Of a DNA stretch of 64,000 nucleotides, positions 1-64,000 are shown piece by piece. How positions within the stretch are numbered: position 1 is the stretch's first letter; each line of letters starts with the position of its first letter. The notes beneath the pieces were generated by a model. It had not been told where the DNA came from. It did not search any database and was given only the letters and a program-made list of their open reading frames with translations. The stretch lies in the NCBI RefSeq assembly GCF_030384885.1, contig NZ_CP128615.1; one strand, written 5' to 3'. The DNA comes from Escherichia coli. GTDB taxonomy: Bacteria; Pseudomonadota; Gammaproteobacteria; Enterobacterales; Enterobacteriaceae. The translations under genes were made by a program, and so were the position numbers.

Positions 1-2
1 AG

Positions 3-1565
3 ATGCCTCTGATCACGCGGCTTATGCTGCAAAACTTTAAAAAGTTTCCGGAACTGGACCTGCGCTTCACTCATGACCGTAACATTCTGGTCGGGGATAA
101 TGAGTCCGGGAAAAGCACGATTCTGCTGGCCCTTGACCTTGTGCTGAGCGACAGCCGGCACCGGGTCGAGGCATTGGGTGTGGAATCGCTCCTGTCCCAG
201 TCAGCAGTCAGGCAGTTTCAGGAAGGTGAGCGCCGCGCCGATCGGTTACCCGTGCTGACAGCTGATGTTTTCCTGAGTAATGGGGGAGATCCTGACCTGA
301 ACGGCAGGCAAAATCTGGCGGGTATCGATGCGGATGGTCTCAGAATGCGCATTGCACCCATGACGGAGGAATACGGTCAGGATATACATCATGTCCTGCA
401 GCAGGATCCCGATAATTTTCCCTATGAATACTATTCCGTGCGGTTCAGCACCTTCTCCGGGGGGCATTTTGCCGGCTTCAGACGCTATCTGCGCCATCTG
501 CTGTTAGACAGTGCACGCATCGATAACGAGCACGCCGCACAGGAATATACGCGCACAGTTTACAGCGTCAATGTGCCGGTAGCCGATCGGTACCGGCTTG
601 AAAACAGTTACCGGCAACAGAAAATGCACTTCTGCACCCGGCATCTGTCAGCCATAAACGACACGCTGGATACGTATCAGTTTGGCGTGCGTTCCGGTGC
701 TAAATCAGGTCTTGAGGCGAATCTGGACATTACCGAGGACGGTATTTCCATTCGTCACCGTGGAAAAGGAAGGCAGTGCTTCATCAAAACAGAGTTTGCA
801 CTGCAGCGGCATCAGCAGCAGGGAGAGCTCCACGCACTGTTGCTTGAGGAGCCGGAGAATCATCTCAGCCATGTCAGTATGAAGAGGCTGGTTAATCAGC
901 TTGCAACTGAACGGCAGACGCAGGTGTTTATTGCCACACACAGCAGCCATATCTCATCCCGCCTCGATCTGCGTAAGGCAATCCTCCTCGGGTCTGCCCG
1001 ACCGGTACTGATGAATGAACTTTCCGCTGAGACTGCCGCCTTCTTCATGAAAGCACCGGACAATAATGTGCTGGAATTTGCGCTGGCCAGACGTGTGCTG
1101 CTCGTGGAGGGGGATGCTGAGTTTATTCTGATCGAGGCCTTTTATCGCCGCCTGTATGGCAGGTCGCCGGAGGATGACGGGGTTCACATCATCGCTATCG
1201 GCGGAACGAGTTTCCGTCGTTATCTTGAACTGGCCCGTCTTCTGGAAAATCGCGTCGCGGCCCTTCGTGATAATGACGGCAACTATCAGCAAAACTGCGA
1301 TGAACGCTATGCTGACGTGCTTTGTTCCCGCTCCCGGGTATTTGCTGATCGCGATAACACCCGATCCACATTTGAAATCTGCCTGTATCAGGATAACGCT
1401 GGTCTGTGTGATGCGCTTTTCCGCGGAACACGCCGGACACTCACGGTGCAGGAATACATGCTGGCCAATAAGGCAGAAGCAGCATTCCGGCTGTTACAGC
1501 TGCACGCCGAAGAGCTGACAGTACCTGATTATATTCAGGAGGCACTGGCATGGATAAGAGAGTGA
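3..1565 (+). CDS. OLD-family ABC-type ATPase with C-terminal Toprim-like nuclease domain (GajA-like / class 1 OLD)
   Basis: 520-aa ORF; Walker A GDNESGKST, Walker B LLEEPE, C-terminal VLLVEGDAEF...RDNDGN Toprim-like motifs; stop overlaps start of downstream helicase gene. Confidence 0.75.
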   Translation: MPLITRLMLQNFKKFPELDLRFTHDRNILVGDNESGKSTILLALDLVLSDSRHRVEALGVESLLSQSAVRQFQEGERRADRLPVLTADVFLSNGGDPDLNGRQNLAGIDADGLRMRIAPMTEEYGQDIHHVLQQDPDNFPYEYYSVRFSTFSGGHFAGFRRYLRHLLLDSARIDNEHAAQEYTRTVYSVNVPVADRYRLENSYRQQKMHFCTRHLSAINDTLDTYQFGVRSGAKSGLEANLDITEDGISIRHRGKGRQCFIKTEFALQRHQQQGELHALLLEEPENHLSHVSMKRLVNQLATERQTQVFIATHSSHISSRLDLRKAILLGSARPVLMNELSAETAAFFMKAPDNNVLEFALARRVLLVEGDAEFILIEAFYRRLYGRSPEDDGVHIIAIGGTSFRRYLELARLLENRVAALRDNDGNYQQNCDERYADVLCSRSRVFADRDNTRSTFEICLYQDNAGLCDALFRGTRRTLTVQEYMLANKAEAAFRLLQLHAEELTVPDYIQEALAWIRE

Positions 1566-2572
1566 TATTTGCGGTTGCCGGCTCGGGCAAGACCACGCTG
1601 CTGATACAGCGGTTGAGTGAGGACCGGCGGACGCTGATCCTGACCTTCACCGTGAATAATGAAGCGCATCTCCGGGCGCAGATTATCAGACGTTTTGGCT
1701 TTATCCCGGACGGGATCAGGGTGATGACCTGGTTTGAGTTTCTGCACGGTTTTTGCTTCAGGCCTTTCCTGCAGGAGCAGCTGGCATCGCGTGGGCTGAG
1801 CTTCGACCAGCCCCCACCCAGAATACCGCGCACGAATGCCCGGCATTATCAGGATCCCGCCGGACGGCTGTATCACCGGAGGCTCGCACACTTACTCACA
1901 GCCCGGGGGCTGCTGCCAGATATCCGTACCCGGCTTGCCCGTTACTACGATGAACTGCTTGTCGATGAAGTCCAGGACTTTGCCGGACATGACTTTAATT
2001 TTCTGCTGGAGCTCTGCCGCGCGGAAATCACTGTGCTCTGTTGCGGCGATTTTTATCAACATACCTTTGATACAAGCCATGACGGCAACGTTAATTCAAC
2101 GCTGCACGATGACATTACGCGATATGAGGCCCGCTTCGACGCAGCAGGTTTCACGGTTGACCGGGACACGCTCAACCGGACATGGCGTTGCTCAGCTTCA
2201 GTGTGCGAGTTTATCACCGGACAACTGAACATCCGTATCGCTGCCCATGGGATACATGCCACCCTGATTGAAACGATCACAGATGCAGAGCGCACAGCCA
2301 CCCTGCACGCCGATAATACGGTGATTAAGCTCTTCTATCGTGAACATCACCGTTACGGCTGCTATTCCATGAACTGGGGCGTCAGTAAAGGGCTCGACCA
2401 CTTTCAGGATGTCTGCATTGTGATGGGATCTTCCCACTGGAAGCTTCTGACCCGTCAGGAACTGGCAGCCCTTCCACCGTCGTCCCGTAACAGGCTGTAC
2501 GTGGCATGCTCACGGGCGCGCGGCAACATTTATTTTGTTCCCGAAATTCATCTGCGCCGATTCCGGAACTGA
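1550..2572 (+). CDS. compact UvrD/Rep-like SF1 helicase (GajB-like partner of the OLD nuclease)
   Basis: 340-aa ORF; AGSGKTT Walker A, DEVQDF motif II, YVACSRARG C-terminal motif; 16-bp overlap with upstream gene. Confidence 0.7.
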   Translation: MDKRVIFAVAGSGKTTLLIQRLSEDRRTLILTFTVNNEAHLRAQIIRRFGFIPDGIRVMTWFEFLHGFCFRPFLQEQLASRGLSFDQPPPRIPRTNARHYQDPAGRLYHRRLAHLLTARGLLPDIRTRLARYYDELLVDEVQDFAGHDFNFLLELCRAEITVLCCGDFYQHTFDTSHDGNVNSTLHDDITRYEARFDAAGFTVDRDTLNRTWRCSASVCEFITGQLNIRIAAHGIHATLIETITDAERTATLHADNTVIKLFYREHHRYGCYSMNWGVSKGLDHFQDVCIVMGSSHWKLLTRQELAALPPSSRNRLYVACSRARGNIYFVPEIHLRRFRN

Positions 2573-2699
2573 GTCAGCTGCTTCTCAGTCGGGCACAATT
2601 CAGAAATAAAGCTGTATGGCCAACGATGTCACTTCAGGCTGGAAAAGTGCGGATCCGGTTTTGCCTTTTTTCGGATCTGAGCGGGAAAAGTGAGAAACC

Positions 2700-2861
2700 A
2701 ACATAGGTGTAACATATCCATATGCCGGGCATCTGCATAGGCAAAGCATACGCATATACCTACCATCTGCATATGTAACACCTATACAAGCCGGGCTTGC
2801 AGGCATATACTTCACCTATGCGGGAATACTCCCTGGCACACTCAGCATATGAGGAAAAACC
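2700..2861 (+). promoter_or_regulatory. putative vagCD promoter/operator (inverted repeat ATAGGTGT/ACACCTAT, CATCTGCATA direct repeats)
   Basis: repeat-rich region immediately upstream of vagC; a related repeat-rich region precedes the second vagC copy at 58860-59026. Confidence 0.4.
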
Positions 2862-3092
2862 ATGCGCACAGTTTCGATATTTAAAAACGGCAATAACCGC
2901 GCCATCCGTCTGCCCCGGGACCTGGATTTTGATGGCGTCAGCGAGCTGGAGATCGTCCGGGAAGGGGACAGCATCATTCTGCGTCCCGTCCGGCCGACCT
3001 GGGGCTCGTTCGCGCAGCTGGACAGGGCCGATCCGGACTTTATGGCGGAGCGTGAGGATGTGGTCAGCGATGAAGGACGCTTTGAGCCATGA
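2862..3092 (+). CDS. vagC: VagC/VapB-type antitoxin (AbrB/SpoVT fold)
   Basis: 76-aa ORF MRTVSIFKNGNNRAIRLPRDL...; 4-bp overlap with downstream PIN toxin. Confidence 0.9.
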   Translation: MRTVSIFKNGNNRAIRLPRDLDFDGVSELEIVREGDSIILRPVRPTWGSFAQLDRADPDFMAEREDVVSDEGRFEP

Positions 3093-3505
3093 AGAAAACC
3101 TGGATGCTCGACACCAACATCTGCTCGTTCATCATGCGCGAGCAGCCGGCAGCGGTGCTGAAGCGCCTGGAGCAGGCGGTGCTGCGCGGTGATCGCATTG
3201 TGGTCTCGGCCGTGACGTATGCCGAGATGCGCTTCGGCGCCACCGGCCCGAAGGCCTCGCCGCGCCATATTCAGCTGGTCGACGCGTTCTGCGCGCGCCT
3301 CGATGCCGTCCTGCCCTGGGACCGCGCCGCGGTGGACGCCACGACGGACATCCGGGTGGCGCTGCGCCTAGCCGGGACGCCGATCGGCCCGAATGACACG
3401 GCCATTGCCGGGCACGCCATCGCGGCGGGCGCCATCCTGGTGACGAACAATGTGAGAGAGTTTGCGCGGGTCCCGGGCCTGGTGCTGGAAGACTGGGTGA
3501 AATAA
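3089..3505 (+). CDS. vagD: VagD/VapC PIN-domain toxin
   Basis: 138-aa ORF MKKTWMLDTNICSFIM... with PIN acidic residues; overlaps vagC stop. Confidence 0.9.
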   Translation: MKKTWMLDTNICSFIMREQPAAVLKRLEQAVLRGDRIVVSAVTYAEMRFGATGPKASPRHIQLVDAFCARLDAVLPWDRAAVDATTDIRVALRLAGTPIGPNDTAIAGHAIAAGAILVTNNVREFARVPGLVLEDWVK

Positions 3506-3547
3506 TCCCGTAATAATTTCCGTGACGGAGACGACAGACATGAATGG

Positions 3548-3608
3548 GCTTTGTTGAATAAATCGAACTTTTGCTGAGTTGAAGGATCAGATCACGCATC
3601 CTCCCGAC
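3548..3608 (+). mobile_element. IS903-like (IS5 family) terminal fragment including IR GGCTTTGTTGAATAAATC
   Basis: matches the first ~61 bp of the intact IS903-like copy at 23903; homology stops where the IS3-family element begins. Confidence 0.65.
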
Positions 3609-3708
3609 TGGATTTGCCCCTATATTTCCAGACACCTGTTATCACTTAATGGAGTGACCCCGAGCCCGTAGACAAATCTGCCCTATAGTTTGAGCATAGG
3701 AGGAGTCT

Positions 3709-3993
3709 ATGGGCACATCACGTTTTACCCCTGAATTTAAGGAAGAGGCCGTCCGCCAGATCACCGAGCGGGGCTATTCTATTGCTGAAGTATCTGAACG
3801 GCTCGGCGTGTCGGCGCACAGCCTATATAAATGGCTCCGGGCTGTTAAGCCTGACAACAGTGGACAGCAGGCACAGGATTTACTGGATGCCAGAACAGAA
3901 ATTCTCAGGCTGAAAGCACAGCTTAAACGCACTGAGGAAGAGCGGGATATTCTGAAAAAGGCAGCGCGGTACTTTGCAAGGGAGCCCGACTGA
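3709..3993 (+). CDS. IS3-family transposase OrfA (HTH)
   Basis: 94-aa ORF with HTH (YSIAEVSERLGVSAHSLYKW) and leucine-zipper-like C-terminus. Confidence 0.85.
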   Translation: MGTSRFTPEFKEEAVRQITERGYSIAEVSERLGVSAHSLYKWLRAVKPDNSGQQAQDLLDARTEILRLKAQLKRTEEERDILKKAARYFAREPD

Positions 3994-4567
3994 AGTATCG
4001 CTTTATCAACGATCACCGTGAAATCTGGTCGATCGTTACAATGTGTCGGGTCCTTAAGGTTGCCCGTGCCGGATTTTATGTCTGGCTCCATAACCCTGTA
4101 TCTGCCGGAGAAAAGGATAACCAGCGACTGCTGGAACTCATCCGCGACTCCTATACGCTGAGTGGTGGAGTTTACGGTTATCGCAGGGTTCATGGCGATC
4201 TTCGCGAAATTGGCGAAGTGTGCAGCAGAAACCGGGTTGCCAAAATCATGAGGAAAAACAGGATTCAGGCTATACATGGTTATAAAGTGCCACGCGGGAG
4301 CCGGGGACGACCGTCACTGATAGCGCCTAATCACGTGCGGCGTGAATTTACTGTAGTGAAGCCCAATCAGGTGTGGGTCACCGACATCACCTACATCCGC
4401 ACCTGGCAGGGCTGGCTGTACCTGGCAGTGGTTATCGATCTTTTTGCCCGTAATGTGGTGGGCTGGTCGATGAAGCCGACACTGTCGCGCGAGCTGGCAC
4501 TGGATGCGCTGCTGATGGCGGTCTGGCGACGTAAACCTGAAGAAAACGTCATTGTGCACAGCGATAG

Positions 4568-5941
4568 TAATAATGCCGATGTCAGTCTTTACCACCACTT
4601 AGTTTGCCGTTTAACCAGATTGGTGTGATTACTGATGCAGTGAAGACCTTCCCGCATCCTGACTCACACAGCGATCGACCTTTTGTGTCCTGCCCTGGAC
4701 CCGTCGGTTGCCGGAAGCGCCTTCATGCGAGGCATCTCCTCACCGATGCGCGTGACTCAAGAAGGGCCTGACGGCTTGTCTCGTTACTGTCCTGTCCGGG
4801 TTATCTGTCTGGAGATTCAACTCTGTTTCCTCACAGGAGCTCTGTCATGGTTGATAAAGTTACCGAAGCTGCCGTTGTGGGTGGCGTGGATACACATAAA
4901 GATTTGCACGTTGCCGCTGTCGTAGATCAGAACAATAAAGTCCTTGGGACTCAGTATTTCTCCACAACACGACAAGGTTACCGGCAGATGCTGGCATGGA
5001 TGACCTCGTTTGGGACATTAAAGCGAATTGGTGTTGAGTGCACAGGTACCTATGGTTCCGGTTTGCTTCGTTATTTTCAGAACGCCGGGTTAGAAGTTCT
5101 TGAGGTGACTGCTCCAGACCGGATGGAGCGACGCAAACGGGGTAAAAGTGACACAATTGATGCTGAATGTGCCGCTCATGCAGCATTCTCAGGCATCAGG
5201 ACAGTTACTCCCAAAACGCGTGATGGCATGATTGAGTCCCTGCGGGTATTAAAAACTTGCCGAAAAACAGCAATATCAGCCCGCAGAGTCGCTCTCCAGA
5301 TTATCCATTCAAATATTATCTCTGCCCCGGATGAATTACGTGAACAGCTCAGAAATATGACGCGCATGCAGCTCATCAGGACCCTGGGTTCCTGGAGACC
5401 TGATGCCAGTGAATACCGCAATGTAACCAACGTTTATCGCATTTCATTAAAGTCCCTTGCCCGACGCTATCTCGAGTTACATGACGAAATCGCTGATCTG
5501 GATGTCATGATTGCGGCAATTGTCGACGAGTTGGCACCTGAGCTGATTAAACGTAATGCTATCGGATACGAAAGCGCTTCACAGTTGCTGATCACTGCCG
5601 GAGACAATCCTCAACGGTTAAGATCAGAATCAGGATTTGCGGCACTGTGTGGTGTCAGCCCGGTCCCCGTTTCTTCTGGAAAAACGAACCGTTACCGACT
5701 TAATCGTGGTGGAGATCGTGCTGCAAATAGTGCACTTCACATCATCGCCATCGGACGCTTACGAACTGACGCAAAAACAAAGGAATATGTCGCCAGGCGT
5801 GTAGCCGAAGGACATACAAAAATGGAAGCGATACGCTGTCTAAAGCGATATATCTCCCGCGAAGTTTACACGTTACTGCGCAATCAAAACAGGCGGATCA
5901 ACAGTATCCCGATAACAGCTTGACTCTTAGAAGGGCGTCCA
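4568..5941 (+). mobile_element. IS110-family insertion sequence (about 1374 bp, no obvious terminal IRs)
   Basis: precisely interrupts the IS3 orfB codon run HSD|RGSQY (2-bp junction ambiguity); carries a DEDD-type transposase gene. Confidence 0.75.
4847..5923 (+). CDS. IS110-family (DEDD) transposase
   Basis: 358-aa ORF; N-terminal GVDTHKDLHVAAV, C-terminal ...NRGGDRAANSALHIIAIGRLR... typical of IS110 family. Confidence 0.85.
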   Translation: MVDKVTEAAVVGGVDTHKDLHVAAVVDQNNKVLGTQYFSTTRQGYRQMLAWMTSFGTLKRIGVECTGTYGSGLLRYFQNAGLEVLEVTAPDRMERRKRGKSDTIDAECAAHAAFSGIRTVTPKTRDGMIESLRVLKTCRKTAISARRVALQIIHSNIISAPDELREQLRNMTRMQLIRTLGSWRPDASEYRNVTNVYRISLKSLARRYLELHDEIADLDVMIAAIVDELAPELIKRNAIGYESASQLLITAGDNPQRLRSESGFAALCGVSPVPVSSGKTNRYRLNRGGDRAANSALHIIAIGRLRTDAKTKEYVARRVAEGHTKMEAIRCLKRYISREVYTLLRNQNRRINSIPITA

Positions 5942-6325
5942 GGGCAGTCAGTATGGCAGTGATGACTGGCAGCGGTTCTGCCGGGCCAATAATCTGGTAC
6001 CGAGCATGAGCCGTCGCGGCAACTGCTGGGATAATGCAGTGGCAGAATCGTTCTTCAGTTCACTCAAAAAAGAGCGCATCAGGAAGCGGATATACAAAAC
6101 CCGGGACATGGCCCGGGCGGATATTTTCGATTATATTGAAGTGTTCTACAACCGGGCCCGGCGCCACAGTCATCTCGGCGGCGTCAGCCCGGAGGCCTTC
6201 GAAAAGGCCTCGCAGTGAGGACAGAAACTGTCTACCGGAGCGTGGTCACTCCACATTTAAAGAAACGAGCTTTGGTAAACATACCTGTAATGACTCCATA
6301 AAATGGCGCGTCAAACGACACCTAA

Positions 6326-8401
6326 TCAATTAACCCCAAGCGCCTTAAACACGGCATCGACGGGGTCTGCATAAAAGCTGATCTGGAATTTTGAGAACAA
6401 CTCAGCAGGAACCGTTGGAATATCTGAGGCTGAGGCCATTGGGAGCAAAATACGCTTTGCGCCACTGTCCATAGCTAACTGAAGACTGCCTGCAAGATCT
6501 TGAACAGGATTGACGACACCACCTAAAGTCATCTCACCCAAAACAACCATCTGCTCTTGAATCGGTCGGTTCATCAGAATTGAACAGAACGCAATTAATG
6601 CAGCGAGCGATGACTTTGTACTTGGCCCCGTATTGTGGAGCTCAACAACATGGAGGTGATACTCATGATCAGAAAACTTCGCCGACGCACTGATTCTATT
6701 CAGGTTACCTTTGAAATAATCAAAGCCAACACGCACAGCTTCTTTCGCTGCGGTATTCGAACCAAGGCCAGACACTGAGTGTTTACCAGAACCAGCCATC
6801 ATCTGGGTTTCATAGCGATATAACCCAAGCTGCCCAGTGCTTCCCTGAGTAACCAAGTGCACGACACCAGCGCGAGGTAAGCCCTCAGGAATTAGCTTGC
6901 TGCCACCTTGTTCCGGTACATTGATGAAGAATTCTTCTAATGAATCGTTATCGATGTAGCTAAAGTGCACATCAAAAAATTCCATTCCGCCAAGCTTTTT
7001 CAATTGCTCTTTGACTCTACGTCTAGTTTCCAGCGCATAGGTCAGGCAGGCTCTTACATCATCTTTTGTGTACTGTGCGTCGGGGTGTAGTAGCTTTAAC
7101 AAGCCCGAAACAGTTCTGCGTACAGCAATTACATCACGCTGATTAAGGTTATTACCGAGTTTGAAGAACTTATCGATAGCATCCGCAAAACTTCTTTTGC
7201 GCATTTCACGCATGTATTCAGCAAGATAGTCTGTGATTAATCCGTAACTATTGGTGAAAAACTCAGGACGCATCTTCGGTATTTCCCATCCAGGAATATA
7301 GGAATGGAAACGGTCAAAAAAAGCAGTGTCAATCATGGCTTCAGGAAAAGGTGCCAACAGATGACTGGTCTTCACCAGTGTCTCAACGCTTTGATTGATG
7401 TTACCGACGAATACCATGGAAGCCTTCGCTTCGATTGAATCACGACCACGGGCAAAAGACCCTGACGCCATATAATCTTTCATTATTTGGACGCCGTCTT
7501 TGTCTTTAAAGTTAATACCCGCTACTTCATCAAAGGCGACAACATCCCACATTCCGACCAACCCAACTTGGCGCGAGCTCATGTTATAGAACAAGTTCGC
7601 CACAGTTGTTTGTCCGCCCGAGACAAGCAATGAGTTTGGTGAGCACTCCTTGTAGACATGGCTTTTACCTGTCCCTCTTGGTCCGAGCTCACAAACGTTG
7701 TAGTTGTTTTCAACGAATGGGATCATACGAGTGATAAGATGCCATTTCACCCGATGCTCTAAGTTGGTTGGCTCCATACCCACGGAACGAAGCAACACAT
7801 CCATCCACTGATCGGTACTAAAATGTCTTCTGGTTGAAAACACCTCATCCATGTTCATGGACGGCATTTGTATCGGTTTTAAACTCATAATGGAGAAAGG
7901 TGATGTCTTCTGACCTTCCTCAAAGAAATACTGGACGGTAATAATGCACCAGATGCCGCCAGTTAATAATTTTTCGTTGTCTTGTACTATTTTGGTCGGT
8001 ACAAGGGCATCCTTGATACCCAGGTTCGACAACGCAGCTTCATAGACGTCTTTTTTCTGGTTGAGCTTAACGCTTACTTTGTCGATGATTTTAAACGTGC
8101 CGCGTTCACGGATCAGTGACTTCACTTTCTCCGCTTCATCTGGTCGGACATAGTTCTCAGCCAAGATTTTTTTTACATTATCAAGGCCTTGCATTACAAC
8201 TTCGTCGTCATCGGACGCACAATACATGCCTAGTAAATACTCAAGCACATAGACAGGGACGTTAGCGCCTTCTTTCAATTGCTTTGTCAGATCTTTTCGA
8301 ACGACACGGCCTTTAAAATATTGGTTGAGCAATGCGTCTAAATCGGCGCTTTGCATCTGATTTTTTTCGTCTTTATGATCTTGTGAAAAATCAGTTGTCA
8401 T
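6326..8401 (-). CDS. brxL: BREX BrxL (Lon-like protease domain protein)
   Basis: 691-aa ORF, last gene of the BREX operon; P-loop GPRGTGKSH and Lon-like C-terminus. Confidence 0.85.
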   Translation of the reverse strand: MTTDFSQDHKDEKNQMQSADLDALLNQYFKGRVVRKDLTKQLKEGANVPVYVLEYLLGMYCASDDDEVVMQGLDNVKKILAENYVRPDEAEKVKSLIRERGTFKIIDKVSVKLNQKKDVYEAALSNLGIKDALVPTKIVQDNEKLLTGGIWCIITVQYFFEEGQKTSPFSIMSLKPIQMPSMNMDEVFSTRRHFSTDQWMDVLLRSVGMEPTNLEHRVKWHLITRMIPFVENNYNVCELGPRGTGKSHVYKECSPNSLLVSGGQTTVANLFYNMSSRQVGLVGMWDVVAFDEVAGINFKDKDGVQIMKDYMASGSFARGRDSIEAKASMVFVGNINQSVETLVKTSHLLAPFPEAMIDTAFFDRFHSYIPGWEIPKMRPEFFTNSYGLITDYLAEYMREMRKRSFADAIDKFFKLGNNLNQRDVIAVRRTVSGLLKLLHPDAQYTKDDVRACLTYALETRRRVKEQLKKLGGMEFFDVHFSYIDNDSLEEFFINVPEQGGSKLIPEGLPRAGVVHLVTQGSTGQLGLYRYETQMMAGSGKHSVSGLGSNTAAKEAVRVGFDYFKGNLNRISASAKFSDHEYHLHVVELHNTGPSTKSSLAALIAFCSILMNRPIQEQMVVLGEMTLGGVVNPVQDLAGSLQLAMDSGAKRILLPMASASDIPTVPAELFSKFQISFYADPVDAVFKALGVN

Positions 8402-8417
8402 GTTTCACCTCAGCGCC

Positions 8418-11090
8418 TTAGAAAAAATCATCTTGGAATGCCAAATCAATGGTTACCGCGTATTGGCTATAACGGGTTCTCATTTCCGCATTCTCAAGAA
8501 CTAATGTGTATTGAGCGTTTCTATCGAACTGGGAGCCAATAAGCTTTAACCTAGCTTCGCGAGTACGTTCATCCATCACTTTACTCACGCTATCAAAGTT
8601 AATCGTTTCACGACTGGAGACTTCATTACCTTGTGCATCGACGATATAGACATCCAACAACCGTGCGACGAAACGCTCGCCTACAGGGTCTGTCTGAATA
8701 AATCTGACCTTGTCGATATTGTTTACTAATTTGATGGGCTGAGTGGCTGCTACAACACCTACCGGTTGTTTCTCATGTTTTGCTGCTTGTTCTTTTTGTA
8801 GCTCTCGCACATGTAGTACCGGTACGCAGACTTCCTGTAGCATCGCTCCGCCATGCACAAACTTAGCACCACCAACGAAGTGGAAGCGTTGAGCCGCTTT
8901 TGGAAGCAGGAACTCGGTATCACTTGAGCCATGAGCCGTATCGTTAATTGAGCCTTTCCAACAGGCTTCATCTGAAGGCAAGTTATTACCAACGATATAA
9001 CGTTTCTTGGCTTCTATCGCTCCAGCAGGTTTGGTTTTCAACGAGGTTTTGTCAGCCGCTACAAGTGCTTTTTGTTGGAAGAGGAAGCCATGGTCAGCAG
9101 TGATCACAACTCGGCTGCCGTTTAGACGGTTGATGACCCGCCCAACGAGGTCTTTTAGCTCTTCAATGGCACTACGACAGGCTTCAAACGTTTTCTCTTC
9201 AGTTGCTGCCTTATCACCAATCGCATCAATGGTATCGTGATAGATATAAACGACTTCTACGTCTCGAACCTTGTCACGCCCCTCCTGGTTACTCCAGCTC
9301 ATCAGTTCCTTAGAACTCACTGCCATACCACCTACTTTTTGTAGGATGGCGTTGCGGTTGTCTAGACCCTGTGAAGAAATACCATCCACATAAACAGCCG
9401 TGCCTTGCTCTGGCTGGTAACTGAGCGCCTTATGAGGCAATAATGCCGCCATCCCAAGTTGGGTATAACTCGGCAAAACGCCCAACTGCGTAGACACCTC
9501 AGCCTTAAATCGCTTCTCGTTGTTAATGATAGCGCCAAGCTCATTCGCAATTTCAAAACGCAGGGCATCAGAGATGATCACAAACACTCGTTTTGTCTGT
9601 TTCAGACTCAGTCGTGTGCGAACTTCTTTTTCATAGAAGTCATACTGGTGCGGTACGCCAGAAATCTGCCACTTTTCAAGTAATTTTTCATTGGCCAAGT
9701 GACGATCCCATGCAAGGCCAAGCTCATACAAGTACCAGTTGGTATAAATGCTTTCGACTTCGTCGTCGAGCTGACGCAGTATGTCTGCACCTTTACTCAA
9801 TACAGAGTGCACATGCTCATTGAACAAACGGTAAGCCTGGTCAAAACGATAAATGTCTGTGGTATAGGCGTCGTACATTGCTTTCGCGTTATCAAAGTGG
9901 AACCCATCCACATAGCGATTTCGCAAGTGCATTAACTCTTCAGCGTTGCGGATAGCTTCATAAATTGCGAAGTATTCTTTGCGTGACAATGTCCAGTGGC
10001 TAGAAAGACGTCTTGATAAGACCGTATCAAACTGAACCCGGTCTAGCGCTTTACTGCTATCGAGCAAATCACGAACTAAACCACGGATTATGGCCTGTTC
10101 CACAGCTTCGAACGTTTCGCATTCGATAAGCTCAACCGGATGGTACTGCCCAGCACGAGTCGAAATTTCCAACTGTTGGCTAAGCACCTTAGAGATGCTT
10201 TCGTAGTAAGCGGCGAAAGAGCGGCTGTCGCGCCAGCTCACCATAAACGCCAAGGCTGTCGCCCGGCCTGATGCGCTTTTTAGAACATTGTTAAGCAACC
10301 AATCGCGTTCAACACCTTCAATTTGGCTCCAGAATTCAGTACAGAATAATTTCAACACGAAGTCTGAGAAGGTTGGCTCTTCAACTGTATAGCCAAAACC
10401 CTCACTCAGATATGCCCAGAGTGAGGTCTCAAGATCAAACTTTCCTAGCTGGCTCCATAAAGGTTGACCAAGGCTTTCATCTTCGATATAAGCCGCATAT
10501 TCGCGTAGTAACCCAAGCAGAATGTCCGACAAAGACGCAGAATCAGCTTTTACAACCACTGCCATCATCTTTCTGTCTAACGACAGTTCGTCTTCGTTCT
10601 CAGTCACCCACTTTTTTAAACCGGCTATGCGCTGTTTATTGGCAAAAAAGCTCTGGCGCTTACGAATGTGCGTGCGAAGCGCCATTTTCGGAATACCCAG
10701 CTCATTAAGCAGCATTGAGCTGTGATCAGCAAAAAACTGCTCGCTATACAAACGCACGTCTAGCAACCAATCGCGGTCAGGCTCTGGCTCAGCGCTTGGA
10801 AAATAGATAAGGAATTTAGCTTCACGCTCATCTACTTCAATGCGTTTTTTCACTGCCAATACAGACTCATTGCCCATATTGAGGATGGTCAAATCATTTG
10901 GAAGCACCCGTGCAGTTTTATCCGCCGATTTATCGTCTGTTTCTTTTGCAAGCCCTTCTTTTGCAATAGAGAGGGCGTTAGCTAAATGCTCAAGCTCTTC
11001 AGTAAAGCTTTGCTCTGGGTCGTACCAAAACACAATGCGGCTTTGTTCAAATTTGGCAGCAACGCCTTGTGCCAGTTCACTAATCTGCAT
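8418..11090 (-). CDS. pglZ: BREX PglZ (alkaline-phosphatase superfamily)
   Basis: 890-aa ORF between pglX and brxL; N-terminal VFWYDP motif; size and position typical of PglZ. Confidence 0.85.
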   Translation of the reverse strand: MQISELAQGVAAKFEQSRIVFWYDPEQSFTEELEHLANALSIAKEGLAKETDDKSADKTARVLPNDLTILNMGNESVLAVKKRIEVDEREAKFLIYFPSAEPEPDRDWLLDVRLYSEQFFADHSSMLLNELGIPKMALRTHIRKRQSFFANKQRIAGLKKWVTENEDELSLDRKMMAVVVKADSASLSDILLGLLREYAAYIEDESLGQPLWSQLGKFDLETSLWAYLSEGFGYTVEEPTFSDFVLKLFCTEFWSQIEGVERDWLLNNVLKSASGRATALAFMVSWRDSRSFAAYYESISKVLSQQLEISTRAGQYHPVELIECETFEAVEQAIIRGLVRDLLDSSKALDRVQFDTVLSRRLSSHWTLSRKEYFAIYEAIRNAEELMHLRNRYVDGFHFDNAKAMYDAYTTDIYRFDQAYRLFNEHVHSVLSKGADILRQLDDEVESIYTNWYLYELGLAWDRHLANEKLLEKWQISGVPHQYDFYEKEVRTRLSLKQTKRVFVIISDALRFEIANELGAIINNEKRFKAEVSTQLGVLPSYTQLGMAALLPHKALSYQPEQGTAVYVDGISSQGLDNRNAILQKVGGMAVSSKELMSWSNQEGRDKVRDVEVVYIYHDTIDAIGDKAATEEKTFEACRSAIEELKDLVGRVINRLNGSRVVITADHGFLFQQKALVAADKTSLKTKPAGAIEAKKRYIVGNNLPSDEACWKGSINDTAHGSSDTEFLLPKAAQRFHFVGGAKFVHGGAMLQEVCVPVLHVRELQKEQAAKHEKQPVGVVAATQPIKLVNNIDKVRFIQTDPVGERFVARLLDVYIVDAQGNEVSSRETINFDSVSKVMDERTREARLKLIGSQFDRNAQYTLVLENAEMRTRYSQYAVTIDLAFQDDFF

Positions 11091-14000
11091 TAGTTAACCT
11101 CCGGGGCCGAACCGGTAATGGCCTTAACATCAGCCAACAGATCACCAAACTTGCCGTAATTCACTTTCACGCCATCATCCAAATCCAGTGAAATACGCAT
11201 ATCAGCGTAGTGTTTTAGCTTGTCATCAAACTCGCGTAGTTCAACCTGTTTCTTGATTAAGGCATCCAACTCTTTCTTGAAGCGGTTCGCTTCACTGGTC
11301 GAGTCTGCCGTTTCAATCTGCTTCTCAAGCTGCTCTGCATAAGCATCGTATTTGCCGAGTAACGGGGTGACATACTCGGTACGCATACGCGAAAGCGTGC
11401 CCTCGTTGTAACGGTGCAGGTAAACCAGGCACTCAAAAGCCTTCTGTTTGCCTGAGCTAAACAACCAATAAATAGGACGTTTTTTGTATGTCTTCAGGTG
11501 GTCTTTGTAGAATTGAGTCGATAAATAGCGGCGGATCGTCTCAAGAGCTGATTCTGATTTTTTGGGCTTTATGGCATTTAAGCACAGAGACTCTGCAACA
11601 AAATCGAGATTTTCTTGTAAGTGTTCTTCACCCCAAACAACTTGGACAAACTCGCGGAAACGATTGGTTGCGTCGTCCTTGAACCATTCTTGGTCGGTTA
11701 GGGGAATGATGCCATTTTCGTCGGCAGCAAAAGATTGATAAGCACCTTCGGCAACGAGTTTATCAAACCCATAATTACAAGCATGAGCGTAGACTAAGCC
11801 TTCACGATCAAGAGAGTAACGCCCCATCATGCAACCAATGGAGTAACTAATGAGTTCACAGGTTGTATCAGATTTTAACTTACTTAAATCAGTAGAATTT
11901 TCATATCGAAAAGCAGGGTTAGCAAATAATGATAGTGTTGAAATATCTATTGAAACCGGCACCGAAATTCCAAAATCATTGCATATTAAAGAATTAACTT
12001 CACTTTCCAAATTGGCTTGTTCATTAACTAGATTTAACTTCACTTCATTTAGAACCTGATAAGATTCAGCAATTTTGGCACGTTTTATTTTACACAGAGG
12101 CGAACATTCAAAGTTCCATGACGTTTCGTACATATCCCAATCAACCTTTGCGTTGGAAATTAAATCGCTCACCTTTTCAAACAATGCTTCTTTGTCAGCC
12201 TTATTGAAAATTGCCGGCAATGAGGCTATTTGACTCGTTTCATAGTTAAGCGTTGGCGAAATGATTTTTAACTGTTCCAGCACTACAGATGAGTTTAACT
12301 GAGCCAATAAGGCATATTCTTCAATTCGAGAATTAAGAAATACTGATGCACCTGCAACGTCAAATATCGCTCCTTCAGGCTGCCATCTGAACGATGGAAT
12401 TCCACTCGAAATTTTTGACCAAGTTACTGAGCTACGAAAATAAAATGCACCATTTTTCACAGTTCTAGTAGGAGACCCATACAAACTTTTAGCGTATGCA
12501 AATACCTCTTCACCTGCATTTTCCCAATTAATTACGTATTCCTGATTGCCATACCATTTTCTATATGAACCGCCTTTATTATATGGAAACCATTTGAATC
12601 CTGAGGATTCAGCTTCATCTTTAGAACTAGAGTCATACATTGAGGTGTTTACTGGAACTTCATGCCATAGCCTTAAGAATCTATTATTATCACTTGTTTG
12701 ACACCCAACTCTAGTTTTAGCAACTGACGATATTGGCGCGTCCATAAATGTATTTAATATTTCCTTGGCAACCCAATAAGCAATCGGACTCCCAGGAATC
12801 TTTTTGAAATCATCCTGAGCTGTCGCTGCAAATTCATTCTCTCTATTGAGCAATGCTTTTTGCTTTTCTTCTTCATTGCCATCTATCAGCCTATAAAAGG
12901 TAGGTTGATAATGATTGATGTGCTTATTTTGAATAATCCAGGCAGTAGTCTGTACAACCTCGCCACTAATCTGACTAAAAGCGCGTGCACCGAGGTGAGC
13001 CATAGTAATAAATGTATGGTCTTCCAATAAATTGTTTCTTAGTTGCTCATAACTCGACAAGAACATCCACGATTGCATATTGATTTGAGCATTAAATCCA
13101 TATTGAGAAAGCAATTTAAATGCTCGCTCCATAAAAATGGCAAACAAGTCTGATTTACTATTTGGGTATTGTTTCTTAGCAAACTCTTTCAAATCTGCAT
13201 TCATTCCTTTTGCTCCCATATAGGGAGGATTAGCAATCACAGCATCGTAACGAATAGATAAAACCAAAGCCTGGTGAACAAACTCAATCAATTGCTTCGC
13301 TGCCAGCTTCTGCATTGAGTCGCCTGACTCTTGTAGCTCTACTAGCGTGCTCAGGAGCTCTTTTAGCTGTTCATGGTCATCGCTTGGTACATCAATCAAT
13401 GAACCAAAGGTCTTGGCTTGAGTAAATCTTGCCAACGTTCGCTTCAGCAGTTGGTAGCGGTTGTCTGCATTGAACGAGCTTAAATCTTGCTCTTCGTCAG
13501 AGAACAGTCCTTGTGATGTGCCGCTTTGCCAACTTCCCGATAGGTTGAGTGCTTTCCATAAGGTCGGCAGATCAATATGGTTACTTTCCTGCAATGACAG
13601 TACATTGAGTCGCACGTTACGGGTAAAAATACGCTTGTCGTCATCTCTCGCCATCATCATCAGGGCAAAGCCAGATAGCTGTGCTGCACGATCATCTATG
13701 TCCAAGCCGAAGAGGTTGTTCTCCAGGATCATCTTTGGAATGTCACGAGAGCGGAAACCACGTTCTTCGTAGATGGCTTTTAGTACGTTGTAAGCTTCAA
13801 TCAGTATGTGGCCCGAGCCACAAGCGGGATCGAGTACTTTGATGGTTTCAGGTTCAATCGATTCTGGCGTAATAGCCTTTAGCTGTTGGTTAACTTCGTC
13901 AGATTGCTGCGCAGGCTCAATGTAGTATTCCATCTGGCTTTTAATGGCAGAGTCTGGGTAGGTTTGCAGCCATTGACGACCGACTGAGTTTTGTACCAGG

Positions 14001-14758
14001 TACTTTACAATCCAGTTAGGTGTAAATAGCTGAGTAGCGGCAGGAATGTCTTCACTTTTGACTACTTTTCCGATGACCTGATCTTTCTTTTCAGAAATGT
14101 AGAATTGGTAAAGCCAACCAATCACTTCGACTTGTTGCCAGTCCTCTTCAGGGATGCCGTCTACCAATCCACGCAGAATGGAGTCGGTACGCATTAGGTT
14201 GTCTGGTAGCAGAAGCTCTGTTTCATCGTCCAATGCGTCAAATAAGAAAGGCATCGCTTCATGTAGCTTATGGCACTGGCCTAACAGCAGTTCACGATAC
14301 AGCTCTTCGTCTTTGTTGCCCGCAAGCTTGAGTTCAACAATGCGAGCTCTATCTAATCCGAGTTCATCCGCAGCGTCTTGGGCATGGTCGATAATTTCAA
14401 AGCCTTTAGGGTTGTCTGGGTGCGACAAAACACGAAAACCGTGGCCTAGATAGTCATGGATTTCCATATAGCGAATAGCACACAGACGGTTGAACCAGGT
14501 ATAAGCTACTTGTTCAATAAGTTGTGCATACCCAAGTTTCTGGCTTCTGGCTACTATGCGTTTTCTGGGCTCGGCCAGTTTACCGTCAAAACTGTTACCA
14601 GCGATTTGAAGCACAGAACCTTGTAGATTCGCTTCTGCAATTTGTAGCTCGCCCTTTTTATTCGCGGTGATACCAAAGGTATTTAATCGTTTAGCTACCG
14701 CATCCATAAATTCGCGGCGCGCTTTTGGTGCGTATTTTTTAATGTTGTTCGTATTCAT
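11090..14758 (-). CDS. pglX: BREX PglX N6-adenine DNA methyltransferase
   Basis: 1222-aa ORF; SAM motif LDPACGSGHIL and catalytic NPPY (ANPPYMGAKG). Confidence 0.9.
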   Translation of the reverse strand: MNTNNIKKYAPKARREFMDAVAKRLNTFGITANKKGELQIAEANLQGSVLQIAGNSFDGKLAEPRKRIVARSQKLGYAQLIEQVAYTWFNRLCAIRYMEIHDYLGHGFRVLSHPDNPKGFEIIDHAQDAADELGLDRARIVELKLAGNKDEELYRELLLGQCHKLHEAMPFLFDALDDETELLLPDNLMRTDSILRGLVDGIPEEDWQQVEVIGWLYQFYISEKKDQVIGKVVKSEDIPAATQLFTPNWIVKYLVQNSVGRQWLQTYPDSAIKSQMEYYIEPAQQSDEVNQQLKAITPESIEPETIKVLDPACGSGHILIEAYNVLKAIYEERGFRSRDIPKMILENNLFGLDIDDRAAQLSGFALMMMARDDDKRIFTRNVRLNVLSLQESNHIDLPTLWKALNLSGSWQSGTSQGLFSDEEQDLSSFNADNRYQLLKRTLARFTQAKTFGSLIDVPSDDHEQLKELLSTLVELQESGDSMQKLAAKQLIEFVHQALVLSIRYDAVIANPPYMGAKGMNADLKEFAKKQYPNSKSDLFAIFMERAFKLLSQYGFNAQINMQSWMFLSSYEQLRNNLLEDHTFITMAHLGARAFSQISGEVVQTTAWIIQNKHINHYQPTFYRLIDGNEEEKQKALLNRENEFAATAQDDFKKIPGSPIAYWVAKEILNTFMDAPISSVAKTRVGCQTSDNNRFLRLWHEVPVNTSMYDSSSKDEAESSGFKWFPYNKGGSYRKWYGNQEYVINWENAGEEVFAYAKSLYGSPTRTVKNGAFYFRSSVTWSKISSGIPSFRWQPEGAIFDVAGASVFLNSRIEEYALLAQLNSSVVLEQLKIISPTLNYETSQIASLPAIFNKADKEALFEKVSDLISNAKVDWDMYETSWNFECSPLCKIKRAKIAESYQVLNEVKLNLVNEQANLESEVNSLICNDFGISVPVSIDISTLSLFANPAFRYENSTDLSKLKSDTTCELISYSIGCMMGRYSLDREGLVYAHACNYGFDKLVAEGAYQSFAADENGIIPLTDQEWFKDDATNRFREFVQVVWGEEHLQENLDFVAESLCLNAIKPKKSESALETIRRYLSTQFYKDHLKTYKKRPIYWLFSSGKQKAFECLVYLHRYNEGTLSRMRTEYVTPLLGKYDAYAEQLEKQIETADSTSEANRFKKELDALIKKQVELREFDDKLKHYADMRISLDLDDGVKVNYGKFGDLLADVKAITGSAPEVN

Positions 14759-14773
14759 ATGATCTTGCGCCTC

Positions 14774-16537
14774 TTATTCTGTCTCTACGCTGTTTGCGGG
14801 TTGTAATGCGGTTCTAATGCGGGCAAGCAGTGTTTCCTGACGCTCGCGGTAAAAGTCCATAAACTGGTTTAGTTGTTCAGGTAATGATGTTATGGCTTGC
14901 GATTGCAGATGTGCTTGTCTTGCATTCACATCAGGCCACTGCTGCGCATACCATTCATGGGGCATTTTTTGCCGCTTCTGGTTGTTGATTGTCCCTTCCA
15001 ACAGTTGAAGGTTTGGCAGCTTGTTAGATGCCTCGATGAGTTCATCTAGCTGTTCAGCTGGGACACCAACTTTTGCAAGCTTGTTACGCGTAAACAAACC
15101 TTTGGGGTAAATGTGGTCCACATGAAAGTGTCGTGAAAAATCGAATCCTGGGAACAACAAAGTCAACAAGGCAAAGGTACGCGGATTACCATAATCCAAC
15201 TGCGCTAGTTCACTAATTTCCTCTGGGTCAAAGCGCAACGATTTACCACGCTGTTGCATGGTCGCTTCAATTTTCGCTAGCGGGAAACCCGTATCACCCG
15301 ATTGTTTAATGTCTGAGCGAAGCATAGTAAGCAGGGTATCCAAACCACTTCCCCAGATGCCTGACGCTTTCAACAACGACCTAATGAGCCAGTTTCTGAT
15401 GCATTCTCTATCGACCGCATATTCAACCCTAGAAAGGTAGCTTGCCGTTAACTTTCGGTGGTGCAGGTAATAGGCTAACGGGAGGATGGCACTTGTTGCT
15501 CTGAGGTTTTGTGCATTAAAACCAAAACTTGCCAGCAACTGCATTGAGAGCAATAACGCATCACGAATTGGCGTCCAGTTCTTTTCGAGAATCGCCATAT
15601 TTTCCTTGTTAAAGTTCTCAACCTTAAAGCCCACGCTACCGATGTCAGAGAGCATTAAGCCTGCTTTTAAAACGAGATCTTTTGATACGTTGAATCCATC
15701 ACCAACACGGTTCATCTCATCCACTAAGGCATGAATTTCTTCACGGGCATCTAACGAGCTCCACTGCGCTACGGCTATTGAAAGTAGTAAGTCTGAGTAG
15801 GACAAAGTAGTGCCGCCGCTATTCATGCGGATAAAGATATTCAGAACACGTTCAAGGCTCTGATCACTTTCTTCGTAAAACGAAATCTTATCTTTGTCAT
15901 GGATAGTTCGATACAAGTGACGAAGAGTTGAGCGAGCCTCTTTGCGTTGCTCCGAGCTCAACCTAGCATCATCAGCAACTTCATCGATAAGTGCATCTTC
16001 TTCCTCTTCCATGATCCGGCCTACACGGAACCAGTATTGTTCAGATGCATCCAAAGAGGCTTTATCGTCGGTTAGGAACTCAAAGTCATACATCGACCCA
16101 GTTTCTAAGTCGGGCTGGCTTAACAGATTTAAGTGAAGCCTGCGCACTGGGAAGGCGTCATCATTGCTCCACCATTTACCTGTCAGCTTCCACGCAAATG
16201 AGCCGCGTAGGCCGATGTTCAAAGCGGTAATCCGCTGCTGTCCATCTAGGACGGCAATGAACTCACGCTCTGGTAACTGAGTGACATTTTCACAATGGTA
16301 GTTATCTCGCTCATGGTAATGCTGCATGAACTGATAAAACTGATAGCTATGCCGGTTCTCTGGTTTTATCTTCCAGAATAGAAAGGTCCCAAACGGGTAA
16401 CCTTGCAACAGGCTATCAAATAGACGACAGATCTGTTCTGGTCGCCATACAAACTCTCGCTGGATGGCCGGTAACAGGTATTCCTGCTCAGCAACCTTGT
16501 CGAGTAATGATCTTATTGTTCCACCCGCTTGATACAT
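14774..16537 (-). CDS. GmrSD-family type IV restriction endonuclease (DUF262 + DUF1524; BrxU-like) embedded in BREX locus
   Basis: 587-aa ORF; N-terminal IQREFVW and DGQQR (DUF262/ParB-like) motifs, C-terminal HxxH-type HFHVDHIYPK (DUF1524 His-Me finger). Confidence 0.8.
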   Translation of the reverse strand: MYQAGGTIRSLLDKVAEQEYLLPAIQREFVWRPEQICRLFDSLLQGYPFGTFLFWKIKPENRHSYQFYQFMQHYHERDNYHCENVTQLPEREFIAVLDGQQRITALNIGLRGSFAWKLTGKWWSNDDAFPVRRLHLNLLSQPDLETGSMYDFEFLTDDKASLDASEQYWFRVGRIMEEEEDALIDEVADDARLSSEQRKEARSTLRHLYRTIHDKDKISFYEESDQSLERVLNIFIRMNSGGTTLSYSDLLLSIAVAQWSSLDAREEIHALVDEMNRVGDGFNVSKDLVLKAGLMLSDIGSVGFKVENFNKENMAILEKNWTPIRDALLLSMQLLASFGFNAQNLRATSAILPLAYYLHHRKLTASYLSRVEYAVDRECIRNWLIRSLLKASGIWGSGLDTLLTMLRSDIKQSGDTGFPLAKIEATMQQRGKSLRFDPEEISELAQLDYGNPRTFALLTLLFPGFDFSRHFHVDHIYPKGLFTRNKLAKVGVPAEQLDELIEASNKLPNLQLLEGTINNQKRQKMPHEWYAQQWPDVNARQAHLQSQAITSLPEQLNQFMDFYRERQETLLARIRTALQPANSVETE

Positions 16538-16553
16538 AGTTATCCGTTGCCTC

Positions 16554-19500
16554 TTACTTAATTCTTACTCGGTCGCCAGCTTTGACCGCAGCAATCAGCT
16601 GCTCTCTTAAAGCGGCAAGATAGGCATCAACTTCGGCTTCACTTTCAATGAATCCGGTTGTTACTGACTTAGCCATGGCATCGGTTGAGTTAATCGTTAC
16701 GGTACGTTTTGCAACCGGCTGTGGCTGCACTGGTTCAGAGGCTGGCTCAGGTGCTGGAGCTGCTTTACCGGCTTTCGCTGCTTCCTCTTCGCGTGTCTGC
16801 TGTTCGAGTTCACGACGTCTTTGCTCAGCTTCAGCTTTTTTGCGTTGATCTTCGATAAAGCCATTCAGCAACTCATAGGCTTCGTCCTCGTAACCTTCCG
16901 CTTCAGTTTGCTCACTGATAATTTGTGGTATTGAAGAGGTCGCTTCAATACGCTGTCTGCACATTTGTAACGGGCGCAGTGCTTGGTTCTGTAATTCAGA
17001 CGGTGCATGAGCTTCAGCTAGCGCTTCTTTTACACGTCCGATGCGCAGATCAACACGCTCTAAGGCATGAGTGCGTTTTTCTTCAACCAATGTTGAGTTA
17101 ATTTTTGCCACCTGCTCGATAAGCGGATTAATGTGGCGCAGCTGCTCATACGGCGAGGGCATATTGTAAATGCGTTCTAATTCAGTGAGCGCTTTTAATG
17201 CTTCACTGTCTTTTTCTAACGCAGGTCTATTGGCCTTAAACTTCTCGTTCAATGCGCCAGCAAGGGCTTGCCAAGTTTGAAATTGGCTATTGTAGAAGTC
17301 ATCAAGATCCTCAAAGTCCTCAGCAAACTCTTCAAGGGCATCAGCGTTTTCTAAGAATCGGGTGATAAGAGCGAAGCTTGAAGTTTGCTCAAGAATACCC
17401 GCGACCAATGCAAGACCATCGTCAATTTGAGATTTACCTGGGAAATGGCCTGTCTGTGACTTGGTTCTGAATGATTTAAGCTCTTCATTCCAAGCCAGTA
17501 ATTCATCGCGCACTAATTCGTAGAGCTCCTTTTCACCAGAGCCGGTAAAGGTTTTTGAAAAGATCTCTTTAACAAGACCAGCAGCCTTTTTGATTTGGCG
17601 CTCGTCATGTTGCCTGATTTTATGTACACGGATCTCACCGCGTTTACGCACGCTGGTAAACGGCTCGTAAGCTTTTTTCAACGCCAGATCTGTGCCCTGG
17701 GTACTAAAAGATAACTTTCCAGCCAAGCCCAGCCTTGCAGTGAGCAATAAGATTTCATTGTCTGGCCAGCCATACGGGCGCTTGCCGAAGTGGGCAACGA
17801 TGTCACGTAAGTAAACAGGCTCATTACGCTCGACTTTTAGCGTTACGTACTGCTCAACCTCACGCGTAGCTTCTGGGTTACATTCATCCGCTTGAAGATC
17901 CAGTCCAATCTGAGCAATATCATCAGCAACAAGTACGGCCTGTAGCTCACGCAAAACTTCACCAGGCGTCGCCTTGAGCATGTTCAATTTAGCGAAGGTG
18001 TTTTCGATAACGTATTTGTATGCTTCTTCGACGATGGCACTTGGCGTTGCTGATTTCTTCGGTAGTTTTGTGCCGATAGCGTAAACGTCAGCCTCTGCAA
18101 ACAAAGCTTCAAAATCCGTTCTTAAGCGTTTTTCACGCTCAATATTTTCCATCTGCTTTTCGCGGAGAAGGTGTTCTTGCTCTGGTCGCTGTCCTGAATT
18201 TTGTTTTAAGAATCGGTCAGTTTTTATAAAGGTTGTCAGGTCATCCCAAAGACGTTTATGTTCGCCCAGCTTGACGAGCACGCACCCATCAGCCTCAAGC
18301 GTATGATTGATGCAGGCTTGATCGTGGGAGTAATTTTCAAAGTGCGAATCCAAAGGTGAAATGACTTTAATGACTAGATCTTCCAGCGTGGTGCCATCTT
18401 TTGGATGACCATTGCAAAAACGGCTCACCGCAAAGTCTTGCTTATTAATCGGGTATCGATAGGCACGATTACCTTTCAAAATACCGTCAAATACGATTGC
18501 TGAAAGCTTGTTAGAGACCTCTGACATTTCAACGTCAGTGTGGCGGATCTCGTTTTCAATCTCTTTTTCTTCGTTGGTCAGGAAGATAAATTCATCACCA
18601 TTACGCGCAATCAGCAATTGGCGTTCAAGACGATTCAAGCTCTCTTCAATTTGTTTACGCAGCGCAATTTTATCTGCATCGATTCGATCAATTGACAGCG
18701 TCACAAGGTTGTCTAGTGTGCTTTTGACAACGTCCACATAACGGATCAAGAAAAGAGTTTTTAGAATCTTGCCATCGAATTCTGTTAAGGAATCCAACTC
18801 ACAGGCTTGGTCAATCGTTCGCTTAACCGCTGGCTCCAAAAAGCTTTCAATCGGTGCATAGAAACTGTAAAACGGGATTAACACATCAAGGCCAGAGTCC
18901 TTCATCTGTTTTGCAGCTGATTGGAAAGCATCAAGTAATGAACGCTCACCCATGGCTAAGTGCTTACCCGTCGCGCCTTTTGTTCGAATTGACTCAAACA
19001 CTTTTTGAACCAGCGTGTAGTGGTAAGGCACAAACGGATAGTTGTCCACGAAAGACGGAGCGTCGGTGTAGCCCTTTAGAGACGCAGTTGTCGTTTTATC
19101 AAATGTCAGCTGGTTACGAAGAATGTCGCCCTTTTCAGCAAACACATCGATGAGGTGTGTACGAGCTTCTTCCGTTTTGGACAACAAACGCTTTTGAATA
19201 ACTTCCGAGGTATTCGAGCTCGACAGCTGCAAGCGGGTACTAAAACGCCCTTGAATTTTAGAGAAGTCCTCGCCATCGCGCTTATCCATACCACCAATGG
19301 CAGCATCAATGTCTGCCTGAGAGGTAACAACGACCCAAGCTCTGCCACCACAATATGTGCCAAGATCTTCAGTAATGGTCTGAAGCTTCAACATCATTTG
19401 TGTGTTCTTACCGATAAACTGACCGACTTCATCGACTAAGAAAAGAAGGTTACGATCTCCAGTTCGATCTAAGTATTCATTAACCCACTTACAGAAGTTT

Positions 19501-20231
19501 CGGATATCTAGCGGGAAATTGTTTTCAACCTGTTCAACCCACGCTTTGGCAGACTCTAATGATTGCTCACTGGCATGAGCGAGTGCTTCTGAAAGTTCGT
19601 CTCGATAGAAGTCATAGGCGTCACGCTCCTTTTCCCAAGTTGATTGAGTCAACTCAGCAAATTTGTCCTTGAAAGACATGTATTGATTACGCTTATCAAG
19701 CTCGCGTTCTAAATGCGCAATGTGAGGAAAATCAGCGCAGTATCCTACACGCTCATTAAAGACTTTGAGGAAGACCTTAAGAATGGCATTTTCTCGGTCA
19801 TCCGTATTGGCTCGTGAATCGATGTTAAAAAGAATAACATCAGTGTCTTTGGTAACAGCGTTTTGGATATCGGCCAACAGCATGGCATCGTTGATTTTGT
19901 CTTTAAAAAACTCAAATGCTTGACGGCCTTGGCCATCCTTTTCGACAGACTTATTTTCGAGGAGGTAAGACAAAATTTTCAGGAAGTGAGACTTACCCGA
20001 ACCAAAGAAGCCAGAGATCCACACACCAATTTTTCCTGACATTGATGCGCCACTTTGCGTCACAGATGGAACGTAAGCCTCAAAGAAAGCGCGAAAATGT
20101 CGATCTAGCTCTCGGGTTACAACATACTCATCAAGTTCGACATACACACTGTCATTGTCTTTCTGTTCCGCTTTAACAACGCCGTTAATATCACGCGTCA
20201 ACTTCTTGGAAAAAATCTGTTCAATTTTCAT
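16554..20231 (-). CDS. brxC: BREX BrxC (large P-loop ATPase)
   Basis: 1225-aa ORF; Walker A GFFGSGKSH; position downstream of brxB. Confidence 0.9.
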   Translation of the reverse strand: MKIEQIFSKKLTRDINGVVKAEQKDNDSVYVELDEYVVTRELDRHFRAFFEAYVPSVTQSGASMSGKIGVWISGFFGSGKSHFLKILSYLLENKSVEKDGQGRQAFEFFKDKINDAMLLADIQNAVTKDTDVILFNIDSRANTDDRENAILKVFLKVFNERVGYCADFPHIAHLERELDKRNQYMSFKDKFAELTQSTWEKERDAYDFYRDELSEALAHASEQSLESAKAWVEQVENNFPLDIRNFCKWVNEYLDRTGDRNLLFLVDEVGQFIGKNTQMMLKLQTITEDLGTYCGGRAWVVVTSQADIDAAIGGMDKRDGEDFSKIQGRFSTRLQLSSSNTSEVIQKRLLSKTEEARTHLIDVFAEKGDILRNQLTFDKTTTASLKGYTDAPSFVDNYPFVPYHYTLVQKVFESIRTKGATGKHLAMGERSLLDAFQSAAKQMKDSGLDVLIPFYSFYAPIESFLEPAVKRTIDQACELDSLTEFDGKILKTLFLIRYVDVVKSTLDNLVTLSIDRIDADKIALRKQIEESLNRLERQLLIARNGDEFIFLTNEEKEIENEIRHTDVEMSEVSNKLSAIVFDGILKGNRAYRYPINKQDFAVSRFCNGHPKDGTTLEDLVIKVISPLDSHFENYSHDQACINHTLEADGCVLVKLGEHKRLWDDLTTFIKTDRFLKQNSGQRPEQEHLLREKQMENIEREKRLRTDFEALFAEADVYAIGTKLPKKSATPSAIVEEAYKYVIENTFAKLNMLKATPGEVLRELQAVLVADDIAQIGLDLQADECNPEATREVEQYVTLKVERNEPVYLRDIVAHFGKRPYGWPDNEILLLTARLGLAGKLSFSTQGTDLALKKAYEPFTSVRKRGEIRVHKIRQHDERQIKKAAGLVKEIFSKTFTGSGEKELYELVRDELLAWNEELKSFRTKSQTGHFPGKSQIDDGLALVAGILEQTSSFALITRFLENADALEEFAEDFEDLDDFYNSQFQTWQALAGALNEKFKANRPALEKDSEALKALTELERIYNMPSPYEQLRHINPLIEQVAKINSTLVEEKRTHALERVDLRIGRVKEALAEAHAPSELQNQALRPLQMCRQRIEATSSIPQIISEQTEAEGYEDEAYELLNGFIEDQRKKAEAEQRRRELEQQTREEEAAKAGKAAPAPEPASEPVQPQPVAKRTVTINSTDAMAKSVTTGFIESEAEVDAYLAALREQLIAAVKAGDRVRIK

Positions 20232-20249
20232 TCGGGAGGCTCCCTGCTC

Positions 20250-20843
20250 TTAATTTTTTTTACCGTCTTCAGGCACAAGCTTGAAGGCGCGATAGTAGTT
20301 TTTAGATTCGATCATGCCGAAAGGATGCAAATCCCTTCCGCTATATTCACCCGGATAGAAAAGCACTAATGGCGTGCTACCCATAACGTCTTGCAGAGCA
20401 CTAAGTAACTCATGTCCTCGGATAAGAGGCCACGCACTGCCTAAGCCTGACAGCAACACAAACTCAAGTTCTGATGGCTTATATTTGTCCGCGATATACC
20501 TTGCCACTTTCTCTTGGCTCAGAGGCCCGGCTAGTGTTTTTCGAAGGCCATCAACACCGACTTGCAATTCACGCTGGCAAGCTCGGTCGAAAAGGCCTCG
20601 CTCCTCAAGCATATCTATCAAGACTTCAAAAATATTGAGATGGACAAAGCGGTAACCACGCTTGTTGAGTTTTTCGTCAACGTGCTTAATGTGCTCTCGT
20701 ACAAGCAGTTCATACTTGGCTGGATAGTCAAATACCCAAAATCCAATTTCATTGCCCAAGCCATCGTTTTTCAAAAACTTAGGGCTTTCAATTCGTTCCA
20801 GTATCAGATCAAGCCTGGTCTGAAGAGCCTTCATATTGTGCAC
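20250..20843 (-). CDS. brxB: BREX BrxB (DUF1788)
   Basis: 197-aa ORF immediately upstream of brxC, overlapping brxA; size and position typical. Confidence 0.8.
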   Translation of the reverse strand: MHNMKALQTRLDLILERIESPKFLKNDGLGNEIGFWVFDYPAKYELLVREHIKHVDEKLNKRGYRFVHLNIFEVLIDMLEERGLFDRACQRELQVGVDGLRKTLAGPLSQEKVARYIADKYKPSELEFVLLSGLGSAWPLIRGHELLSALQDVMGSTPLVLFYPGEYSGRDLHPFGMIESKNYYRAFKLVPEDGKKN

Positions 20844-21430
20844 TCCATTACCTCAATCAAATCTTCCCGGCCCAGACGAACTAACCAGTCTTTAACTTCT
20901 GGCATTAGGTAAACAGGTTGTATTTTCTTTGTCCTGCTATCACTCAGGTAGCCACTATCAACCAGTGCCTTAATTGCGTTGTTACCCATTTTTTTGACAG
21001 TTGAGTCAGAAAAACCGCCAAGCTCAGCATATGCCCGCACTCTCGTGTCATAAAACTCAGACCATGCATCAGCGGTTAAAGAGGGTTTATAGGTGCGACG
21101 AGCTTCGGCTAAGGTAAGTCGCATAAAATAAGCGACAACCGGAGAATGAATGAGTAATGACATCATCAGCATTTGGACATAGGCACGTTCACTCGCGGCT
21201 AAAAGATCAGTCATAAACTCATCACCCAGGCCTTCAATACGCCAACGGATTGTTCTGGCATAACGAATAGCCGTCTGACCGGATTTTTTCTGAAGAACAT
21301 TTTGCTCAACGATCAGCGACTTCCACTCATCTTCTGGAAGTTTTTTCAATAGCGATTCTGCGATTATTCTAGATTCAGTTATCAATAAACTGCCTCCGAT
21401 AAGATCGCCTAAATATTCTTTTATATTCAT
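20831..21430 (-). CDS. brxA: BREX BrxA (DUF1819)
   Basis: 199-aa ORF first structural gene of operon; size and position typical. Confidence 0.8.
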   Translation of the reverse strand: MNIKEYLGDLIGGSLLITESRIIAESLLKKLPEDEWKSLIVEQNVLQKKSGQTAIRYARTIRWRIEGLGDEFMTDLLAASERAYVQMLMMSLLIHSPVVAYFMRLTLAEARRTYKPSLTADAWSEFYDTRVRAYAELGGFSDSTVKKMGNNAIKALVDSGYLSDSRTKKIQPVYLMPEVKDWLVRLGREDLIEVMECTI

Positions 21431-21439
21431 AAATTCATC

Positions 21440-22366
21440 TCACGATTCGCTATATCCAGGAGCGAGTGCAGCATTGTCAACGCCGTATAGTGCTTCTGGA
21501 TTTTTAAGTGCTAAATGGAACTCTCGCCCATTGCTCTTACAATTCTTTGAACAATCGATATTCCATAAACGCAGTAAATATCCAGCGAACGCAGCTCTTA
21601 TCTCTACACGCAACCTATTGTTTTCCATTGCGTAGTCCATCGATACAGCTTCTGGATGTGCTAGTTTTGGATGAGGTATCAGCTCTAGCTCAACGATTCG
21701 GTTCCATTGCTTATCCCACTGAAGAGTCTCAACTTCGTCGTTAACCTCATCCTCTAACAACTCAACTTCACTTATTCTGGTTAAAACAAAATCCCTAAAT
21801 TCTCTAAGCTTTCTATCGAATGCTCGGACATGCCATCTCAAGCCATTGTCAATCAGGGTATGAGGAACTATTTGCCTGCTCCCATGACCACTCGACAATG
21901 AGGTGTACTCAATATTAATCACAGCGCGCTTATGTATGGCTTCACTAATAGCCGCTACAACTTCCAATTTCGGCTTATTGAGATGGAATGGTGCTTCACA
22001 AGCCATAGGTGGCCTGGCCTTGCCAAGAAAGCCATCACCGAACCCTTGGCTTATCGTCGCAAGAGTTCGAACAACGTCATAATCAAACAACGGCTGGAAT
22101 GCGCTCGTCTTCAAGTGCACTCTGCGCTTTTCGTCATACATAACGTTGTTAGGAGCCAACTCTTTGTACCGCGCAAAATCTTGTGTTGCCACAGACGGCG
22201 CTACGCTAAATCGCTCGGTTAAATAACTACGCCCAGCTTCACCTTTAAATAACAAAGTGAAATCAATATGAGCGAGTCGTTCTCTCTGTGCTTGGCTAAG
22301 CTCTTCAAGTCCAGTGTTGTCTTGCACTGTCAGCCTCTCAATCCATCTGGGACAAGCCCTAATCAT
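21440..22366 (-). CDS. brxR: BrxR-type WYL-domain transcriptional regulator
   Basis: 308-aa ORF upstream of brxA; WYL-like core (RWHVRAFDRKLREFRDF); true start may be an internal Met. Confidence 0.75.
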   Translation of the reverse strand: MIRACPRWIERLTVQDNTGLEELSQAQRERLAHIDFTLLFKGEAGRSYLTERFSVAPSVATQDFARYKELAPNNVMYDEKRRVHLKTSAFQPLFDYDVVRTLATISQGFGDGFLGKARPPMACEAPFHLNKPKLEVVAAISEAIHKRAVINIEYTSLSSGHGSRQIVPHTLIDNGLRWHVRAFDRKLREFRDFVLTRISEVELLEDEVNDEVETLQWDKQWNRIVELELIPHPKLAHPEAVSMDYAMENNRLRVEIRAAFAGYLLRLWNIDCSKNCKSNGREFHLALKNPEALYGVDNAALAPGYSES

Positions 22367-22685
22367 TTAAAACTAGGAAGCCATCGATTGAATGCCATCA
22401 AGCAACCTACTTTTTTTCATTAGGTATCATAGTATCAACAAGTCGTCTTGTTGGCTATAAAAATTGGCTTGACGTTGTTCGAATGTTTCTTTTCTGGCCT
22501 TGATAGAAGCTCACGCTGGAATGCCAACTGACGCAATTCATTCTCTCGAACACGCCTAGCAACTTCTGCCTGGGCTGGTAGCTGATCTTGACCCTCCATC
22601 TCCGAACAGCTTTTGTATCTTAAGTTAACGATGTCCGCTGCCGCCGGTATTCCCTCGGGGAGTGATATCCCAGCGCGCTGTGCGG

Positions 22686-22961
22686 GTGGCTTCCATTTCC
22701 ATCAGATGTCCTTCCTGCTCCGCTACTGAAGGCGTGGTGCGTAACGGCAAAAGCACTGCCGGACATCAGCGCTATCTCTGCTCTCACTGCCGTAAAACAT
22801 GGCAACTACAGTTCACTTACACCGCCTCTCAGCCCGGTACGCACCAGAAAATCATTGATATGGCCATGAATGGCGTTGGATGCCGGGCAACCGCCCGCAT
22901 TATGGGCGTTGGCCTCAACACGATTTTACGTCACTTAAAAAACTCAGACCGCAGTCGGTAA
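22686..22961 (+). CDS. insA: IS1 InsA
   Basis: [37 protein letters not shown]...; GTG start; the ORF-track Met at 22662 lies outside IS1. Confidence 0.85.
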
Positions 22962-23383
22962 CCTCACGCATACAACCGGGCAGTGACGTCATTGTTTGCG
23001 CGGAAATGGACGAACAGTGGGGTTATGTCGGCGCTAAATCACGCCAGCGCTGGTTGTTTTACGCGTATGACAGGATACGGAGGACGGTTGTGGCGCACGT
23101 ATTCGGTGAACGCACGTTGTCCACGCTGGAGCGTCTTCTGGGCCTGCTGTCGGCCTTTGAGGTCGTGGTATGGATGACGGATGGCTGGCCGCTTTATGAA
23201 TCACGCCTGAAGGGAGAACTGCACGTTATCAGCAAGCGATATAAGCAGCGCATTGAGCGGCATAACCTGAATCTGAGGCAGCATCTGTCAAGGCTGGGCA
23301 GGAAGTCACTGTCGTTCTCAAAATCGGTGGCGCTGCATGACAAAGTCATCGGGCATTATCTGAACATAAAACACTATCAGTAA
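22880..23383 (+). CDS. insB: IS1 InsB (expressed as InsAB fusion by frameshifting)
   Basis: 167-aa [29 protein letters not shown]... Confidence 0.85.
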
Positions 23384-23590
23384 GTTGGAGTCATTACCTT
23401 CTTTGCCGCCGGACATTGTCCGGCGCAACACCAAACCGGTCTGGCGGGCTGAGCCAATCCCGCAGGCAAATTCAGCCCTTACCGGATGGCTCAGCCCCCT
23501 ACTCATTGGAATTGGATATTCAACTTTCAGGGGCTACTGCGCCAGACTTCAGTCTTTAAAGTGATTGACTTAGCGCCTGGCACACTCAAT

Positions 23591-23902
23591 TTATTTAGGT
23601 AGCGGGCCTAATTGCACCCCATCAGGATAATACTTCCAGCCATCGCGAATTTTGACATTTTCATCCCACGGAAGTTTGTATTCGCCATTGGCAAGATCGC
23701 GCACCCAGGTCAGGTAATTCTCGCGTTCGCCTCCCGGTTTGCCGACATAGCCCCGGCAGCCAAGGTTGAAAATATTGTTTTCCAACGCCCAGTTTTCACG
23801 CGCTTTATCCACCAGGCGCGGGAACAGCTCTGCGGTAACAATTTCCCATGGGTTGCGGTGCCCCTGCTGAATGACGTTACCGTCATAATTGCAGACCGTA
23901 CC
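23591..23902 (-). pseudogene. 3' fragment of an unidentified gene, N-terminally truncated by IS903
   Basis: C-terminal ORF ...[58 protein letters not shown] abuts the IS903 IR at 23903. Confidence 0.4.
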
Positions 23903-24959
23903 GGCTTTGTTGAATAAATCGAACTTTTGCTGAGTTGAAGGATCAGATCACGCATCCTCCCGACAACACAGACCATTCCGTGGCAAAGCAAAAGTTCAGA
24001 ATCACCAACTGGTCCACCTACAACAAAGCTCTCATCAACCGTGGCTCCCTCACTTTCTGGCTGGATGATGGGGCGATTCAGGCCTGGTATGAGTCGGCAA
24101 CGCCTTCATCACGGGGAAGGCCCCAGCGCTATTCTGACCTTGCCATCACGACTGTGCTGGTCATTAAACGCGTATTCAGGCTGACCCTGCGCGCTGCGCA
24201 GGGCTTTATTGATTCCATTTTTACACTGATGAATGTTCCGTTGCGCTGCCCGGATTACAGCTGTGTCAGCAGGCGGGCAAAGTCGGTTAACGTCAGTTTC
24301 AAAACGTTCACCCGGGGTGAAATCGCGCATCTGGTGATTGATTCCACCGGGCTGAAGGTCTTTGGTGAAGGCGAGTGGAAAGTCAAAAAGCATGGCCAGG
24401 AACGCCGTCGTATATGGCGAAAGTTGCATCTGGCAGTTGACAGCAACACACATGAAATCATCTGTGCAGACCTGTCGCTGAACAATGTGACGGACTCAGA
24501 AGCCTTCCCGGGTCTTATCCGGCAGACTCACAGAAAAATCAGGGCAGCATCGGCAGACGGCGCTTACGACACCCGGCTCTGTCACGATGAACTGCGGCGT
24601 AAGAAAATCAGCGCGCTTATCCCTCCCCGAAAAGGTGCGGGTTACTGGCCCGGTGAATATGCAGACCGTAACCGTGCAGTGGCTAATCAGCGAATGACCG
24701 GGAGTAATGCGCGGTGGAAATGGACAACAGATTACAACCGTCGCTCGATAGCGGAAACGGCGATGTACCGGGTAAAACAGCTGTTCGGGGGTTCACTGAC
24801 GCTGCGTGACTACGATGGTCAGGTTGCGGAGGCTATGGCCCTGGTACGAGCGCTGAACAAAATGACGAAAGCAGGTATGCCTGAAAGCGTGCGTATTGCC
24901 TGAAAACACAACCCGCTACGGGGGAGACTTACCCGAAATCTGATTTATTCAACAAAGCC
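23903..24959 (+). mobile_element. IS903-like (IS5 family) copy 1, 1057 bp, intact
   Basis: 18-bp IRs GGCTTTGTTGAATAAATC at both ends; no 9-bp target duplication. Confidence 0.9.
23935..24903 (+). CDS. IS903-like DDE transposase
   Basis: 322-aa ORF ...[28 protein letters not shown]... Confidence 0.9.
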
Positions 24960-25112
24960 AGATGGAATAGCCCCGCTCGGTGATTTGGCGGACAGCTTCT
25001 TCCTTAAATTCAGGGGTAAAACGTGGTGTGCCCATAGACTATGACCTGCTCCCCGTTGATTAGTACACCCCGATGTTAGTAATGTCTTCATAAGCCACAT
25101 GAGGACATCCCC

Positions 25113-25376
25113 ATGAAGAAGCGTTTTTCCGACGAACAGATCATCAGTATTCTCCGCGAAGCCGAAGCTGGGGTACCCGCCCGTGAACTCTGCCGCAAGC
25201 ATGCCATTTCCGATGCCACGTTTTACACCTGGCGTAAGAAGTATGGCGGTATGGAGGTGCCTGAAGTTAAGCGCCTGAAGTCGCTTGAGGAAGAGAACGC
25301 CAGACTCAAGAAGCTGCTTGCCGAAGCCATGCTGGATAAAGAGGCGCTTCAGGTGGCTCTTGGGCGAAAGTACTGA
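25113..25376 (+). CDS. IS3-family transposase OrfA
   Basis: 87-aa ORF MKKRFSDEQIISILREAEAGVPARELCRKHAISDATFYTWRKKYGG... Confidence 0.85.
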   Translation: MKKRFSDEQIISILREAEAGVPARELCRKHAISDATFYTWRKKYGGMEVPEVKRLKSLEEENARLKKLLAEAMLDKEALQVALGRKY

Positions 25377-25399
25377 CGACAGACCAGAAGCGGGAAGCC

Positions 25400-25624
25400 G
25401 TGATGCTGATGTGTGATGCGACCGGTCTGTCGCAACGTCGTGCCTGCAGGCTTACAGGTTTGTCCCTGTCGACCTGCCGCTATGAGGCTCACCGTCCGGC
25501 TGCTGATGCGCATTTATCAGGGCGCATCACTGAGCTGGCACTGGAGCGCAGGCGTTTTGGCTACCGTCGTATTTGGCAATTGCTGCGCCGTGAAGGGCTT
25601 CATGTTAATCATAAGCGCGTGTAG
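25400..25624 (+). pseudogene. IS3-family transposase OrfB, N-terminal fragment only
   Basis: 74-aa ORF ending at the truncation point. Confidence 0.7.
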
Positions 25625-25873
25625 TGATGCGGACTACGACGTGCGTTTGGTCCAGGACTGCTGCTACGACCCGGATCGGGATGCCCACGAAGCTCTGTTG
25701 CGTTCCGGGTTCGGCGGACGTGTACAGGTCGTGTAATTTTCGGGCCTCGCATGATCGCGGCCATAGCCGCAGGTGGATTGGTGCGAGGCAGGGCCAGTCC
25801 AAGTCAGGGTGCGGTCATCGCGGCGCCTGCAACTCTCAAAAACCCATCGCCGTAGCGGAGGTCTTGTAATCGC

Positions 25874-26758
25874 ATGTCATTACGCACGCCCGATTTATTG
25901 TTCACAGCGATAGCACCTGCCATTTGGGGCAGCACCTACATTGTCACCACCCAATACCTGCCGAACTTCTCACCGATGACGGTCGCGATGCTGCGGGCGT
26001 TGCCGGCGGGTTTATTGCTCGTGATGATCGTCCGACAGATTCCAACGGGAATCTGGTGGATGCGCATCTTCATCCTCGGCGCACTTAATATTTCGCTATT
26101 CTGGAGCTTGTTGTTTATTTCGGTCTACCGCCTGCCGGGCGGGGTCGCGGCGACGGTAGGCGCTGTGCAGCCGCTGATGGTCGTGTTCATCTCTGCCGCT
26201 CTGCTAGGTAGCCCGATACGATTGATGGCGGTCCTGGGGGCTATTTGCGGAACTGCGGGCGTGGCGCTGTTGGTGTTGACACCAAACGCAGCGCTAGATC
26301 CTGTCGGCGTCGCAGCGGGCCTGGCGGGGGCGGTTTCCATGGCGTTCGGAACCGTGCTGACCCGCAAGTGGCAACCTCCCGTGCCTCTGCTCACCTTTAC
26401 CGCCTGGCAACTGGCGGCCGGAGGACTTCTGCTCGTTCCAGTAGCTTTAGTGTTTGATCCGCCAATCCCGATGCCTACAGGAACCAATGTTCTCGGCCTG
26501 GCGTGGCTCGGCCTGATCGGAGCGGGTTTAACCTACTTCCTTTGGTTCCGGGGGATCTCGCGACTCGAACCTACAGTTGTTTCCTTACTGGGCTTTCTCA
26601 GCCCGGGGACCGCCGTGTTGCTAGGATGGTTGTTCTTGGATCAGACGCTGAGTGCGCTTCAAATCATCGGCGTCCTGCTCGTGATCGGGAGTATCTGGCT
26701 GGGCCAACGTTCCAACCGCACTCCTAGGGCGCGTATAGCTTGCCGGAAGTCGCCTTGA
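25874..26758 (+). CDS. EamA/DMT-family transporter (PecM-like)
   Basis: 294-aa multi-TM ORF adjacent to tetA(A), as in Tn1721. Confidence 0.8.
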   Translation: MSLRTPDLLFTAIAPAIWGSTYIVTTQYLPNFSPMTVAMLRALPAGLLLVMIVRQIPTGIWWMRIFILGALNISLFWSLLFISVYRLPGGVAATVGAVQPLMVVFISAALLGSPIRLMAVLGAICGTAGVALLVLTPNAALDPVGVAAGLAGAVSMAFGTVLTRKWQPPVPLLTFTAWQLAAGGLLLVPVALVFDPPIPMPTGTNVLGLAWLGLIGAGLTYFLWFRGISRLEPTVVSLLGFLSPGTAVLLGWLFLDQTLSALQIIGVLLVIGSIWLGQRSNRTPRARIACRKSP

Positions 26759-26789
26759 CCCGCATGGCATAGGCCTATCGTTTCCACGA

Positions 26790-27989
26790 TCAGCGATCGG
26801 CTCGTTGCCCTGCGCCGCTCCAAAGCCCGCGACGCAGCGCCGGCAGGCAGAGCAAGTAGAGGGCAGCGCCTGCAATCCATGCCCACCCGTTCCACGTTGT
26901 TATAGAAGCCGCATAGATCGCCGTGAAGAGGAGGGGTCCGACGATCGAGGTCAGGCTGGTGAGCGCCGCCAGTGAGCCTTGCAGCTGCCCCTGACGTTCC
27001 TCATCCACCTGCCTGGACAACATTGCTTGCAGCGCCGGCATTCCGATGCCACCCGAAGCAAGCAGGACCATGATCGGGAACGCCATCCATCCCCGTGTCG
27101 CGAAGGCAAGCAGGATGTAGCCTGTGCCGTCGGCAATCATTCCGAGCATGAGTGCCCGCCTTTCGCCGAGCCGGGCGGCTACAGGGCCGGTGATCATTGC
27201 CTGGGCGAGTGAATGCAGAATGCCAAATGCGGCAAGCGAAATGCCGATCGTGGTCGCGTCCCAGTGAAAGCGATCCTCGCCGAAAATGACCCAAAGCGCG
27301 GCCGGCACCTGTCCGACAAGTTGCATGATGAAGAAGACCGCCATCAGGGCGGCGACGACGGTCATGCCCCGGGCCCACCGGAACGAAGCGAGCGGGTTGA
27401 GAGCCTCCCGGCGTAACGGCCGGCGTTCGCCTTTGTGCGACTCCGGCAAAAGGAAACAGCCCGTCAGGAAATTGAGGCCGTTCAAGGCTGCCGCGGCGAA
27501 GAACGGAGCGTGGGGGGAGAAACCGCCCATCAGCCCACCGAGCACAGGTCCCGCGACCATCCCGAACCCGAAACAGGCGCTCATGAAGCCGAAGTGCCGC
27601 GCGCGCTCATCGCCATCAGTGATATCGGCAATATAAGCGCCGGCTACCGCCCCAGTCGCCCCGGTGATGCCGGCCACGATCCGCCCGATATAGAGAACCC
27701 AAAGGAAAGGCGCCGTCGCCATGATGGCGTAGTCGACAGCAGCGCCGGCCAGCGAGACGAGCAAGACCGGCCGCCGCCCGAAACGATCCGACAGCGCGCC
27801 CAGCACAGGTGCGCAGGCAAATTGCATCAACGCATACAGCGCCAGCAGAATGCCATAGTGGGCGGTGACGTCGTTCGAGTGAACCAGATCGCGCAGGAGG
27901 CCCGGCAGCACCGGCATAATCAGGCCGATGCCGACAGCGTCGAGCGCGACAGTGCTCAGAATTACGATCAGGGGTCTGTTGGGTTTCAC
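26790..27989 (-). CDS. tetA: tetracycline efflux MFS transporter TetA(A)
   Basis: 399 aa from GTG start (VKPNRPLIVILSTVALDAVGIGLIMPVLPGLL...); the ORF-track start at 28064 is an upstream extension. Confidence 0.9.
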   Translation of the reverse strand: MKPNRPLIVILSTVALDAVGIGLIMPVLPGLLRDLVHSNDVTAHYGILLALYALMQFACAPVLGALSDRFGRRPVLLVSLAGAAVDYAIMATAPFLWVLYIGRIVAGITGATGAVAGAYIADITDGDERARHFGFMSACFGFGMVAGPVLGGLMGGFSPHAPFFAAAALNGLNFLTGCFLLPESHKGERRPLRREALNPLASFRWARGMTVVAALMAVFFIMQLVGQVPAALWVIFGEDRFHWDATTIGISLAAFGILHSLAQAMITGPVAARLGERRALMLGMIADGTGYILLAFATRGWMAFPIMVLLASGGIGMPALQAMLSRQVDEERQGQLQGSLAALTSLTSIVGPLLFTAIYAASITTWNGWAWIAGAALYLLCLPALRRGLWSGAGQRADR

Positions 27990-28094
27990 GTCTGGCCTCC
28001 GGACCAGCCTCCGCTGGTCCGATTGAACGCGCGGATTCTTTATCACTGATAAGTTGGTGGACATATTATGTTTATCAGTGATAAAGTGTCAAGC

Positions 28095-28745
28095 ATGACA
28101 AAGTTGCAGCCGAATACAGTGATCCGTGCCGCCCTGGACCTGTTGAACGAGGTCGGCGTAGACGGTCTGACGACACGCAAACTGGCGGAACGGTTGGGGG
28201 TTCAGCAGCCGGCGCTTTACTGGCACTTCAGGAACAAGCGGGCGCTGCTCGACGCACTGGCCGAAGCCATGCTGGCGGAGAATCATACGCATTCGGTGCC
28301 GAGAGCCGACGACGACTGGCGCTCATTTCTGATCGGGAATGCCCGCAGCTTCAGGCAGGCGCTGCTCGCCTACCGCGATGGCGCGCGCATCCATGCCGGC
28401 ACGCGACCGGGCGCACCGCAGATGGAAACGGCCGACGCGCAGCTTCGCTTCCTCTGCGAGGCGGGTTTTTCGGCCGGGGACGCCGTCAATGCGCTGATGA
28501 CAATCAGCTACTTCACTGTTGGGGCCGTGCTTGAGGAGCAGGCCGGCGACAGCGATGCCGGCGAGCGCGGCGGCACCGTTGAACAGGCTCCGCTCTCGCC
28601 GCTGTTGCGGGCCGCGATAGACGCCTTCGACGAAGCCGGTCCGGACGCAGCGTTCGAGCAGGGACTCGCGGTGATTGTCGATGGATTGGCGAAAAGGAGG
28701 CTCGTTGTCAGGAACGTTGAAGGACCGAGAAAGGGTGACGATTGA
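28095..28745 (+). CDS. tetR: tetracycline repressor TetR(A)
   Basis: MTKLQPNTVIRAALDLLNEVGVDGLTTRKLAERLGVQQPALYWHF...; divergent from tetA. Confidence 0.9.
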   Translation: MTKLQPNTVIRAALDLLNEVGVDGLTTRKLAERLGVQQPALYWHFRNKRALLDALAEAMLAENHTHSVPRADDDWRSFLIGNARSFRQALLAYRDGARIHAGTRPGAPQMETADAQLRFLCEAGFSAGDAVNALMTISYFTVGAVLEEQAGDSDAGERGGTVEQAPLSPLLRAAIDAFDEAGPDAAFEQGLAVIVDGLAKRRLVVRNVEGPRKGDD

Positions 28746-29043
28746 TCAGGACCGCTGCCGGAGCGCAACCCACTCACTACAGCAGAGCCATGTAGACAAC
28801 ATCCCCTCCCCCTTTCCACCGCGTCAGACGCCCGTAGCAGCCCGCTACGGGCTTTTTCATGCCCTGCCCTAGCGTCCAAGCCTCACGGCCGCGCTCGGCC
28901 TCTCTGGCGGCCTTCTGGCGCTCCTGCTGCGGCGTCCGCTCGTGGGCCGTGGCGCGGGTCCGCGCGCCGGCCTCGTGCGCCTGGCGCTCGCGGGCGAGGT
29001 CCAGGGCGGCCGTCTTCACGTTCTGCCTTGCGCAGATGAGATA

Positions 29044-29081
29044 GGGGAGCCCGCAGAATTCGGAAAAAATCGTACGCTAAG
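29044..29081. repeat. Tn1721 internal 38-bp inverted repeat
   Basis: GGGGAGCCCGCAGAATTCGGAAAAAATCGTACGCTAAG, overlapping tnpA stop. Confidence 0.8.
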
Positions 29082-32043
29082 GTTTTCCGGGCATCCGTAA
29101 GGGCCGAAACTTCCCGTCTTCCAGTCTGCGGCTCTGCCGCCAGACGTAATCGCCGGTTAGGTTGATGTGCTCCCAGCCCAGCGGCGACAGGAATTGCAGC
29201 AGCTCGCCGTCCACCGGCTTGCCGGCCTCGACCAACCCCTGGGTGGCGCGTTCCAGGTACACCGTGTTCCACAGCACGATAGCCGCCGTCACCAGGTTGA
29301 GGCCGCTGGCCCGGTAGCGCTGCTGCTCGAAGCTCCGATCCCTGATTTCCCCAAGGCGGTTGAAGAACACCGCCCTGGCCAGCGAGTTGCGCGCCTCACC
29401 TTTGTTCAGGCCGGCATGCACGCGGCGGCGCAGTTCAACACTTTGCAGCCAGTCCAGGATGAACAGCGTGCGCTCGATCCGGCCCAGCTCGCGCAGGGCC
29501 ACGGCCAGTCCGTTCTGGCGCGGGTAGCTGCCGAGCTTGCGCAGCATCAGCGAGGCGGTGACGGTGCCCTGCTTGATCGAGCTGGCCAGGCGCAGGATGT
29601 CGTCCCAGTGGGCACGCACGTGCTTGATGTTCAGGGTGCCGCCGATCAGCGGGCGCAACGTCGGGTAGGCTTGCACGCCCTGCGGCACGTACAGCTTGGT
29701 TTCGCCGAGGTCGCGGATGCGCGGCGCGAAGCGGAAGCCTAGCAGGTGCATCAGGGCAAAGACGTGATCGGTGAAGCCGGCCGTGTCGGTGTAGTGCTCC
29801 TCGATCCGCAGGTCGGACTCGTGGTACAGCAGGCCGTCGAGCACATAGGTGGAATCGCGGACGCCGACATTCACCACGCGGGTGCTGAACGGCGCGTACT
29901 GGTCGGAGATATGGGTATAGAACAGCCGTCCCGGCTCGCTACCGTACTTCGGGTTGACGTGCCCGGTGCTCTCGCCCCGGCCACCCGCGCGGAAGCGCTG
30001 GCCATCGGAGGATGAGGTCGTGCCGTCGCCCCAGTGGGCGGCAAAGGCGTGGCGATACTGGTGGTTGACCAGCTCGGCCAAGGCCGCCGAATAGGTTTCG
30101 TCGCGGATGTGCCAGGCTTGCAGCCAGGACAGCTTGGCGTAGGTCAGGCCGGGGCTCGACTCGGCCATCTTGGTCAGCCCGAGGTTGATCGCATCACCGA
30201 GGATTGCGGACAGCAGCAACGTCCTGTCTTTGGCCTCGGCCCCGTCCTTCAAGTGGGTGAAGTGGCGGCTGAAGCCCGTCCAGTCGTCCACGTCCATCAG
30301 CAGTTCGGTGATCTTGATGCGCGGCAGTAACTGGCTGGTTTGGTCGATCAGCGCCTGCGCCCGATCCGGCACCGCCGCATCCAGCGGGGTGATTTTCAGC
30401 CCTGACTCGGTGAGGATGGCATCGGGCAGCTCGTTGTCCTTGGCCAGGCGGGTGACGGTGGCCAACTGCTCGTCCAGCAGCTGCAAACGCTCTTCCAGGT
30501 ACTGGTCGCTGTTCGGGTTGATCGCCAGGGGCAGGGCCTGCTCGCGCTTGAGTGCGGCGAACTTCTCGGCCGGCAGCAGGTAGTCGTCGAAGTCGCGGAA
30601 CTGCCGCGAGCCCTTGACCCAGATGTCGCCGGAGCGCAGGGCGTTCTTCAGCTCGGACAGGGCGCAGATTTCGTAGAATTTCCGGTCGAGGCCTTCCGGG
30701 GTGATCACCAGCGGCTTCCAGCGCGGCTTGATGAAGGCCGTGGGTGCATCGGCCGGCACCTTGCGCAGGTTGTCGGCGTTCATCTCACGCAGGGTCTGCA
30801 CGGCTGCCAGCACGCCTTGCGCGGCCGGCGCGGCGCGCAGTTCCAGCACCTCCAGCAAGGCCGGCGTGTAACGGCGCAGGGTGGCGAAGTTCTCGCCGAC
30901 CAGGTGCAGGTGGTCGAAGCCTTCCGGCCGGGCCAGCAGCTCGGCCTCGCTGACGCTCTCGGTGAACTCGTCCCAGGGAATCACCGCCTCGATGGCGGCA
31001 TAGGGGTCGCTGCCGCTTTCCTTCGCTTCCAGCAGCGCCTGGCCGATCCTGGAGTACAGGCGCACCTTGTCGTTGATCGCCTTGCCCTGCTTCTGGAACT
31101 GCTGCTGATGCTTGTGCTTCGCGCCGCTGAACAGCTTGACCAGGATGCGGTCATGCAGATCGACCAGCTCATCGATCACGGTCGCGGTGCTCTCCAGCAC
31201 CACGGCGGCCAGGGTCGCGTAGCGGCGCTGCGGCTCGAACTTACCGAGGTCTTTGGGCGTCATCTGCCCACCCTCGCGGGCCAGCTTGAGCAGGCGGTTC
31301 TGGTGGATGTGCCGGCCCAGGCCTTCGGGCAAGTCCACCAACTGAAATGTCTTCAGCCGCTCGATGTGTTCCAGCATGTGCCGAGAGTTGGGTTTCAGCG
31401 GTGCCTGGCGCAGCCAGGTCAACCAGGTGATGCTGCTGCCGGCCTTGAGCTTCAACAGCTCGTCCAGCTTGGCCCGATGCGAGTCCGTGAGTGGTTCGAC
31501 CAGGGCGCGGTAGACCCGCCGATTGGCTCGCGCAATGGCTTCCGAGCAGGCCCGGTCAATCACGCTCAGCGCCGGCAGGATGCGTCGTTTCTGCCGTAGG
31601 CTCTCCAGGGCCTGACCGGCCAGCAGCAAGCCTTTGTCGGTCTGCTGGGCCAGCTCGGTTAGCTCGCGCACCAGGGCGCGGAAGTCGGACAGGCCGAACG
31701 GGGCCAGTTGCAGGTAGGTGCGCAGTTCCTGGGCATGCTCGCGACGGGTCACGTCGCGCTCGCCGTACTTTGCCCAGCTCGCCGGCTCGGCCTGGACTTG
31801 CTTCGCCACCCACAGGATGACCGGCTCGGGCAGCTCGCTGTCGGTTCCCAGCGCGTAACCGGGGTAGCGCAGCAGGCAGAGCTGCACGGCGAAGCCGAGG
31901 CGGTTGGCGTCGCCGCGTCGCTGGCGGATCAGCGACAGGTCGGAGTCGTTGAAGGTGTAGTAGCGGATCAGGTCATCCTGGCTTTCCGGCAGCGCAAGCA
32001 GGGTGTCCCGCTCCGTGGCCGAGAGGATCAAGCGACGCGGCAT
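29077..32043 (-). CDS. tnpA: Tn3-family transposase TnpA (Tn1721-type)
   Basis: 988-aa ORF; C-terminal ...[17 protein letters not shown] motif. Confidence 0.9.
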
Positions 32044-32046
32044 GTG

Positions 32047-32607
32047 TCAGTCGTCCGTGCGGAGGTACTGGTAGAGGGTTTCCCGGCTGATGTTGAACTC
32101 GCGGGCAAGCTGCGCCTTGGGCTCGCCGGCCGTCGCTCGCTGCCGCAGGGTAGCAGCCTGCTCATCGGACAGGGCTTTCTTGCGGCCCCGGTACGCGCCA
32201 CGCTGCTTGGCCAAGGCGATGCCCTCACGCTGCCGCTCGCGGATCAGGGCGCGCTCGAACTCAGCGAAGGCCCCCATCACCGACAGCATCAGGTTGGCCA
32301 TCGGCGAGTCCTCGCCAGTGAACACCAGGCCCTCCTTCAGGAACTCGATGCGCACGCCGCGCTGAGTCAGCTTCTGTACCAAGCGACGCAGGTCATCGAG
32401 GTTGCGGGCCAGCCGATCCATGCTGTGCACCACCACTGTATCGCCTTCGCGGACGAAGCTCAGCAGCGCTTCGAGCTGGGGGCGCTGGGTGTCCTTGCCC
32501 GATGCCTTGTCGGTGAACACCTTGCTCACCTGGGTTTGTTCCAGCTGGCGTTCCGGGTTCTGGTCAAAGCTGCTGACCCGGACGTAGCCGATGCGGTGCC
32601 CCTGCAC
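32047..32607 (-). CDS. tnpR: serine resolvase TnpR
   Basis: 186-aa ORF MQGHRIGYVRVSSFDQNPERQ... with catalytic Ser and C-terminal HTH. Confidence 0.9.
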   Translation of the reverse strand: MQGHRIGYVRVSSFDQNPERQLEQTQVSKVFTDKASGKDTQRPQLEALLSFVREGDTVVVHSMDRLARNLDDLRRLVQKLTQRGVRIEFLKEGLVFTGEDSPMANLMLSVMGAFAEFERALIRERQREGIALAKQRGAYRGRKKALSDEQAATLRQRATAGEPKAQLAREFNISRETLYQYLRTDD

Positions 32608-32800
32608 GATGTCTCCTTGGTTGAAGGCGGCTTAAGTGCACTTTCTGTTCCGTTGTGCCTCAAAGCCCATTTCTGTCAGGCTGAAATCTATAACCTTCGC
32701 GGGCATGTGTCAAAAAATGGGAAAGCAGACTCTATTCTGACGAAGCGGCGCGCCCTGCCTGACATCAAGTTAGGGTATAGCCTAGATTGACATGCGCGAT
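32608..32800. promoter_or_regulatory. probable res site / tnpR promoter region
   Basis: AT-rich intergenic region between tnpR and mcp, by position only. Confidence 0.4.
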
Positions 32801-32915
32801 GCAACCCTTAACTTGCTTGCACCTATCGTTTCCATGCTAGCTTTATCGTAACGCTCAAGAAATTGGGCTTAATGCCGAAAACAATAAAATAAAACAGCCA
32901 ACCCTTGAGGTTCTT

Positions 32916-34493
32916 ATGCGCCAGAATTTACCAGTGACGGGTCGAAACTTAGAACTCCCAAAAGATGCCAATATTCTTTCGACTACCTCCCCTCAAAGCC
33001 ATATCACGTACGTTAATCCTGACTTCATTAAAATCAGTGGTTTCACTGAGGAAGAACTATTAGGCCAGCCTCACAACATCGTAAGACACCCAGATATGCC
33101 GCCTGCTGCATTTGAGCATATGTGGAGTACATTAAAATCTGGCCGCTCATGGATGGGGCTAGTAAAAAATCGCTGTAAAAATGGCGACCACTATTGGGTA
33201 AGTGCTTATGTAACGCCAATAGCTAAGAATGGTTCGATTGTTGAATACCAGTCTGTAAGGACCAAGCCTGAACCTGAGCAGGTTTTGGCTGCGGAAAAAT
33301 TATATGCTCAATTGAGAAGCGGGAAGGCCGCGAGGCCGAAATTGGCTGCTAGCTTTTCCGTGAAAATACTCTTGCTCATATGGGGTAGTATTATATCAAG
33401 CGCAATGGCTGCCGGCATGCTTACTGATACATCAATAAGCAGCTTATTGTTAGCCACTTTAATGTCAGGAAGCTTAAGCTCTGTTAGTGTTTTGGCTATT
33501 CTCTCTCCTCTTGGAAGACTGGTTGAAAGAGCCAGGAATATTTCCAATAACCCATTAAGTCAATCCCTCTACACTGGGCGCACCGATGAGTTTGGCCAAA
33601 TAGAGTTTGCTTTACGAATGATGCAAGCTGAAACAGGCGCCATAGTAGGTCGCATAGGTGATGCATCAAATCGGCTTAGCGAACACACCCGAGGCCTACT
33701 AAAGGATATTGAGTCAAGCAATGTACTTACAGTTGAGCAGCAGGCAGAGACAGATCAAATAGCAACGGCAGTAAACCAAATGGTGGCAAGCATTCAAGAG
33801 GTTGCGAGCAATGCACAGCATGCTGCAGATGCGGCCGGAAGAGCAGACACTGAGACGGCATCTGGCCAGCGTCTGGTAGCCCACACAAGCCAGTCAATCA
33901 CTGCCCTTGAAGGTGAAATTAGGCAAGCCACTCAGGTTATTCATGAGCTTGAAGGTCAAAGTAACGAGATATCAAAAGTTCTTGACGTTATACGAGGGAT
34001 CGCCGAGCAAACGAATTTGTTGGCACTCAACGCAGCAATTGAGGCCGCGCGTGCTGGTGAGCAGGGGCGTGGTTTTGCTGTTGTCGCCGATGAGGTTCGC
34101 AGTCTTGCTGCTCGCACACAGCAATCGACAACGGATATTCAAAGCATGATCAGCGCTCTACAAGAGCGAGCGCAATCCGCTGTTACAGTCATGGAGCAAA
34201 GTAGTCGGCAAGCGCACACGAGTGTAGCTCACGCAGAGGAAGCAGCTACAGCTCTTGATGGAATTGGCCAACGCGTTAACGAAATTACCGACATGAACGC
34301 GCAAATAGCGACTGCGGTCGAGCAGCAGGGAGCAGTAAGTGAAGACATAAACCGCAGTATTATCAATATACGCGATGCTGCTGATACCAATGTACAGACC
34401 GGGCAGAATAATTTGCAAAGTGCGAAATCTGTCGCTCAGTTAACTAGCGCTCTGAGCGAACTGGCAAAACAGTTTTGGGAAAAACGAGGATAA
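32916..34493 (+). CDS. methyl-accepting chemotaxis-like protein (Tn1721 orfI-type, PAS + MCP signalling domain)
   Basis: 525-aa ORF; PAS-like N-terminus, TM segment, MCP signalling repeats ([30 protein letters not shown]). Confidence 0.85.
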
Positions 34494-34643
34494 CGCTTTT
34501 CAGTATCTCGACAGGGATAACTTACTTTACCATCGGTTATCCCTTTTAGCCGCACAAATTTTAGCCATGGCTTTTCAGGAAGTCAGGGCTATCAGAATGG
34601 CCTTAGAAAGCCTAGTCAAAGAGCTGTCACGAGAACACCGTTA

Positions 34644-34681
34644 GCTTAGCGTACGATTTTTTCCGAATTCTGCGGTTCCCC
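34644..34681. repeat. Tn1721 terminal inverted repeat (mcp side)
   Basis: reverse complement of GGGGAACCGCAGAATTCGGAAAAAATCGTACGCTAAG. Confidence 0.8.
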
Positions 34682-34715
34682 CTTAATTTCAGTATCTGTT
34701 ATTACAGTTGGGTAT

Positions 34716-34790
34716 CGGTGATGCTGCCAACTTACTGATTTAGTGTATGATGGTGTTTTTGAGGTGCTCCAGTGGCTTCTGTTTCTATGG
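34716..34790 (+). mobile_element. IS1 terminal fragment (IR plus first ~75 bp)
   Basis: GGTGATGCTGCCAACTTACTGATTTAGTGTATGATGG...; joined directly to a Tn3-family IR. Confidence 0.8.
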
Positions 34791-34828
34791 GGTCAGTTTG
34801 GATATCGAAAATTATTGTACGTTAAGGT
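34791..34828. repeat. Tn3-family 38-bp terminal inverted repeat (unidentified transposon)
   Basis: GGGGTCAGTTTGGATATCGAAAATTATTGTACGTTAAG followed on minus strand by a tnpA 3' fragment. Confidence 0.7.
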
Positions 34829-35147
34829 CGTTTTTTGACCTTTCTACTTTAGCTGGCCTCAGCCGACGAAACTTACCGGAGGCCGGTATTCTGTTGTTTT
34901 TCCAGATGTAATCGCCTGTCAGATTGATATGCTCCCAGCCTAACGGCGACAAATGTGACAGCAGTTGCTCGTTGATCTTCACCCCTTTACGCTTCAGGGC
35001 ATCGACCGCTCTTTCCATATACACTGTATTCCACAGCGAGATAGTTGCTGTCAGCAGCGTCAGTCCACTGGCGCGGTAGCTCTGATTTTCCGGTTTACGA
35101 TCCCTGATTTCACCCAGACGGTGCAGGAATACCGCGCGCGCTAGAGA
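34812..35147 (-). pseudogene. Tn3-family transposase TnpA, C-terminal ~110 codons only
   Basis: ...[17 protein letters not shown]...[17 protein letters not shown]...; homology to TnpA ends near 35147. Confidence 0.75.
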
Positions 35148-35666
35148 GAGCTCCCATCGCTGCGCGACGGGCCCCAACCGGAGAACCAAGTTAGTTACAG
35201 CATTCAGATGAAAATTCATCATAAAACCGGCGCCGGTTTGCCAGCCAGGAGCCCCTCCCCACCACTGAAAAGCGCCGCCGCCCCCGGCCGAAGGCCGGGA
35301 GTAGTGTCGCTTTTAATGATGGGTGTTGTAACTACTCTTCGTCATCTCTGTGAGTAGTGTCGCGGTAAGTTCTGGGATACACGCTCGTAAGCGGCCCTAA
35401 CGGCCCGCTAACGCGGAGATACGCCCCGACTGCGGCTGTCGCCTTGCCGGGACCACTCCGACCGCGTACAGAGGCATCTGAGCCGTTTTTAGCGGGTATA
35501 GCTTTGCAGGGAAGGGGGTGGGTGAGGCAGAACCTGTCAAAACAGCAGCCGGCTGCGCCGGGCGACGGCGCCATTTACCCGCAGTACTCCATTCAACTTC
35601 AGCTGGCGCCTCCATGCCGCTGACGCGGCATTATCTATACTTTAAGTCTGGCCACTGGAGGTAACC

Positions 35667-35751
35667 ATGTGCGGACGTTTTTCTCAGTCTATGACGCGGG
35701 AAGAGTATCTTTCTCTCCTCGCCAATGAAGCCGATCGAAATATTGCCTACG
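35667..35751 (+). pseudogene. SRAP/YedK-like (DUF159) gene, first 28 codons only, truncated by IS903
   Basis: MCGRFSQSMTREEYLSLLANEADRNIAY with RBS GGAGGT; runs into the IS903 IR at 35752. Confidence 0.5.
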
Positions 35752-35912
35752 GGCTTTGTTGAATAAATCAGATTTCGGGTAAGTCTCCCCCGTAGCGGGT
35801 TGTGTTTTCAGGCAATACGCACGCTTTCAGGCATACCTGCTTTCGTCATTTTGTTCAGCGCTCGTACCAGGGCCATAGCGGGGTCGTTTGCGGGAGGGGG
35901 CGGAATCCTACG

Positions 35913-38798
35913 CTAAGGCTTTGGCCAGCGATATTCTCCGGTGAGATTGATGTGTTCCCATCCGAGCGGCGAAACATGGGCCAAGAGATCGGGCGATAGC
36001 AGCTTTCCATCGCGTTTCTGGTTTGCAACGACCTCGCCGAGCTTCATGGTGTTCCAGAAGATGATGATGGCGGCGAGCAGATTCATGCCGGCGATGCGGT
36101 AATGCTGGCCTTCGGCGGAACGGTCGCGGATTTCACCGCGGCGGTGGAAGCTGATTGCCCGCTTCAGCGCATGATGAGCTTCGCCTTTGTTGAGCCCGAT
36201 CTGGGCACGCCGTTGGAGTTCGGCATCCAGAATCCAGTCGATCATGAACAGGGTGCGCTCGACGCGACCGACTTCCCGCAGGGCTGTCGCGAGCTCGTTC
36301 TGCCGCGGATAGGAGGCGAGTTTCCGCAGAATCTGGCTTGGCGCGACGGTCCCGGCAGCAATGGTGGCGGCGATGCGCAGGATGTCGGGCCAATTGCGCT
36401 CGATCATGGCTTGGTTGACCTTTCCGCCGATCAACGCTCGCAGGTGCGCCGGGGCGGCCGACGGATTGAACGCGTAGAGCCGTTTGGATGGCAGGTCGCG
36501 GATGCGCGGAGCGAACCGGTAGCCGAGAATGGCACATGCGGCAAAGACGTGATCGGTGAAGCCGCCCGTGTCGGTGAACTGCTCGCGGATATGGCGTCCA
36601 GCATCGTTCATCAGCAGGCCATCGAGGATGTAAGGCGCTTCGCTTGCCGTTGCAGGAATCACCTGGGTTGCGAACGGCGCATATTGGTCGGAGACGTGGC
36701 TATAGGCTTTCAGGCCCGGGGTATTGCCATATTTCGCGTTGACCAGGTTCATGGCCTCACCTTGCTCTGTAGCGACGAAGAACTGTCCGTCGCTCGAAGC
36801 CGACGTGCCCATGCCCCAGAACCGGGCCATGGGTAACGCTGCCTGTGCCTCGACCACCATGGCCAGCGCCCGGTCATAGGCTTCGCCCTCGACATGCCAC
36901 CGTCCAATGCGGATCAATTCCCAGAAGGTGTGGGTGTTTGTCGCATCCGCCATTTTGCGCAAGCCGAGGTTGATCCCTTCCGCCAAGATAACGTTCATTA
37001 GCCCGATCCGGTCAGCGCAGGGTGCTCCTGTGCGCAGATGGGTGAACGCTTCGGTGAAGCCGGTCGCCGCATCCACCTCCAGCAGGAGATCGGTGATGCG
37101 CGTGGGCGGGATCTGCTTGTAGAGATCGAGCACCAGATCTTCGGCGCCTGTCGGCGCGGCGGCTTCGAGTTTCTCGATATGCAGAACGCCGTTTTCAATC
37201 GACCCGCCCGGGATCGTGCCTGCGCGAGCGGCACGGCCAAGCTCGCGCAACCGCATGTCGAGGCGAGCTTGCCGGTCTGCCAGCCATTCCTCCGGCCGCA
37301 ATGGCACAGCGAGACGACCGCCTTCCGCGATGGATTGTGCCGGAACGAGTGCGTGTTTCAGATCGCCATAGCGCCGGGACCTAGTAAGCCAGACATCTCC
37401 GGAGCGGAACGCATCGCGCAGATGGAACAGCACCGCGATCTCCCATAGGCGAGCGTCGCCAGCCCTCTGGGCCCGAAGGTGGCGATGCCATTTCGAGCTG
37501 GGCCGCAAGAAGCTGGTCATCGCGGCATCGTTCAAACCGGTACGAAGGGCCGTCACCGCTTCCAGAAGCGGCAGTGCAACGGGCGCAGCTCGCAGATCGA
37601 GCAGGCGCAACATGCGTGGAGCGTATCGGCGGAAGCGGTGATAACCGTCGAGCACATGATTGAGCGGATCGTCGGCCATGGTGGCGGTCAGCCTGGTTGC
37701 CATTGCAACAAGGGTTTTTAAGCCGTCCCACCCTGACCCACTCGCGATGACATCGCCCAGCGGCTGGCCATCATCCTGTGCATCGACCAGGGCGCCCCCG
37801 ATCTCGGCGAAGGATTTCAGGGTGTCACGCACCACCCCCGCTTCGTCTGCGACCTTTGCATGGCAAATACGCTCCGAAGCACGGTAGAGACGGCCGACGA
37901 TCCGGTCGTGGGTTTCGACCACTGCGTCGGCCAACATCGCCTGCCATTCCGAGACGCAAACAGCCAAGATCGCAAGCCGCCTGTCCTCCGGGAGATCGCG
38001 CATGCCGTCGGCATAATACCGTTCACCCTGCCTGCGCAGACGAGTCACCCGATGGGCAGGAACGCCGGCAAGCAGATCCTCGGGGAGATCGATGCGTTGC
38101 AGATATTCGAGCCGGTCGAGCAGCCGGTTGGCCGACGAAGAGTTCGAGCCAGGCTCGAACTGGCGCAGCCACACAAAACGGGTCACCCGATCATCAGCCG
38201 TCTCCTCGAGCAATGCCAGCAACTGTTCTCGGATCGACATAGGCAGCCGACTGGCGATCCTCGTCTCGATGCGTCGCTCGGCATCGACGAGAGCCGCGGC
38301 ACAAAGCCGCTCGATCGTGGATGTCGCGGGAAGGACAGTGCGGGTGCGTCGGCACTCGGCTACGAAGCGACGGGCGATATCCTCGTTCGACACCGCCATC
38401 TCGGCTTCTCGGAACAACCATTCCTTCAGCTCGCTCGCACCACGTCCGGAGAAGGTGCGGAAGCCGTAGAGCCCCCGTAACTCGGCAAGATGCTCGTGCC
38501 GTGTTTCCTCGCGGGCAGCATAGTCTACGAGATCGTCGGCACCCAGGCCAAGCTGCGCTCCGATAAATTCGATGACCTCTGCAGGGATCAGTTCGCCTGG
38601 AGCCAGCACCCGGCCGGGATAGCGCAGGACACACAATTGCAGGGCGAAGCCGAACCTGTTGTGAGCGCGCCGACGCAGCCTGATATGCCCAAGGTCTTCA
38701 TCACTCAGCGTATAGTGCTTGAGCAAATCCGTCTGTGAAGTCGGCAAGCGCAACAGCGCGTCTTTCTGCCGATCGGTTAGAGTGACGCGACGCGGCAT
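35913..38798 (-). CDS. tnpA: Tn3-family transposase TnpA (Tn5393)
   Basis: 961-aa ORF; C-terminal ...[17 protein letters not shown]. Confidence 0.9.
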   Translation of the reverse strand: MPRRVTLTDRQKDALLRLPTSQTDLLKHYTLSDEDLGHIRLRRRAHNRFGFALQLCVLRYPGRVLAPGELIPAEVIEFIGAQLGLGADDLVDYAAREETRHEHLAELRGLYGFRTFSGRGASELKEWLFREAEMAVSNEDIARRFVAECRRTRTVLPATSTIERLCAAALVDAERRIETRIASRLPMSIREQLLALLEETADDRVTRFVWLRQFEPGSNSSSANRLLDRLEYLQRIDLPEDLLAGVPAHRVTRLRRQGERYYADGMRDLPEDRRLAILAVCVSEWQAMLADAVVETHDRIVGRLYRASERICHAKVADEAGVVRDTLKSFAEIGGALVDAQDDGQPLGDVIASGSGWDGLKTLVAMATRLTATMADDPLNHVLDGYHRFRRYAPRMLRLLDLRAAPVALPLLEAVTALRTGLNDAAMTSFLRPSSKWHRHLRAQRAGDARLWEIAVLFHLRDAFRSGDVWLTRSRRYGDLKHALVPAQSIAEGGRLAVPLRPEEWLADRQARLDMRLRELGRAARAGTIPGGSIENGVLHIEKLEAAAPTGAEDLVLDLYKQIPPTRITDLLLEVDAATGFTEAFTHLRTGAPCADRIGLMNVILAEGINLGLRKMADATNTHTFWELIRIGRWHVEGEAYDRALAMVVEAQAALPMARFWGMGTSASSDGQFFVATEQGEAMNLVNAKYGNTPGLKAYSHVSDQYAPFATQVIPATASEAPYILDGLLMNDAGRHIREQFTDTGGFTDHVFAACAILGYRFAPRIRDLPSKRLYAFNPSAAPAHLRALIGGKVNQAMIERNWPDILRIAATIAAGTVAPSQILRKLASYPRQNELATALREVGRVERTLFMIDWILDAELQRRAQIGLNKGEAHHALKRAISFHRRGEIRDRSAEGQHYRIAGMNLLAAIIIFWNTMKLGEVVANQKRDGKLLSPDLLAHVSPLGWEHINLTGEYRWPKP

Positions 38799-38923
38799 AC
38801 ATGTTCCTTTTTCAAAATCTGATAGCGTTCAAGACGCTTTGTTTATGAAGCTGGTTGAGATACATTTCCAGAGGTCAATGCAATCGTGGCCGAAGCGCCG
38901 CCTCAAACCAACGTTTGTGATAC

Positions 38924-39538
38924 ATGCTGATCGGATATGCCCGCGTCTCCAAAGCCGATGGCTCGCAGTCTCTCGACCTGCAGCACGACGCCTTGCGCGC
39001 CGCAGGTGTCGAACGGGACAATATCTATGATGATCTTGCTTCCGGCGGTCGTGATGATCGCCCTGGCTTGACTGCCTGCCTCAAGTCATTGCGTGACGGC
39101 GATGTGCTGGTGGTCTGGAAGCTCGATCGCCTCGGACGATCGCTTGCCCATCTGGTCAACACGGTGAAGGAGCTGTCAGACCGCAAGATCGGCCTGCGGG
39201 TTCTGACTGGAAAGGGCGCTCAGATCGACACCACGACTGCGTCCGGTCGCATGGTGTTCGGAATCTTCGCCACCTTGGCCGAGTTCGAGCGGGATCTGAT
39301 CCGAGAGCGCACCATGGCGGGTCTCGCCTCCGCGAGAGCGCGCGGTCGCAAGGGCGGACGAAAATTCGCGCTCACCAAAGCTCAGGTGCGTCTCGCGCAA
39401 GCCGCCATGGCCCAGCGCGATACTTCAGTTTCCGATCTCTGCAAGGAACTCGGCATCGAGCGCGTCACTCTCTACCGATATGTCGGTCCCAAAGGCGAGC
39501 TCAGAGACCATGGAAAGCATGTTCTCGGACTTACGTAG
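38924..39538 (+). CDS. tnpR: serine resolvase TnpR (Tn5393)
   Basis: 204-aa ORF MLIGYARVSKADGSQSLDLQ... Confidence 0.9.
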   Translation: MLIGYARVSKADGSQSLDLQHDALRAAGVERDNIYDDLASGGRDDRPGLTACLKSLRDGDVLVVWKLDRLGRSLAHLVNTVKELSDRKIGLRVLTGKGAQIDTTTASGRMVFGIFATLAEFERDLIRERTMAGLASARARGRKGGRKFALTKAQVRLAQAAMAQRDTSVSDLCKELGIERVTLYRYVGPKGELRDHGKHVLGLT

Positions 39539-39581
39539 TGGACTTGCCTCGGTTTCGTTCCGGTCTTTTTGAGAGCATTAT

Positions 39582-39878
39582 TTGTTATCAAGGAGACCAT
39601 ATATGTCATTAAAGCATAGTGATGAATTTAAGCGTGATGCAGTTCGCATAGCACTCACTAGTGGCTTAACACGCCGTCAAGTTGCGTCAGATTTAAGTAT
39701 TGGGCTTTCCACGCTTGGGAAATGGATCGCATCAATTTCCGATGAAACTAAAATTCCTACCCAAGACACTGATCTTCTGCGTGAGAATGAACGTTTACGC
39801 AAAGAGAACCGTATCCTTCGGGAGGAGAGGGAGATATTAAAAAAGGCAGCAATATTTTTCGCAGTACAAAAGCTGTGA
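39582..39878 (+). CDS. IS1133 transposase OrfA
   Basis: 98-aa ORF with HTH. Confidence 0.8.
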   Translation: MLSRRPYMSLKHSDEFKRDAVRIALTSGLTRRQVASDLSIGLSTLGKWIASISDETKIPTQDTDLLRENERLRKENRILREEREILKKAAIFFAVQKL

Positions 39879-40732
39879 GATTTCAGTTTATTACGGATTA
39901 CCGTGGCTCTCTCTCACGTTCACGCATATGTCGTTTGATGGGCGTAACAGATCGTGGTTTACGTGCATGGAAACGCCGTCCTCCATCACTGCGCCAGCGT
40001 CGTGATCTTATACTTCTAGCGCATATACGTGAGCAGCATCGGTTGTGTTTGGGGAGCTATGGTAGGCCGCGTATGACAGAAGAGTTGAAAGCGCTGGGCC
40101 TGCAGGTTGGGCAGCGTCGGGTTGGACGTTTGATGCGCCAGAATAACATTACAGTTGTTCGAACGCGTAAATTCAAACGGACAACGGATAGTCATCATAC
40201 CTTCAACATTGCACCGAACCTATTAAAACAAGACTTTAGCGCAAGCGCACCCAACCAGAAATGGGCAGGCGATATCACTTATGTTTGGACCAGAGAAGGA
40301 TGGGTCTATCTTGCTGTTATCCTTGACCTGTATTCCCGTCGCGTGATTGGCTGGGCAACAGGTGATCGATTAAAGCAGGATCTTGCATTAAGGGCACTGA
40401 ATATGGCGTTGGCTTTACGCAAACCACCACCGGGTTGTATTCAACACACAGACCGTGGGAGCCAATATTGCGCTCATGAATATCAAAAGCTACTGCTCAA
40501 ACATCAATTGCTGCCGTCCATGAGCGGGAAAGGCAATTGTTTTGATAACTCCGCAGTAGAAAGCTTCTTTAAATCATTAAAGGCTGAGTTGATTTGGCGC
40601 AGACACTGGCAAACAAGGCGAGATATTGAGATTGCAATCTTCGAATATATAAATGGCTTTTATAATCCACGCCGAAGACATTCAACACTCGGCTGGAAAT
40701 CGCCGGTGGCATTTGAGAAAAAAGCCGCTTAA
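39875..40732 (+). CDS. IS1133 transposase OrfB (DDE/rve)
   Basis: 285-aa ORF; 4-bp overlap with orfA. Confidence 0.8.
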   Translation: MRFQFITDYRGSLSRSRICRLMGVTDRGLRAWKRRPPSLRQRRDLILLAHIREQHRLCLGSYGRPRMTEELKALGLQVGQRRVGRLMRQNNITVVRTRKFKRTTDSHHTFNIAPNLLKQDFSASAPNQKWAGDITYVWTREGWVYLAVILDLYSRRVIGWATGDRLKQDLALRALNMALALRKPPPGCIQHTDRGSQYCAHEYQKLLLKHQLLPSMSGKGNCFDNSAVESFFKSLKAELIWRRHWQTRRDIEIAIFEYINGFYNPRRRHSTLGWKSPVAFEKKAA

Positions 40733-40838
40733 AATGAGAGATAGACCGGAACACAACCGGTGCAAGTCCATAGCAACTCGTTTCTTTTCGCAGGTTGAGC
40801 CACCTCCGCGCTTCATCAGAAAACTGAAGGAACCTCCA

Positions 40839-41642
40839 TTGAATCGAACTAATATTTTTTTTGGTGAATCGCATTCTGACTGGTTGCCTGTCAGAGGCGG
40901 AGAATCTGGTGATTTTGTTTTTCGACGTGGTGACGGGCATGCCTTCGCGAAAATCGCACCTGCTTCCCGCCGCGGTGAGCTCGCTGGAGAGCGTGACCGC
41001 CTCATTTGGCTCAAAGGTCGAGGTGTGGCTTGCCCCGAGGTGATCAACTGGCAGGAGGAACAGGAGGGTGCATGCTTGGTGATAACGGCAATTCCGGGAG
41101 TACCGGCGGCTGATCTGTCTGGAGCGGATTTGCTCAAAGCGTGGCCGTCAATGGGGCAGCAACTTGGCGCTGTTCACAGCCTATCGGTTGATCAATGTCC
41201 GTTTGAGCGCAGGCTGTCGCGAATGTTCGGACGCGCCGTTGATGTGGTGTCCCGCAATGCCGTCAATCCCGACTTCTTACCGGACGAGGACAAGAGTACG
41301 CCGCAGCTCGATCTTTTGGCTCGTGTCGAACGAGAGCTACCGGTGCGGCTCGACCAAGAGCGCACCGATATGGTTGTTTGCCATGGTGATCCCTGCATGC
41401 CGAACTTCATGGTGGACCCTAAAACTCTTCAATGCACGGGTCTGATCGACCTTGGGCGGCTCGGAACAGCAGATCGCTATGCCGATTTGGCACTCATGAT
41501 TGCTAACGCCGAAGAGAACTGGGCAGCGCCAGATGAAGCAGAGCGCGCCTTCGCTGTCCTATTCAATGTATTGGGGATCGAAGCCCCCGACCGCGAACGC
41601 CTTGCCTTCTATCTGCGATTGGACCCTCTGACTTGGGGTTGA
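40839..41642 (+). CDS. strA: aminoglycoside 3''-phosphotransferase APH(3'')-Ib (streptomycin resistance)
   Basis: 267 aa from TTG start (NRTNIFFGESHSDWLPVRGGESGDFVFRRGDGHAFAKIAP...); the ORF-track start at 40653 is an upstream extension. Confidence 0.9.
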   Translation: MNRTNIFFGESHSDWLPVRGGESGDFVFRRGDGHAFAKIAPASRRGELAGERDRLIWLKGRGVACPEVINWQEEQEGACLVITAIPGVPAADLSGADLLKAWPSMGQQLGAVHSLSVDQCPFERRLSRMFGRAVDVVSRNAVNPDFLPDEDKSTPQLDLLARVERELPVRLDQERTDMVVCHGDPCMPNFMVDPKTLQCTGLIDLGRLGTADRYADLALMIANAEENWAAPDEAERAFAVLFNVLGIEAPDRERLAFYLRLDPLTWG

Positions 41643-42478
41643 TGTTCATGCCGCCTGTTTTTCCTGCTCATTGGCACGTTTCGCAACCTGTTCTCATTGC
41701 GGACACCTTTTCCAGCCTCGTTTGGAAAGTTTCATTGCCAGACGGGACTCCTGCAATCGTCAAGGGATTGAAACCTATAGAAGACATTGCTGATGAACTG
41801 CGCGGGGCCGACTATCTGGTATGGCGCAATGGGAGGGGAGCAGTCCGGTTGCTCGGTCGTGAGAACAATCTGATGTTGCTCGAATATGCCGGGGAGCGAA
41901 TGCTCTCTCACATCGTTGCCGAGCACGGCGACTACCAGGCGACCGAAATTGCAGCGGAACTAATGGCGAAGCTGTATGCCGCATCTGAGGAACCCCTGCC
42001 TTCTGCCCTTCTCCCGATCCGGGATCGCTTTGCAGCTTTGTTTCAGCGGGCGCGCGATGATCAAAACGCAGGTTGTCAAACTGACTACGTCCACGCGGCG
42101 ATTATAGCCGATCAAATGATGAGCAATGCCTCGGAACTGCGTGGGCTACATGGCGATCTGCATCATGAAAACATCATGTTCTCCAGTCGCGGCTGGCTGG
42201 TGATAGATCCCGTCGGTCTGGTCGGTGAAGTGGGCTTTGGCGCCGCCAATATGTTCTACGATCCGGCTGACAGAGACGACCTTTGTCTCGATCCTAGACG
42301 CATTGCACAGATGGCGGACGCATTCTCTCGTGCGCTGGACGTCGATCCGCGTCGCCTGCTCGACCAGGCGTACGCTTATGGGTGCCTTTCCGCAGCTTGG
42401 AACGCGGATGGAGAAGAGGAGCAACGCGATCTAGCTATCGCGGCCGCGATCAAGCAGGTGCGACAGACGTCATACTAG
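41642..42478 (+). CDS. strB: aminoglycoside 6-phosphotransferase APH(6)-Id (streptomycin resistance)
   Basis: 278 aa MFMPPVFPAHWHVSQPVLIADTF...; overlaps strA stop. Confidence 0.9.
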   Translation: MFMPPVFPAHWHVSQPVLIADTFSSLVWKVSLPDGTPAIVKGLKPIEDIADELRGADYLVWRNGRGAVRLLGRENNLMLLEYAGERMLSHIVAEHGDYQATEIAAELMAKLYAASEEPLPSALLPIRDRFAALFQRARDDQNAGCQTDYVHAAIIADQMMSNASELRGLHGDLHHENIMFSSRGWLVIDPVGLVGEVGFGAANMFYDPADRDDLCLDPRRIAQMADAFSRALDVDPRRLLDQAYAYGCLSAAWNADGEEEQRDLAIAAAIKQVRQTSY

Positions 42479-42584
42479 ATATCAAGCGACTTCTCCTATC
42501 CCCTGGGAACACATCAATCTTACCGGAGAATATCGTTGGCCAAAGCCTTAGCGTAGGATTTCGCCCTCTCCCGCAAACGACCCC

Positions 42585-43486
42585 ATAGCCTCCGCAACCT
42601 GACCATCGTAGTCACGCAGCGTCAGTGAACCCCCGAACAGCTGTTTTACCCGGTACATCGCCGTTTCCGCTATCGAGCGACGGTTGTAATCTGTTGTCCA
42701 TTTCCACCGCGCATTACTCCCGGTCATTCGCTGATTAGCCACTGCACGGTTACGGTCTGCATATTCACCGGGCCAGTAACCCGCACCTTTTCGGGGAGGG
42801 ATAAGCGCGCTGATTTTCTTACGCCGCAGTTCATCGTGACAGAGCCGGGTGTCGTAAGCGCCGTCTGCCGATGCTGCCCTGATTTTTCTGTGAGTCTGCC
42901 GGATAAGACCCGGGAAGGCTTCTGAGTCCGTCACATTGTTCAGCGACAGGTCTGCACAGATGATTTCATGTGTGTTGCTGTCAACTGCCAGATGCAACTT
43001 TCGCCATATACGACGGCGTTCCTGGCCATGCTTTTTGACTTTCCACTCGCCTTCACCAAAGACCTTCAGCCCGGTGGAATCAATCACCAGATGCGCGATT
43101 TCACCCCGGGTGAACGTTTTGAAACTGACGTTAACCGACTTTGCCCGCCTGCTGACACAGCTGTAATCCGGGCAGCGTAGCGGAACGTTCATCAGAGAAA
43201 AAATGGAATCAATAAAGCCCTGCGCAGCGCGCAGGGTCAGCCTGAATACGCGTTTAATGACCAGCACAGTCGTGATGGCAAGGTCAGAATAGCGCTGAGG
43301 TCTGCCTCGTGAAGAAGGTGTTGCTGACTCATACCAGGCCTGAATAGCTTCATCATCCAGCCAGAAAGTTATGGAGCCACGGTTGATGAGGGCTTTATTG
43401 TAGGTGGGCCAGTTGGTTATTTTGAACTTTTGCTTTGCCACGGAACGGTCTGCGTTGTCGGGAAGATGCGTGATCTGATCCTTCAA
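42585..43486 (-). pseudogene. IS903-like transposase, C-terminus replaced by read-through into Tn5393 IR
   Basis: ORF identical to the other copies up to ...VAEAM, then diverges (GSFAGEGEILR) at the Tn5393 junction. Confidence 0.8.
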
Positions 43487-43857
43487 CTCAGCAAAAGTTC
43501 GATTTATTCAACAAAGCCCATTCAGTCCTCAATTTGTGCATTTTTTAAACGAAAAAAGGGTGTCTAATACGGTGAAATCATAGTATTACCAAAGTAATAA
43601 ATAAAAAGTTATTTAAATCAGTAATTTAGATTTGATTTGTAATACCTGGGTAATACCGCAGCATGGCTAAATTTTGTTTTTTTTCTTTTAAATCAGTGCG
43701 ATAGCGTGATTTATCACGCTGCGTTAGGTGTATAGCAGGTTAAGGGATAAAAAATCATCTTTTTTTGGTAGGGCGATCTCCGTAGGTTAAGGGGCATTTG
43801 GCTAAAAAGCGTCCTATTCTTTGATGGTCATGCTTGCATGACCATCTGAGCAACCAA

Positions 43858-44006
43858 AAACTACAGATAAACTACAGATAAACTACAAAAAACGTTTTGC
43901 CTTAGTGTTGTAAGACTACAAATAGACTACAATAAAACTACAAATAAACTACAAAAAACGTGACAGACTACAAATAGACTACAATAAAACTACAGATAAA
44001 CTACAA
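43858..44006. repeat. array of ~11-bp ACTACA(A/G)ATA direct repeats (iteron- or centromere-like)
   Basis: at least 12 copies of (A/G)ACTACA(A/G)AT(A) in 150 bp, preceded by a perfect palindrome GATGGTCATG-cttg-CATGACCATC at 43821-43846. Confidence 0.6.
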
Positions 44007-44066
44007 AACTCGATTGACCCCTTCTTACGAGTGTTGTAGAGTCATTTTCATACAACGGAGGGGGTT

Positions 44067-44246
44067 ATGAATAAACCAGCAGATCTGAAACCCCGCAACT
44101 TATCGGCTGCTGTCAGATTGCGCCTAAATGAAATCGAGAACTGGCTGGACAGAGGGCTAACGCGGCATGAAATTGCTGAAATCCTCGACAGCGAATACAG
44201 CTTTTCGGTAACAGCCAAAGGGCTTGAGATGGATGGCACTGTATAG
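44067..44246 (+). CDS. small hypothetical protein (59 aa), possible DNA-binding regulator
   Basis: strong RBS GGAGGGGG 6 bp upstream; MNKPADLKPRNLSAAVRLRLNEIENWLDRGLTRHEIAEILD...; below the ORF-track length cutoff. Confidence 0.45.
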   Translation: MNKPADLKPRNLSAAVRLRLNEIENWLDRGLTRHEIAEILDSEYSFSVTAKGLEMDGTV

Positions 44247-44465
44247 AACGCGGCAAAACCGAAAAAATGTATTGCACAATACGCATGATAAGAGTAGCGC
44301 GAAGGGTGCAGCGGAAAGTGTATTGCACAATACACAACCGTCTGAGCCTGAAGTGCAGGAAAGTAAAAAAGCAGAGAGTCCCGGCATTATTGATAAAGAA
44401 TTCTTCAAGAAAATCGGTGAGAATTTCGACCCTAAGAAGTTCAACAAAAAATTCTGAGGTGATTT

Positions 44466-44540
44466 ATGAAAGTAGCGGTAATTAATTACAGTGGCAGTGT
44501 TCGTAAAACCTTAATTTCATCTTACCTGTTAGCCCCGCGC
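44466..44540 (+). pseudogene. 5' fragment of a gene (MKVAVINYSGSVRKTLISSYLLAPR), truncated by IS903 copy 3
   Basis: RBS GAGGTGA then ATG; the N-terminus resembles the start of a ParA-like NTPase but the Walker A is not canonical. Confidence 0.35.
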
Positions 44541-45597
44541 GGCTTTGTTGAATAAATCAGATTTCGGGTAAGTCTCCCCCGTAGCGGGTTGTGTTTTCAG
44601 GCAATACGCACGCTTTCAGGCATACCTGCTTTCGTCATTTTGTTCAGCGCTCGTACCAGGGCCATAGCCTCTGCAACCTGACCATCGTAGTCACGCAGTG
44701 TCAGTGAACCTCCGAACAGCTGTTTTACCCGGTACATCGCCGTTTCCGCTATCGAGCGACGGTTGTAATCTGTTGTCCATTTCCACCGCGCATTACTCCC
44801 GGTCAGCCGCTGATTCGCAACAGCACGGTTACGGTCTGCATATTCACCGGGCCAGTAACCCGCGCCTTTTCGGGGCGGGATAAGCGCGCTGATTTTCTTA
44901 CGCCGCAGTTCATCGTGACAGAGTTGGGTGTCGTAAGCGCCGTCTGCCGATGCTGCCCTGATTTTTCTGTGAGTCTGCCGGATAAGACCCGGGAAGGCTT
45001 CTGAGTCCGTCACATTGTTCAGCGACAGGTTTGCACAGATGATTTCATGTGTGTTGCTGTCAACTGCCAGATGCAACTTTCGCCATATACGACGGCGTTC
45101 CTGGCCATGCTTTTTGACTTTCCATTCGCCTTCACCAAAGACCTTCAGCCCGGTGGAATCAATCACCAGATGCGCGATTTCACCCCGGGTGAACGTTTTG
45201 AAACTGACATTAACCGACTTTGCGCGCTTGCTGACACTGGTGTAATCCGGGCAGCGCAACGGAACATTCATCAGTGTAAAAATGGAATCAATAAAACCCT
45301 GTGCAGCCCGCAGGGTCAACCTGAACACGCGTTTAATGACCAGAACGGTGGTGATGGCGAGATCAGAATAGCGCTGAGGTCTTCCCCGTGATGAAGGCGT
45401 TGCCGACTCATACCAGGCCTGAATAGCTTCATCATCCAGCCAGAAAGTTATGGAGCCACGGTTGATGAGGGCTTTATTGTAGGTGGGCCAGTTGGTTATT
45501 TTGAACTTTTGCTTTGCCACGGAATGGTCTGCGTTGTCGGGAAGATGCGTGATCTGATCCTTCAACTCAGCAAAAGTTCGATTTATTCAACAAAGCC
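44541..45597 (-). mobile_element. IS903-like copy 3, 1057 bp, intact
   Basis: 18-bp IRs at both ends; same orientation as copy 2. Confidence 0.9.
44597..45565 (-). CDS. IS903-like DDE transposase
   Basis: 322-aa ORF nearly identical to copy 1. Confidence 0.9.
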   Translation of the reverse strand: MKDQITHLPDNADHSVAKQKFKITNWPTYNKALINRGSITFWLDDEAIQAWYESATPSSRGRPQRYSDLAITTVLVIKRVFRLTLRAAQGFIDSIFTLMNVPLRCPDYTSVSKRAKSVNVSFKTFTRGEIAHLVIDSTGLKVFGEGEWKVKKHGQERRRIWRKLHLAVDSNTHEIICANLSLNNVTDSEAFPGLIRQTHRKIRAASADGAYDTQLCHDELRRKKISALIPPRKGAGYWPGEYADRNRAVANQRLTGSNARWKWTTDYNRRSIAETAMYRVKQLFGGSLTLRDYDGQVAEAMALVRALNKMTKAGMPESVRIA

Positions 45598-46099
45598 GTC
45601 TGTGTTGTAAAATGGCGCCGAAAGCCCGGCGTAGCCGGTTGCCGGGCTATAAATTCTGCCACCCTACCCCCTGCCCTGATTAGCCTTAACTCGCGAACAG
45701 CAATGAAGAAGTCAAAGTAATCCCTTTTAACCCCGGTGAGCGGGCTTTACGGCGTTTACGACGTAAAGGGCGTGATTTCCGGGGCCTAAGCGGCGGCAGC
45801 TTGCTGCTGACGCTTAGGGGGATGTTCATCAACTATTTCAGCGACACCAGGGAACTTAACACGGTAGCTGCAAAGCCCTAATCCCGCTCACCGCCACGCA
45901 GCTGCCGTACGTCCCCCACGGGGGTGCGCAGTGCTGCGCGCGGGAACGGCGGCCCGTCTGCGGGACGCGGCGCCGTACTGCGCGTTAGCGGCCGCACGCG
46001 GCCGGTTACGGGGGACACTCCGCCATACGACCAGCGACCCGCTGAGCTGCACAATCCACAGATAACACAAGCTACATACATGTCGATATGGGAATCGGC

Positions 46100-46660
46100 C
46101 CACCTTGCCGGGCGCCGGTGCCGTGTGGAAATCCGCCCACCTTGCCGCGCGCCGGTGCCGTGTGGGAATCCGCCCACCTTGCCGCGCGCCGGTGCCGTGT
46201 GGGAATCCGCCCACCTTGCCGGGCGCCGGTGCTGTGTGGAAATCCGCCCACCTTACCGGGCGCCGGTGCTGTGTGGAAATCCGCCCATCTTGCCGGGCGC
46301 CGGTGCCGTGTGGGAATCCGCCCACCTTACCGGGCGCCGGTGCCGTGTGGGAATCCGCCCACCTTACCGGGCGCCGGTGCCGTGTGGGAATCCGCCCACC
46401 TTACCGGGCGCCGGTGCTGTGTGGAAATCCGCCCACCTTGCCGCGCGCCGGTGCCGTGTGGGAATCCGCCCACCTTGCCGCGCGCCGGTGCCGTGTGGGA
46501 ATCCGCCCACCTTGCCGGGCGCCGGTGCTGTGTGGAAATCCGCCCACCTTACCGGGCGCCGGTGCTGTGTGGAAATCCGCCCATCTTGCCGGGCGCCGGT
46601 GCCGTGTGGGAATCCGCCCACCTTACCGGGCGCCGGTGCTGTGTGGAAATCCGCCCATCT
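46100..46660. repeat. tandem array of about 15 copies of a 37-bp repeat (putative Rep_3 iterons)
   Basis: unit CTTGCCG(G/C)GCGCCGGTGC(C/T)GTGTGG(G/A)AATCCGCCCAC; lies downstream of the truncated repA fragment. Confidence 0.7.
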
Positions 46661-46708
46661 TCATGACAAAAATTTGTCAAATGACAGGCTCATGTGTGCT
46701 GATTTATG

Positions 46709-47011
46709 TCAGACGGGATTTTGCTTATCAATTATTGAGAACAGAAATTTTCCTGAATCATCAATACTATACTTAGCAAGTAAAGGTGTTTTCTCATTTA
46801 TCTGCTTGAGTGCAGGATCAAGGAAAGATCGTTTCAACTCTGCCAAGTTCTTCTGCTGGGATTCCGGTAAGACGAAACGGTCATTTAACCAAGCATGAGT
46901 AGTAACCCATAAGCCTGAAGATTTGAATTGAGCAAGACTTTCATAAAGGCGGATCGTCCGGGGATTTCGAAGACTGCCACAATCGCGGAGCGAGTAGGTG
47001 GTGAACTGGTT
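46709..47011 (-). pseudogene. Rep_3-family replication initiator, C-terminal ~100 codons only (truncated by IS1)
   Basis: translation ...NQFTTYSLRDCGSLRNPRTIRLYESLAQFKSSGLWVTTHAWL... aligns with the C-terminus of the intact RepA at 54593-55459. Confidence 0.8.
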
Positions 47012-47026
47012 GGTAATGACTCCAAC

Positions 47027-47530
47027 TTACTGATAGTGTTTTATGTTCAGATAATGCCCGATGACTTTGTCATGCAGCGCCACCGATTTTGAGAACGACA
47101 GTGACTTCCTGCCCAGCCTTGCCAGATGCTGCCTCAGATTCTGGTTATGCCGCTCAATTCGCTGCGTATATCGCTTGCTGATAACGTGCAGTTCTCCCTT
47201 CAGGCGGGATTCATAAAGCGGCCAGCCATCCGTCATCCATACCACGACCTCAAAGGCCGACAGCAGGCCCGGAAGACGCTCCAGCGTGGCCAGAGTACGC
47301 TCACCAAAGACGCGTGCCACCACCGTCCTGCACATCCTGCCATAGGCGTAAAATAACCAGCGCTGACGTGATTTAGCCCCGACGTAGCCCCACTGTTCGT
47401 CCATTTCCGCGCAGACAATGACGTCACTGCCCGGTTGTATGCGTGAGGTTACCGACTGCGGTCTGAGTTTTTTAAGTGACGTAAAATCGTGTTGAGGCCA
47501 ACGCCCATAATGCGGGCGGTTGCCCGGCAT
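47027..47530 (-). CDS. insB: IS1 InsB
   Basis: 167-aa ORF. Confidence 0.85.
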
Positions 47531-47724
47531 CCAACGCCATTCATGGCCATATCAATGATTTTCTGGTGCGTACCGGGCTGAGAGGCGGTGTAAGTGAACT
47601 GTAGCTGCCATGTTTTACGGCAGTGAGAGCAGAGATAGCGCTGATGTCCGGCAGTACTTTTACCGTTACGCACCACGCCTTCAGTAGCTGAGCAGGAGGG
47701 ACAACTGATGGAGATGGAAGCCAC
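47449..47724 (-). CDS. insA: IS1 InsA
   Basis: 91-aa [14 protein letters not shown]... Confidence 0.85.
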
Positions 47725-47789
47725 TGGAGCACCTCAAAGACACCATCGTACACTAAATCAGTAAGTTGGCACCATTATCCGGCAGGCGA

Positions 47790-49700
47790 TCTGGATTATC
47801 GTCACGCTGTTAAATATGTCGCGGTAGGGATACCCGTTACCGGATACCCCCCGCACAGATCCCGGCGTGCGCGATTTACGCACCGGGCTCCTGCCTCGGG
47901 TGTCTGGCGGTGAACCGCTCCACAGGCCATGGATGAAGAACCCGAACCCTTGGTAGCCATGCGGCTGCCAGTTTGTTTGCTTTCGTCCAGGTCGTATCAT
48001 CCTTCTGGCTCCTGCGCCTGAGCGCCCGGCGCCAGAGGTTTGTTACGTGTGTCCTGAACTTCTGCATGGTGGGGAAGTTGCCCGGTACCGAGTGATAGTT
48101 CAGGTATCCCTGAACCACTCTCCTGAGCCATTTTCCCTGTTCGGGGATTGAGTAATGCCAGCGCCTTCGCAGACCGTCTTTGATGGCTTTCAGAGTTGCC
48201 GTCATCCGATCCCGGCGGGTCTTTCGTATCAGCATGAACCTGCCGTTGCGATCTTTCCCGCTGATGTGCGTGAACCCGAGGAAGTTGAACGTTTCTGGTT
48301 TGCCTTTTCCCCTGATGGCACGGTTTTCGGCAGCGAAGCGGCCGAACTCCATCAGACGGGTTTTCTCCGGGTGAACCGTGAGTCCGAACTCCCTCAGTCT
48401 GCGCTGCATGGCTATACGGAAGCGCCGGGCATCGTATCGTTTGTCGAACCCGATGACGATGTCATCGGCGTATCTGACCATTACCACATTGCCTGTGGCA
48501 TAGCGACGTCGCCACTGATGCGCCCACAGATCGAAGACGTAGTGGAGGTATATGTTTGCCAGCAGCGGTGAGATGACCGCACCCTGTGGGGTGCCTTCCT
48601 CCGTTGCTCGCCATTGACCCTCCTCCAACGTCCCGGCTGTGAGCCACTTACGTATGAGCCTGATTACGCTCCGGTCGCCGATCCGATGCTCTGTGAACCT
48701 GATCAGCCATTCGTGGCTCACCCTGTCGAAGAACTGACTGATGTCGGCATCCAGTACCCAGTTTACGTTAGTGCGTACCAGCCCTGTGGCCAGTGCGTCC
48801 AGTGCATCGTGCTGGCTTCGCCCGGGTCTGAACCCGTATGAGAACCCCATAAAGTCGTTTTCATAGACTGCGTTCAGGATTTTCACCAGCGCATACTGGA
48901 CGATCTTGTCCTCCAGCGAGGCGATGCCGAGCGGGCGTTGTTTTCCATCCGCTTTTGGGATGTAGTGACGCCTGCCGGGCTGCGCCCTGTAGCTGCCCTA
49001 ATGTAGCCTCCGGTGCAGATCTGTTATGTTGTTCTTCATGTTTCCGGCGTAGTCCATCCACCTGATGCCATCCACTCCGGCGGCCGCTTTCCTGCTCAGG
49101 GAGAGGAATGCGGCTTCCAGTGCTTCGACTGTCAGCAGGTGGAACAATGCTGTAAACCGTTCTTTCTTCCGCTGCTTCGCAGCTTCCCGCACGCGTGACA
49201 GCCTCTGTGACATGCTTTCCCGGCTCTGTGTCCGGCGCATGTGTGGCTGTTCCGCGTTCCCCTTGGCCCCGCTCCTTCGCTCCACTGACTCCGCTCCTTT
49301 CGGGTTGTTCGCCTGCTTCGCCGCTACTATGAGCGAGTCCGACTTCTCCTCTCCGTACATCACCGGCTATGACTCCTCGTCTTCCCGGTGCGGGCCGTCT
49401 CCGACACTGGCAGATGGTCAGAGGGGAGATCTCCCGGTTCCCGCGTAGAGATCGTATTGACATGCCAGGGTCTCAGACCCCGCCGGGTCCATGTGGCACT
49501 CGCAGTATCGCACCCTATGATGTTGCCTTCCGTTAACAGTACAACGTCGGCACCCGGTAATTTAATATACATTTCGTGGCTCAATGGCTGGCCTGTCAAC
49601 ACCCCTGTCAACGCTTCGCCCCATACCTCGCGGTATGCAACGCATGACTCGGGGACCTTGTGGATTGCTGGTCCTTCAATGGTCGGGGACTTTCACCCCT
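47790..49700 (-). mobile_element. bacterial group II intron (boundaries approximate)
   Basis: intron-encoded RT/maturase ORF; domain V-like hairpin in the reverse complement of 47845-47880; 5' boundary not pinned. Confidence 0.6.
47876..49363 (-). pseudogene. group II intron reverse transcriptase/maturase, interrupted by one in-frame TAG
   Basis: two same-frame ORFs (48998-49363 and 47876-48886) separated by a TAG at 48998-49000; RT motifs ...GVDGIRWMDY..., ...FSYGFRPGRSQHDAL..., ...YADDIVIG... Confidence 0.75.
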
Positions 49701-49727
49701 TGATCTCTACCGGTCTCCCGGTGAACA

Positions 49728-49743
49728 CTGTATGTATAACCAG
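49728..49743 (+). promoter_or_regulatory. LexA (SOS) box upstream of umuD
   Basis: CTGTATGTATAACCAG (CTGT-N8-CCAG, one mismatch to the CTG-N10-CAG consensus) 26 bp upstream of the umuD start. Confidence 0.6.
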
Positions 49744-49768
49744 TAAAATTAGAGTGTCAGGAGGAAAG

Positions 49769-50200
49769 ATGAAACTACAACTTTTCAGCACCGGGAAAGA
49801 ACTCCCGCCACAGGCCCATCCATTGTTTGCCGATCTGGCCAGCTGCGGTTTTCCCAGCCCTGCTGCTGACTATGTCGAGTCCGATCTGGATCTCCATGAT
49901 TACTGCATACGGCATCCGAGCGCGACGTACTACCTGCGTGCCAGCGGAGACAGCATGGCCGACGGCAGTCTGTACAATGGCGATCTGCTGGTTGTGGACA
50001 GTGCTGAAAAGCCGCGGCACGGCGATATCGTTGTCGCCAGCATGCAGGGGGAGTTTACGGTGAAACGGCTTCTGCTGACGCCGCGACTGACGCTGCAGCC
50101 CATGAATGCCTCCTGGTCGCCGATTTATCCTGATCCCGACGAGCTGGATATCTTTGGCGTCGTCACGCATATCATCCACCGCCCGAGGGAGATGTACTGA
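49769..50200 (+). CDS. umuD: UmuD-like SOS mutagenesis protein (LexA-like peptidase S24)
   Basis: 143 aa from [10 protein letters not shown]... with RBS AGGAGG; Ser-Lys dyad region (SGDSM...K); the ORF-track start at 49388 is an upstream extension. Confidence 0.85.
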
Positions 50201-51471
50201 TGTTTGCCCTGGCCGATGTGAACAGCTTCTATGCCAGCTGTGAACGTGTTTTCCGCCCGGATTTGAAAGGAAAGCCGATAGTCGTCCTGAGCAACAACGA
50301 CGGGAATGTAATCGCTCGCAGTGCCGAGGCGAAGCCCTGGATCAAAATGGAAACTCCGTGGTTTCAGATAAAAAACGAAAGATACCCGGAAAAAATATAT
50401 GCGTTTTCAAGTAACTATGAACTTTATGCCTCGATGTTGGCGCGCGTGATGAACAGCCTGGAGGAACTGGCCCCCAGAGTGGAACAGTATTCAATTGATG
50501 AGATGTTCCTCGATTTGACCGGCGTGGAGCACTGTATGGAGCTTGAGGACTTCGGCCGGCAGCTGCGTCAGCACGTGTATGACTGTACCCACCTGACCAT
50601 TGGCGTGGGCGCCGGACCAACGAAGACCCTCGCAAAATCAGCCCAGTGGGCCTCAAAAGAGTGGAAACAGTTTCGTGGCGTACTTGCTCTGACCAGGGGA
50701 AATCCGCAGAGAACGCGGAAACTGCTTTCACTGCAGCCGGTTGAAGAAATCTGGGGGGTGGGTAACCGTATTGCACGCAAGCTGAATGTACTGGGCATTA
50801 AGACCGCGCTCGATCTCGCCCTGACGAACCCGGCCTTCATCCGCAAAAATTTTTCTGTGGTCCTTGAGCGAACGGTACGGGAACTGAACGGGGAAAGCTG
50901 CCTTTCGCTTGAGGAAGCCCCTCCGACGAAACAGCAAATTGTCTGCAGCCGCAGTTTTGGCGTGAAGATCACGGAGTACGAGTCACTCCGTCAGGCTATC
51001 TGTCAGCACGCAGAGCGGGCCTCTGAAAAACTGCGTAAAGAGCACCAGTATTGCCGGCATATTTCCGTTTTCATCAAAACGTCTCCGTTCGCCATTAAAG
51101 AGCCTTACTACGGCAACGTGGCTACGGAAAAACTTCTTACACCCACTCAGGACACCAGGGACATCATTGCAGCCGCTACAACGGCTCTGGAGCGTATCTG
51201 GAGGGATGGGCACCGGTATGCCAAAGCCGGAGTTATGCTGAATGACTTCACCGGCTCCGGCGTTTCGCAGCTGCAGCTGTTCGACGAACGCCCGCCACGC
51301 CCTTACAGTGCTGAGCTGATGAAGGTTCTGGACGGGATCAACAACTCAGGGCTGGGTAAAGTATGGTTTGCGGGGCGGGGTATTGCCCCGGAATGGCAGA
51401 TGAAACGGGAGATGCTTTCTCCTGCTTATACGACACGATGGTCAGATATTCCTTCAGCGAAACTGGCGTAA
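50200..51471 (+). CDS. umuC: UmuC-like Y-family DNA polymerase V catalytic subunit
   Basis: 423-aa [44 protein letters not shown]... Confidence 0.9.
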
Positions 51472-51481
51472 AACTTTGGCG

Positions 51482-51550
51482 ATTTCACCTTGAAATTCTC
51501 AGCCTAAACTGCCTAATTACAATAAGTTAGATGTGAAATCGCCATGGCGA
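51482..51550. promoter_or_regulatory. putative P1-type parS centromere (heptamer ATTTCAC and hexamer TCGCCA boxes)
   Basis: GATTTCACC...GTGAAATCGCCATGGCGAAAT immediately downstream of parB. Confidence 0.5.
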
Positions 51551-51552
51551 AA

Positions 51553-52530
51553 TTATTGACTCAAATTTCTGTCAAGGACCTCGTTGATAGCCTTGTCCAG
51601 TTCATCCTGAATCACTTTTGACATACGGCTAAACTCATAAGTCAGCGTACGCCCTTTCACACGCTTACGCGCGAACTTGTCCTTTTCTTCAAAAGACCAG
51701 AGTGGGGAAACCACTGACTTTTCCTTGGGAGATGGATCTATCAATGCCTGAGATGCCTGAGAAATCAGCTTCAGTATACTGGCTTTCTGTTCGTCTTCTG
51801 GTCGCTCGCCTTCACTCAAAATTGCATCGAGCTGAGCTGATACAGACTGAATGAGTTCTTCAGGCGTTAATCCCTTTTCACTGAGTTTTTCATTAACTTC
51901 TAAAAGAAGTTTATAGTCACTAAACGATAGCTCCGACTGAACCGGGAACAGAGAAATCAAGTCTTGCGGTACGGCCGCCGCCTGCAGCGCCCTGGTAACT
52001 TTAGCTTGAGATAACCCCTCCAGTTCAGCAATTTCCTTTTGATTAAATCCGGACTCTTTAAGAGCGATCAATCTCAGGCCAATCTCCCGAAGATTATGTT
52101 CTTTAGCTGTCTGGATATCTTTAGCCAGTTGGCGAGCTTCATCAGCTGATAAATGCTCTTCGGTAACCATTACATCAAGGCCTGTACGGACAAAAATTGC
52201 TGAGGCTCGCCGTCTTGAACCATCCAGTATCTCAATCCTTTCACTTTGCTTAATACCAATACAGGGAAAGAACTGCTGAAACTTAATCGTCTGGATAATG
52301 GATTTCAGGGATTCCCTGGTCAGTGCAAGTTGATCTCTTCCGTTGTTTTCCTGGTTTACGAAGGTCTTACTTTCAACTTCAGATGCAGGCACCCGAACAA
52401 ACCTGAACGTTACCTTCCTGCCGGTTTTTAAGGTAAATACCTGGCTTCTACCGGTGTCCGTCATTTCCGCAATTGACGCCTGGGTATTTAACTGTCTGCC
52501 GATGGTTTTTCTTTTCTCATTCGACATCAC
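51553..52530 (-). CDS. parB: ParB/SopB-family partition protein
   Basis: 325-aa ORF downstream of parA, overlapping its stop. Confidence 0.8.
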   Translation of the reverse strand: MMSNEKRKTIGRQLNTQASIAEMTDTGRSQVFTLKTGRKVTFRFVRVPASEVESKTFVNQENNGRDQLALTRESLKSIIQTIKFQQFFPCIGIKQSERIEILDGSRRRASAIFVRTGLDVMVTEEHLSADEARQLAKDIQTAKEHNLREIGLRLIALKESGFNQKEIAELEGLSQAKVTRALQAAAVPQDLISLFPVQSELSFSDYKLLLEVNEKLSEKGLTPEELIQSVSAQLDAILSEGERPEDEQKASILKLISQASQALIDPSPKEKSVVSPLWSFEEKDKFARKRVKGRTLTYEFSRMSKVIQDELDKAINEVLDRNLSQ

Positions 52531-53732
52531 ATACCTCCGTTAGTACGAATGAACTCGATGCGATCAAAGACTGCCTTCGCAAAGTCTTCCGCTGCTGATT
52601 TTGCGCTTTTTAGTGCCTCTGTACTTCCATCATAGGTTGCTGGATTTGCTGAAATAACTGTGTCAAAAGTCTCCCCACAACGTTCGAAACCATCCAGTCT
52701 TGGCAGAACCATGTCTAGCATATCGGCACCGAAAACCTCTTTGGCCTGACTATGGCAAATTTTGTGATCAGACTTGTTCAGGATCTTGGACATGAAGCCG
52801 ACATTACCGATGAGATTGCAGGTGTGCCCATCCATTTCGATGGAATCTATGAGGGCAGGGAGGCTGGCCACAAACTTCAGGGAAGAATGAAAATCAACCG
52901 TCGCCGGTGGAAGAGGGGTCAACATCAGGTCTGCCGCCCCAATGCAGTTTTTCAGGAACGCATCAAGGTGAGGACCACTATCAAGGAAAATAAAGTCGTA
53001 GTCATGCTGGAGCTTGTCGATAATGTTCTCTTTAAGCACCGCATGAATATTTTTCCCTGGCAGATGTTCTTCACACAATCCCTTCCAGCCTTCAGCAAGG
53101 AATGCATCGTCAATGGAAGCGGGGATTACATCAACACCAGGGATAATAGACGGTACTATAAAATCGGAAAGTAATTCTTCACGAGACACGTTCTGGAGCA
53201 TGGCCTGAGCAGCCGTATTTTCAACCAAGCCCACTGAATTCTCATGGCTCAGGAACATTGTCAGAGATGCCTGCGGATCGAAATCGATGGCCAGAATACG
53301 CAGGTCTTCGAACAGAAGCTGAGGATGAGCTCGAAAAGCATGTGATAATGAAGCGGTAGAAACTGTCTTGGAACCACCACCTTTAAGATTACATACAAAA
53401 ATCGTAAAGGCTTTATCGAAGCGATCCCTGTACTTCGGTACTTTACGATGGTTATACAGATCGATGACATTCTGAATCGTCATCGCGTATTTCATCGTAT
53501 TACCAGAAGGTTTCTTTTTAAAAATGTAGCCACCGGCTTCCATTTCGGACACAGCATACTCAACACTGCCTTTACTGAGCTTAGGCAGCTTATACAGAGC
53601 GGCTTTGCTGTATTCCTGATAGAACTCGGTAAGCTTCAATTCCTCTTTTTGCTGTCGGATACTTTCGCTCAAAGATGTCAGAAGCTTACCTGCACGTGTA
53701 GCGACTTTCCGTAACTGCTCAATATTGTCCAT
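52527..53732 (-). CDS. parA: ParA/SopA-family type Ia partition ATPase
   Basis: 401-aa ORF; deviant Walker A (CNLKGGGSKTVSTASL) after an N-terminal DNA-binding extension. Confidence 0.85.
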   Translation of the reverse strand: MDNIEQLRKVATRAGKLLTSLSESIRQQKEELKLTEFYQEYSKAALYKLPKLSKGSVEYAVSEMEAGGYIFKKKPSGNTMKYAMTIQNVIDLYNHRKVPKYRDRFDKAFTIFVCNLKGGGSKTVSTASLSHAFRAHPQLLFEDLRILAIDFDPQASLTMFLSHENSVGLVENTAAQAMLQNVSREELLSDFIVPSIIPGVDVIPASIDDAFLAEGWKGLCEEHLPGKNIHAVLKENIIDKLQHDYDFIFLDSGPHLDAFLKNCIGAADLMLTPLPPATVDFHSSLKFVASLPALIDSIEMDGHTCNLIGNVGFMSKILNKSDHKICHSQAKEVFGADMLDMVLPRLDGFERCGETFDTVISANPATYDGSTEALKSAKSAAEDFAKAVFDRIEFIRTNGGM

Positions 53733-54125
53733 TTATCACCTCATGACGTTTTTTGTCATTTTGAACAAAAAGTGTCATGTTGCAAGAAAAAAATCATATT
53801 GTTTTGATTTCGCTCTCAACAGAAGGGGGATGAAGCTCGACGGGCGTGCTACTAAATCACACTGCAGCAACACGCAGACGCACTTTTGACCATCAACAGC
53901 AACTCATACAAAAGGGCTTTGAGAAAGGTATTCAACTTGCAAGACAGGAGAGTCATTCAGAAGGATTCTGATTTTAGTTACGACCAGTGCAATGCTGAGC
54001 CTTATGTATCAGCGCTCGCCGCAGCCATGTAACCGAGCGTAGCGAGCGAACTGGCGAGGAAGCGAAGAGGAACCGTTCCGGCAGATAGCTCTTACGCTCA
54101 GCACAAGAAGAGTTTTCCATCCTCT

Positions 54126-54545
54126 GTGGGAAACAGGTCAACTTTAATGGACGCTCCGGACTATGGGAAACAGGTCAACTTCGCGGACGGCCCGGACTAT
54201 GGGAAACAGGTCAACTTCACGGGCGGCCGGGAGTGTGGGGAACAGGTCAACTTCGCGGACGGCCCGGATTATGGGAAACAGGTCAACTTCGCGGGCGGCC
54301 GGGACTGTGGGAAACAGGTCAACTTTGCAGACGGCCCGGACTGTGGGAAACAGGTCAACTTCGCGGGCGGCCGGGAGTGTGGGGAACAGGTCAACTTCGC
54401 GGACGGCCCGGACTAAGGGAAACAGGTCAGCTTCTCGGACGGCCCGGACTATGGGAAACAGGTCAACTTCTCGGACGGTCGGGAGTGTGGGAAACAGGTC
54501 AAGTTAGGCAAGCACTATGGGAAACACAGCAAGTTCAGTATCCCC
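54126..54545. repeat. tandem array of about 11-12 copies of a 36-bp repeat (putative repA iterons / copy-control array)
   Basis: unit TATGGGAAACAGGTCAACTTCGCGGACGGCCCGGAC; immediately downstream of repA. Confidence 0.7.
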
Positions 54546-54592
54546 CCATATGTCAGCAACAAACTAAGGGGGGAGGAAATAAAAATTACAGA

Positions 54593-55459
54593 CTATTGTT
54601 TTTTATCAAGAAAATTAAACAGCAAGCGACCATCTTCTTCAGTGGTATATGTTACCTTTAATGGCGTCTTCTCATTAATTTTCTTCAGAGCAGGTTCCAG
54701 GAAGGTACGCTTCATTTCAGCAATATTGTTTTTCTGCGAGGCAGGGAGCATAAACCTTTCACATAACCAGTCATGTGTGGTGATCCAGACACCAGTGCTC
54801 CGGAACTGACACAGGCTTTCATAAAGCCGGATGACACGAACACTATTAAGCTGGCCACAGTCATAGAGAGAATAGGTAGTGAACTGGGAGGTTAAGCCGA
54901 CCAGGAATGGCATGACCTTGTAGTTAAATTCAATCTGCCAGGAACCCCGGCCTCGCTTCATTCCTGCTTCAGCCAGCCACGGACGTTTAACTTCTTCAAA
55001 CTCACCTTCTTTTGGATAAAAGGTAACCGTTGATTCGCCCAGAGCATTTACCCCAGCCTTCACATCACGACTGGCGACAGACGTAGCGACATTGAAGTAT
55101 TTGACGTAATCGGAAACGCTGATTTTGAAGAGCGGCAATACGTCAGAGTCATCTTCCTGGCTGTCATTAAAATAGGCCTGCATGAGGCATAACCACAGCA
55201 CACGTTTTGCCTGAAGAGGCAGGTAATATGCAGCTTCGGTCAATTCGTTAGATTGCTTTATACTGGCGCGTTTTTTAAACGTTTTAGTAGCTGGCAAGAG
55301 TGCTTGAGTATCCATTTCAATGCCTATGGGTAAATTTTTACCCACCCATAATGACAGTGAAAACAGAAATTGCAAGCTATCGCGATACTTATCCACCGGA
55401 AAAATCTGCACTTTATCCACAAGTGGATAATTGAGAACTGAACTTGACCTCTTTCCCAT
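54593..55459 (-). CDS. repA: Rep_3-family replication initiator (RepFIB-type)
   Basis: 288-aa ORF; N-terminal IKQSNELTEAAYYLPLQAKRVLWL typical of Rep_3. Confidence 0.85.
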   Translation of the reverse strand: MGKRSSSVLNYPLVDKVQIFPVDKYRDSLQFLFSLSLWVGKNLPIGIEMDTQALLPATKTFKKRASIKQSNELTEAAYYLPLQAKRVLWLCLMQAYFNDSQEDDSDVLPLFKISVSDYVKYFNVATSVASRDVKAGVNALGESTVTFYPKEGEFEEVKRPWLAEAGMKRGRGSWQIEFNYKVMPFLVGLTSQFTTYSLYDCGQLNSVRVIRLYESLCQFRSTGVWITTHDWLCERFMLPASQKNNIAEMKRTFLEPALKKINEKTPLKVTYTTEEDGRLLFNFLDKKQ

Positions 55460-55700
55460 AGCTTGTTGATGCGTATCCCATAGCTTGTTGACACAAAACC
55501 CACTGATACGTGATTAATTTCCCATATTATGTTTACCAGTTGCCCATACAGGCCCCCTCTCAGGCCGCACTGTACGCGGCTTTCAGGCTCCCTAAAAGAT
55601 GTAAAATAAAGAAAAAGAATAAAAAAGTACTTTATAAAAATATGCCCGTGGATAAGTGGATAACCCCGAGGGGAGGTGATTTTTCAGGCATTGAGCGTAA
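55460..55700. other. putative oriV region (DnaA boxes, short direct repeats, AT-rich tract)
   Basis: TTATCCACA at 55414-55422, TGGATAAGTGGATAA near 55640, two copies of TCCCATAGCTTGTTGA at 55460-55500. Confidence 0.5.
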
Positions 55701-56221
55701 GCAGAATTTATAAGTTTTGTTCCCTGGTGCTTCCTCGCTCACTCGGGGCTTCGCCCTGTCGCTCGACTGCGGCGAGCACTGCTGGCTCGATCATATCCGT
55801 GGCCGGAAGATACTACTCCTCCCCCGAGTCGCTCTCCAGAGCCGGCTACAGCGAGACAACCCGCACGAAGATTTCTATCGTCCCTGCAGACATATTCGAA
55901 TCGTTTTTATTAACCCTGGCTTCCGTCGTGACAGAACACTACGTCCTGTAAAAGGGGGACTAAGGCCCCTGAATCACACACCTGAATAATGCGGAGTTTT
56001 ACGATAATGTCATTGCTGGAAACTTTCCTGACCGCTTCTCAGGGGGCAACAATCCTGTTCCTTGCCATGCTGATCTACTGGCAAAAGCGATAAATCCAAG
56101 CGGGCTGGCCTTTGGCCAGCTTCGCTGTATAAGGGGAAAAATGCGGCATATCCAGACATTTCACTAGGCAATTTGAATTCAGATATCTATGCTTGGGATC
56201 CGGTCAACAGGAGGTAACAAG

Positions 56222-56479
56222 ATGAAACTTGAAACTATACAGATAGATAATACCGTAAGGAGTGGTCTTAATTCTTTCACTGACGGGGTGATTATTCGTG
56301 ATACAAAGGTATTGATCACGCTCAATCTCCCGGATGGACAGAAAACCACTATTGAGGGGGAATGGCGGCATATGTCGGACGCCAACAGGTTGTCAGAACG
56401 TATTACGATGCTTCAGCATGCGATCTATGAGCAGTATGAGGAATACAGAGCAGATATTCCCGTCAGCTGGTCCAGATAA
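56222..56479 (+). CDS. hypothetical protein (85 aa)
   Basis: RBS AGGAGG then MKLETIQIDNTVRSGL...; no recognisable motif. Confidence 0.5.
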   Translation: MKLETIQIDNTVRSGLNSFTDGVIIRDTKVLITLNLPDGQKTTIEGEWRHMSDANRLSERITMLQHAIYEQYEEYRADIPVSWSR

Positions 56480-56536
56480 CGTCTGACAGACCTCCCCGGC
56501 GAGCAGGACGTTCGCCAGCATCATTCTCCTAAGTAC

Positions 56537-57315
56537 TTAAATATTCCCTTTCAGCATGGCTACCGCATCCGCTTCGGGCATCTGAAACTGAACTCGATGC
56601 CGCGCAGCAACATCAAGTGCGAACACCTTCGTATAGACTTCCGTCGAGCTAATCGATTTGTGGCCCATCAGGCTCTGCAAAACCTTCAGTGGTATGCCGG
56701 CATACAGCACATATGCATCGCGTAGGAGTGGCGGAACGTATGCGGGGTGACCGGCACCGAGAATGTCACCCCGTCGACGGCGGCCGCTTCAACCGCTTCG
56801 CCAATCCAGGTCCGTACTGTCCGGTCGGTGATGTCCCAGATGCGGGCTTTCTCTGTTCTGCCGGTACGCTTGTTGCGTCTTTCCAGCGGAATTTTCAGGG
56901 TGGCCACCATCATCTGCAGCTGGCTGACGTAGTGGTGATCGGAAAGCGGAACCAGACGATGAGCCTGGCTACCGGCGGGAGCTCGGCCGGCTGTCCTGGC
57001 CGCTTTTTCGGTGCGCTGCTTAAGCGTGGCCAGCTGCACGAACGGATACGGTGGCACCAGCGAAAAATCCCCCCGGGTCAGCGCCAGCGCCTCGTTGATA
57101 CGTGCGCCGGTGTTCCAGAGGGTTGCCAGCAGCATCTTGCGGTGCAAATCGGGCACATAATGGAGCAGGGCGCTGACTTCCGGTGCCAGCAGGTATTTCG
57201 GTAGTTCATCTTGAACGAGCGCCATCTGGCGCAGGGCCAGCGCGGCGGGATAGTCAATGGCCACCGGCATTTGCGCCGGCTGCTGCGGGTGAGAATATGA
57301 TAAGAGGCCGCTCAT
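56537..57315 (-). pseudogene. tyrosine site-specific recombinase (XerD/ResD-like) with frameshift upstream of the catalytic Tyr
   Basis: ORF 56686-57315 ends ...HTFRHSYAMHMCCMPAYH*; the adjacent frame continues LYAGIPLKVLQSLMGHKSISSTEVYTKVF... Confidence 0.7.
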
Positions 57316-58055
57316 TGGTTTGACATTCCATCAGGTATCACTAATTGATTCCACTCCCTGTTGCGGGTAGCTTCAGCAGCGCGCAGGGCTCTTTCGCGCC
57401 TCCAGACTTTACGAAACACGGAAACTGCAGACCATTCATCATGACCTGTAAGACGTGTTTCGGGCATCCCGGTTGCCTTGCGCAGACGGACGGCAAGAAT
57501 GACAGCGTTGATGCCCAAGCGCGTGAACTGATACTGCCGTTCCCTGAAATAGTCCTTATGCCAAGGAGGGTCGGAGTATTCGGCGGCATATGCAATTGCC
57601 CTGTGGGCCTCATCCTGGAGCACCGGCAGTTCACGGATGCGATACATAAGACGTGGCTCTAAAGTCCGCCAGTCACCGGAGACATCGATCAGATTCAGTT
57701 CAGGGTAATTCGTGACAGCTTTTCTCTCAGGCTGGGGGGCATCATCATCCTGGCCGTCATCCGTCACAACCCGGAAACAACCCTCAGCATACCGTTCAAG
57801 CATGAATACCAACTCGGTGGCAATGTAATGCAGTTCCTTTTTCATTTTATCTTCTGACGCCTGTCTCTCACGCTTAAGCGTGAAATAATGTGTCAGCCAG
57901 ATGCCAGTGAGTGTTATACCCCCAGTAAGCAGGCCAGTGATAAGCCCGGTTGCCACGTTTCCCCAGATCCCCGCCCCTTGATTAATCAGCTGTACGGAAA
58001 CCGGATGGGATGTCGCAGCAACTATACTCTCAGTTGCGGCCTGTATATCAGTCAT
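57312..58055 (-). CDS. hypothetical membrane-anchored protein (one N-terminal TM helix)
   Basis: 247-aa ORF; hydrophobic segment GNVATGLITGLLTGGITLTGIWL; 4-bp overlap with the recombinase start. Confidence 0.6.
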   Translation of the reverse strand: MTDIQAATESIVAATSHPVSVQLINQGAGIWGNVATGLITGLLTGGITLTGIWLTHYFTLKRERQASEDKMKKELHYIATELVFMLERYAEGCFRVVTDDGQDDDAPQPERKAVTNYPELNLIDVSGDWRTLEPRLMYRIRELPVLQDEAHRAIAYAAEYSDPPWHKDYFRERQYQFTRLGINAVILAVRLRKATGMPETRLTGHDEWSAVSVFRKVWRRERALRAAEATRNREWNQLVIPDGMSNQ

Positions 58056-58105
58056 TGATCATTTACCCCTTTATATTCCTGAGAAATCCCGCCCTCTGTC
58101 CGTAG

Positions 58106-58456
58106 TCAGCGGCCGGCAGCCAGCTCTTCAGCCAGTTTCACAAACCTTTTGTGCTCAGTCTGCAGGTAATGGCTGTAAATCCGGGCATCACGTTCTGTCA
58201 GTCCGGATGGATTGCCGGTGAAGTAACGTTGCAGCACCGCAATACAGTGATTGTAGGTATCGAGATCATATTCCCAGTTTCCCAGCTCACCGGCCGCATC
58301 CAGTTCCTGGCGAAACTGCTCGTATTTACGGAGCAGAATGCCAAGACCTAATTCTGTTGCAGCATAAAGATTATTTTCTCCTGGCGCGGAAATCGCATTA
58401 CGGATTTTTTCAAAAGCATAACTGAAATCATTTCTCTCATTGAATGCAGTAAACAT
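58106..58456 (-). CDS. hypothetical protein (116 aa)
   Basis: ORF 50 bp upstream of the membrane protein gene, same strand; no recognisable motif. Confidence 0.5.
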   Translation of the reverse strand: MFTAFNERNDFSYAFEKIRNAISAPGENNLYAATELGLGILLRKYEQFRQELDAAGELGNWEYDLDTYNHCIAVLQRYFTGNPSGLTERDARIYSHYLQTEHKRFVKLAEELAAGR

Positions 58457-58859
58457 GTCCTTTCCTCAGTTGAATAGTTAGCCGTGCAATTTTACCACAC
58501 CTCAATCATCGTCAGATGAGTGCCACTCTGTCGCGACAGTGACTTTCACGAGAGTGATTTTCACATACTAAAATAATAAGCAGCCATATAACAACGTAAT
58601 TAAATTACCTGACGGCCGCTCTGGCCGGATCCGACTTTTATGTTATTCCACAGTTTCCGGAAGTGTACCACGCACACGGAATAACCACAGCGCCCTTTCA
58701 GGGTGGTGAGCGGCCGGTCACGGGGCAGGGGAGGGGCACAACATATATGGTCACTGACAGCTGGAAACACCGCTACATCTTGTGTTTCCGGGCCGCTGCG
58801 CGCCGGCGGGGCTGAATCAGATCCGGAACTGGTGGTTTTCGGATCTGCGGTGGAGAAAT

Positions 58860-59026
58860 GAGAAAACAGGATATGCGCAGCATATCCACATGCCACGCAT
58901 CTGCATAGGGCAGACATACGCATATGTCAGTCATCTGCATATGTTACACCTATACAGACCAGTCCGGCAGGCATATACTGCACATATGTACTCACACATC
59001 ATGCATGATCAGCCGGAGGAACATCC
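58860..59026 (+). promoter_or_regulatory. putative promoter/operator of second vagC copy (CATATG / CATCTGCATA repeats)
   Basis: repeat pattern related to, but diverged from, 2700-2861. Confidence 0.4.
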
Positions 59027-59257
59027 ATGCGCACAGTTTCGATATTTAAAAACGGCAATAACCGCGCCATCCGTCTGCCCCGGGACCTGGATTTTGACGG
59101 CGTCAGCGAGCTGGAGATCGTCCGGGAAGGGGACAGCATCATTCTGCGTCCCGTCCGGCCGACCTGGGGCTCGTTCGCGCAGCTGGACAGGGCCGATCCG
59201 GACTTTATGGCGGAGCGTGAGGATGTGGTCAGCGATGAAGGACGCTTTGAGCCATGA
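59027..59257 (+). CDS. vagC: VagC/VapB-type antitoxin, second copy
   Basis: 76-aa protein identical to the first copy; two synonymous DNA differences noted. Confidence 0.9.
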   Translation: MRTVSIFKNGNNRAIRLPRDLDFDGVSELEIVREGDSIILRPVRPTWGSFAQLDRADPDFMAEREDVVSDEGRFEP

Positions 59258-59349
59258 AGAAAACCTGGATGCTCGACACTAACATCTGCTCGTTCATCAT
59301 GCGCGAGCAGCCGGCAGCGGTGCTGAAGCGCCTGGAGCAGGCGGTGCTG
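59254..59349 (+). pseudogene. vagD: vagD (PIN toxin), first ~32 codons only, truncated by IS21-family element
   Basis: MKKTWMLDTNICSFIMREQPAAVLKRLEQAVL then IS terminus TGTCAACGCC... Confidence 0.85.
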
Positions 59350-59407
59350 TCAACGCCACGATGTTTGACCGTTATTTGCCATTTTCATGCCCGCTAAGAT
59401 ACTTTCG

Positions 59408-60191
<784 letters not shown>

Positions 60192-60195
<4 letters not shown>

Positions 60196-60833
60196 AACAG
60201 CTCCTCATAGGCACTCAGTGGTCGATGTTCCACCTGACTGACCTGCTGCCAGAGCGGGGCGTGATGCTCCGGCACTGTCTGCCAGCCAGACGATGCCGGA
60301 CAGAGGCGATGTGAGGCCACCAGTTTCTCATTACTGTAGATCCGCAACTCGTCATCCAGCGATATTCGTATCGATACTGGCTGACCACACAGCGCTTCGG
60401 GAACGCTGTAACGATTACCACCAACCTCGATATAGCTGTCCCAGGACACATGGCGGATGTCGAAGTAACTGGTATCGAAGTCCGTATCCGGTAACGGCTG
60501 CAGATGTTCCTGCTCCAGCGCGAAGCGCTGTTCCGGCGTTTCTTTGAACTGGCGAAGCTCCCGTTTGTCAGCCACATCGGCTATCCATTGCTCCAGTTGT
60601 TGATTAACATGAGTGAAGCTGTCGAACCTGCGGTACCGGACGAAGAAGTTCTCCTTGAGGTATTTCACCATCCGCTCAACCTTACCTTTTGTTCTGGCCC
60701 TGCGTGGACGGCATGCCCGTGGCAGGAAGTTATAGTGGTCGGCCAGCAACAGGAATCCGGAGTTGAACACGACTTTCCCGTTGTTATTCTTCAGCACCGC
60801 AGCCTTCTGGTTATCAACCAGCACCGTTTTCAC
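60192..60833 (-). pseudogene. istA: IS21-family IstA transposase, C-terminal 213 codons only
   Basis: ORF ...[23 protein letters not shown]...; overlaps istB start. Confidence 0.75.
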
Positions 60834-61020
60834 ACAACCACCGAATTTGATCCCTGAAAACTGTCAGCGCTGCGAGGACGAAGAAAGTATTACGGCTAAA
60901 GCCGTAATACCTCCCCATCCAGCTTCAAGCTATGTAGAAACTTATGTGGGTAGAGCAGTCCCGACAGGGCAGTACCGCATTGACAGGCCGTCAGGGCCAC
61001 TTACGAGCTTGTATGACAAG

Positions 61021-61058
61021 GGGGGCCGTCTGGATATAGCGAATTATTGTACGGTAAG
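61021..61058. repeat. Tn3-family-like 38-bp inverted-repeat sequence, isolated
   Basis: GGGGGCCGTCTGGATATAGCGAATTATTGTACGGTAAG, about 80 percent identical to the IR at 34791-34828. Confidence 0.5.
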
Positions 61059-61394
61059 CCTTTTTTGAACAGCCTTACCTATTGCTATAGAGGGGAACTC
61101 CTACGTTATACGCCGCTTTCAGGGGATTCGACCTTAATGAGACAACTCAAATATGATCGACAACTTAAACGCGATAGTTGCTGATAAAATCAATCCATTA
61201 CGCGTTTCAATTGATTAAATAATGCACTTAATGTACAAAAATTCCCGATCTCAAAACTGAACCCTAAAGATACCAGGCATCTCCCCCAGGAAGCGCCCTC
61301 ATGCGTTTTCCTGTTCCGCCCCTGCCACCTACCTTCTGTTTCATACTTGTTGTATTATTGTTTTTGTTTTCAATCCCCAAGGAGACGTCGCTAT

Positions 61395-61562
61395 ATGACT
61401 GTGCGGGAGACAGAGGAAAACATTGAACAAATCTTCCCTGAGCTTTCGAACTTAATTGATATTATTAATAAATGGCTTTCCCATGGAAACATTGATCCTG
61501 AACTGGCACACTTCATCATTTATCTTCTTGATTACCTAACCACCACACACAAAAGCATATAA
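61395..61562 (+). CDS. small hypothetical protein (55 aa)
   Basis: MTVRETEENIEQIFPELSNLIDIINKWLSHGNIDPELAHFIIYLLDYL...; followed by a strong terminator; RBS weak. Confidence 0.35.
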   Translation: MTVRETEENIEQIFPELSNLIDIINKWLSHGNIDPELAHFIIYLLDYLTTTHKSI

Positions 61563-61677
61563 AAATTTTCCTTGCACATCCATTTTTTTGCGAATATTAT
61601 TATTCCTGCTGAATATGATTCAATATCGCACGCTACTCATCCATCCCAGGATAATGAGTACATAGGTTGAAGTTTCA

Positions 61678-61705
61678 ACACCCCCATTACGGGGGTGTTT
61701 TTTTT
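61678..61705 (+). terminator. rho-independent terminator
   Basis: ACACCCCCATTACGGGGGTGT followed by T8. Confidence 0.7.
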
Positions 61706-61823
61706 ACCAATAAACACAAATCACACCATCGCCATACTCTGTTTGCCAGACATCGATTGGTAAATATGCGTAACTCGCTATAATACAAAAAGAAAAATCA
61801 GAACCAGAAACCAGTTTCCAGAT

Positions 61824-61850
61824 AAAAAACACCCTCCCGAAGGAGGGGAC
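61824..61850 (-). terminator. rho-independent terminator (minus strand)
   Basis: reverse complement of CCCTCC-CGAA-GGAGGG hairpin followed by a T-run. Confidence 0.6.
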
Positions 61851-62180
61851 AGACACATTCATATTTCCCAAAACAGGAATTTTTATTTTTATGACGCATT
61901 AATGAAGTTACTTCATCTCCAGTAGATTAACTTCATTTAAAGTGGCGATCAATCATATTTATTACGACTCTAAACTATTACAACAACCACAATAAGATAT
62001 CACCTCAAATATAAAAGATAACTCTTACAAAAACGTTCCGAAAACAAAAAATACAGATAAACACCAATAAAAAACAGAAAACTCTTACACATTTAAAGAT
62101 GGTAAAATAATATAGAACTGTTAGTCTAATGGAGAAGGCGCATCTGATTCAGAGCAATCTATTGCGAAGAATCAGAGTAA

Positions 62181-62219
62181 CAGGGCCCCATGATATAATC
62201 ATGGGGCCCTGTTGCTTTT
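62181..62219. terminator. strong near-perfect hairpin, possibly a bidirectional terminator
   Basis: CAGGGCCCCATGA-TATAA-TCATGGGGCCCTG followed by TTGCTTTT. Confidence 0.6.
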
Positions 62220-62463
62220 ACAGATGTAAAAACGACCAATCATTTAACATCTGTTATCGGCACCGCCCCGGACGGGTTCGGCGCAAATATGGTATGGTAC
62301 CAGCCCGGCAATTCACCTGCCGTGCAATCTGACGAAGCAGTACCGGCGTATGCAGATATATCGTCCAGACATATCTGCCGCATTCAGGCGGTGAGTAAAG
62401 CCTTCTCTCTCAAAAGAGGAGCAACAGTTATCCACAGATTCTGGGGATAACTGCGAAAAGAAT

Positions 62464-62604
62464 ATGTGCCAGGAAAGTCGGCTCCCGGGAAAAAGACCGC
62501 TGGCGGCGCAGCTGCTGGATACGAAAGCTGAGCTGAAAGGATCCCGGGAGGACGTCCGTAAACTTCAGTCCCTGGCCCGTCATGACGGGAAGGTGAAAAA
62601 GTGA
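62464..62604 (+). CDS. small hypothetical protein (46 aa)
   Basis: MCQESRLPGKRPLAAQLLDTKAELKGSREDVRKLQSLARHDGKVKK; stop overlaps GTG start of the next ORF (GTGA); below the ORF-track cutoff. Confidence 0.3.
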   Translation: MCQESRLPGKRPLAAQLLDTKAELKGSREDVRKLQSLARHDGKVKK

Positions 62605-63242
62605 ATGCGGATACCTGGACCCGCCTGCAGGCCTTCCGACATGCTCTGGAGCTGACTTCCTGTGAGGCTTCTCTCACCGCCGGGTATGATCACCTGAAGG
62701 ATTTCCCGGCCGGTTGCAGCGAGCTGGCCAGCCAGACGCTGACTGATTATCTGACGGAAGACGGCAGCAACCTGTACTCCTGTATTGTCGGTATGCAGTG
62801 GGATAATGGTCCTGGCAGATACGGCCACGTCATTGCCGCCCCTGCCAGGGACTATATCGACCTGACCCTTGATCAGTTTCCAGGCTATCATAACCGGATT
62901 GTGGCAGAGCCCGTTGAGTCCGGCGGACAGCTCGCGGCAGACCTCAACAGGGAGCCTGCCATCAGTACAGCTGATGGAATAGTGGCCAGCGCATCAGATA
63001 AGGTTAATTACATTACTGAACAGAAAAATCGCCAGCCAATGGTGATCATTACAGAATGTTACAAGCTGATCAGAATAACGGCAAGATTTATACCAATGTG
63101 CCAGTCATCTCAACTCTTCCAGCACCAGGTATTCCCTCGCTTATTTATCATTTCAGACGTTGGCTCCTGCAGTTTGTCCAGGAACACCTTAGATCGTTTA
63201 GCTACTGACTGGAAGGTGACACTGTCCATCCTGTCGCTATAG
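62601..63242 (+). CDS. hypothetical protein (GTG start; 3' part may be spurious)
   Basis: 213-aa ORF; N-terminal ~150 aa look protein-like; 3' end overlaps a convergent ORF. Confidence 0.35.
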   Translation: MNADTWTRLQAFRHALELTSCEASLTAGYDHLKDFPAGCSELASQTLTDYLTEDGSNLYSCIVGMQWDNGPGRYGHVIAAPARDYIDLTLDQFPGYHNRIVAEPVESGGQLAADLNREPAISTADGIVASASDKVNYITEQKNRQPMVIITECYKLIRITARFIPMCQSSQLFQHQVFPRLFIISDVGSCSLSRNTLDRLATDWKVTLSILSL

Positions 63243-63430
63243 GGCTTGATATAAACCTGGCAGGCAAGGGATCTGGTTAACTCCTTTCCTTCCATAAAGT
63301 GTTTGAAGATCCAGAGATACGTATCCACAAGCTCCAGCCCTGTACTCTGTGTCCCCGACTGGAAGACCTGCGGTTCAGCTGGTATTTCCGTTACATCCAT
63401 GACCGGTGTCTGCGCAGCAGTGCCTGTCAT
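63110..63430 (-). CDS. hypothetical protein (106 aa)
   Basis: ORF convergent with and overlapping 62601-63242; no recognisable motif. Confidence 0.3.
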   Translation of the reverse strand: MTGTAAQTPVMDVTEIPAEPQVFQSGTQSTGLELVDTYLWIFKHFMEGKELTRSLACQVYIKPYSDRMDSVTFQSVAKRSKVFLDKLQEPTSEMINKRGNTWCWKS

Positions 63431-64000
63431 CAGGATCCTGTCACTCTTTCGACCGACAGCTTATGGCATACAGTTGGGCTCGTAAGATCCAGAGTCAATA
63501 ACTGACAGGGTTTATTCTGTCATCCTCCGGCAACAAAGGCATATACGATATTCACTTATTTTGTCGGCCCAACGGCTTTTTACAGTAGCTCGTTTTGCCC
63601 AACTGATGCTACAGCTCTTTGGTTTGCTTCATCACGGATATCAGCTCCGACACAGGCACAGCTGACTGGTTGCAACGTCTGCACTTCTCTGGACCTGAAA
63701 CGTCAATTATCAGGATTCTGACGATTAGTCTTAAGACTGTCGGTAAATTAAGTGATGCCAGTTGTCAGGATATTCATGGAGCCAGTCTGCATGCGCCTCT
63801 GGCGTTGAGACAAACATATGAAGTGTATTTCGGATATGACTGTACGCTCAGGAAGTACGGCAGATTCCGTCAAAAATTACCTGTAAAGACAGACTTCAGA
63901 AAAAACAGTGCTCGCCGCAGACCGGTGACCGGGCGAAGCCCGCGAACCGGCGAGGAAGCGCAATATATCTGTAGTTACAGTGAGCAGGTACGCCCTGAAG

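Follow-up and report, generated by a model that had tools for sequence, protein, structure and literature searches.

What does a long tandem array of 36-bp repeats do between the gene of a plasmid replication initiator and the partition genes that follow it, and is it the origin from which replication starts or a locus through which replication is controlled? The array in question lies at 54126–54545 of the window, that is, of the whole 64-kb stretch of DNA that was analysed. A 2601-bp stretch is 100% identical to plasmid records typed as IncR (MOB-suite/PLSDB), and a 2.6-kb query around the array matched 4546 plasmid records, 539 with at least 99% identity, for the most part from Klebsiella and Escherichia. 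With the initiator RepB as the tblastn query, 1540 records were at least 99% identical. IncR plasmids, which carry multidrug resistance, are widespread in Klebsiella, E. coli, Enterobacter, and Salmonella, and the array belongs to their replication-control region.

The IncR backbone genes parAB, umuCD, retA, and resD are present, as seen from the Pfam assignments ParA, ParB, UmuD (Peptidase_S24), UmuC (IMS), and reverse transcriptase; records identical to this locus also carry annotated resD and vagCD-type genes. On the minus strand, the order is a resD-type integrase, an origin-like region, the Rep_3 gene repB, the 36-bp array, parA, and parB. Beyond parB follow umuDC (plus strand), a reverse transcriptase, IS1, a truncated rep gene with a second array of 37-bp units, and an element of the IS5/IS903 family.

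The 36-bp array is the published iteron array of IncR plasmids, and it lies beside a published IncN remnant; it is real but ordinary. The literature describes “repB and its iterons (36 bp, 10.4 copies)” (PMC9412624), gives 10.5 to 22.5 copies of the 36-bp unit among five IncR sequences (PMC7707992), and lists 10.4–10.5 copies for pST1023 and pHN84KPC (PMC9412624, PMC7707992). The element of the window is identical to that of the pK245/pHN84KPC/pST1023 type, from which it differs in copy number alone, published values reaching 22.5. A remnant of IncN repA, truncated by IS1 and accompanied by its iterons, has also been reported in an IncR plasmid (PMC9412624), and since both elements are published, the finding is already known. 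In the IncR papers the array is called “the iterons” (or “oriV”), and a set of 22-bp repeats upstream of repB goes unmentioned there. No experiment on RepB binding, array deletion, incompatibility, or a mini-replicon was found for the IncR array in the searchable literature. The additions made here are small, namely the overlooked upstream iterons as the likely origin, the position and orientation of the array, which are those of F incC, the synteny with mini-F, and a probably overlong gene model of repB.

Structure of the 36-bp array

The array is composed of 11 units at 54125–54505 (plus strand), each with a core (c)TATGGGAAACAGGTCAACTT(c) of 20–22 bp and a GC-rich spacer of 14–16 bp, and of a more diverged twelfth core, TATGGGAAACACAGCAAGTT, at 54516–54535 (plus strand), which is found 30 bp past core 11 at the array end closest to repB. 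Read in register, 11 of the 12 cores in 54125–54535 are spaced exactly 36 bp, with GC-rich spacers between them. Tandem Repeats Finder delimits a period of 36 at 54127–54502, with 10.4 copies, 86% matches, and a score of 526. The limits proposed in the preliminary description, 54126–54545, are right, because the in-register units and the twelfth core fill them. When the core TATGGGAAACAGGTCAACTT was searched in the 64-kb window with up to three mismatches, 12 matches were obtained, 11 in the array and one on the opposite strand upstream of repB, as against 0.00 expected by chance in dinucleotide-preserving shuffles.

The same description had each unit built of a conserved core of about 19 bp and a GC-rich spacer, and an alignment of the nine internal units agrees with this: 17 of the 22 core columns are invariant, compared with 8 of 14 in the spacer. 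Two spacer variants, CGCGGACGGCCCGGA and CGCGGGCGGCCGGGA (elsewhere written GGACGGCCCGGA and GGGCGGCCGGGA), alternate, and by direct reading 14 of 16 spacer positions are G or C. The GC content of the array is 0.55–0.68, and a short AT-rich stretch (54560–54619, GC 0.27) touches its repB-proximal end. As the cores are read on the plus strand, they are inverted with respect to both repB and the repeats upstream of it. The array sits outside the candidate origin region, between the repB stop (54593) and parA, and a scan of 53600–55800 for promoters and terminators returned no hit above the shuffle expectation. Its length is polymorphic among the seven IncR loci that were inspected, with 12 cores here and 15–19 in the six others, while RepB is identical or nearly so.

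The initiator RepB and the region upstream of its gene

The gene repB (54593–55315, minus strand) encodes an IncR Rep_3 initiator, which would have 240 aa with MDTQ (55315) as its start. Its product contains the Pfam domains Rep3_N (E 1.8e-31) and Rep3_C (E 2.4e-13), and its best match in the PDB is RepE of F (1rep, E 9e-34), which has been solved in complex with an iteron, followed by π of R6K (2nra, E 3e-6). Over the full length, RepB shares 56.8% identity with IncN RepA, 68–71% with the Rep proteins of two enterobacterial plasmids, pCAV1374-228 and pFY26-1, and about 33% with RepE. RefSeq mostly annotates a protein of 288 aa that starts at 55459, within the first of the upstream iterons, so that the gene model crosses DnaA boxes and an operator palindrome; one RefSeq record, NZ_CP056739.1, has the 240-aa version. 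Alignment with IncN RepA and with the Rep of pCAV1374-228 supports the shorter protein from 55315, and the common 288-aa model is probably too long.

In the direction of repB transcription, two DnaA boxes come first upstream of the gene, followed by an AT-rich stretch, a short spacer rich in GC, five iterons, three further DnaA boxes, a palindrome, and the ATG. The five iterons (55440–55549, minus strand) follow each other at exactly 22 bp, have the consensus cTATGGGaaA...gTCAAcaa, and are a candidate set of origin sites for RepB; they run inverted relative to the 36-bp array. Two copies of TCCCATAGCTTGTTGA, at 55454–55469 and 55476–55491, both fall within this set. The AT-rich stretch (55580–55645, GC 0.23 in 55580–55639) is a candidate DNA-unwinding element. 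A scan of the 408 bp upstream of repB revealed five DnaA-box matches. Three separate the iterons from the promoter, namely TTATCCACC at 55389–55397, the perfect box TTATCCACA at 55413–55421, and, on the opposite strand, TTATCCACT at 55422–55430; the other two, TTATCCACT and TTATCCACG, form a tandem at the outer border of the candidate origin (55647–55655 and 55655–55663, minus strand). The repeats sharing CTATGGG in inverted orientation and the DnaA boxes that had been noticed upstream of the gene, then called repA, are thus both there.

The palindrome TGGGTAAA-tt-TTTACCCA (55327–55344) lies 12 bp upstream of the repB ATG and shares the half-site TGGG(A/T)AA with the iterons; equivalent palindromes are found in pCAV1374-228 and in an IncN-typed plasmid (L006). 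It is a candidate operator at which a RepB dimer would repress its own gene. The array cores are 84–94% complementary to upstream iteron 1 over the reported arms (91% in four of six pairs), and the positions TGGG...TCAAC are conserved in both the array cores and the upstream iterons. Judging from this anatomy, the origin is likely to be the upstream set of five 22-bp iterons with its DnaA boxes, and not the conspicuous 36-bp array.

The IncN-type array and the repA remnant

The second array of the window (46087–46661, plus strand) comprises 16 cores TGTGGGAATCCGCCCACCTT at 37-bp spacing, with the spacer GCCGGGCGCCGGTGCCG, in which 16 of 17 positions are G or C by direct reading. Tandem Repeats Finder gives a period of 37 for 46089–46661, with 15.5 copies, 93% matches, and a score of 957, and the core has 16 matches in the 64-kb window compared with 0.01 expected from shuffles. 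Beside it, at 46709–47026 (minus strand), are the last 105 codons and the stop of an IncN repA, a gene truncated by IS1, which starts at 47027. The product of this remnant shares 98% of its residues with intact IncN RepA and 61% with IncR RepB. The IncN-type array in this window is thus a dead remnant. In the literature, the 37-bp IncN iterons are termed a RepA-binding site (PMC9412624), and the region is cited as important to replication and to the control of copy number (PMC6052338).

The lengths of such arrays vary, with 16 cores in this window, 28 in NZ_CP024857.1, 41 in pCTXM65_090011, 24 in L006, and 32 in a further locus (L007), in which the IncN rep gene abuts IS26 and the upstream iterons are absent. 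Where an IncN rep gene is annotated beside the array (L006 and L007), the counts are 24–32; in remnants they are 16–41.

The consensus 36-mer and 37-mer agree in 23 of 39 alignment columns (59%), close to the 60 percent put forward in the preliminary description, and the cores, TATGGGAAACAGGTCAACTT and TGTGGGAATCCGCCCACCTT, in 14 of 21 positions; the plan of a conserved core with a GC-rich spacer holds for both arrays. The initiators are 57% identical. The earlier view of two related but distinct Rep_3 replicons is upheld by the Rep3_N and Rep3_C domains, the IncR typing, and the 61% identity of the IncN remnant to RepB. A conserved spacer sequence was also considered and discarded. When the IncR and IncN spacers (CGGGCGGCCGG and CGGGCGCCGG) were compared, 1731 of 5000 and 4310 of 5000 composition-preserving shuffles reached an equal score, and no conservation of spacer sequence is claimed for that reason.

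Within the core, the first half-site, TGGGAA, is common to IncR, IncN, pCAV1374-228, pFY26-1, and the operator palindromes. The second one is TCAAC in IncR, CCACC in IncN, and similar to CCGAG or CCAGG in pCAV1374-228 and pFY26-1. A second half-site that is specific to the replicon fits a separate specificity of each initiator and, hence, separate incompatibility groups.

Comparison with related replicons

The upstream module recurs, element for element, upstream of the rep gene in IncN (L006), pCAV1374-228, and pFY26-1. Inverted iterons downstream of rep are present in every relative, two in pCAV1374-228, about five with irregular spacing in pFY26-1, 24–32 in a 37-bp tandem in IncN, and 12–19 in a 36-bp tandem in IncR. 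These layouts make the upstream set the constant part of the replicon and the downstream set the variable one. In pCAV1374-228 (2604–2625 of the locus) and pFY26-1 (2591–2612), one extra iteron is found beyond the AT-rich region and the DnaA boxes; the IncR and IncN origins are without it.

A close counterpart is the “iteron I” array of IncN plasmids (pCU1, R46, and pKM101), which is likewise located downstream of rep, inverted, and built as a long-period tandem with a GC-rich spacer, and which is likewise accompanied by a homologous initiator (56.8% identity) and five 22-bp iterons upstream. It differs in its period (37 bp instead of 36), in its second half-site (CCACC instead of TCAAC), and in its larger number of copies.

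The same gene order is found in a mini-F-type replicon (L014), where resD is followed by 22-bp direct iterons TGTGACAAATTGCCCT, repE, five inverted irregular iterons (incC), sopA, and sopB, and no solved and characterised homologue is closer to RepB than RepE. F incC has only five iterons, spaced irregularly (17–124 bp), and is unlike the IncR array in lacking a strict tandem with a conserved spacer. The layout of P1 is also the same, with origin, rep, control iterons (incA), parA, parB, and parS, and the par genes of IncR are of the P1 type. P1 incA is made of nine iterons between repA and parA that do not form a regular tandem. P1 RepA is not known to be a close sequence relative of the Rep_3 proteins.

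The P1-like layout of origin and control region suggested earlier is borne out by the anatomy and by the comparison, given the origin-like module upstream, the inverted array, parA, parB, and a candidate parS. “F/P1-like” is the more exact term because the initiator is closest to mini-F RepE and the synteny is with mini-F. Since inverted downstream iterons occur both in the relatives and in mini-F, the 36-bp array occupies the position, and has the orientation, of F incC and P1 incA.

Proposed function of the array

From its sequence, the array almost certainly represents the RepB-binding iterons of the IncR replicon, and it is probably a control locus and not the origin. By analogy with F incC and P1 incA, there are good grounds to read it as a downstream iteron set that acts as a negative regulator of replication and as a determinant of incompatibility. 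This reading draws on the upstream origin-like module and the inverted downstream iterons, which are common to IncN, to the relatives with 70% identical initiators, and to mini-F. Loci of the F incC and P1 incA type are dispensable for initiation; they bind the initiator, lower the copy number, and exert incompatibility. A recent review attributes the modulation of copy number by extra iterons downstream of rep to titration and handcuffing (PMC12361487).

In the mechanism proposed for IncR, RepB would bind the five in-phase 22-bp iterons and, together with DnaA, open the adjacent AT-rich stretch, so that initiation would take place upstream of repB. The array would offer 12 predicted sites for RepB monomers outside the origin. 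Each core is predicted to be bipartite (TGGGAA ... TCAAC), with a RepB monomer contacting the two half-sites about one helical turn apart, and the second half-site would set the specificity. Titration would consist in the twelve downstream sites drawing RepB away from the five sites of the origin, and handcuffing in a pairing of array-bound RepB with RepB on origin iterons, be it on the same plasmid or on a sister copy. Both would block the opening of the AT-rich stretch, and with it initiation, as the copy number rises. If the array does set the copy number, its length polymorphism could modulate the dosage of resistance genes.

Alternative explanations

The array could itself be the vegetative origin, or a cis-acting part essential to it, and this is the view suggested by the IncR papers, which name it “the iterons” and leave the upstream set unmentioned. 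An AT-rich stretch (54560–54619) does adjoin the array. Furthermore, the related IncN plasmid pCU1 reportedly has three clustered origins, and a long-period array may play a role in cis in initiation. However, on reading the sequence beside the array no DnaA-box match was seen, as opposed to the five that flank the 22-bp iterons in the 408 bp formally scanned. The array is rich in GC, and its sites do not fall in phase with the helix: with a 36-bp period, neighbouring sites are about 154 degrees apart on the helix, compared with 34 degrees for the 22-bp period (2.1 helical turns), which would make the array ill suited to the cooperative wrapping expected at an origin. The relatives whose Rep is 68–71% identical keep the upstream module and have just two to five scattered downstream iterons, and in IncR the number of units goes from 12 to 19 while RepB is unchanged. 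An origin within the array is, consequently, rather unlikely.

A more far-reaching version of the control function was also considered, in which the strictly phased long-period unit is a control design of its own and the dead IncN array is functional. The unit would consist of a 20-bp RepB site and a 16-bp spacer of almost pure G+C, placing successive sites on roughly opposite faces of the helix, and the number of units would be an evolvable dial for the copy number, with a range of 12–19 units in IncR and 16–41 in IncN-type arrays. The dead array, called “region N” and carried by many IncR plasmids, would then not be junk. It could be an incompatibility weapon, titrating IncN RepA and so excluding IncN plasmids, or alternatively a weak additional sink for RepB, an idea that draws on the 14 of 21 positions shared by the cores and on the tolerance of RepB for degenerate sites that the origin iterons indicate. 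Taken together, these proposals are unlikely to hold.

Another explanation grants a role to one or a few units and takes the rest for a neutral satellite, produced by unequal crossing-over or slippage, with no effect of dosage. Whole units, including their spacers, are indeed near-identical, and the copy number is polymorphic. Blocks of several units have been duplicated within the array, with 176-nt copies that are 91% identical at an offset of 144 bp, which means that the array grew by several units per duplication. That whole units are so alike could be due to recent amplification and not to selection acting on each copy. Nevertheless, none of the seven IncR loci inspected, one of them on a 19.7-kb plasmid with a single replicon, has fewer than 12 cores, variation is lower in the core than in the spacer (17 of 22 against 8 of 14 invariant columns), and an array of the same kind exists in IncN. 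A neutral satellite is thus considered very unlikely.

The regularity of the array and its place directly upstream of parA could also indicate a centromere of the adjacent ParAB system, comparable to the 43-bp sopC repeats of F or to the repeat centromeres upstream of some parA genes. The partition genes are parA (52527–53732, minus strand), which encodes a type Ia ATPase with an N-terminal HTH (Pfam HTH_54 and AAA_31), and parB (51553–52530, minus strand), with the “ParB family” domain PF08775. However, a candidate P1-type parS is found directly after the parB stop, at 51477–51544, in the form of an inverted repeat TGGCGATTTCAC ... GTGAAATCGCCA (also written TGGCGATTTCACCTTGAAATT ... AAGTTAGATGTGAAATCGCCA). 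It contains ATTTCAC and TCGCCA, which we take to be box A and box B of P1 parS, and it probably serves the IncR ParAB system as its parS centromere. The core of the array resembles the repeats upstream of repB and no par sequence, IncN has an equivalent array without adjacent parAB, and pFY26-1 has homologous parAB genes without a tandem array. As the type of array follows Rep and not Par, and a parS candidate exists after parB, the identification of the array as a centromere was rejected as highly improbable.

Two copies of a 19-bp unit, TGTCATGTTGCAACAAAAAG, closely precede the parA start, at 53754–53791, in an AT-rich context (GC 0.23), and this repeat is probably the promoter/operator of parA.

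Finally, that the array encodes a repetitive protein is scarcely credible, even though plus-strand ORFs of 96–142 aa run through it and are annotated in many records, because an open frame is automatic in a stop-free 36-bp unit, the 37-bp array of IncN is open in all three plus-strand frames, the number of units varies freely, and no promoter-like site was found in the scanned region. A period of 37 bp is not a multiple of three, so no reading frame can be conserved in the IncN array, and the difference between the two periods led to the rejection of the annotated ORF as a gene. The RefSeq hypothetical protein WP_000339857.1 (89 aa, 54147–54416, plus strand) falls wholly within the array and appears in many records, and WP_223239967.1 is a 192-aa ORF annotated in the longer array of another record; both are probably spurious.

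The stb segment near the IncN-type array

A segment flanked by copies of the IS5/IS903 family (42548–43486 and 44597–45565) contains stbA (44067–44457, plus strand). Compared with the intact 128-aa stbA of NZ_CP024857.1, this copy has a 4-bp GATG duplication (around 44237–44244), which shifts the frame past residue 55. Just upstream of stbA, about 11 copies of the 11-bp repeat ACTACA(A/G)ATAA are arranged in two clusters (43858–44007), and these are probably the StbA-binding set of a stb operon of the IncN/IncW type.

Follow-up and report, generated by a model that had tools for sequence, protein, structure and literature searches.

A conserved element of the ssiA kind beside the IncR replication origin

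Just outside the origin of a Rep_3-family replicon in Escherichia coli (contig NZ_CP128615.1) lies a 50-nt segment, at positions 55729–55778 of the 64,000-nt stretch of DNA that we analysed, hereafter the window. Its + strand reads GCTTCCTCGCTCACTCGGGGCTTCGCCCTGTCGCTCGACTGCGGCGAGCA. A sequence-only reading had likened this segment to DNA beside the ColE1/pBR322 origin, at roughly 35 of 50 positions, and had guessed that it might be a single-strand initiation (ssi) signal for lagging-strand priming. The locus raises the questions of whether the resemblance is real, what kind of element the segment represents, and what a site of this kind would do beside an iteron origin.

Location of the segment and relation to ColE1 and F

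Sequence identity assigns the region to an IncR replicon: many IncR plasmids are 100% identical to a 251-nt query that includes the segment, and the typing was taken from one such match, plasmid NZ_CP026203. The features of the window that bear on the segment are listed below. The + strand assigned to copy A is the strand that reads GCTTCCTCGC...CTGCGGCGAGC.

51553–52530, − strand: parB
52527–53732, − strand: parA
54002–54075 (core 54014–54063), − strand: ssiA-type copy B, between the 36-bp iteron array and parA
54114–54541, + strand: array of about 12 iteron-like repeats with a 36-bp period, downstream of repB, the incC analogue (repeat search and sequence)
54593–55459, − strand: repB, the Rep_3-family IncR initiator (Pfam Rep3_N, 1.8e-31; Rep3_C, 2.4e-13)
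55452–55548, + strand: origin iterons of the TCCCATAGCTTGTTGA type, with 22-bp spacing (repeat search)
55596–55645, no strand assigned: AT-rich stretch, presumed unwinding region (from the sequence; role by analogy with F oriV-2, PMC4398462)
55648–55665, + strand: two tandem DnaA-box-like 9-mers, GTGGATAAG and GTGGATAAC (from the sequence)
55717–55789 (core 55729–55777; predicted hairpin 55727–55779), + strand: ssiA-type copy A (71.4 bits with covariance model R1)
56686–57315, − strand: resD-like integrase gene
63898–63971 (core 63910–63959), − strand: ssiA-type copy C, about 460 nt upstream of RepFIB repA

The placement just outside the Rep_3 origin, as originally proposed, agrees with this layout: repB is followed by the origin iterons, then by the DnaA-box-like 9-mers, which lie some 65 nt from copy A at the outer limit of the IncR origin, and then by the segment. 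No gene is annotated under the segment in the best 25 plasmid matches. Two overlapping open reading frames (55676–55951 and 55717–55989) were rejected as genes, having no Pfam hit and being unannotated in related plasmids. The 251-nt region is matched by 1807 of 5426 complete E. coli genomes, and at least 5000 plasmid records carry an 86-nt stretch.

Four other features of the window were noted in passing. A tblastn fragment at 46721–47017 (−), 61% identical to residues 189–287 of IncR RepB, looks like the remnant of another Rep_3 replicon. Group II intron domains D1–D4 are matched by Rfam at 49468–49693 (−; 186.6 bits), which indicates insertion of a group II intron a few kb from the IncR partition genes. 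Rfam also matches the small RNA UptR at 61608–61699 (+; 123.3 bits against a gathering score of 100), in the interval separating the IncR from the RepFIB replicon, and an IS1222 ribosomal frameshifting element at 25343–25460 (+; 152 bits, Rfam) marks an IS3-family insertion sequence.

To assess the resemblance to ColE1 we used the authentic record (NC_001371). In global alignments, 55729–55777 is identical to ColE1 1311–1360 at 41 of 50 positions and to a pBR322/pMB1-type variant at 40 of 50, a stronger resemblance than had been estimated. With blastn-short, the match resolves into two blocks that are collinear on the ColE1 minus strand, window 55729–55743 with ColE1 1360–1346 (15/15) and window 55758–55777 with ColE1 1330–1311 (19/20). 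The similarity is significant: the local alignment score is 31, compared with 13.4 ± 1.5 and a maximum of 20 in 1000 dinucleotide-preserving shuffles, each aligned against the whole of ColE1 on both strands, and none of the shuffles (0/1000) reaches 31. The pBR322 string given in the sequence-only reading proved to be genuine as well. Its 50-nt core (GCTTCCTCGC...CTGCGGCGAGC) occurs verbatim in three loci (L050, L126 and L177), in each of which it adjoins ColE1-type RNA II homology, and its trailing GG is present in L050 and L126.

In ColE1, RNAI is matched by Rfam at 645–749 on the − strand, which puts RNA II and the leading strand on the + strand and the origin near 1210. The matched segment (1311–1360) is about 100–150 nt downstream of this origin and is adjoined by a DnaA box at 1271–1279. 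The pMB1 sequence of pUC vectors ends just beyond the ssiA hairpin; because it reaches just past the hairpin, retention of ssiA in pUC-type constructs fits the element described here. Allen et al. describe pUC-type constructs that keep ssiA, of which one lacks ssiB and the other has it displaced (PMC3167613), and reviews place n'-pas/ssiA, a primosome assembly site, at the same ColE1 position as the matched segment (PMC3167613; PMC3640518). ColE1-like plasmids are also routinely annotated with an ssi stem-loop beside oriV. Judged by position and sequence, the matched ColE1 segment is the ssiA (n'-pas) site. The other pas of ColE1, ssiB, is not matched by the covariance model described below with its filters off, and thus lies outside the family.

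Both arms of the ssiA site of ColE1, pMB1 and p15A (n'-pas, rriA, pas-BL), GCTTCCTCGCTCACT and GTCGYTCGRCTGCGGCGAGC, match copy A nearly exactly, whereas the central 14 nt differ (GGGGCTTCGCCC against GACTCGCTACGCTC). The two elements have in common predicted helices I and II, a nearby DnaA box and an origin-proximal site.

Alignment to the F plasmid (NC_002483), one of the checks suggested for the segment at the outset, likewise gave a clear match. Positions 55632–55787 are identical to F at 142 of 157 positions (about 90%), in an alignment that spans the DnaA boxes and the segment and falls in the resD–repE intergenic region of F, between resD and the oriV-2 DnaA boxes. In over 2000 plasmid records, which carry RepFIA DNA, the 251-nt query is matched at about 91% identity in its left part only. 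In the pEC958 paper, "ssiA (single strand initiation)" is located immediately outside the oriV-2 DnaA boxes of F (PMC4398462). Because the match lies at the place where the literature puts the ssiA of F, we identify the segment, on sequence and position, as the IncR ortholog of the RepFIA ssiA site. Imber, Low and Ray (PNAS 1983, 80:7132) reportedly showed a primosome assembly site in the mini-F ori2 region, and Nomura et al. (Gene 1991, 108:15) are said to have catalogued the ssi signals of F, R6K, R100 and ColE2.

The IncR replicon also shares the order of F RepFIA, namely resD, ssi, DnaA boxes, AT-rich region, iterons, rep, incC-type iterons, second copy and parA/sopA. The 50-nt cores of F ssiA and copy A differ by one inserted base, and in the apical stem the IncR copy has G.T where F has A–T. 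The replicons differ elsewhere: F RepE and IncR RepB are both Rep_3 proteins, yet they give no tblastn cross-match at E 1e-5, and the F iterons differ from those of IncR. F carries an inverted pair of elements around repE/incC, at 4032–4081 on the minus strand and 5567–5616 on the plus strand (NC_002483), of which the latter, between incC and sopA, is the equivalent of copy B. The IncR copy is unannotated in all records examined. To the right of the ssi, two islands at 55861–55907 and 55929–55947 are shared with F downstream of resD (42/47 and 18/19 identical; F counterparts 3935–3889 and 3867–3849, NC_002483).

Sequence family and covarying hairpin

The family can be written as GCTTCCTCGC-N29-31-CTGCGGCGAGC, a pattern that copy A matches exactly at 55729–55777. 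The pattern CTTCCTCGC-N20-45-GCGGCGAG matches the window three times, at 55729 (+), 54014 (−) and 63910 (−), compared with 0.01 matches expected. Copies A and B flank the IncR replicon and are inverted relative to each other. RepFIB repA lies past the right end of the window, and the context of copy C was taken from plasmid NZ_CP024151, in a stretch that is 99.9% identical and has the element at 8411–8460 and repA at 8918–9895.

Genome, viral and metagenome collections were scanned with patterns and, once chance matches in GC-rich genomes had been set aside, gave 40 distinct true variants. On genome contigs, a loose 17-base pattern returned mostly chance matches in GC-rich genomes and only about 15 true members; a tighter pattern, used on the metagenomes, picked out true members. 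From the 40 variants we built a covariance model, R1, and searched with its filters off. Copy A scores 71.4 bits (E 4e-17), copy B 74.9 bits and copy C 83.9 bits. Matches to R1 are confined to the three copies in the window, the pair in F and the one in ColE1, with the next-best match at 13 bits; the model finds no further diverged copies in the window, beside RepFIB as a second copy, or at ColE1 ssiB.

When the 40 variants were aligned with 12-nt flanks, compensatory base changes among them supported an imperfect hairpin of about 55 nt. RNAalifold proposed the outer helix NNGCTT/GAGCNN, the two outermost pairs of which lie outside the bases fixed by the search pattern and covary (columns 11–67: CG 19, GC 14, AU 4; columns 12–66: CG 25, UA 9). 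A first, hand-drawn outer helix, CTCG/CGAG, was dropped because the flanking columns covary with the RNAalifold helix. The full model has 19 pairs, arranged in the outer helix, a CGC/GCG helix, a middle helix and an apical hairpin. Pairings of the middle helix include CCGGT/ACCGG, CTCAT/ATGAG, CCCGT/ACGGG and CCAGT/ACTGG, and the apical pair 33–40 is GC in 32 variants and AU in 7, around a variable loop triplet. Over the 40 variants and 19 pairs, 84% of cells are paired. Double-change cells number 79, compared with 32.9 ± 5.3 in shuffles, and the covariation score is 0.239, compared with 0.112 in shuffles and at most 0.119 in slid controls; these values come from related sequences in which eight of the pairs are invariant by construction of the search pattern.

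Folding of copy A itself, also suggested at the outset as a check, gave a divided answer. Its minimum-energy DNA fold contains helices I and II and the apical hairpin, but its stability is ordinary, with z-scores of −0.07 (+ strand) and −0.53 (− strand). The middle helix is largely unpaired in copy A, in ColE1 and in the ColE1/A-type subfamily. Across single copies the z-scores range from −0.07 to −2.4 and carry no signal, so we relied on covariation. Mismatch counts do not tell which strand folds: G.T mismatches outnumber A.C mismatches by 46 to 12, but a single invariant T.G accounts for 40 of the 46, and with that pair left out the counts are 6 and 12.

The pattern of substitution bears on the possibility that the element acts as a duplex protein-binding site, for a ResD-type recombinase or a nucleoid protein, its palindrome reflecting binding of a dimer. 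The arms are invariant in 40 of 40 variants, which would suit such a site, albeit partly forced by the search pattern, and a resD-like integrase gene lies nearby in both IncR and F. However, the bases vary while pairing is kept at the apical pair, along the middle helix and in the flanks of helix I, which is the signature of a folded single strand and not what a sequence-specific duplex site would be expected to show. ColE1-, ColE2- and RepL-type plasmids carry the element with no resD-type gene seen adjoining, and the rfsF sites of F are located elsewhere, near oriV-1 (PMC4398462). We consider a duplex site very improbable.

Covariation cannot separate RNA from single-stranded DNA, and the hairpin might instead work in RNA, as a terminator, attenuator, processing or stability element; the ColE1 site is downstream of RNA II, where read-through transcripts could include it. 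Several observations argue against this: (i) no promoter-like or terminator-like site was found at or facing the element within 55300–56300, and no T-run follows the stem on either strand; (ii) no Rfam family matches the element, and no gene is annotated beneath it in the best 25 plasmid matches; and (iii) the two IncR copies lie in different transcriptional contexts. A function in RNA has only a slight chance of being correct. A Frpo-type single-stranded DNA promoter, an RNA polymerase-dependent ssi of leading regions, would recreate −35 and −10 hexamers in the stem of its hairpin; no promoter-like site was found at or within the element on either strand, and the element does not lie in a leading region.

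Orientation relative to plasmid origins

We located ColE1 RNA II homology and Rep_3 genes in all loci and recorded the direction of the element relative to them, with the CTTCC strand defined as the strand reading GCTTCCTCGC.... A strict orientation rule holds in all elements for which a replicon was identified (107/107):

ColE1-like loci, 25 of 25: 57–96 nt past the end of RNA II homology, CTTCC strand antisense to RNA II
Upstream of Rep_3 genes, 40 of 40: 267–1025 nt upstream of rep, beyond the origin, CTTCC strand antisense to rep
Downstream of Rep_3 genes, 42 of 42: 368–713 nt past rep, CTTCC strand sense to rep

The set upstream of Rep_3 genes comprises IncR, RepFIA, RepFIB and relatives down to about 25% identity.

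It could be argued that the segment resembles ColE1 by chance, or that past recombination with a ColE1-type plasmid left it behind without a function, given that the region is short and GC-rich and that loose arm patterns match many unrelated GC-rich genomes by chance. The shuffles, the copy count, the covariation and the orientation rule refute this reading: the alignment score is more than 10 standard deviations above the shuffles, the three window copies stand against 0.01 expected, and conservation of position, orientation and pairing extends over more than 100 loci from different types of replicon. Its probability is close to nil.

The rule places the same strand differently in different replicons. 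The ColE1 origin is RNA II-primed and Pol I-dependent, and the element lies downstream of it; there, the GCTCGCC...GGAAGC strand points away from the origin and is the displaced template of the lagging strand. This geometry is inverted in IncR, F and RepFIB, where the GCTCGCC...GGAAGC strand reads toward the origin and would thus be the leading-strand template of the outgoing fork. In the window, it is the minus strand of copy A that corresponds to the strand active (displaced) in ColE1. Given the opposite orientation, the ColE1 mechanism is not simply transferable to iteron replicons.

Family members also lie 114–255 nt (mostly 114–126 nt) past the stop codon of ColE2-type rep genes (Pfam Replicase, PriCT_1); the 32-bp ColE2 origin is likewise downstream of rep. 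The elements at these loci share the family sequence and show clear compensatory changes, CTCAT/ATGAG among them; there is one copy per replicon except in L164, which has two in tandem. ColE2 uses its own primase with Pol I to prime the leading strand. We take the ColE2-type member to be the published ssiA(ColE2) of Nomura et al. 1991. The tandem copies of L164 (metagenome contig OGFJ01005182.1), at 2952–3001 and 3305–3354, have the same orientation, are about 350 nt apart and lie beside a ColE2-type rep. Two further loci, L131 (3076–3603) and L191 (1573–2088), have family copies beside small RepL-like (PF05732) genes and may represent pHW126-like plasmids.

Predicted role in priming

The explanation that best accounts for these observations is that the segment is the core of an ssiA-type, that is, phiX174-type PriA-dependent, primosome assembly site, orthologous in IncR to F ssiA and homologous to the ssiA of ColE1, pMB1 and p15A. 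We regard this identification, which is drawn from comparative evidence, as probable, and dependence on PriA in particular as likely. The original guess of an ssi signal is supported by the homology to ColE1 ssiA, the orthology to F and the compensatory changes across the 40 variants. Its lagging-strand component is doubtful, because the strand that is displaced in ColE1 corresponds here to the leading-strand template.

As a PriA-dependent site, the element would be inert as double-stranded DNA. RepB and DnaA would open the adjacent origin, a helicase would then unwind outward, and one exposed single strand of the element would fold into the imperfect hairpin of about 55 nt. PriA would bind this hairpin and recruit PriB, DnaT, DnaC–DnaB and then DnaG primase, so that a mobile primosome would form and RNA primers would be made. 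In a helicase-first iteron origin, the unprimed strand would be the leading-strand template, such that the element would start the leading strand and load the helicase of the opposite fork, with copy B doing likewise on the other side. Because the second copy is inverted and the ColE1-active strand reads toward the origin, priming of the leading-strand template and loading of the opposite-fork helicase appear to be the most likely job of the element in IncR, and a ColE1-style start of lagging-strand synthesis appears less likely. The active strand of copy A is predicted to be the minus strand of the window, GCTCGCCGCAG...GAGGAAGC.

The same geometry as we infer for the IncR and F copies is seen in the G4-type G-site of R1/R100, which, according to Masai and Arai (1989), reportedly lies downstream of oriR on the leading-strand template and starts the leading strand. 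The G-site belongs to a different class, however: it uses DnaG alone and has multiple hairpins, whereas the copy A family forms a single extended hairpin that does not suggest a G-site. The ssiA and ssiB of RSF1010, which are 40-nt inverted repeats in oriV used by the plasmid RepB' primase, share the name but are part of an unrelated system.

A conserved single-strand hairpin could also have its main role outside vegetative firing, either in complementary-strand priming during conjugation or mobilisation or in control of single-stranded DNA, copy number or multimers. In pHW126-like plasmids (pIGRK, pIGMS31), whose ssi-like palindrome we liken to the present element by description, the ssi is dispensable for replication, and its deletion leads to higher copy number and multimers, with no replication failure. 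An inverted pair would guarantee one copy in the active orientation on whichever strand is transferred, and in IncR and F a resD-type resolvase gene adjoins the element. Yet the element keeps a fixed distance and orientation relative to the origins of four replicon classes and is not tied to oriT, and IncR plasmids such as pECO-a7e8 are typed as non-mobilizable and keep both copies. A role of this sort would also be compatible with an origin-proximal one. We judge it unlikely as the main function; as alternative or additional roles, the element may prime the transferred strand or help to avoid single-stranded DNA and multimers.

Returning to priming at the origin, a more general reading can be put forward tentatively, and we hold it to be doubtful as a whole. 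The element may be a portable hairpin module, present in at least four replicon classes (ColE1, ColE2, Rep_3 iteron and RepL-like), that is placed on whichever strand origin firing leaves unprimed. Primer-first origins (ColE1 and, by extension, ColE2) would leave the displaced lagging-strand template unprimed, and helicase-first iteron origins (IncR, F and RepFIB) the leading-strand template. If so, the inverted pair of iteron replicons would start the leading strands and load the second helicase, so that two forks would arise from unwinding that began on one side.

The element is real, conserved and of an already known kind, the ssiA of ColE1 and F, and it is unannotated in IncR records. The family-wide covariation, the occurrence in four replicon classes and the inverted geometry in iteron replicons are mildly new, although parts of this may already have been published (1991). 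As a textbook accessory of plasmid origins, it has little significance beyond annotation, where thousands of identical copies are unannotated. Given the strict but opposite orientation in iteron replicons, the element of iteron plasmids should be called a "lagging-strand priming site" only after a test. The motif and the covariance model provide a quick marker of ssiA-type sites, and of origins, in IncR, RepFIA, RepFIB, ColE1-like and ColE2-like plasmids.

Follow-up and report, generated by a model that had tools for sequence, protein, structure and literature searches.

An rfsF-ResD resolution module of the IncR plasmid backbone with a frameshifted resD and two probable passenger genes

The D protein/rfsF resolution system of the F plasmid reportedly goes back to Lane et al. 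in 1986, whose work is said to contain the primary mapping of rfsF. F-plasmid ResD (the D protein) is a tyrosine-recombinase resolvase that acts at rfsF (PMC5587640, PMC7157771, PMC4398462). When a plasmid dimer carries two rfsF sites in direct repeat, intact ResD recombines them to give monomers, letting partition work, and in F it also represses transcription in the rfsF/oriV1 region. Papers on IncR plasmids count resD, explicitly as rfsF-resD, as backbone, with vagCD beside rfsF (PMC7707992, PMC9412624, PMC12310702). Cre/loxP, XerCD/cer and other tyrosine-recombinase systems for dimer resolution share the catalytic family and the role in plasmid dimer resolution, whereas ResD is much shorter, with about 35 residues ahead of the catalytic domain when aligned with XerD, and the identity is confined to the catalytic motifs. 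In Tn3-family toxin-antitoxin (TA)-resolvase modules (PMC7157771), stability or conflict passengers share a promoter with the resolvase beside its res site, as would be the case at the locus described here; unlike that locus, whose putative passengers belong to no TA family, those modules carry serine or TnpI/TnpS-type resolvases and recognisable TA genes.

The window analysed here is the whole 64,000-nucleotide stretch taken from Escherichia coli contig NZ_CP128615.1. The original prediction placed in it a tight cluster of three minus-strand genes, of which the last is a tyrosine recombinase, and both the list of open reading frames (ORFs) and the sequence agree with this. The features of the cluster are as follows.

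58106-58456, minus strand: first gene, encoding a 116-aa acidic soluble protein (pI 5.35) whose relatives are annotated just as 'hypothetical protein'.
57312-58055, minus strand: second gene, encoding a 247-aa protein of the PADLOC PDC-S67 family, in which a Gly/Thr-rich hydrophobic helix at the N-terminus precedes a probably cytoplasmic four-helix bundle.
56686-57315, minus strand: 5' part of resD, encoding residues 1-202 with Arg72 and H192-x-x-R195, after which come 7 aberrant codons and a stop.
56708-56709, no strand assigned: tandem duplication of 2 bp, reading CA on the plus and TG on the coding strand, that breaks resD; recognised by alignment and present only in this sequence.
56537-56707, minus strand: 3' part of resD, out of frame, encoding residues 203-258 with His218 and the nucleophile Tyr227.

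The 3' part lies within an ORF at 56537-56710. The second gene and the recombinase gene overlap by 4 bp (ATGA, 57312-57315), just as had been noticed, and the first two genes are separated by a 50-bp gap in which no predicted terminator was found. The position beside a replicon also held: the cluster adjoins a RepB replicon of IncR type, with repB at 54593-55459 and iterons at about 54124-54502.

By its sequence, the recombinase is an already known protein at its established position, the ResD of the IncR backbone. Family searches gave tyrosine-recombinase matches (Phage_integrase, with membership of PF00589 certain), and the intact IncR recombinase of 258 aa is identical to F ResD, the 268-aa protein encoded after ccdA-ccdB, at 224 of 244 aligned residues (92%, E 3e-168). 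Compared with the intact allele, the two pieces in the window showed 99.5% identity (residues 1-203) and 85.5% identity (residues 190-258), the latter in an HSP that extends backwards over the frameshift. Megablast of 56400-58600 against PLSDB matched 4,362 plasmids, 866 of them at >=99% identity over 2.2 kb, chiefly from Klebsiella, Escherichia and Enterobacter. In the best PLSDB matches the genes are annotated as 'site-specific integrase' and hypothetical proteins, the plasmids are typed as IncR, and the module stands between the replication gene and vapBC/vagCD.

The locus resembles ccdA-ccdB-resD of F in that its closely similar recombinase gene is the last of the operon and stands beside an iteron replicon, with conserved rfsF-like blocks preceding the first gene by about 200 bp. 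It differs in that ccdA and ccdB precede resD in F, whereas here unrelated genes for 116-aa and 247-aa proteins do so and resD is frameshifted. The likeness to the rfsF-ResD locus of IncR plasmids (pHN84KPC, pST1023, pK245-type) is closer, since it is the same locus with the published gene order vagCD - rfsF - resD - repB; the 2-bp duplication, by contrast, is private to the window, and the published descriptions name resD and are silent on the two co-operonic genes. The reading that we consider probable is that of the rfsF-ResD multimer-resolution module of the IncR backbone, in which resD has been broken by a private duplication and the two upstream genes are passengers, most likely not cofactors. 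The module overall is already known and is largely ordinary IncR backbone.

Upstream of the operon the following features were recognised.

58573-58747, minus strand: conserved rfsF-like region, with blocks common to the DNA upstream of F ccdA and to five other resD operons.
58819-58846, minus strand: inverted repeat AGATCCG-N14-CGGATCT, common to F (NC_002483, 45923-45950).
58489-58557, minus strand: possible promoter/operator zone, delimited by eye, with two tandem 15-bp palindrome-containing repeats at 58528-58557.

The upstream DNA was compared with that of six loci, namely F ccdA, an E. coli IncFIB/FIC plasmid (L009), an IncR variant with ccdAB (L010), a Klebsiella IncFIA/FII plasmid (L011), a Kosakonia chromosomal island (L003) and a Salmonella ICE-like element (L022). 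An invariant core, CGTGGTACACTTCCGGAAA (58654-58672, minus strand), is common to this operon and all six loci and is followed by the blocks AAAGTCGGATC and CCGGTAATTTAA. In the window the core is bracketed by a perfect 8-bp inverted repeat, GTTATTCC/GGAATAAC, at 58642-58649 and 58678-58685. The window contains a single exact copy of the core, where 0.04 would be expected by chance, and no second core was found there, except for a core-like match with two mismatches at 45-60. F and L009 are homologous from pifC as far as the core and exactly no further, as expected of what a crossover site would leave. The literature locates rfsF at this place in both IncR and F (PMC9412624, PMC4398462), and position, conservation and these secondary sources together make the conserved core a candidate equivalent of rfsF. 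Resolution activity, established for F, would extend to the IncR ResD, judging from the identity of the two proteins and the conserved upstream region. A comparison of pEC958 with F puts 'two rfsF sites' at the start of RepFIA, at F coordinates 45923-45950 (PMC4398462), which are those of the inverted repeat listed above. The promoter/operator zone is weakly indicated: a possible extended -10 (TGgTAAAAT, 58489-58497) was noted by eye, and a consensus scan called no sigma-70 site on the minus strand. The original prediction had missed that the recombinase is the well-known ResD, that an rfsF-like site lies just upstream and that the module is standard IncR backbone (PMC9412624, PMC7707992).

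Comparison of 56400-58600 with NZ_CP024194.1 showed a sole difference, the CA inserted at 56708-56709, which is a dinucleotide tandem duplication (coding strand CATATG-TG-CTG). It accounts for the break of the recombinase frame after HSYAMHM and for the displacement of the catalytic tyrosine, Tyr227, into another frame, both of which had been predicted. The N-terminal part is 209 aa long and ends in HTFRHSYAMHMCCMPAYH before the stop; the frame of the C-terminal part reads MLYAGIPLKVLQSLMGHKSISSTEVYTKVF, and the out-of-frame ORF at 56537-56710 contains LMGHKSISSTEVYTKVF. Arg72 and H192-x-x-R195 were assigned by alignment to XerD/XerA, and His218 and Tyr227 align with His270 and Tyr279 of XerD. 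The catalytic set R...HxxR...H/W...Y, which is contained in a single 258-aa protein in the reference allele (L001), is split over two frames in the window copy. As written, this copy of resD is a pseudogene, whose predicted product stops after residue 202 and could not catalyse recombination because His218 and the Tyr227 nucleophile are lost. No second resD copy able to compensate was found in the window. The plasmid has probably lost its dedicated dimer resolvase, which could affect its stability.

The sequence by itself fits a true mutation and a read error alike, and a change seen in a single record may still be the latter. Of about 2,122 records in PLSDB and 273 E. coli records in RefSeq that an 81-bp probe over the site matched along its full length, none has the insertion, and outside it the 2.2-kb region agrees fully with reference plasmids. 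Both observations would suit an error of sequencing or assembly, in which case the real plasmid would have an intact resD and working resolution; we regard this as a distinctly possible, though not the expected, explanation. Against it, the change is a dinucleotide tandem duplication and not a homopolymer-length error, and the same backbone bears other lesions. Outside a short variant stretch upstream of vapB, the 16-kb IncR backbone shows only a handful of changes relative to OW849432.1. Among them are a second tandem duplication, of the four bases GATG at 44228-44231, by which a 128-aa gene is frameshifted, and, in the reverse transcriptase of the group II intron (retA/ltrA), a premature stop codon. 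Duplications and premature stop form a pattern that looks like gene decay, and loss of the resolvase is in keeping with these other decayed backbone genes and would not surprise plasmid biologists. Decay of resD in another plasmid lineage, a widespread E. coli IncFIB one, also argues against an error. The fragmented istA/istB ORFs of an IS21-like remnant had raised the idea that the window is generally error-ridden; this was rejected, the stretch being 100% identical, frameshift included, in several independent plasmids.

Programmed ribosomal frameshifting, by which full-length ResD would still be made, had been offered as another way out. The sole point in its favour is that both halves of resD are otherwise intact. 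It was set aside because the site, CAT ATG TGC TGT ATG, lacks a slippery motif and the protein is encoded in one uninterrupted frame in every other record covering the site; restoration of the frame would moreover need a +1 or -2 shift. The chance of such a mechanism is negligible.

The two upstream proteins had been described as unrecognised, and this was borne out: the HMM and structure-prediction searches suggested at that time assigned neither of them to a characterised family in Pfam or NCBIfam, and both were modelled with generic four-helix bundles. The 116-aa protein had no meaningful Pfam or NCBIfam match, the only match being to a PHROG of unknown function, and a fold search with its model returned just generic helical bundles. 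It matched Phage_int_SAM_4 weakly (E 0.047), and a comparison with recombinase core-binding (SAM-like) domains, of the N-terminal type seen in XerD and Cre, did not establish similarity in sequence or fold. Its family occurs inside resD operons only, in four of the four contexts examined. Neither the 116-aa nor the 247-aa protein matched CcdA/CcdB or other type II TA families in NCBIfam, Pfam or PADLOC.

The 247-aa protein likewise had no meaningful Pfam or NCBIfam match and hit only a PHROG of unknown function. The single N-terminal transmembrane helix claimed for it is plausible, but it is borderline by hydropathy: the one Gly/Thr-rich hydrophobic segment, at about residues 30-55, reaches a Kyte-Doolittle 19-residue maximum of 1.54. 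Conservation of the segment extends through the family, and the AF2 model shows it as a helix, with low confidence there. Since basic residues come after it, the C-terminal domain is probably cytoplasmic. The rest of the protein is a helical bundle, with pLDDT >90 at residues 50-230, whose structural neighbours are generic only. A weak holin-like PHROG match was obtained (E 0.013), and a PDB sequence-profile search with the family returned only KaiC, at noise level (E 0.15).

The 247-aa protein matched PADLOC PDLC05063 (PDC-S67; E 3.6e-45, 151.9 bits), its residues 47-236 aligning with positions 6-195 of 203, that is, with 190 of the 203 positions of the HMM. PDC systems are untested candidates, put forward on the ground that a homologue had once turned up inside a BREX, DISARM or type I RM locus ('guilt by embedding', 10.1101/2024.01.29.577857). 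Unlike those nominating contexts, the gene here is translationally coupled to a resolvase and does not lie within BREX, DISARM or type I RM. PDC-S67 was not found in the supplements of the Payne et al. preprint (10.1101/2024.01.29.577857), no paper mentioning it was found in a literature search, and a search on the WP accessions of the three proteins or on DUF4760 gave nothing useful. As to DUF4760, hmmscan gave no Pfam match for the 247-aa protein or for 52 relatives, whereas several AFDB homologues (26-54% identity) are named 'DUF4760 domain-containing protein'. The family comprises 997 representatives at 50% clustering and reaches Pseudomonas, Shewanella, Burkholderia and Xanthomonas. No integrase was found beside distant PDC-S67 relatives in two informative metagenomic contexts.

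The resD loci were compared gene by gene, with all identities given relative to the proteins of the window (ResD, middle gene, first gene).

L009, E. coli IncFIB/FIC plasmid: ResD 90%; middle gene 33%; first gene 97%.
L010, IncR variant: ResD 94%; middle gene 48%; first gene absent, ccdAB instead.
L011, Klebsiella IncFIA/FII plasmid: ResD 90%; middle gene 41%; first gene unrelated.
L003, Kosakonia island: ResD 84%; middle gene 50%; first gene unrelated.
L022, Salmonella ICE-like element: ResD 89%; middle gene 57%; first gene unrelated.
F: ResD 88%; middle gene absent; ccdAB in place of the first gene.

ResD is thus 84-94% identical across the other resD plasmids and islands, whereas the middle gene is 33-57% identical or replaced and the first gene is 97% identical or unrelated. 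Recombinase and site are thus the constant parts, and the intervening genes are exchangeable. A 227-aa homologue of the 247-aa protein occurs without any 116-aa gene. Two further lineages carry a homologue of the 116-aa protein (71% and 68% identical) followed by unrelated proteins of 202 and 257 aa, on E. coli IncFIB and Pantoea plasmids. These alternative occupants gave weak hints only (HEPN_RiboL-PSP, E 0.024; HamC/DUF3223, E 2e-4), the HEPN hint being that of the 257-aa protein. Although resD is frameshifted in the E. coli IncFIB lineage, both the homologue of the 116-aa protein and the 202-aa protein beside it are intact there.

These comparisons bear on the suggestion, made in the original prediction, that the upstream proteins are accessory resolution factors. 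They might, for instance, take the DNA-binding or architectural part of the core-binding domain missing from the short ResD, or act in the selectivity of resolution. Such a partnership would suit the membership of all three genes in one operon, the 4-bp overlap between the 247-aa gene and resD, conserved over plasmid, ICE-like and chromosomal loci, the shortness of ResD ahead of its catalytic domain, the weak Phage_int_SAM_4 match of the 116-aa protein and the restriction of the latter's family to resD operons among those examined. Yet the highly similar ResD of F is encoded on a plasmid in which no homologue of either protein was found over the 31-54 kb stretch examined, and in other resD operons both genes are replaced by unrelated ones. 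The persistence of intact slot genes where resD has decayed, as in E. coli IncFIB, also argues against obligatory ResD cofactors. We consider this role very unlikely: the 116-aa and 247-aa proteins are most likely, on these sequence comparisons, not ResD cofactors.

A TA or post-segregational killing pair like ccdAB, with the membrane protein as toxin and the four-helix bundle as antidote, would be in keeping with the position in the resD operon, which is that of ccdAB, and with the known theme of TA-resolvase linkage (PMC7157771). The order of a small acidic protein ahead of a larger one with a Gly-zipper-like hydrophobic helix and the holin-like match would fit as well. However, the 116-aa protein occurs with a 33%-identical middle gene or with the unrelated 202-aa or 257-aa protein, the 227-aa homologue of the 247-aa protein occurs without a 116-aa gene, and neither protein fits any TA family, which makes a cognate pair improbable. 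That the 116-aa and 247-aa proteins co-vary neither with each other nor with ResD argues at once against obligatory cofactors and against a cognate TA pair, and favours independent cargo.

As passengers, the two upstream genes would be co-transcribed in the rfsF-resD slot, which in F is filled by the ccdAB addiction pair, and would be independently selected 'conflict' cargo holding the position of a classic addiction module. Of the two products, the membrane-anchored 247-aa protein would be the stronger candidate as an effector of phage exclusion or host killing. The alternative of a stability or defence function, raised earlier, gains modest support from the PDC-S67 match and from the presence of ccdAB in the same slot of F, but PDC-S67 is a defence candidate only by embedding, and the fold searches gave generic helical bundles. 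Two further observations weigh against the passenger reading: the translational coupling of the 247-aa gene to resD, with the 4-bp overlap kept in the Kosakonia and Salmonella loci, would also suit a functional partnership, and the 116-aa family was confined to resD operons.

A wider proposal is that the rfsF-resD stretch is a recombination-prone cargo slot for conflict genes under ResD control, in which the 247-aa protein would be a membrane-acting effector derepressed on loss of ResD. We hold it tentatively and think it rather unlikely in this full form; if it were true, the loss of ResD seen in the window would derepress the effector. The loci gathered under it span F-like, IncR and IncFIB plasmids as well as ICE-like and chromosomal islands, and the occupants include ccdAB, the PDC-S67 membrane protein, a possible HEPN protein and other small orphans. 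In other hosts, the neighbours of resD modules include pifA/pifC, CBASS-type SMODS/S_4TM, RES, GmrSD and Cap4-like genes; such exclusion- and defence-rich neighbourhoods are consistent with a conflict role without proving it. The lead that we put forward is that the 247-aa PDC-S67 protein may be a conflict effector that acts at the membrane and is carried along by the resD operon. The opposition between a near-invariant ResD and a fast-diverging or replaceable middle gene recommends this protein as an inexpensive subject for assays of phage defence and plasmid stability. The two putative passenger genes are present in about 1,600-2,000 sequenced enterobacterial plasmids, many of them clinical Klebsiella and E. 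coli resistance plasmids.

The operon of the 116-aa gene, the PDC-S67 gene (247 aa) and resD lies in an IncR backbone that carries other small lesions. The backbone was compared with that of plasmid OW849432.1, and two genes were found damaged:

44067–44457, plus strand: IncR backbone gene of 128 aa, frameshifted
47876–49363, minus strand: group II intron reverse transcriptase gene retA/ltrA (495 aa in the reference)

Relative to OW849432.1, a 4-bp tandem duplication of GATG (44228–44231) shifts the frame of the 128-aa gene past residue 55. This is the second frameshift by small duplication within the backbone that carries the broken resD. The retA/ltrA copy contains a single premature stop codon.

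The DNA on either side of the operon holds these two features, among others:

58528–58557: two tandem 15-bp repeats (CTGTCGCGACAGTGA / CTTTCACGAGAGTGA), each with an internal palindrome, directly upstream of the 116-aa gene
56222–56479, plus strand: 85-aa hypothetical ORF (WP_000764642.1), convergent with resD

The tandem repeats look like an operator, and they are conserved in part in an E. coli IncFIB/FIC plasmid (L009). The 85-aa ORF is kept in IncR plasmids, in the interval between repB and resD. The segment separating vapB from the rfsF-like region (58830–59025) is a divergent variant of that in OW849432.1, with dozens of substitutions within 200 bp as against almost none elsewhere in the 16 kb. 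It holds periodic 17-bp repeats and one 21-nt inverted repeat, and may be a vapBC operator/promoter in variant form, or else the scar of a recombination event beside rfsF.

Genes vapBC (also named vagCD) occur twice in the window, at 2862–3505, where the copy is intact, and at 59027–59397, where the copy adjoins the resD operon and its vapC is interrupted at about 59350–59400 by the following element:

59408–60833: IS21-like remnant with istB/istA in fragments

Several plasmids from E. coli and Shigella carry this remnant with 100% identity.

A broken resD is also present in a lineage of E. coli IncFIB plasmids (L025–L028), in which it is split between two frames at about 6097–6857. Despite this, the homologue of the 116-aa gene and an unrelated 202-aa gene are both intact. 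Immediately upstream of them lie a SMODS and an S_4TM gene set that Pfam matches mark as CBASS-type. This lineage is very common in E. coli, the 116-aa homologue being present in 1,103 indexed blocks of the assembly collection.

Plasmid F carries a second ResD paralogue (47% identity):

L013 4619–5359 (F plasmid 35618–36358): ResD paralogue adjoining the RepFIB replicon

Short ResD-like recombinases can therefore stand beside iteron replicons more than once on a single plasmid.

Besides the PDC-S67 gene, the plasmid has a large defence island. The window contains these defence loci:

3–2572, plus strand: Gabija system, GajA and GajB
6326–22366, minus strand: type I BREX locus with BrxL, PglZ, PglX, BrxC and a WYL-domain regulator-like gene
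14774–16537: 587-aa HEC-05 protein, inside the BREX locus

PADLOC models identified GajA, of 520 aa, at E = 1.5e-101, and GajB, of 340 aa, at E = 1.7e-47. The N-terminal start of the HEC-05 protein resembles a DUF262/GmrSD protein.

Follow-up and report, generated by a model that had tools for sequence, protein, structure and literature searches.

vagCD has been described as a toxin-antitoxin module of IncR plasmids. In the IncR backbone order given by Calia et al., rfsF and resD come first and vagCD follows, and the same authors report that some IncR plasmids have inserts "just downstream of rfsF" that part vagCD from the backbone; rfsF-associated mosaicism of IncR plasmids is already published. 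The rfsF site itself is described as an (imperfect) inverted repeat of 10 to 14 bp with a 6- to 8-bp spacer. For the F plasmid, two rfsF sites were mapped by the authors of the pEC958 study to the beginning of RepFIA, from nt 45922 on, and IncI1 plasmids exchange gene sets at rfsF in what is called Delta/Col switching. Antitoxin genes that stand alone are likewise common, with Horesh et al. reporting a median of nine orphan antitoxins per Klebsiella pneumoniae strain, derived from degraded toxin-antitoxin pairs. An anti-addiction role has been put forward for such orphans, in which the antitoxin sits on a different replicon from the toxin and persists when the toxin's replicon is lost; this idea is published and largely untested.

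Here we analyzed a 64,000-nt stretch of Escherichia coli DNA (the window) that carries vagC twice, once in an intact vagCD operon and once in front of a vagD gene that is cut short at the terminus of an IS21-family element. We conclude, with a probability of roughly three in four (0.77), that the second locus is an inherited old scar and that an F plasmid and a complete IncR plasmid were fused at the rfsF spacer upstream of vagC, presumably by a ResD-type reaction.

The orphan vagC, the vagD stub, and the IS21-family remnant

The intact IncR vagCD operon, with promoter allele P1, occupies positions 2696-3505 on the plus strand (vagC, 2862-3092; vagD, 3089-3505) and was assigned from its Pfam PIN domain and its match to the IncR plasmid NZ_CP024857. 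The second vagC gene (59027-59257, plus strand) is also intact and encodes a 76-aa VapB-family antitoxin, based on translation identity, NCBIfam model NF040493, and VapB homologs in the PDB. When the two translations were compared, all 76 residues were identical, as the sequence-only reading had claimed. Over vagC plus the 5' stretch of vagD that both copies retain, two nucleotides distinguish them, and both changes are silent (2933 T/C and 3115 C/T). Against NF040493, the orphan VagC scored 92.5 bits (cutoff, 60), and the PDB holds VapB homologs of the protein, in keeping with a small DNA-binding antitoxin of the AbrB/SpoVT type. PADLOC returned no match for VagC, VagD, or the stub, and Rfam returned no RNA family match in the orphan vagC region. 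Small overlapping open reading frames in 58600-59282, on the minus strand and in the other frames of the plus strand, were without support and were treated as spurious.

The intact VagD is a PIN-domain protein (Pfam, E = 1.5e-14) and a homolog of Shigella and Salmonella VapC, endonucleases specific for tRNA(fMet) whose structures were used in the alignment. In this alignment the acidic residues of VagD are D8, E46, D103, and E124, which we take to be catalytic from the residue assignment in the Shigella VapC enzyme. In the second copy, homology to vagD ends at 59347-59349, i.e., after 94 to 96 nt. This end point bears out the earlier observation that vagD stops after about 32 codons at an IS21-family terminus, TGTCAACGCC. 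Aligned with intact vagD, the stub (vagD'; 59254-59397, plus strand) consists of 94 nt of native vagD (59254-59347) and 15 IS-derived codons, and the resulting 47-aa open reading frame has residues 1 to 32 in common with VagD before it runs through the IS codons and terminates at 59397. The 3' portion of vagD that this copy lacks (320 nt) has no second occurrence anywhere in the 64-kb window. Since the stub retains only D8 of the four PIN acidic residues and is without E46, D103, E124, and a complete PIN fold, it is no nuclease. With its partner cut after nt 94, this vagC has no functional PIN toxin gene directly downstream, and the locus at 59027-59257 is an orphan antitoxin, not a toxin-antitoxin pair. 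The orphan copy has no addiction activity of its own and cannot cause post-segregational killing, its toxin gene being a 94-nt stub.

The stub runs into an IS21-family remnant (59348-60845, minus strand) that represents ~1.5 kb of a 2.13-kb element and was delimited by alignment with pSS_046, blastn, NCBIfam models, PGAP notes, and the ends of an intact copy. Its terminal inverted repeat starts at 59348, and vagD is therefore interrupted after its nt 94. The sequence TGTCAACGCC is a genuine IS21-family end, since the intact 2,130-bp copy in E. coli plasmid pEC012-2 has the same start; that copy ends with GGCGCTGACA and has a 4-bp TTTA target duplication on both sides. It is located at the 3' end of a related vapB gene and represents an independent insertion. 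By blastn, window positions 59346-60845 are 97.4% identical to the annotated IS21-like element of Shigella sonnei pSS_046, and both the IstB and the IstA fragments match IS21 models (NCBIfam), which places the element in the IS21 family, whose members combine an istA transposase gene and an istB helper ATPase gene with terminal inverted repeats that start with TG. Compared with the element of pSS_046 and pEC012-2 (istA-istB, ends TGTCAACGCC...GGCGCTGACA), the window copy has the same terminus and matches at this identity over 1.5 kb, but it is a remnant that has lost the 5' 44% of istA and the second terminus, ~630 bp in total. What is left of istA is its 3' 56% (60192-60845, minus strand), and istB (59408-60195, minus strand) is a pseudogene with a 13-bp deletion and a TAG nonsense codon. 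With istB broken, istA partial, and one end lost, the element is dead.

The same junction occurs in public plasmids. A 301-bp junction probe matched 10 PLSDB plasmids from E. coli and Shigella at 100% identity and full coverage, and a 651-bp probe matched 6 of 5,426 complete RefSeq E. coli genomes, also at 100% identity; the carriers of the orphan block are plasmids of several countries and hosts. In the GTDB representative genomes scanned, neither the orphan junction nor the fused junction described below was found. On one carrier, p14EC033d, PGAP annotates vapB, a VapC toxin PIN-domain ribonuclease that is incomplete and missing its C terminus, and two pseudogenes, istB ("frameshifted; internal stop") and istA ("missing N-terminus"). 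The vagD/IS junction is thus real, already known, and annotated. The sequence-only reading had allowed that related plasmids might expose it as an assembly artifact; instead, 10 PLSDB and 6 RefSeq plasmids carry it at 100%. Its alternative reading of the locus as a relic of toxin inactivation is supported, but the inactivation did not occur on this molecule. Nor did a second vagCD of this plasmid lose its toxin here, since the truncation pre-exists in p14EC033d-type plasmids that are 99.9% identical. Given that the carriers are 100% identical over the junction, their conservation is explained by recent shared ancestry, without measurable purifying selection, and this identity, together with the two silent SNPs between the alleles, means that no dN/dS or selection signal can be extracted.

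Reciprocal junctions within an rfsF-like site

The regions upstream of the two vagC copies are only ~75% identical (alleles P1 and P2), and the copies are therefore different alleles and not a recent duplicate. Their flanks trace to two plasmid types. Window positions 1-3184 match p14EC033d 1765-4945, positions 58820-64000 match p14EC033d 4416-9596 at 99.9%, and in F plasmids of the p14EC033d type positions 1-2661 adjoin positions 58832-64000. Positions 2652-11405 and 47841-59349 match the IncR plasmid NZ_CP024857, to which the intact vagCD segment is identical from 2662 onward; in ordinary IncR plasmids, one vagCD joins both of these flanks. The segment at 2664-58829 corresponds to a complete IncR plasmid linearized at rfsF, with vagCD, IS110, BREX, a resistance region, umuDC, parAB, repB, resD, and two hypothetical genes. 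Overall, only a few SNPs and hardly any indels separate the window from its parents. By these alignments, the vagC copies are not a local duplication, and the second copy is a product of plasmid fusion.

Upstream of the orphan vagC lies an rfsF-like site (58819-58848), AGATCCGGAA-CTGGTGGT-TTTCGGATCT(G), with two inverted arms of 10 to 11 bp and an 8-bp spacer. Its reverse complement matches positions 45920-45949 of F plasmid NC_002483, between pifC and ccdA, at 27 of 30 nt. The site lies 1.5 kb from resD, and its 10-8-10 architecture is that of rfsF; the assignment is based on the pEC958 coordinates for F, sequence similarity, and ResD similarity. A scan of the window with the rfsF consensus gave this one match, compared to a chance expectation of 0. 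The inverted repeat was also considered as a terminator hairpin, a reading that was dropped since there is no T-tract and no convergent gene end and the comparison with F pointed to rfsF. At copy 1, a hybrid site (rfsF'; 2651-2678) combines a degenerate F-side left arm, GGATCCGGTTT, with TG and the IncR P1 spacer and right arm. The F-side left arm matches rfsF poorly (7/10), and the hybrid site, with four mismatches to the consensus, was missed by a scan that allowed up to three.

The four sites can be compared directly. A typical IncR site reads ...AGATCCGGAAC TG CCTTT TTTCGGATCT followed by P1, and the p14EC033d site reads ...GGATCCGGTTT TG GTGGT TTTCGGATCT followed by P2. In the window, copy 1 has the F left arm, TG, CCTTT, and P1, and copy 2 has the IncR left arm, TG, GTGGT, and P2. 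The junctions are exactly reciprocal: the parents join the IncR left arm to P1 and the F left arm to P2, and the window joins the F left arm to P1 and the IncR left arm to P2. In a base-by-base comparison, the switch is confined to the 2-bp TG (2662-2663 at copy 1 and 58830-58831 at copy 2), with heterology of 3 nt on one side and 4 to 5 nt on the other. Across 2652-4395, the window differs from NZ_CP024857 at 2659-2661 only, and near the joint it differs from p14EC033d at 58827-58829 only. Since the junctions are reciprocal and confined to the spacer, we infer that the fusion was made by site-specific recombination through a ResD-type tyrosine recombinase acting on rfsF. The spacers of the parental sites differ (CCTTT versus GTGGT), and tyrosine recombinases normally disfavor heterologous spacers. 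Such an exchange must therefore be rare, or it was finished by host resolution of a one-strand exchange.

The IncR resD gene of the window (56537-57315, minus strand) carries a 2-bp insertion (~56708-56711) relative to NZ_CP024857 and encodes a product of 209 aa, compared to 258 aa. The insertion shifts the frame after HSYAMH, and the GH...Y segment with the catalytic tyrosine is lost. Over the 11 kb of IncR backbone at 47841-58830, the window shows no other real difference from NZ_CP024857. The insertion could be a sequencing error, although the window shows almost no other indels relative to its parents. IncR ResD is 92% identical to F ResD. Since the resD of the window is inactive, ResD would have acted before the frameshift or would have come from another plasmid. 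Together with the degenerate left arm at copy 1, the frameshift plausibly prevents resolution and locks the fusion.

We propose that, in an ancestor, vagD was interrupted after its nt 94 by insertion of an IS21-family element, which afterwards decayed, with istB acquiring its deletion and nonsense codon and istA losing its 5' end. The block of rfsF-like site, P2, vagC, vagD stub, and IS21 remnant would then have become fixed in the E. coli/Shigella IncFIB/FIC p14EC033d-type lineage, where it sits downstream of a Gabija-like gajAB pair. Into such an F plasmid, a complete IncR plasmid with P1-vagCD may have integrated by reciprocal exchange within the rfsF spacer immediately upstream of vagC, each product junction thereby receiving one vagC and the copies becoming direct repeats that bracket the IncR segment. 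As to direction, i.e., whether the parents fused or the form seen in the window is ancestral, parsimony alone favors fusion, because IncR-P1 is widespread and the p14EC033d type occurs in 10 records, whereas the fused IncR/F arrangement is absent from PLSDB, complete RefSeq E. coli genomes, and GTDB representatives.

Expected function of the orphan VagC and rival explanations

The promoter/operator region of the orphan vagC (allele P2; 58864-59026, plus strand) was defined by a promoter scan and by column invariance. The scan found the same hexamer pair at both vagC copies, and the hexamer columns are invariant across six loci. In P2, the predicted promoter consists of a -35 element, TATACA (58951-58956), and a -10 element, TATACT (58974-58979), at 17-bp spacing, and a Shine-Dalgarno sequence, GGAGG (59015-59019), lies 7 nt before the orphan vagC ATG. 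Upstream of the hexamers, P2 contains 17-bp periodic units, CATnTnCATAnG (58881-58948), whose first 12 nt are conserved between P1 and P2 and whose last 5 nt are variable. The 17-bp motif has seven matches in the window, all at the two vagC promoters, compared to 0.01 expected, and these units may be operator sites that the two promoters share. The orphan thus appears to remain a complete vagC expression unit, and VagC is probably made from it.

Having the same sequence as the cognate antitoxin, the orphan VagC is expected to bind VagD, and it would also help to repress both promoters via the predicted operator repeats. The resulting 2:1 gene dosage of antitoxin to toxin would buffer, not add to, the post-segregational killing of the IncR module. 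The sequence-only reading had suggested anti-addiction against the VagD encoded at 3089-3505. As in an anti-addiction system, the orphan VagC is a toxin-less antitoxin that matches a toxin encoded elsewhere, but here antitoxin and toxin lie not on different replicons but in one contiguous 64-kb window. Because the orphan and the VagD gene are on one molecule and are lost together, anti-addiction cannot operate here. In principle, an F-borne VagC could protect against IncR VagD before fusion or after resolution. p14EC033d also carries VapC#1 3 kb upstream; VagC is 89.5% identical to the VapB#1 of this plasmid, and VapB#1's toxin is 87% identical to VagD. An F-borne VagC could likewise act on VapC#1.

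A stronger claim would be that the orphan vagC is under selection as a trans immunity or anti-addiction gene against the VagD/VapC of co-resident IncR plasmids, and possibly against the plasmid's own VapC#1, such that IncR plasmids are lost, displaced, or fused without host killing. The vagC open reading frame, ribosome-binding site, promoter hexamers, and operator-like repeats have stayed intact while the adjacent IS decayed, the orphan VagC is the same protein as the IncR antitoxin and resembles VapB#1 at the identity given above, an anti-addiction role has been proposed for orphan antitoxins generally, and the block is present in several countries and hosts. The complete identity of the carriers over the junction nevertheless points to recent descent, two silent SNPs between the alleles are too few for dN/dS, toxin and orphan share a single molecule in the window, and the lineage is rare (6 of 5,426 E. 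coli genomes). We consider this explanation unlikely, and we regard it as improbable that p14EC033d-type F plasmids express the orphan and keep it under selection as a trans-acting immunity gene against co-resident IncR VagD/VapC. If they did, cycles of ResD/rfsF fusion, resolution, and loss with a non-conjugative IncR plasmid would be harmless to the host, the F plasmid would gain a competition edge, and the resD frameshift would be the step that locked one such fusion.

The remaining alternatives concern how the two copies came to lie on one molecule. RecA could have fused the plasmids by homologous recombination through the ~520-bp shared vagC/vagD' sequence, since the repeats (2664-3185 and 58832-59349) hold ~325 bp at 99.4%, ample for RecA, and reviews name homologous recombination as a route to IncR cointegrates. 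A crossover in the coding part, however, predicts the F left arm with P2 at the intact copy and the IncR left arm with P1 at the orphan, which is the reverse of the observed arrangement. The two diagnostic SNPs and the two promoter alleles remain with the right-hand flanks, and the switch is a TG with heterology on both sides, far under the length that RecA needs, all of which makes this route very improbable. We give still less credence to a duplication of vagCD within the plasmid, with the second toxin gene knocked out in place by IS21 under selection against the toxin, the course of events that the sequence-only reading implied. Although the coding sequences are nearly identical and vapBC loci have been targets of IS21-like elements on more than one occasion, as the independent insertion in pEC012-2 shows, the promoter regions are only ~75% identical, and the whole orphan-IS-downstream block pre-exists elsewhere with a different left flank and without the IncR part. 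Moreover, the IS is decayed and shortened, and the distal part of the second vagD is nowhere in the window. Finally, an assembly artifact that joined the IncR and F plasmids via the shared vagC repeat would account for the fused arrangement being in no PLSDB, complete RefSeq E. coli, or GTDB representative record. Such a mis-join would be expected in the identical coding stretch, whereas the observed switch is a 2-bp point in the rfsF spacer with reciprocal junctions; the window otherwise shows few SNPs and almost no indels relative to the parents, and the orphan junction has been assembled independently in at least 10 plasmids. An artifact is accordingly hardly credible.

Relation to known plasmids and modules

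The orphan vagC is an ordinary scar, already known and annotated, and the locus itself is of little weight. The informative part is that an IncF::IncR fusion at rfsF, beside vagC and with a disabled resolvase, is recorded here at base level. The fused IncR plasmid is non-conjugative, its cargo includes a full BREX system as well as a tet(A)/aph(6)-Id resistance region, its F partner is related to conjugative IncFIB/FIC plasmids, and the resolvase frameshift could render the fusion permanent. The fusion thus bears on how resistance and phage defense cargo become transferable. It also cautions that "duplicated" toxin-antitoxin loci on large plasmids may be fusion junctions, not functional redundancy.

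The closest relatives of the orphan locus are p14EC033d (NZ_CP024151.1) and nine related E. coli/Shigella IncFIB/FIC plasmids, in which the junction is 100% identical (301 to 651 bp). The p14EC033d-type locus is 99.9% identical to the window over the rfsF spacer and the 5 kb that follow it, and its gajAB left flank corresponds to window 1-2661. There the orphan is directly preceded by the gajAB flank, whereas in the window a 56-kb IncR plasmid lies between them and the left flank of the orphan is the IncR resD side.

Compared with the vagCD operons of IncR and ColV/ColM-type F plasmids (NZ_CP024857, p1658/97, and pPK8568), the orphan has the same VagC, the same operon start with a 4-nt overlap, the same place to the right of rfsF-resD, and the same promoter architecture of 17-bp repeats, but its toxin gene is down to 94 nt. 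Like the orphan antitoxins and anti-addiction modules described elsewhere (the chromosomal CcdA of Erwinia chrysanthemi versus F CcdB and those of the K. pneumoniae survey), it is an intact antitoxin with no toxin in cis, and it shares with the surveyed orphans an origin from a degraded toxin-antitoxin pair that keeps its context on the non-toxin side. Unlike the anti-addiction CcdA, the orphan VagC has its matching toxin on the same molecule. With the ResD-rfsF systems of F, IncI1, and IncR plasmids, the site in the window shares the inverted-repeat core, the 8-bp spacer, and an exchange point located at the site. In contrast to the usual ResD-rfsF exchange, two whole replicons, IncR and IncF, are joined here across heterologous spacers, the left arm of one site is degenerate, and the resD gene of the window carries a frameshift.

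Possible module exchange upstream of vagC

An rfsF-like site, the kind of sequence at which ResD recombines, lies directly upstream of each vagC copy (2651-2678 and 58819-58848). In F, IncR, FIB(K), and ColM-type plasmids, these sites have conserved arms, but the five central spacer bases are variable (GGGGT, CCTTT, GTGGT, GTATT, and GGAGT). The right-hand sequence, including the vagC promoter allele, switches exactly from the spacer bases onward. Since the spacer varies and the right flank changes at the same point, these sequence comparisons suggest that modules have been swapped recurrently at the rfsF-like site upstream of vagC.

Each vagC promoter carries four to five periodic 17-bp units (2713-2780 and 58881-58948), which consist of CATnTnCATAnG followed by 5 variable nucleotides. 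In the IncR variant CP138680, exactly two of these units (34 nt) are gone from the vagC promoter. The units are probably operators for VagC or VagCD.

The resD frameshift and other differences from IncR plasmid NZ_CP024857

A 2-bp insertion at ~56708-56711 in the IncR resD gene (56537-57315, minus strand; 92% identical to F ResD) results in loss of the catalytic tyrosine. This insertion is the sole real difference from IncR plasmid NZ_CP024857 across 11 kb of IncR backbone. It may keep the rfsF-mediated fusion locked; alternatively, it may be a sequencing error. Apparent differences in the IncR iteron array upstream of repB (54124-54501) were rejected as real, as they reflect alignment shifts inside its ~36-bp repeats. 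Downstream of vagD, NZ_CP024857 carries a group II intron (ltrA) that is absent from the window (~4391-4395); a group II intron D1-D4 RNA match adjoins umuD (49468-49693, minus strand).

Defence genes and candidates

A Gabija-like pair on the plus strand comprises GajA (3-1565; E = 1.5e-101) together with a GajB-like helicase that is short, at 340 aa (1550-2572; E = 1.7e-47). A vapBC operon lies directly upstream of such a pair in F-type and FIB(K) plasmids. The minus strand of the IncR part encodes a type I BREX system with its full gene set (6326-22366; WYL regulator, brxA, brxB, brxC, pglX, pglZ, and brxL), and a HEC-05-family gene is embedded between brxC and pglX (14774-16537). Between resD and rfsF, a gene for a 247-aa hypothetical protein (57312-58055, minus strand) gives a PADLOC hit to the candidate defence family PDC-S67 (E = 3.6e-45) and belongs to a conserved module of resD, two hypothetical genes, rfsF, and vagCD.

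IS21-like elements and the downstream stretch

The IS21 remnant in the window is truncated at 60845, and among the bases just past it is TGTCAGCGC, similar to an IS21-type end in inverted orientation. In the F plasmid p14EC033d, the next 1.7 kb (60846-62600) is without an annotated gene; a UptR small RNA match falls at 61608-61699 (123 bits). Between the remnant and the RepFIB gene lies a gene for a 213-aa conserved hypothetical protein (62601-63242, plus strand; WP_089533208.1 in p14EC033d), for which NCBIfam and PADLOC gave no match.

An independent, intact IS21-like copy, flanked by a TTTA duplication, is found in pEC012-2 (NZ_CP119579.2, 3225-5354), where it has inserted at the 3' end of a related vapB and parts this gene from an intact vapC. 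Given this separate insertion, this IS family has struck vapBC operons on at least two occasions.

Follow-up and report, generated by a model that had tools for sequence, protein, structure and literature searches.

Introduction

Miniature Tn3-family elements (TIMEs) retain only the two 38-bp ends to which a transposase binds, together with a short core. They would move only when a cognate Tn3-family transposase acts in trans, and this movement would be replicative and would normally leave 5-bp target duplications. The described element closest to the locus analysed here is MITESen1, which was reportedly first named by Pong and Hall in 2021. MITESen1, a 256-bp TIME listed in ISfinder, was surveyed by Gomi and Yano (2026), who provide its reference sequence in their Table S2 and counted copies only at an identity and coverage of at least 95%; the F plasmid is not mentioned in that work (PMC13367494).

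Here, we analysed a 64,000-nucleotide stretch of an Escherichia coli plasmid (hereafter the window), in which an earlier note, made from the sequence alone, had drawn attention to a 38-bp repeat. We conclude with considerable confidence that this repeat is one end of a 244-bp non-autonomous TIME of the MITESen1 family, which entered once in an ancestor, has been inherited vertically ever since and is now most likely inert.

Results

The repeat has an inverted partner

The repeat, GGGGGCCGTCTGGATATAGCGAATTATTGTACGGTAAG, occupies positions 61021-61058 on the plus strand, runs from an outer GGGG to an inner TAAG and matches the left repeat of MITESen1 (IRL) at 34 of 38 positions. It is a Tn3-family terminal repeat, as the earlier note had proposed with the correct coordinates and sequence. 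The note had also called the repeat isolated, and this proved wrong: two independent methods, an ungapped scan of both strands and an inverted-repeat search, recovered a partner, GGGTTCAGTTTTGAGATCGGGAATTTTTGTACATTAAG, at 61227-61264 on the minus strand. Between 60900 and 61400, the inverted-repeat search returned a single pair, with arms of 38 nt that are 71% complementary and 168 nt between them. The right repeat is identical to the left one at 27 of 38 positions and to the MITESen1 right repeat (IRR) at 34 of 38. Both arms carry the inner TAAG. The left arm also has an unaltered outer GGGG, which is degraded to GGGT at the right terminus.

The two Tn3-type arms delimit an element of 244 bp (61021-61264, plus strand), within the range of 50-500 bp given for the class and lacking a transposase gene. 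It has no coding capacity: only mechanical open reading frames of at most 101 aa overlap it, none of which is annotated in the RefSeq, PLSDB and E. coli records examined, and no conserved gene underlies the repeat. The core of 168 bp (61059-61226, plus strand) is homologous to the MITESen1 core; in the element analysed here, a 10-bp deletion has removed one conserved GCGATA block. At 61188-61200 (plus strand), 26 bp inside the right repeat, the core contains a match to the IHF consensus, AATCAATCCATTA (WATCAANNNNTTR), which is one of only four such matches on both strands of the whole window. An AAATCAA block at this IHF-like site is common to eight of nine aligned family sequences, which vary just after the block. 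By analogy with gamma-delta and Tn3, IHF bound at the AATCAATCCATTA site may help the transposase to bind. A promoter-like site also lies inside the element, at 61128-61157.

A solitary repeat, left by a decayed transposon or belonging to a miniature element with its partner outside the window, would agree with the lack of a tnpA gene after the repeat and with a strict pattern search, which gives two same-strand copies only. This reading is refuted by the inverted partner 168 bp downstream and by the colinearity of the whole 244 bp with a known two-ended element, and we give it next to no credence. The miniature-element alternative offered in the earlier note was thus right as to kind, since the 244 bp align with MITESen1 from end to end, and mistaken in looking for the partner beyond the window.

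A related repeat ends a truncated transposon in the same window

The earlier note had compared the repeat with a second one, GGGGTCAGTTTGGATATCGAAAATTATTGTACGTTAAG, which terminates a truncated autonomous Tn3-family transposon. Its description of the two as about 80% identical and equally oriented on the plus strand was accurate (31/38 or 81.6% in an ungapped scan), even though the second copy lies at 34789-34826 (plus strand) and not, two bases off, at 34791-34828. This likeness is beyond chance: the best unrelated ungapped matches within the window reach 21-22/38, and a degenerate pattern fitting both repeats occurs at exactly two sites, with 0.00 expected from 100 shuffles. For chance resemblance, or for a constraint imposed by coding sequence, nothing speaks beyond the shortness of a 38-bp motif; the zero expectation in shuffles, a blastn match of the element to MITESen1 with an E-value of 7.6e-50 and the absence of an annotated gene beneath it refute both, leaving them a negligible probability.

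As had been noted, a tnpA remnant accompanies the 34.8-kb copy, namely a Tn3 transposase C-terminus of about 107 aa (ORF 34812-35222, minus strand; DDE_Tnp_Tn3 profile positions 310-389 of 389, E 1.8e-25), and no tnpA follows 61021-61058. Because they share one orientation and lie 26 kb apart, the repeats at 61021 and 34789 are not the two ends of one element, which the note had likewise recognised. A 26.5-kb composite formed by the 34789 repeat (plus strand) and the right repeat at 61227-61264 (minus strand) was also considered and is not supported: its flanks, TCTAT and TAAAG, form no duplication, and it does not occur independently.

The other Tn3-family transposons of the window have ends that match the repeat at 61021-61058 at only 21-22 of 38 positions. 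One of them, with repeats at 35880-35917 (plus strand) and 42547-42584 (minus strand; only 21/38), carries a tnpA gene at 35913-38798 (minus strand; 961 aa, DDE_Tnp_Tn3 E 1.4e-143). A further pair of 38-bp repeats, at 29044-29081 (plus strand) and 34645-34682 (minus strand), bounds about 5.6 kb and is presumably of the Tn1721 type. Some 70 bp (GGTGATGCTGCCAACTTACTGAT..., 34719-34788) end abruptly at the 34789 repeat; we take them to be the first ~70 bp of IS1. Elsewhere, the window contains a match to group II intron domain 1-4 (49468-49693, minus strand; 187 bits) and an IS1222-type ribosomal frameshift element (25343-25460, plus strand; 152 bits).

The element is a diverged member of the MITESen1 family

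The 244 bp are 100% identical to positions 40438-40681 of the classical F plasmid (NC_002483), and we therefore refer to them as the F copy. In a global alignment with the MITESen1 reference, 198 of 258 columns are identical (76.7%), in the same orientation; the identity rises to 81.8% over ungapped columns, and the two are colinear across MITESen1 positions 1-256. Of the six IRL-specific states of MITESen1, the left repeat retains five (positions 15, 18, 21, 26 and 34), and the right repeat likewise keeps five of the six IRR-specific ones. Since these end-distinguishing positions are shared, the F copy and MITESen1 descend from one miniature ancestor and not from independent deletions. Judged by its sequence, 61021-61264 is a diverged MITESen1-family TIME with shared ancestry with MITESen1. 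At 76.7% identity and 244 bp, it falls outside MITESen1 as catalogued (at least 95% identity and coverage), which makes it a relative within the family and not MITESen1 itself, and which also places F-type copies outside the survey by Gomi and Yano.

Two other miniature elements were rejected as the identity of the locus. TIME244/MITEEc2 has the same length of 244 bp by coincidence, but its global identity of ~50% is at background level and blastn gave no match; TIME244 is absent from the window. IS101, with a global identity of ~49%, is at background level as well.

A distant blastn search of PLSDB with the 244 bp matched 2,333 records, with a query coverage of at least 80% in 1,382. Many full-length matches, at 70-77%, lie on unrelated plasmids of Enterobacter, Klebsiella, Serratia, Citrobacter and Salmonella; among the carriers are 4.5-kb Col plasmids and an mcr-4.3 plasmid. 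The ends of those copies, GGGGTCAGTTTGGATATAGAGAATTATTGTACGGTAAG and GGGGTCAGTTTGGAGATCGGAAATTTTTGTACGTTAAG, are well conserved, and the literature identifies the copies as MITESen1. Divergent members of 243-257 bp, 70-85% identical to MITESen1, were found in L013 (1501-1743), L014 (1500-1754) and L015 (1494-1750), on IncI1, IncHI2/IncN and IncF/X1 plasmids; all of them are below the catalogue thresholds. A Yersinia ruckeri plasmid (L017, 1501-1723) carries a partial, one-ended copy, likewise below these thresholds. The 257-bp member in L015 is flanked by a perfect 5-bp target duplication, TTGAA, and published cases show TAATA and TATAT (PMC13367494); together, these duplications support the mobility of the MITESen1 family itself. 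We also observed an IS110-family element at the same point of the repeat (after ...TTGTAC) in L012 (8859-8896), L016 (1808-3121) and L006 (4896-6328). An autonomous copy as well as a MITESen1 copy has this insertion, which resembles the targeting of Tn21-type repeats by IS4321/IS5075.

A likely parent transposon and a res-like core

The truncated transposon at 34789 points to an autonomous counterpart of the family. Its repeat matches both MITESen1 ends at 35 of 38 positions and both ends of the F copy at 31 of 38, and a repeat identical to GGGGTCAGTTTGGATATCGAAAATTATTGTACGTTAAG terminates a full-length tnpA gene in L011 (4337-7324). The remnant at 34812-35222 shares 96-97% identity with the termini of Tn3-family transposases annotated in the plasmid collection; the transposase match that we inspected (H173, 96.3%) is the end of the full-length tnpA in L011. 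In L012, a closely related tnpA (NF033527, 1,280 bits) is divergent from a serine-resolvase gene (3144-3785; Pfam Resolvase, E 5.6e-21), with 167 bp between tnpR and tnpA. An autonomous transposon with matching ends is therefore represented by full tnpA genes in L011 and L012 and by the truncated copy at 34789, and the 34789-type transposon is likely, from these repeat comparisons, to be the cognate type of the MITESen1 family. PGAP and PLSDB name it only 'Tn3 family transposase', a full-text literature search for the GGGGTCAGTTTGGATATCGAAAATTATTGTACGTTAAG-type repeat sequence gave no match, and in the window the cognate tnpA survives solely as the 107-aa remnant.

Where the tnpA and tnpR genes of a Tn3-type transposon are divergent, the region between them is the res site. 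Read inward from the repeat at the tnpA end, the MITESen1 core is colinear with the L012 intergenic region, with a Smith-Waterman (SW) score of 54 against 20 ± 3.3 for shuffles (maximum 38), and it scores 45 with that of L011 (shuffles 22 ± 3.4, maximum 37). The aligned spans are L012 3786-3952, L011 about 4180-4336 and MITESen1 positions about 40-170, and the MITESen1 core contains repeated GCGATA/TATCGC-like half-sites. The core of the F copy scores 32-35 against the res region, which is within the shuffle range (maxima 37-39). From these alignments we infer that the MITESen1 family consists of IR-res-IR derivatives, like TIME244 and IS101, an assignment of res that rests on homology to the intergenic regions of two uncharacterised transposons (L011 and L012). 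The family could have originated by deletion of tnpA on one side and of tnpR and the passenger genes on the other; if the core is the res site of the parent, the cognate serine resolvase could resolve cointegrates formed by such an IR-res-IR element. Gomi and Yano found no similarity of MITESen1 to the res sites of Tn3, Tn21 and Tn1721, and the cognate transposon was not among their comparisons (PMC13367494).

The flanks resemble ColE1-associated DNA

From 60844 rightwards, the window is F backbone (99.6% identical to NC_002483 39202-40858), between the pif genes and RepFIB. Left of 60844, the F sequence is displaced by truncated IS21-family istB and istA fragments (59408-60843; IstB_IS21 E 4e-37), a replacement found in this plasmid and 17 others; just upstream of these fragments, a MazE/VapB-type antitoxin ORF is followed by a 47-aa ORF without a Pfam match (59027-59397).

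Exactly at the right end of the element starts a 69-bp fragment of a ColE1-type origin (61265-61333, plus strand), antisense to about nt 378-446 of RNAII. The origin region of ~1,590 small Col-type plasmids matches this fragment at 85-87% identity; in L007 the homologue lies at 367-435 and Rfam RNAI at 709-812. The left flank (60865-61013, plus strand) is homologous to positions 2501-2693 of a Klebsiella plasmid, L008 (SW 106, shuffles 22 ± 3.3), where the distance of the segment is ~550 bp to an RNAII-like fragment of L008 itself and ~860 bp to rop, in an order permuted or opposite relative to F. A simple insertion into a ColE1 origin was rejected, given that the left flank scores 27 against the adjacent ColE1 sequence, with shuffles at 22 ± 3.4. 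A larger ColE1-derived block in F was rejected as well: the sequence at 61334-62600, which includes a small ORF and UptR, is essentially confined to F-like plasmids, as opposed to small Col plasmids. Clear likeness to ColE1 is limited to the 69 bp, apart from a weaker match of 64 bp (76.6%) at 62405-62468, 1.1 kb to the right of the fragment, to sequence immediately downstream of a ColE1 origin.

Directly outside the element, the flanks are ACAAG and TAAAG, which agree at 3 of 5 positions and form no 5-bp target duplication. Permuted flanks and a missing duplication would be expected from an element-mediated event involving a Col-type plasmid, either an adjacent deletion or a cointegration. 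An ancient event of this kind would explain that the right end is fused to an RNAII fragment, that the ColE1-associated flanks are permuted and that no target duplication is present. The fuller proposition, that the MITESen1 family is the IR-res-IR derivative of the unnamed 34789-type transposon and, in addition, that the F copy marks an ancient ColE1 cointegration or adjacent deletion in an ancestor of F, is one that we put forward tentatively and, taken as a whole, rather doubt. Adjacent deletion, recombination or decay would each be expected to leave no duplication, so its absence weakens the case for a simple insertion and not the assignment to the TIME class. It is also weak evidence of age, because several canonical MITESen1 copies likewise lack duplications, both in our alignment and according to the legend of Fig. 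S4 in the survey (PMC13367494).

The F copy occupies one fixed locus

PLSDB contains ~358 records with the F-type copy at an identity of at least 95%. We joined the two flanks and searched PLSDB with them in distant mode for an empty site. This flanks-only query gave ~361 matches at 95% identity or more, 349 of them with a query coverage of at least 80%. This search revealed no empty site, as all full-coverage matches listed were split in two with the element between the parts. Since the element is present in every full-coverage match listed, neither a pre-insertion site nor a target sequence can be defined. Among 5,426 complete E. coli genomes, the locus is found in 365 (~6.7%), and of the 367 E. 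coli records matched, 354 have the element along with 100 bp on either side. The E. coli matches include 16 chromosomal places, among them that of the laboratory F′ strain XL10-Gold. No second insertion site of the F-type copy was found in PLSDB or in the complete E. coli genomes.

In the L009 lineage, whose adjoining 1.3 kb are 92.5% identical, the left ~145 bp of the element are gone and the same right-end junction persists. Because both lineages keep this junction, it predates the split between F and L009. We propose that the element entered the ancestor of the backbone flanking F/RepFIB once, beside or together with the piece of ColE1-type origin, and that the F copy would have been transmitted vertically since then. 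A single locus in ~360 plasmids argues against recent mobility, and the element is an ordinary relic at one fixed site, inherited in the F backbone.

The F copy carries lesions and is probably inert

The terminal GGGG is held to be essential in Tn3-family elements. It is conserved among canonical members of the family and has become GGGT at the right terminus of the F copy. The 10-bp deletion in the core takes away part of ...TAAATGCGATAC..., a block conserved throughout the eight other aligned family sequences. A further deletion of 9 bp (GTCTGGATA) within the left repeat is found in 275 E. coli records, that is, in most of them (for example in L010 at about 2994-3001); the window and the classical F plasmid have the form without it. 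At family-invariant columns, the F copy is changed at 15 of 131 (11.5%), similar to the ~13% in two other divergent members, so that this measure of decay does not single it out. As its rate is no higher than theirs, much of the divergence of the F copy may predate the insertion.

Could the F copy nevertheless still be mobilised? With a cognate transposase it might then transpose, form cointegrates or pair with another end of the family and so move the DNA in between. The conservation of its repeats, each still at 34 of 38 positions of its MITESen1 counterpart and with the inner TAAG kept, speaks against inertness, the IHF-like site is retained, and TIME-bounded composite structures are documented for the MITESen1 family (PMC13367494). 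Set against this are the confinement to one locus in ~360 plasmids and 365 genomes, the broken GGGG of the right repeat, and a window that offers no full-length cognate tnpA and in which other Tn3-family ends reach only 21-22/38. We consider continued mobility improbable; the lesions and the single locus suggest that the F copy is probably inert.

Alternatively, the relic might have been co-opted, either to provide F-like plasmids with Tn3-type target immunity towards the cognate transposon or to supply regulatory signals to the downstream small ORF and the UptR small RNA. In Tn3-family elements, as established for Tn3 and gamma-delta, one end carried by the target replicon can be enough to make it immune; the element has long been retained in a successful backbone, and the promoter-like site at 61128-61157 lies inside it. 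However, most descendants carry the 9-bp deletion in the left repeat and the L009 lineage is without the left 145 bp, which suggests drift and not selection; moreover, an end of the cognate-type transposon sits on the same plasmid at 34789, and UptR has its own promoter-like site and terminator. Co-option is thus very unlikely, and an inert relic remains the reading that we prefer.

UptR itself (Rfam RF02568, 123 bits, full length) was detected at 61608-61699 (plus strand), ~350 bp to the right of the element, with the promoter-like site at 61573-61600 and the terminator at 61677-61699; the same feature is present in F (L001, 6765-6856). Among the papers searched, nothing relevant was found on UptR or on a Tn3-type MITE near RepFIB.

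Discussion

Our analysis reveals an unannotated miniature Tn3-family element in the classical F plasmid and in ~6.7% of complete E. coli genomes, one that is missed by surveys at identities of at least 95%. The F copy adds to the MITESen1 family a diverged member that had not been catalogued, with a modest value for annotation and for insight into the family's origin and res content. Given that both this copy and the variants of 243-257 bp at 70-85% escape such surveys, the MITESen1 family is older and more diverse than catalogued, with variants that range over IncI1, IncHI2, IncX, IncF and Col plasmids. MITESen1 elements bracket the resistance genes qnrS1, floR and qnrD1, and blaNDM-1 contexts have also been reported; a likely parent transposon and a res-like core lead to testable predictions on how such resistance structures are formed and resolved.

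Compared with known systems, the F copy is closest to MITESen1, with which it has in common its architecture, its orientation, the conserved core blocks and a plasmid habitat. It differs from MITESen1 in length (244 versus 256 bp, through deletions of 2, 10 and 2 bp), in the GGGT at one terminus, in the lack of a target duplication and in its single fixed locus. The unnamed autonomous transposon with GGGGTCAGTTTGGATATCGAAAATTATTGTACGTTAAG ends codes for a serine resolvase and a transposase of ~995 aa; the F copy encodes nothing. TIME244/MITEEc2 belongs to the same class and has the IR-res-IR layout that is proposed here for the family, but its ends and its res are of the Tn21 type (Gomi and Yano 2026). 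IS101, the 209-bp TIME of pSC101 that is mobilised by gamma-delta, is likewise a miniature Tn3-family element in a classical laboratory plasmid and carries a res-like sequence; unlike those of the F copy, its ends are of the Tn3/gamma-delta type.
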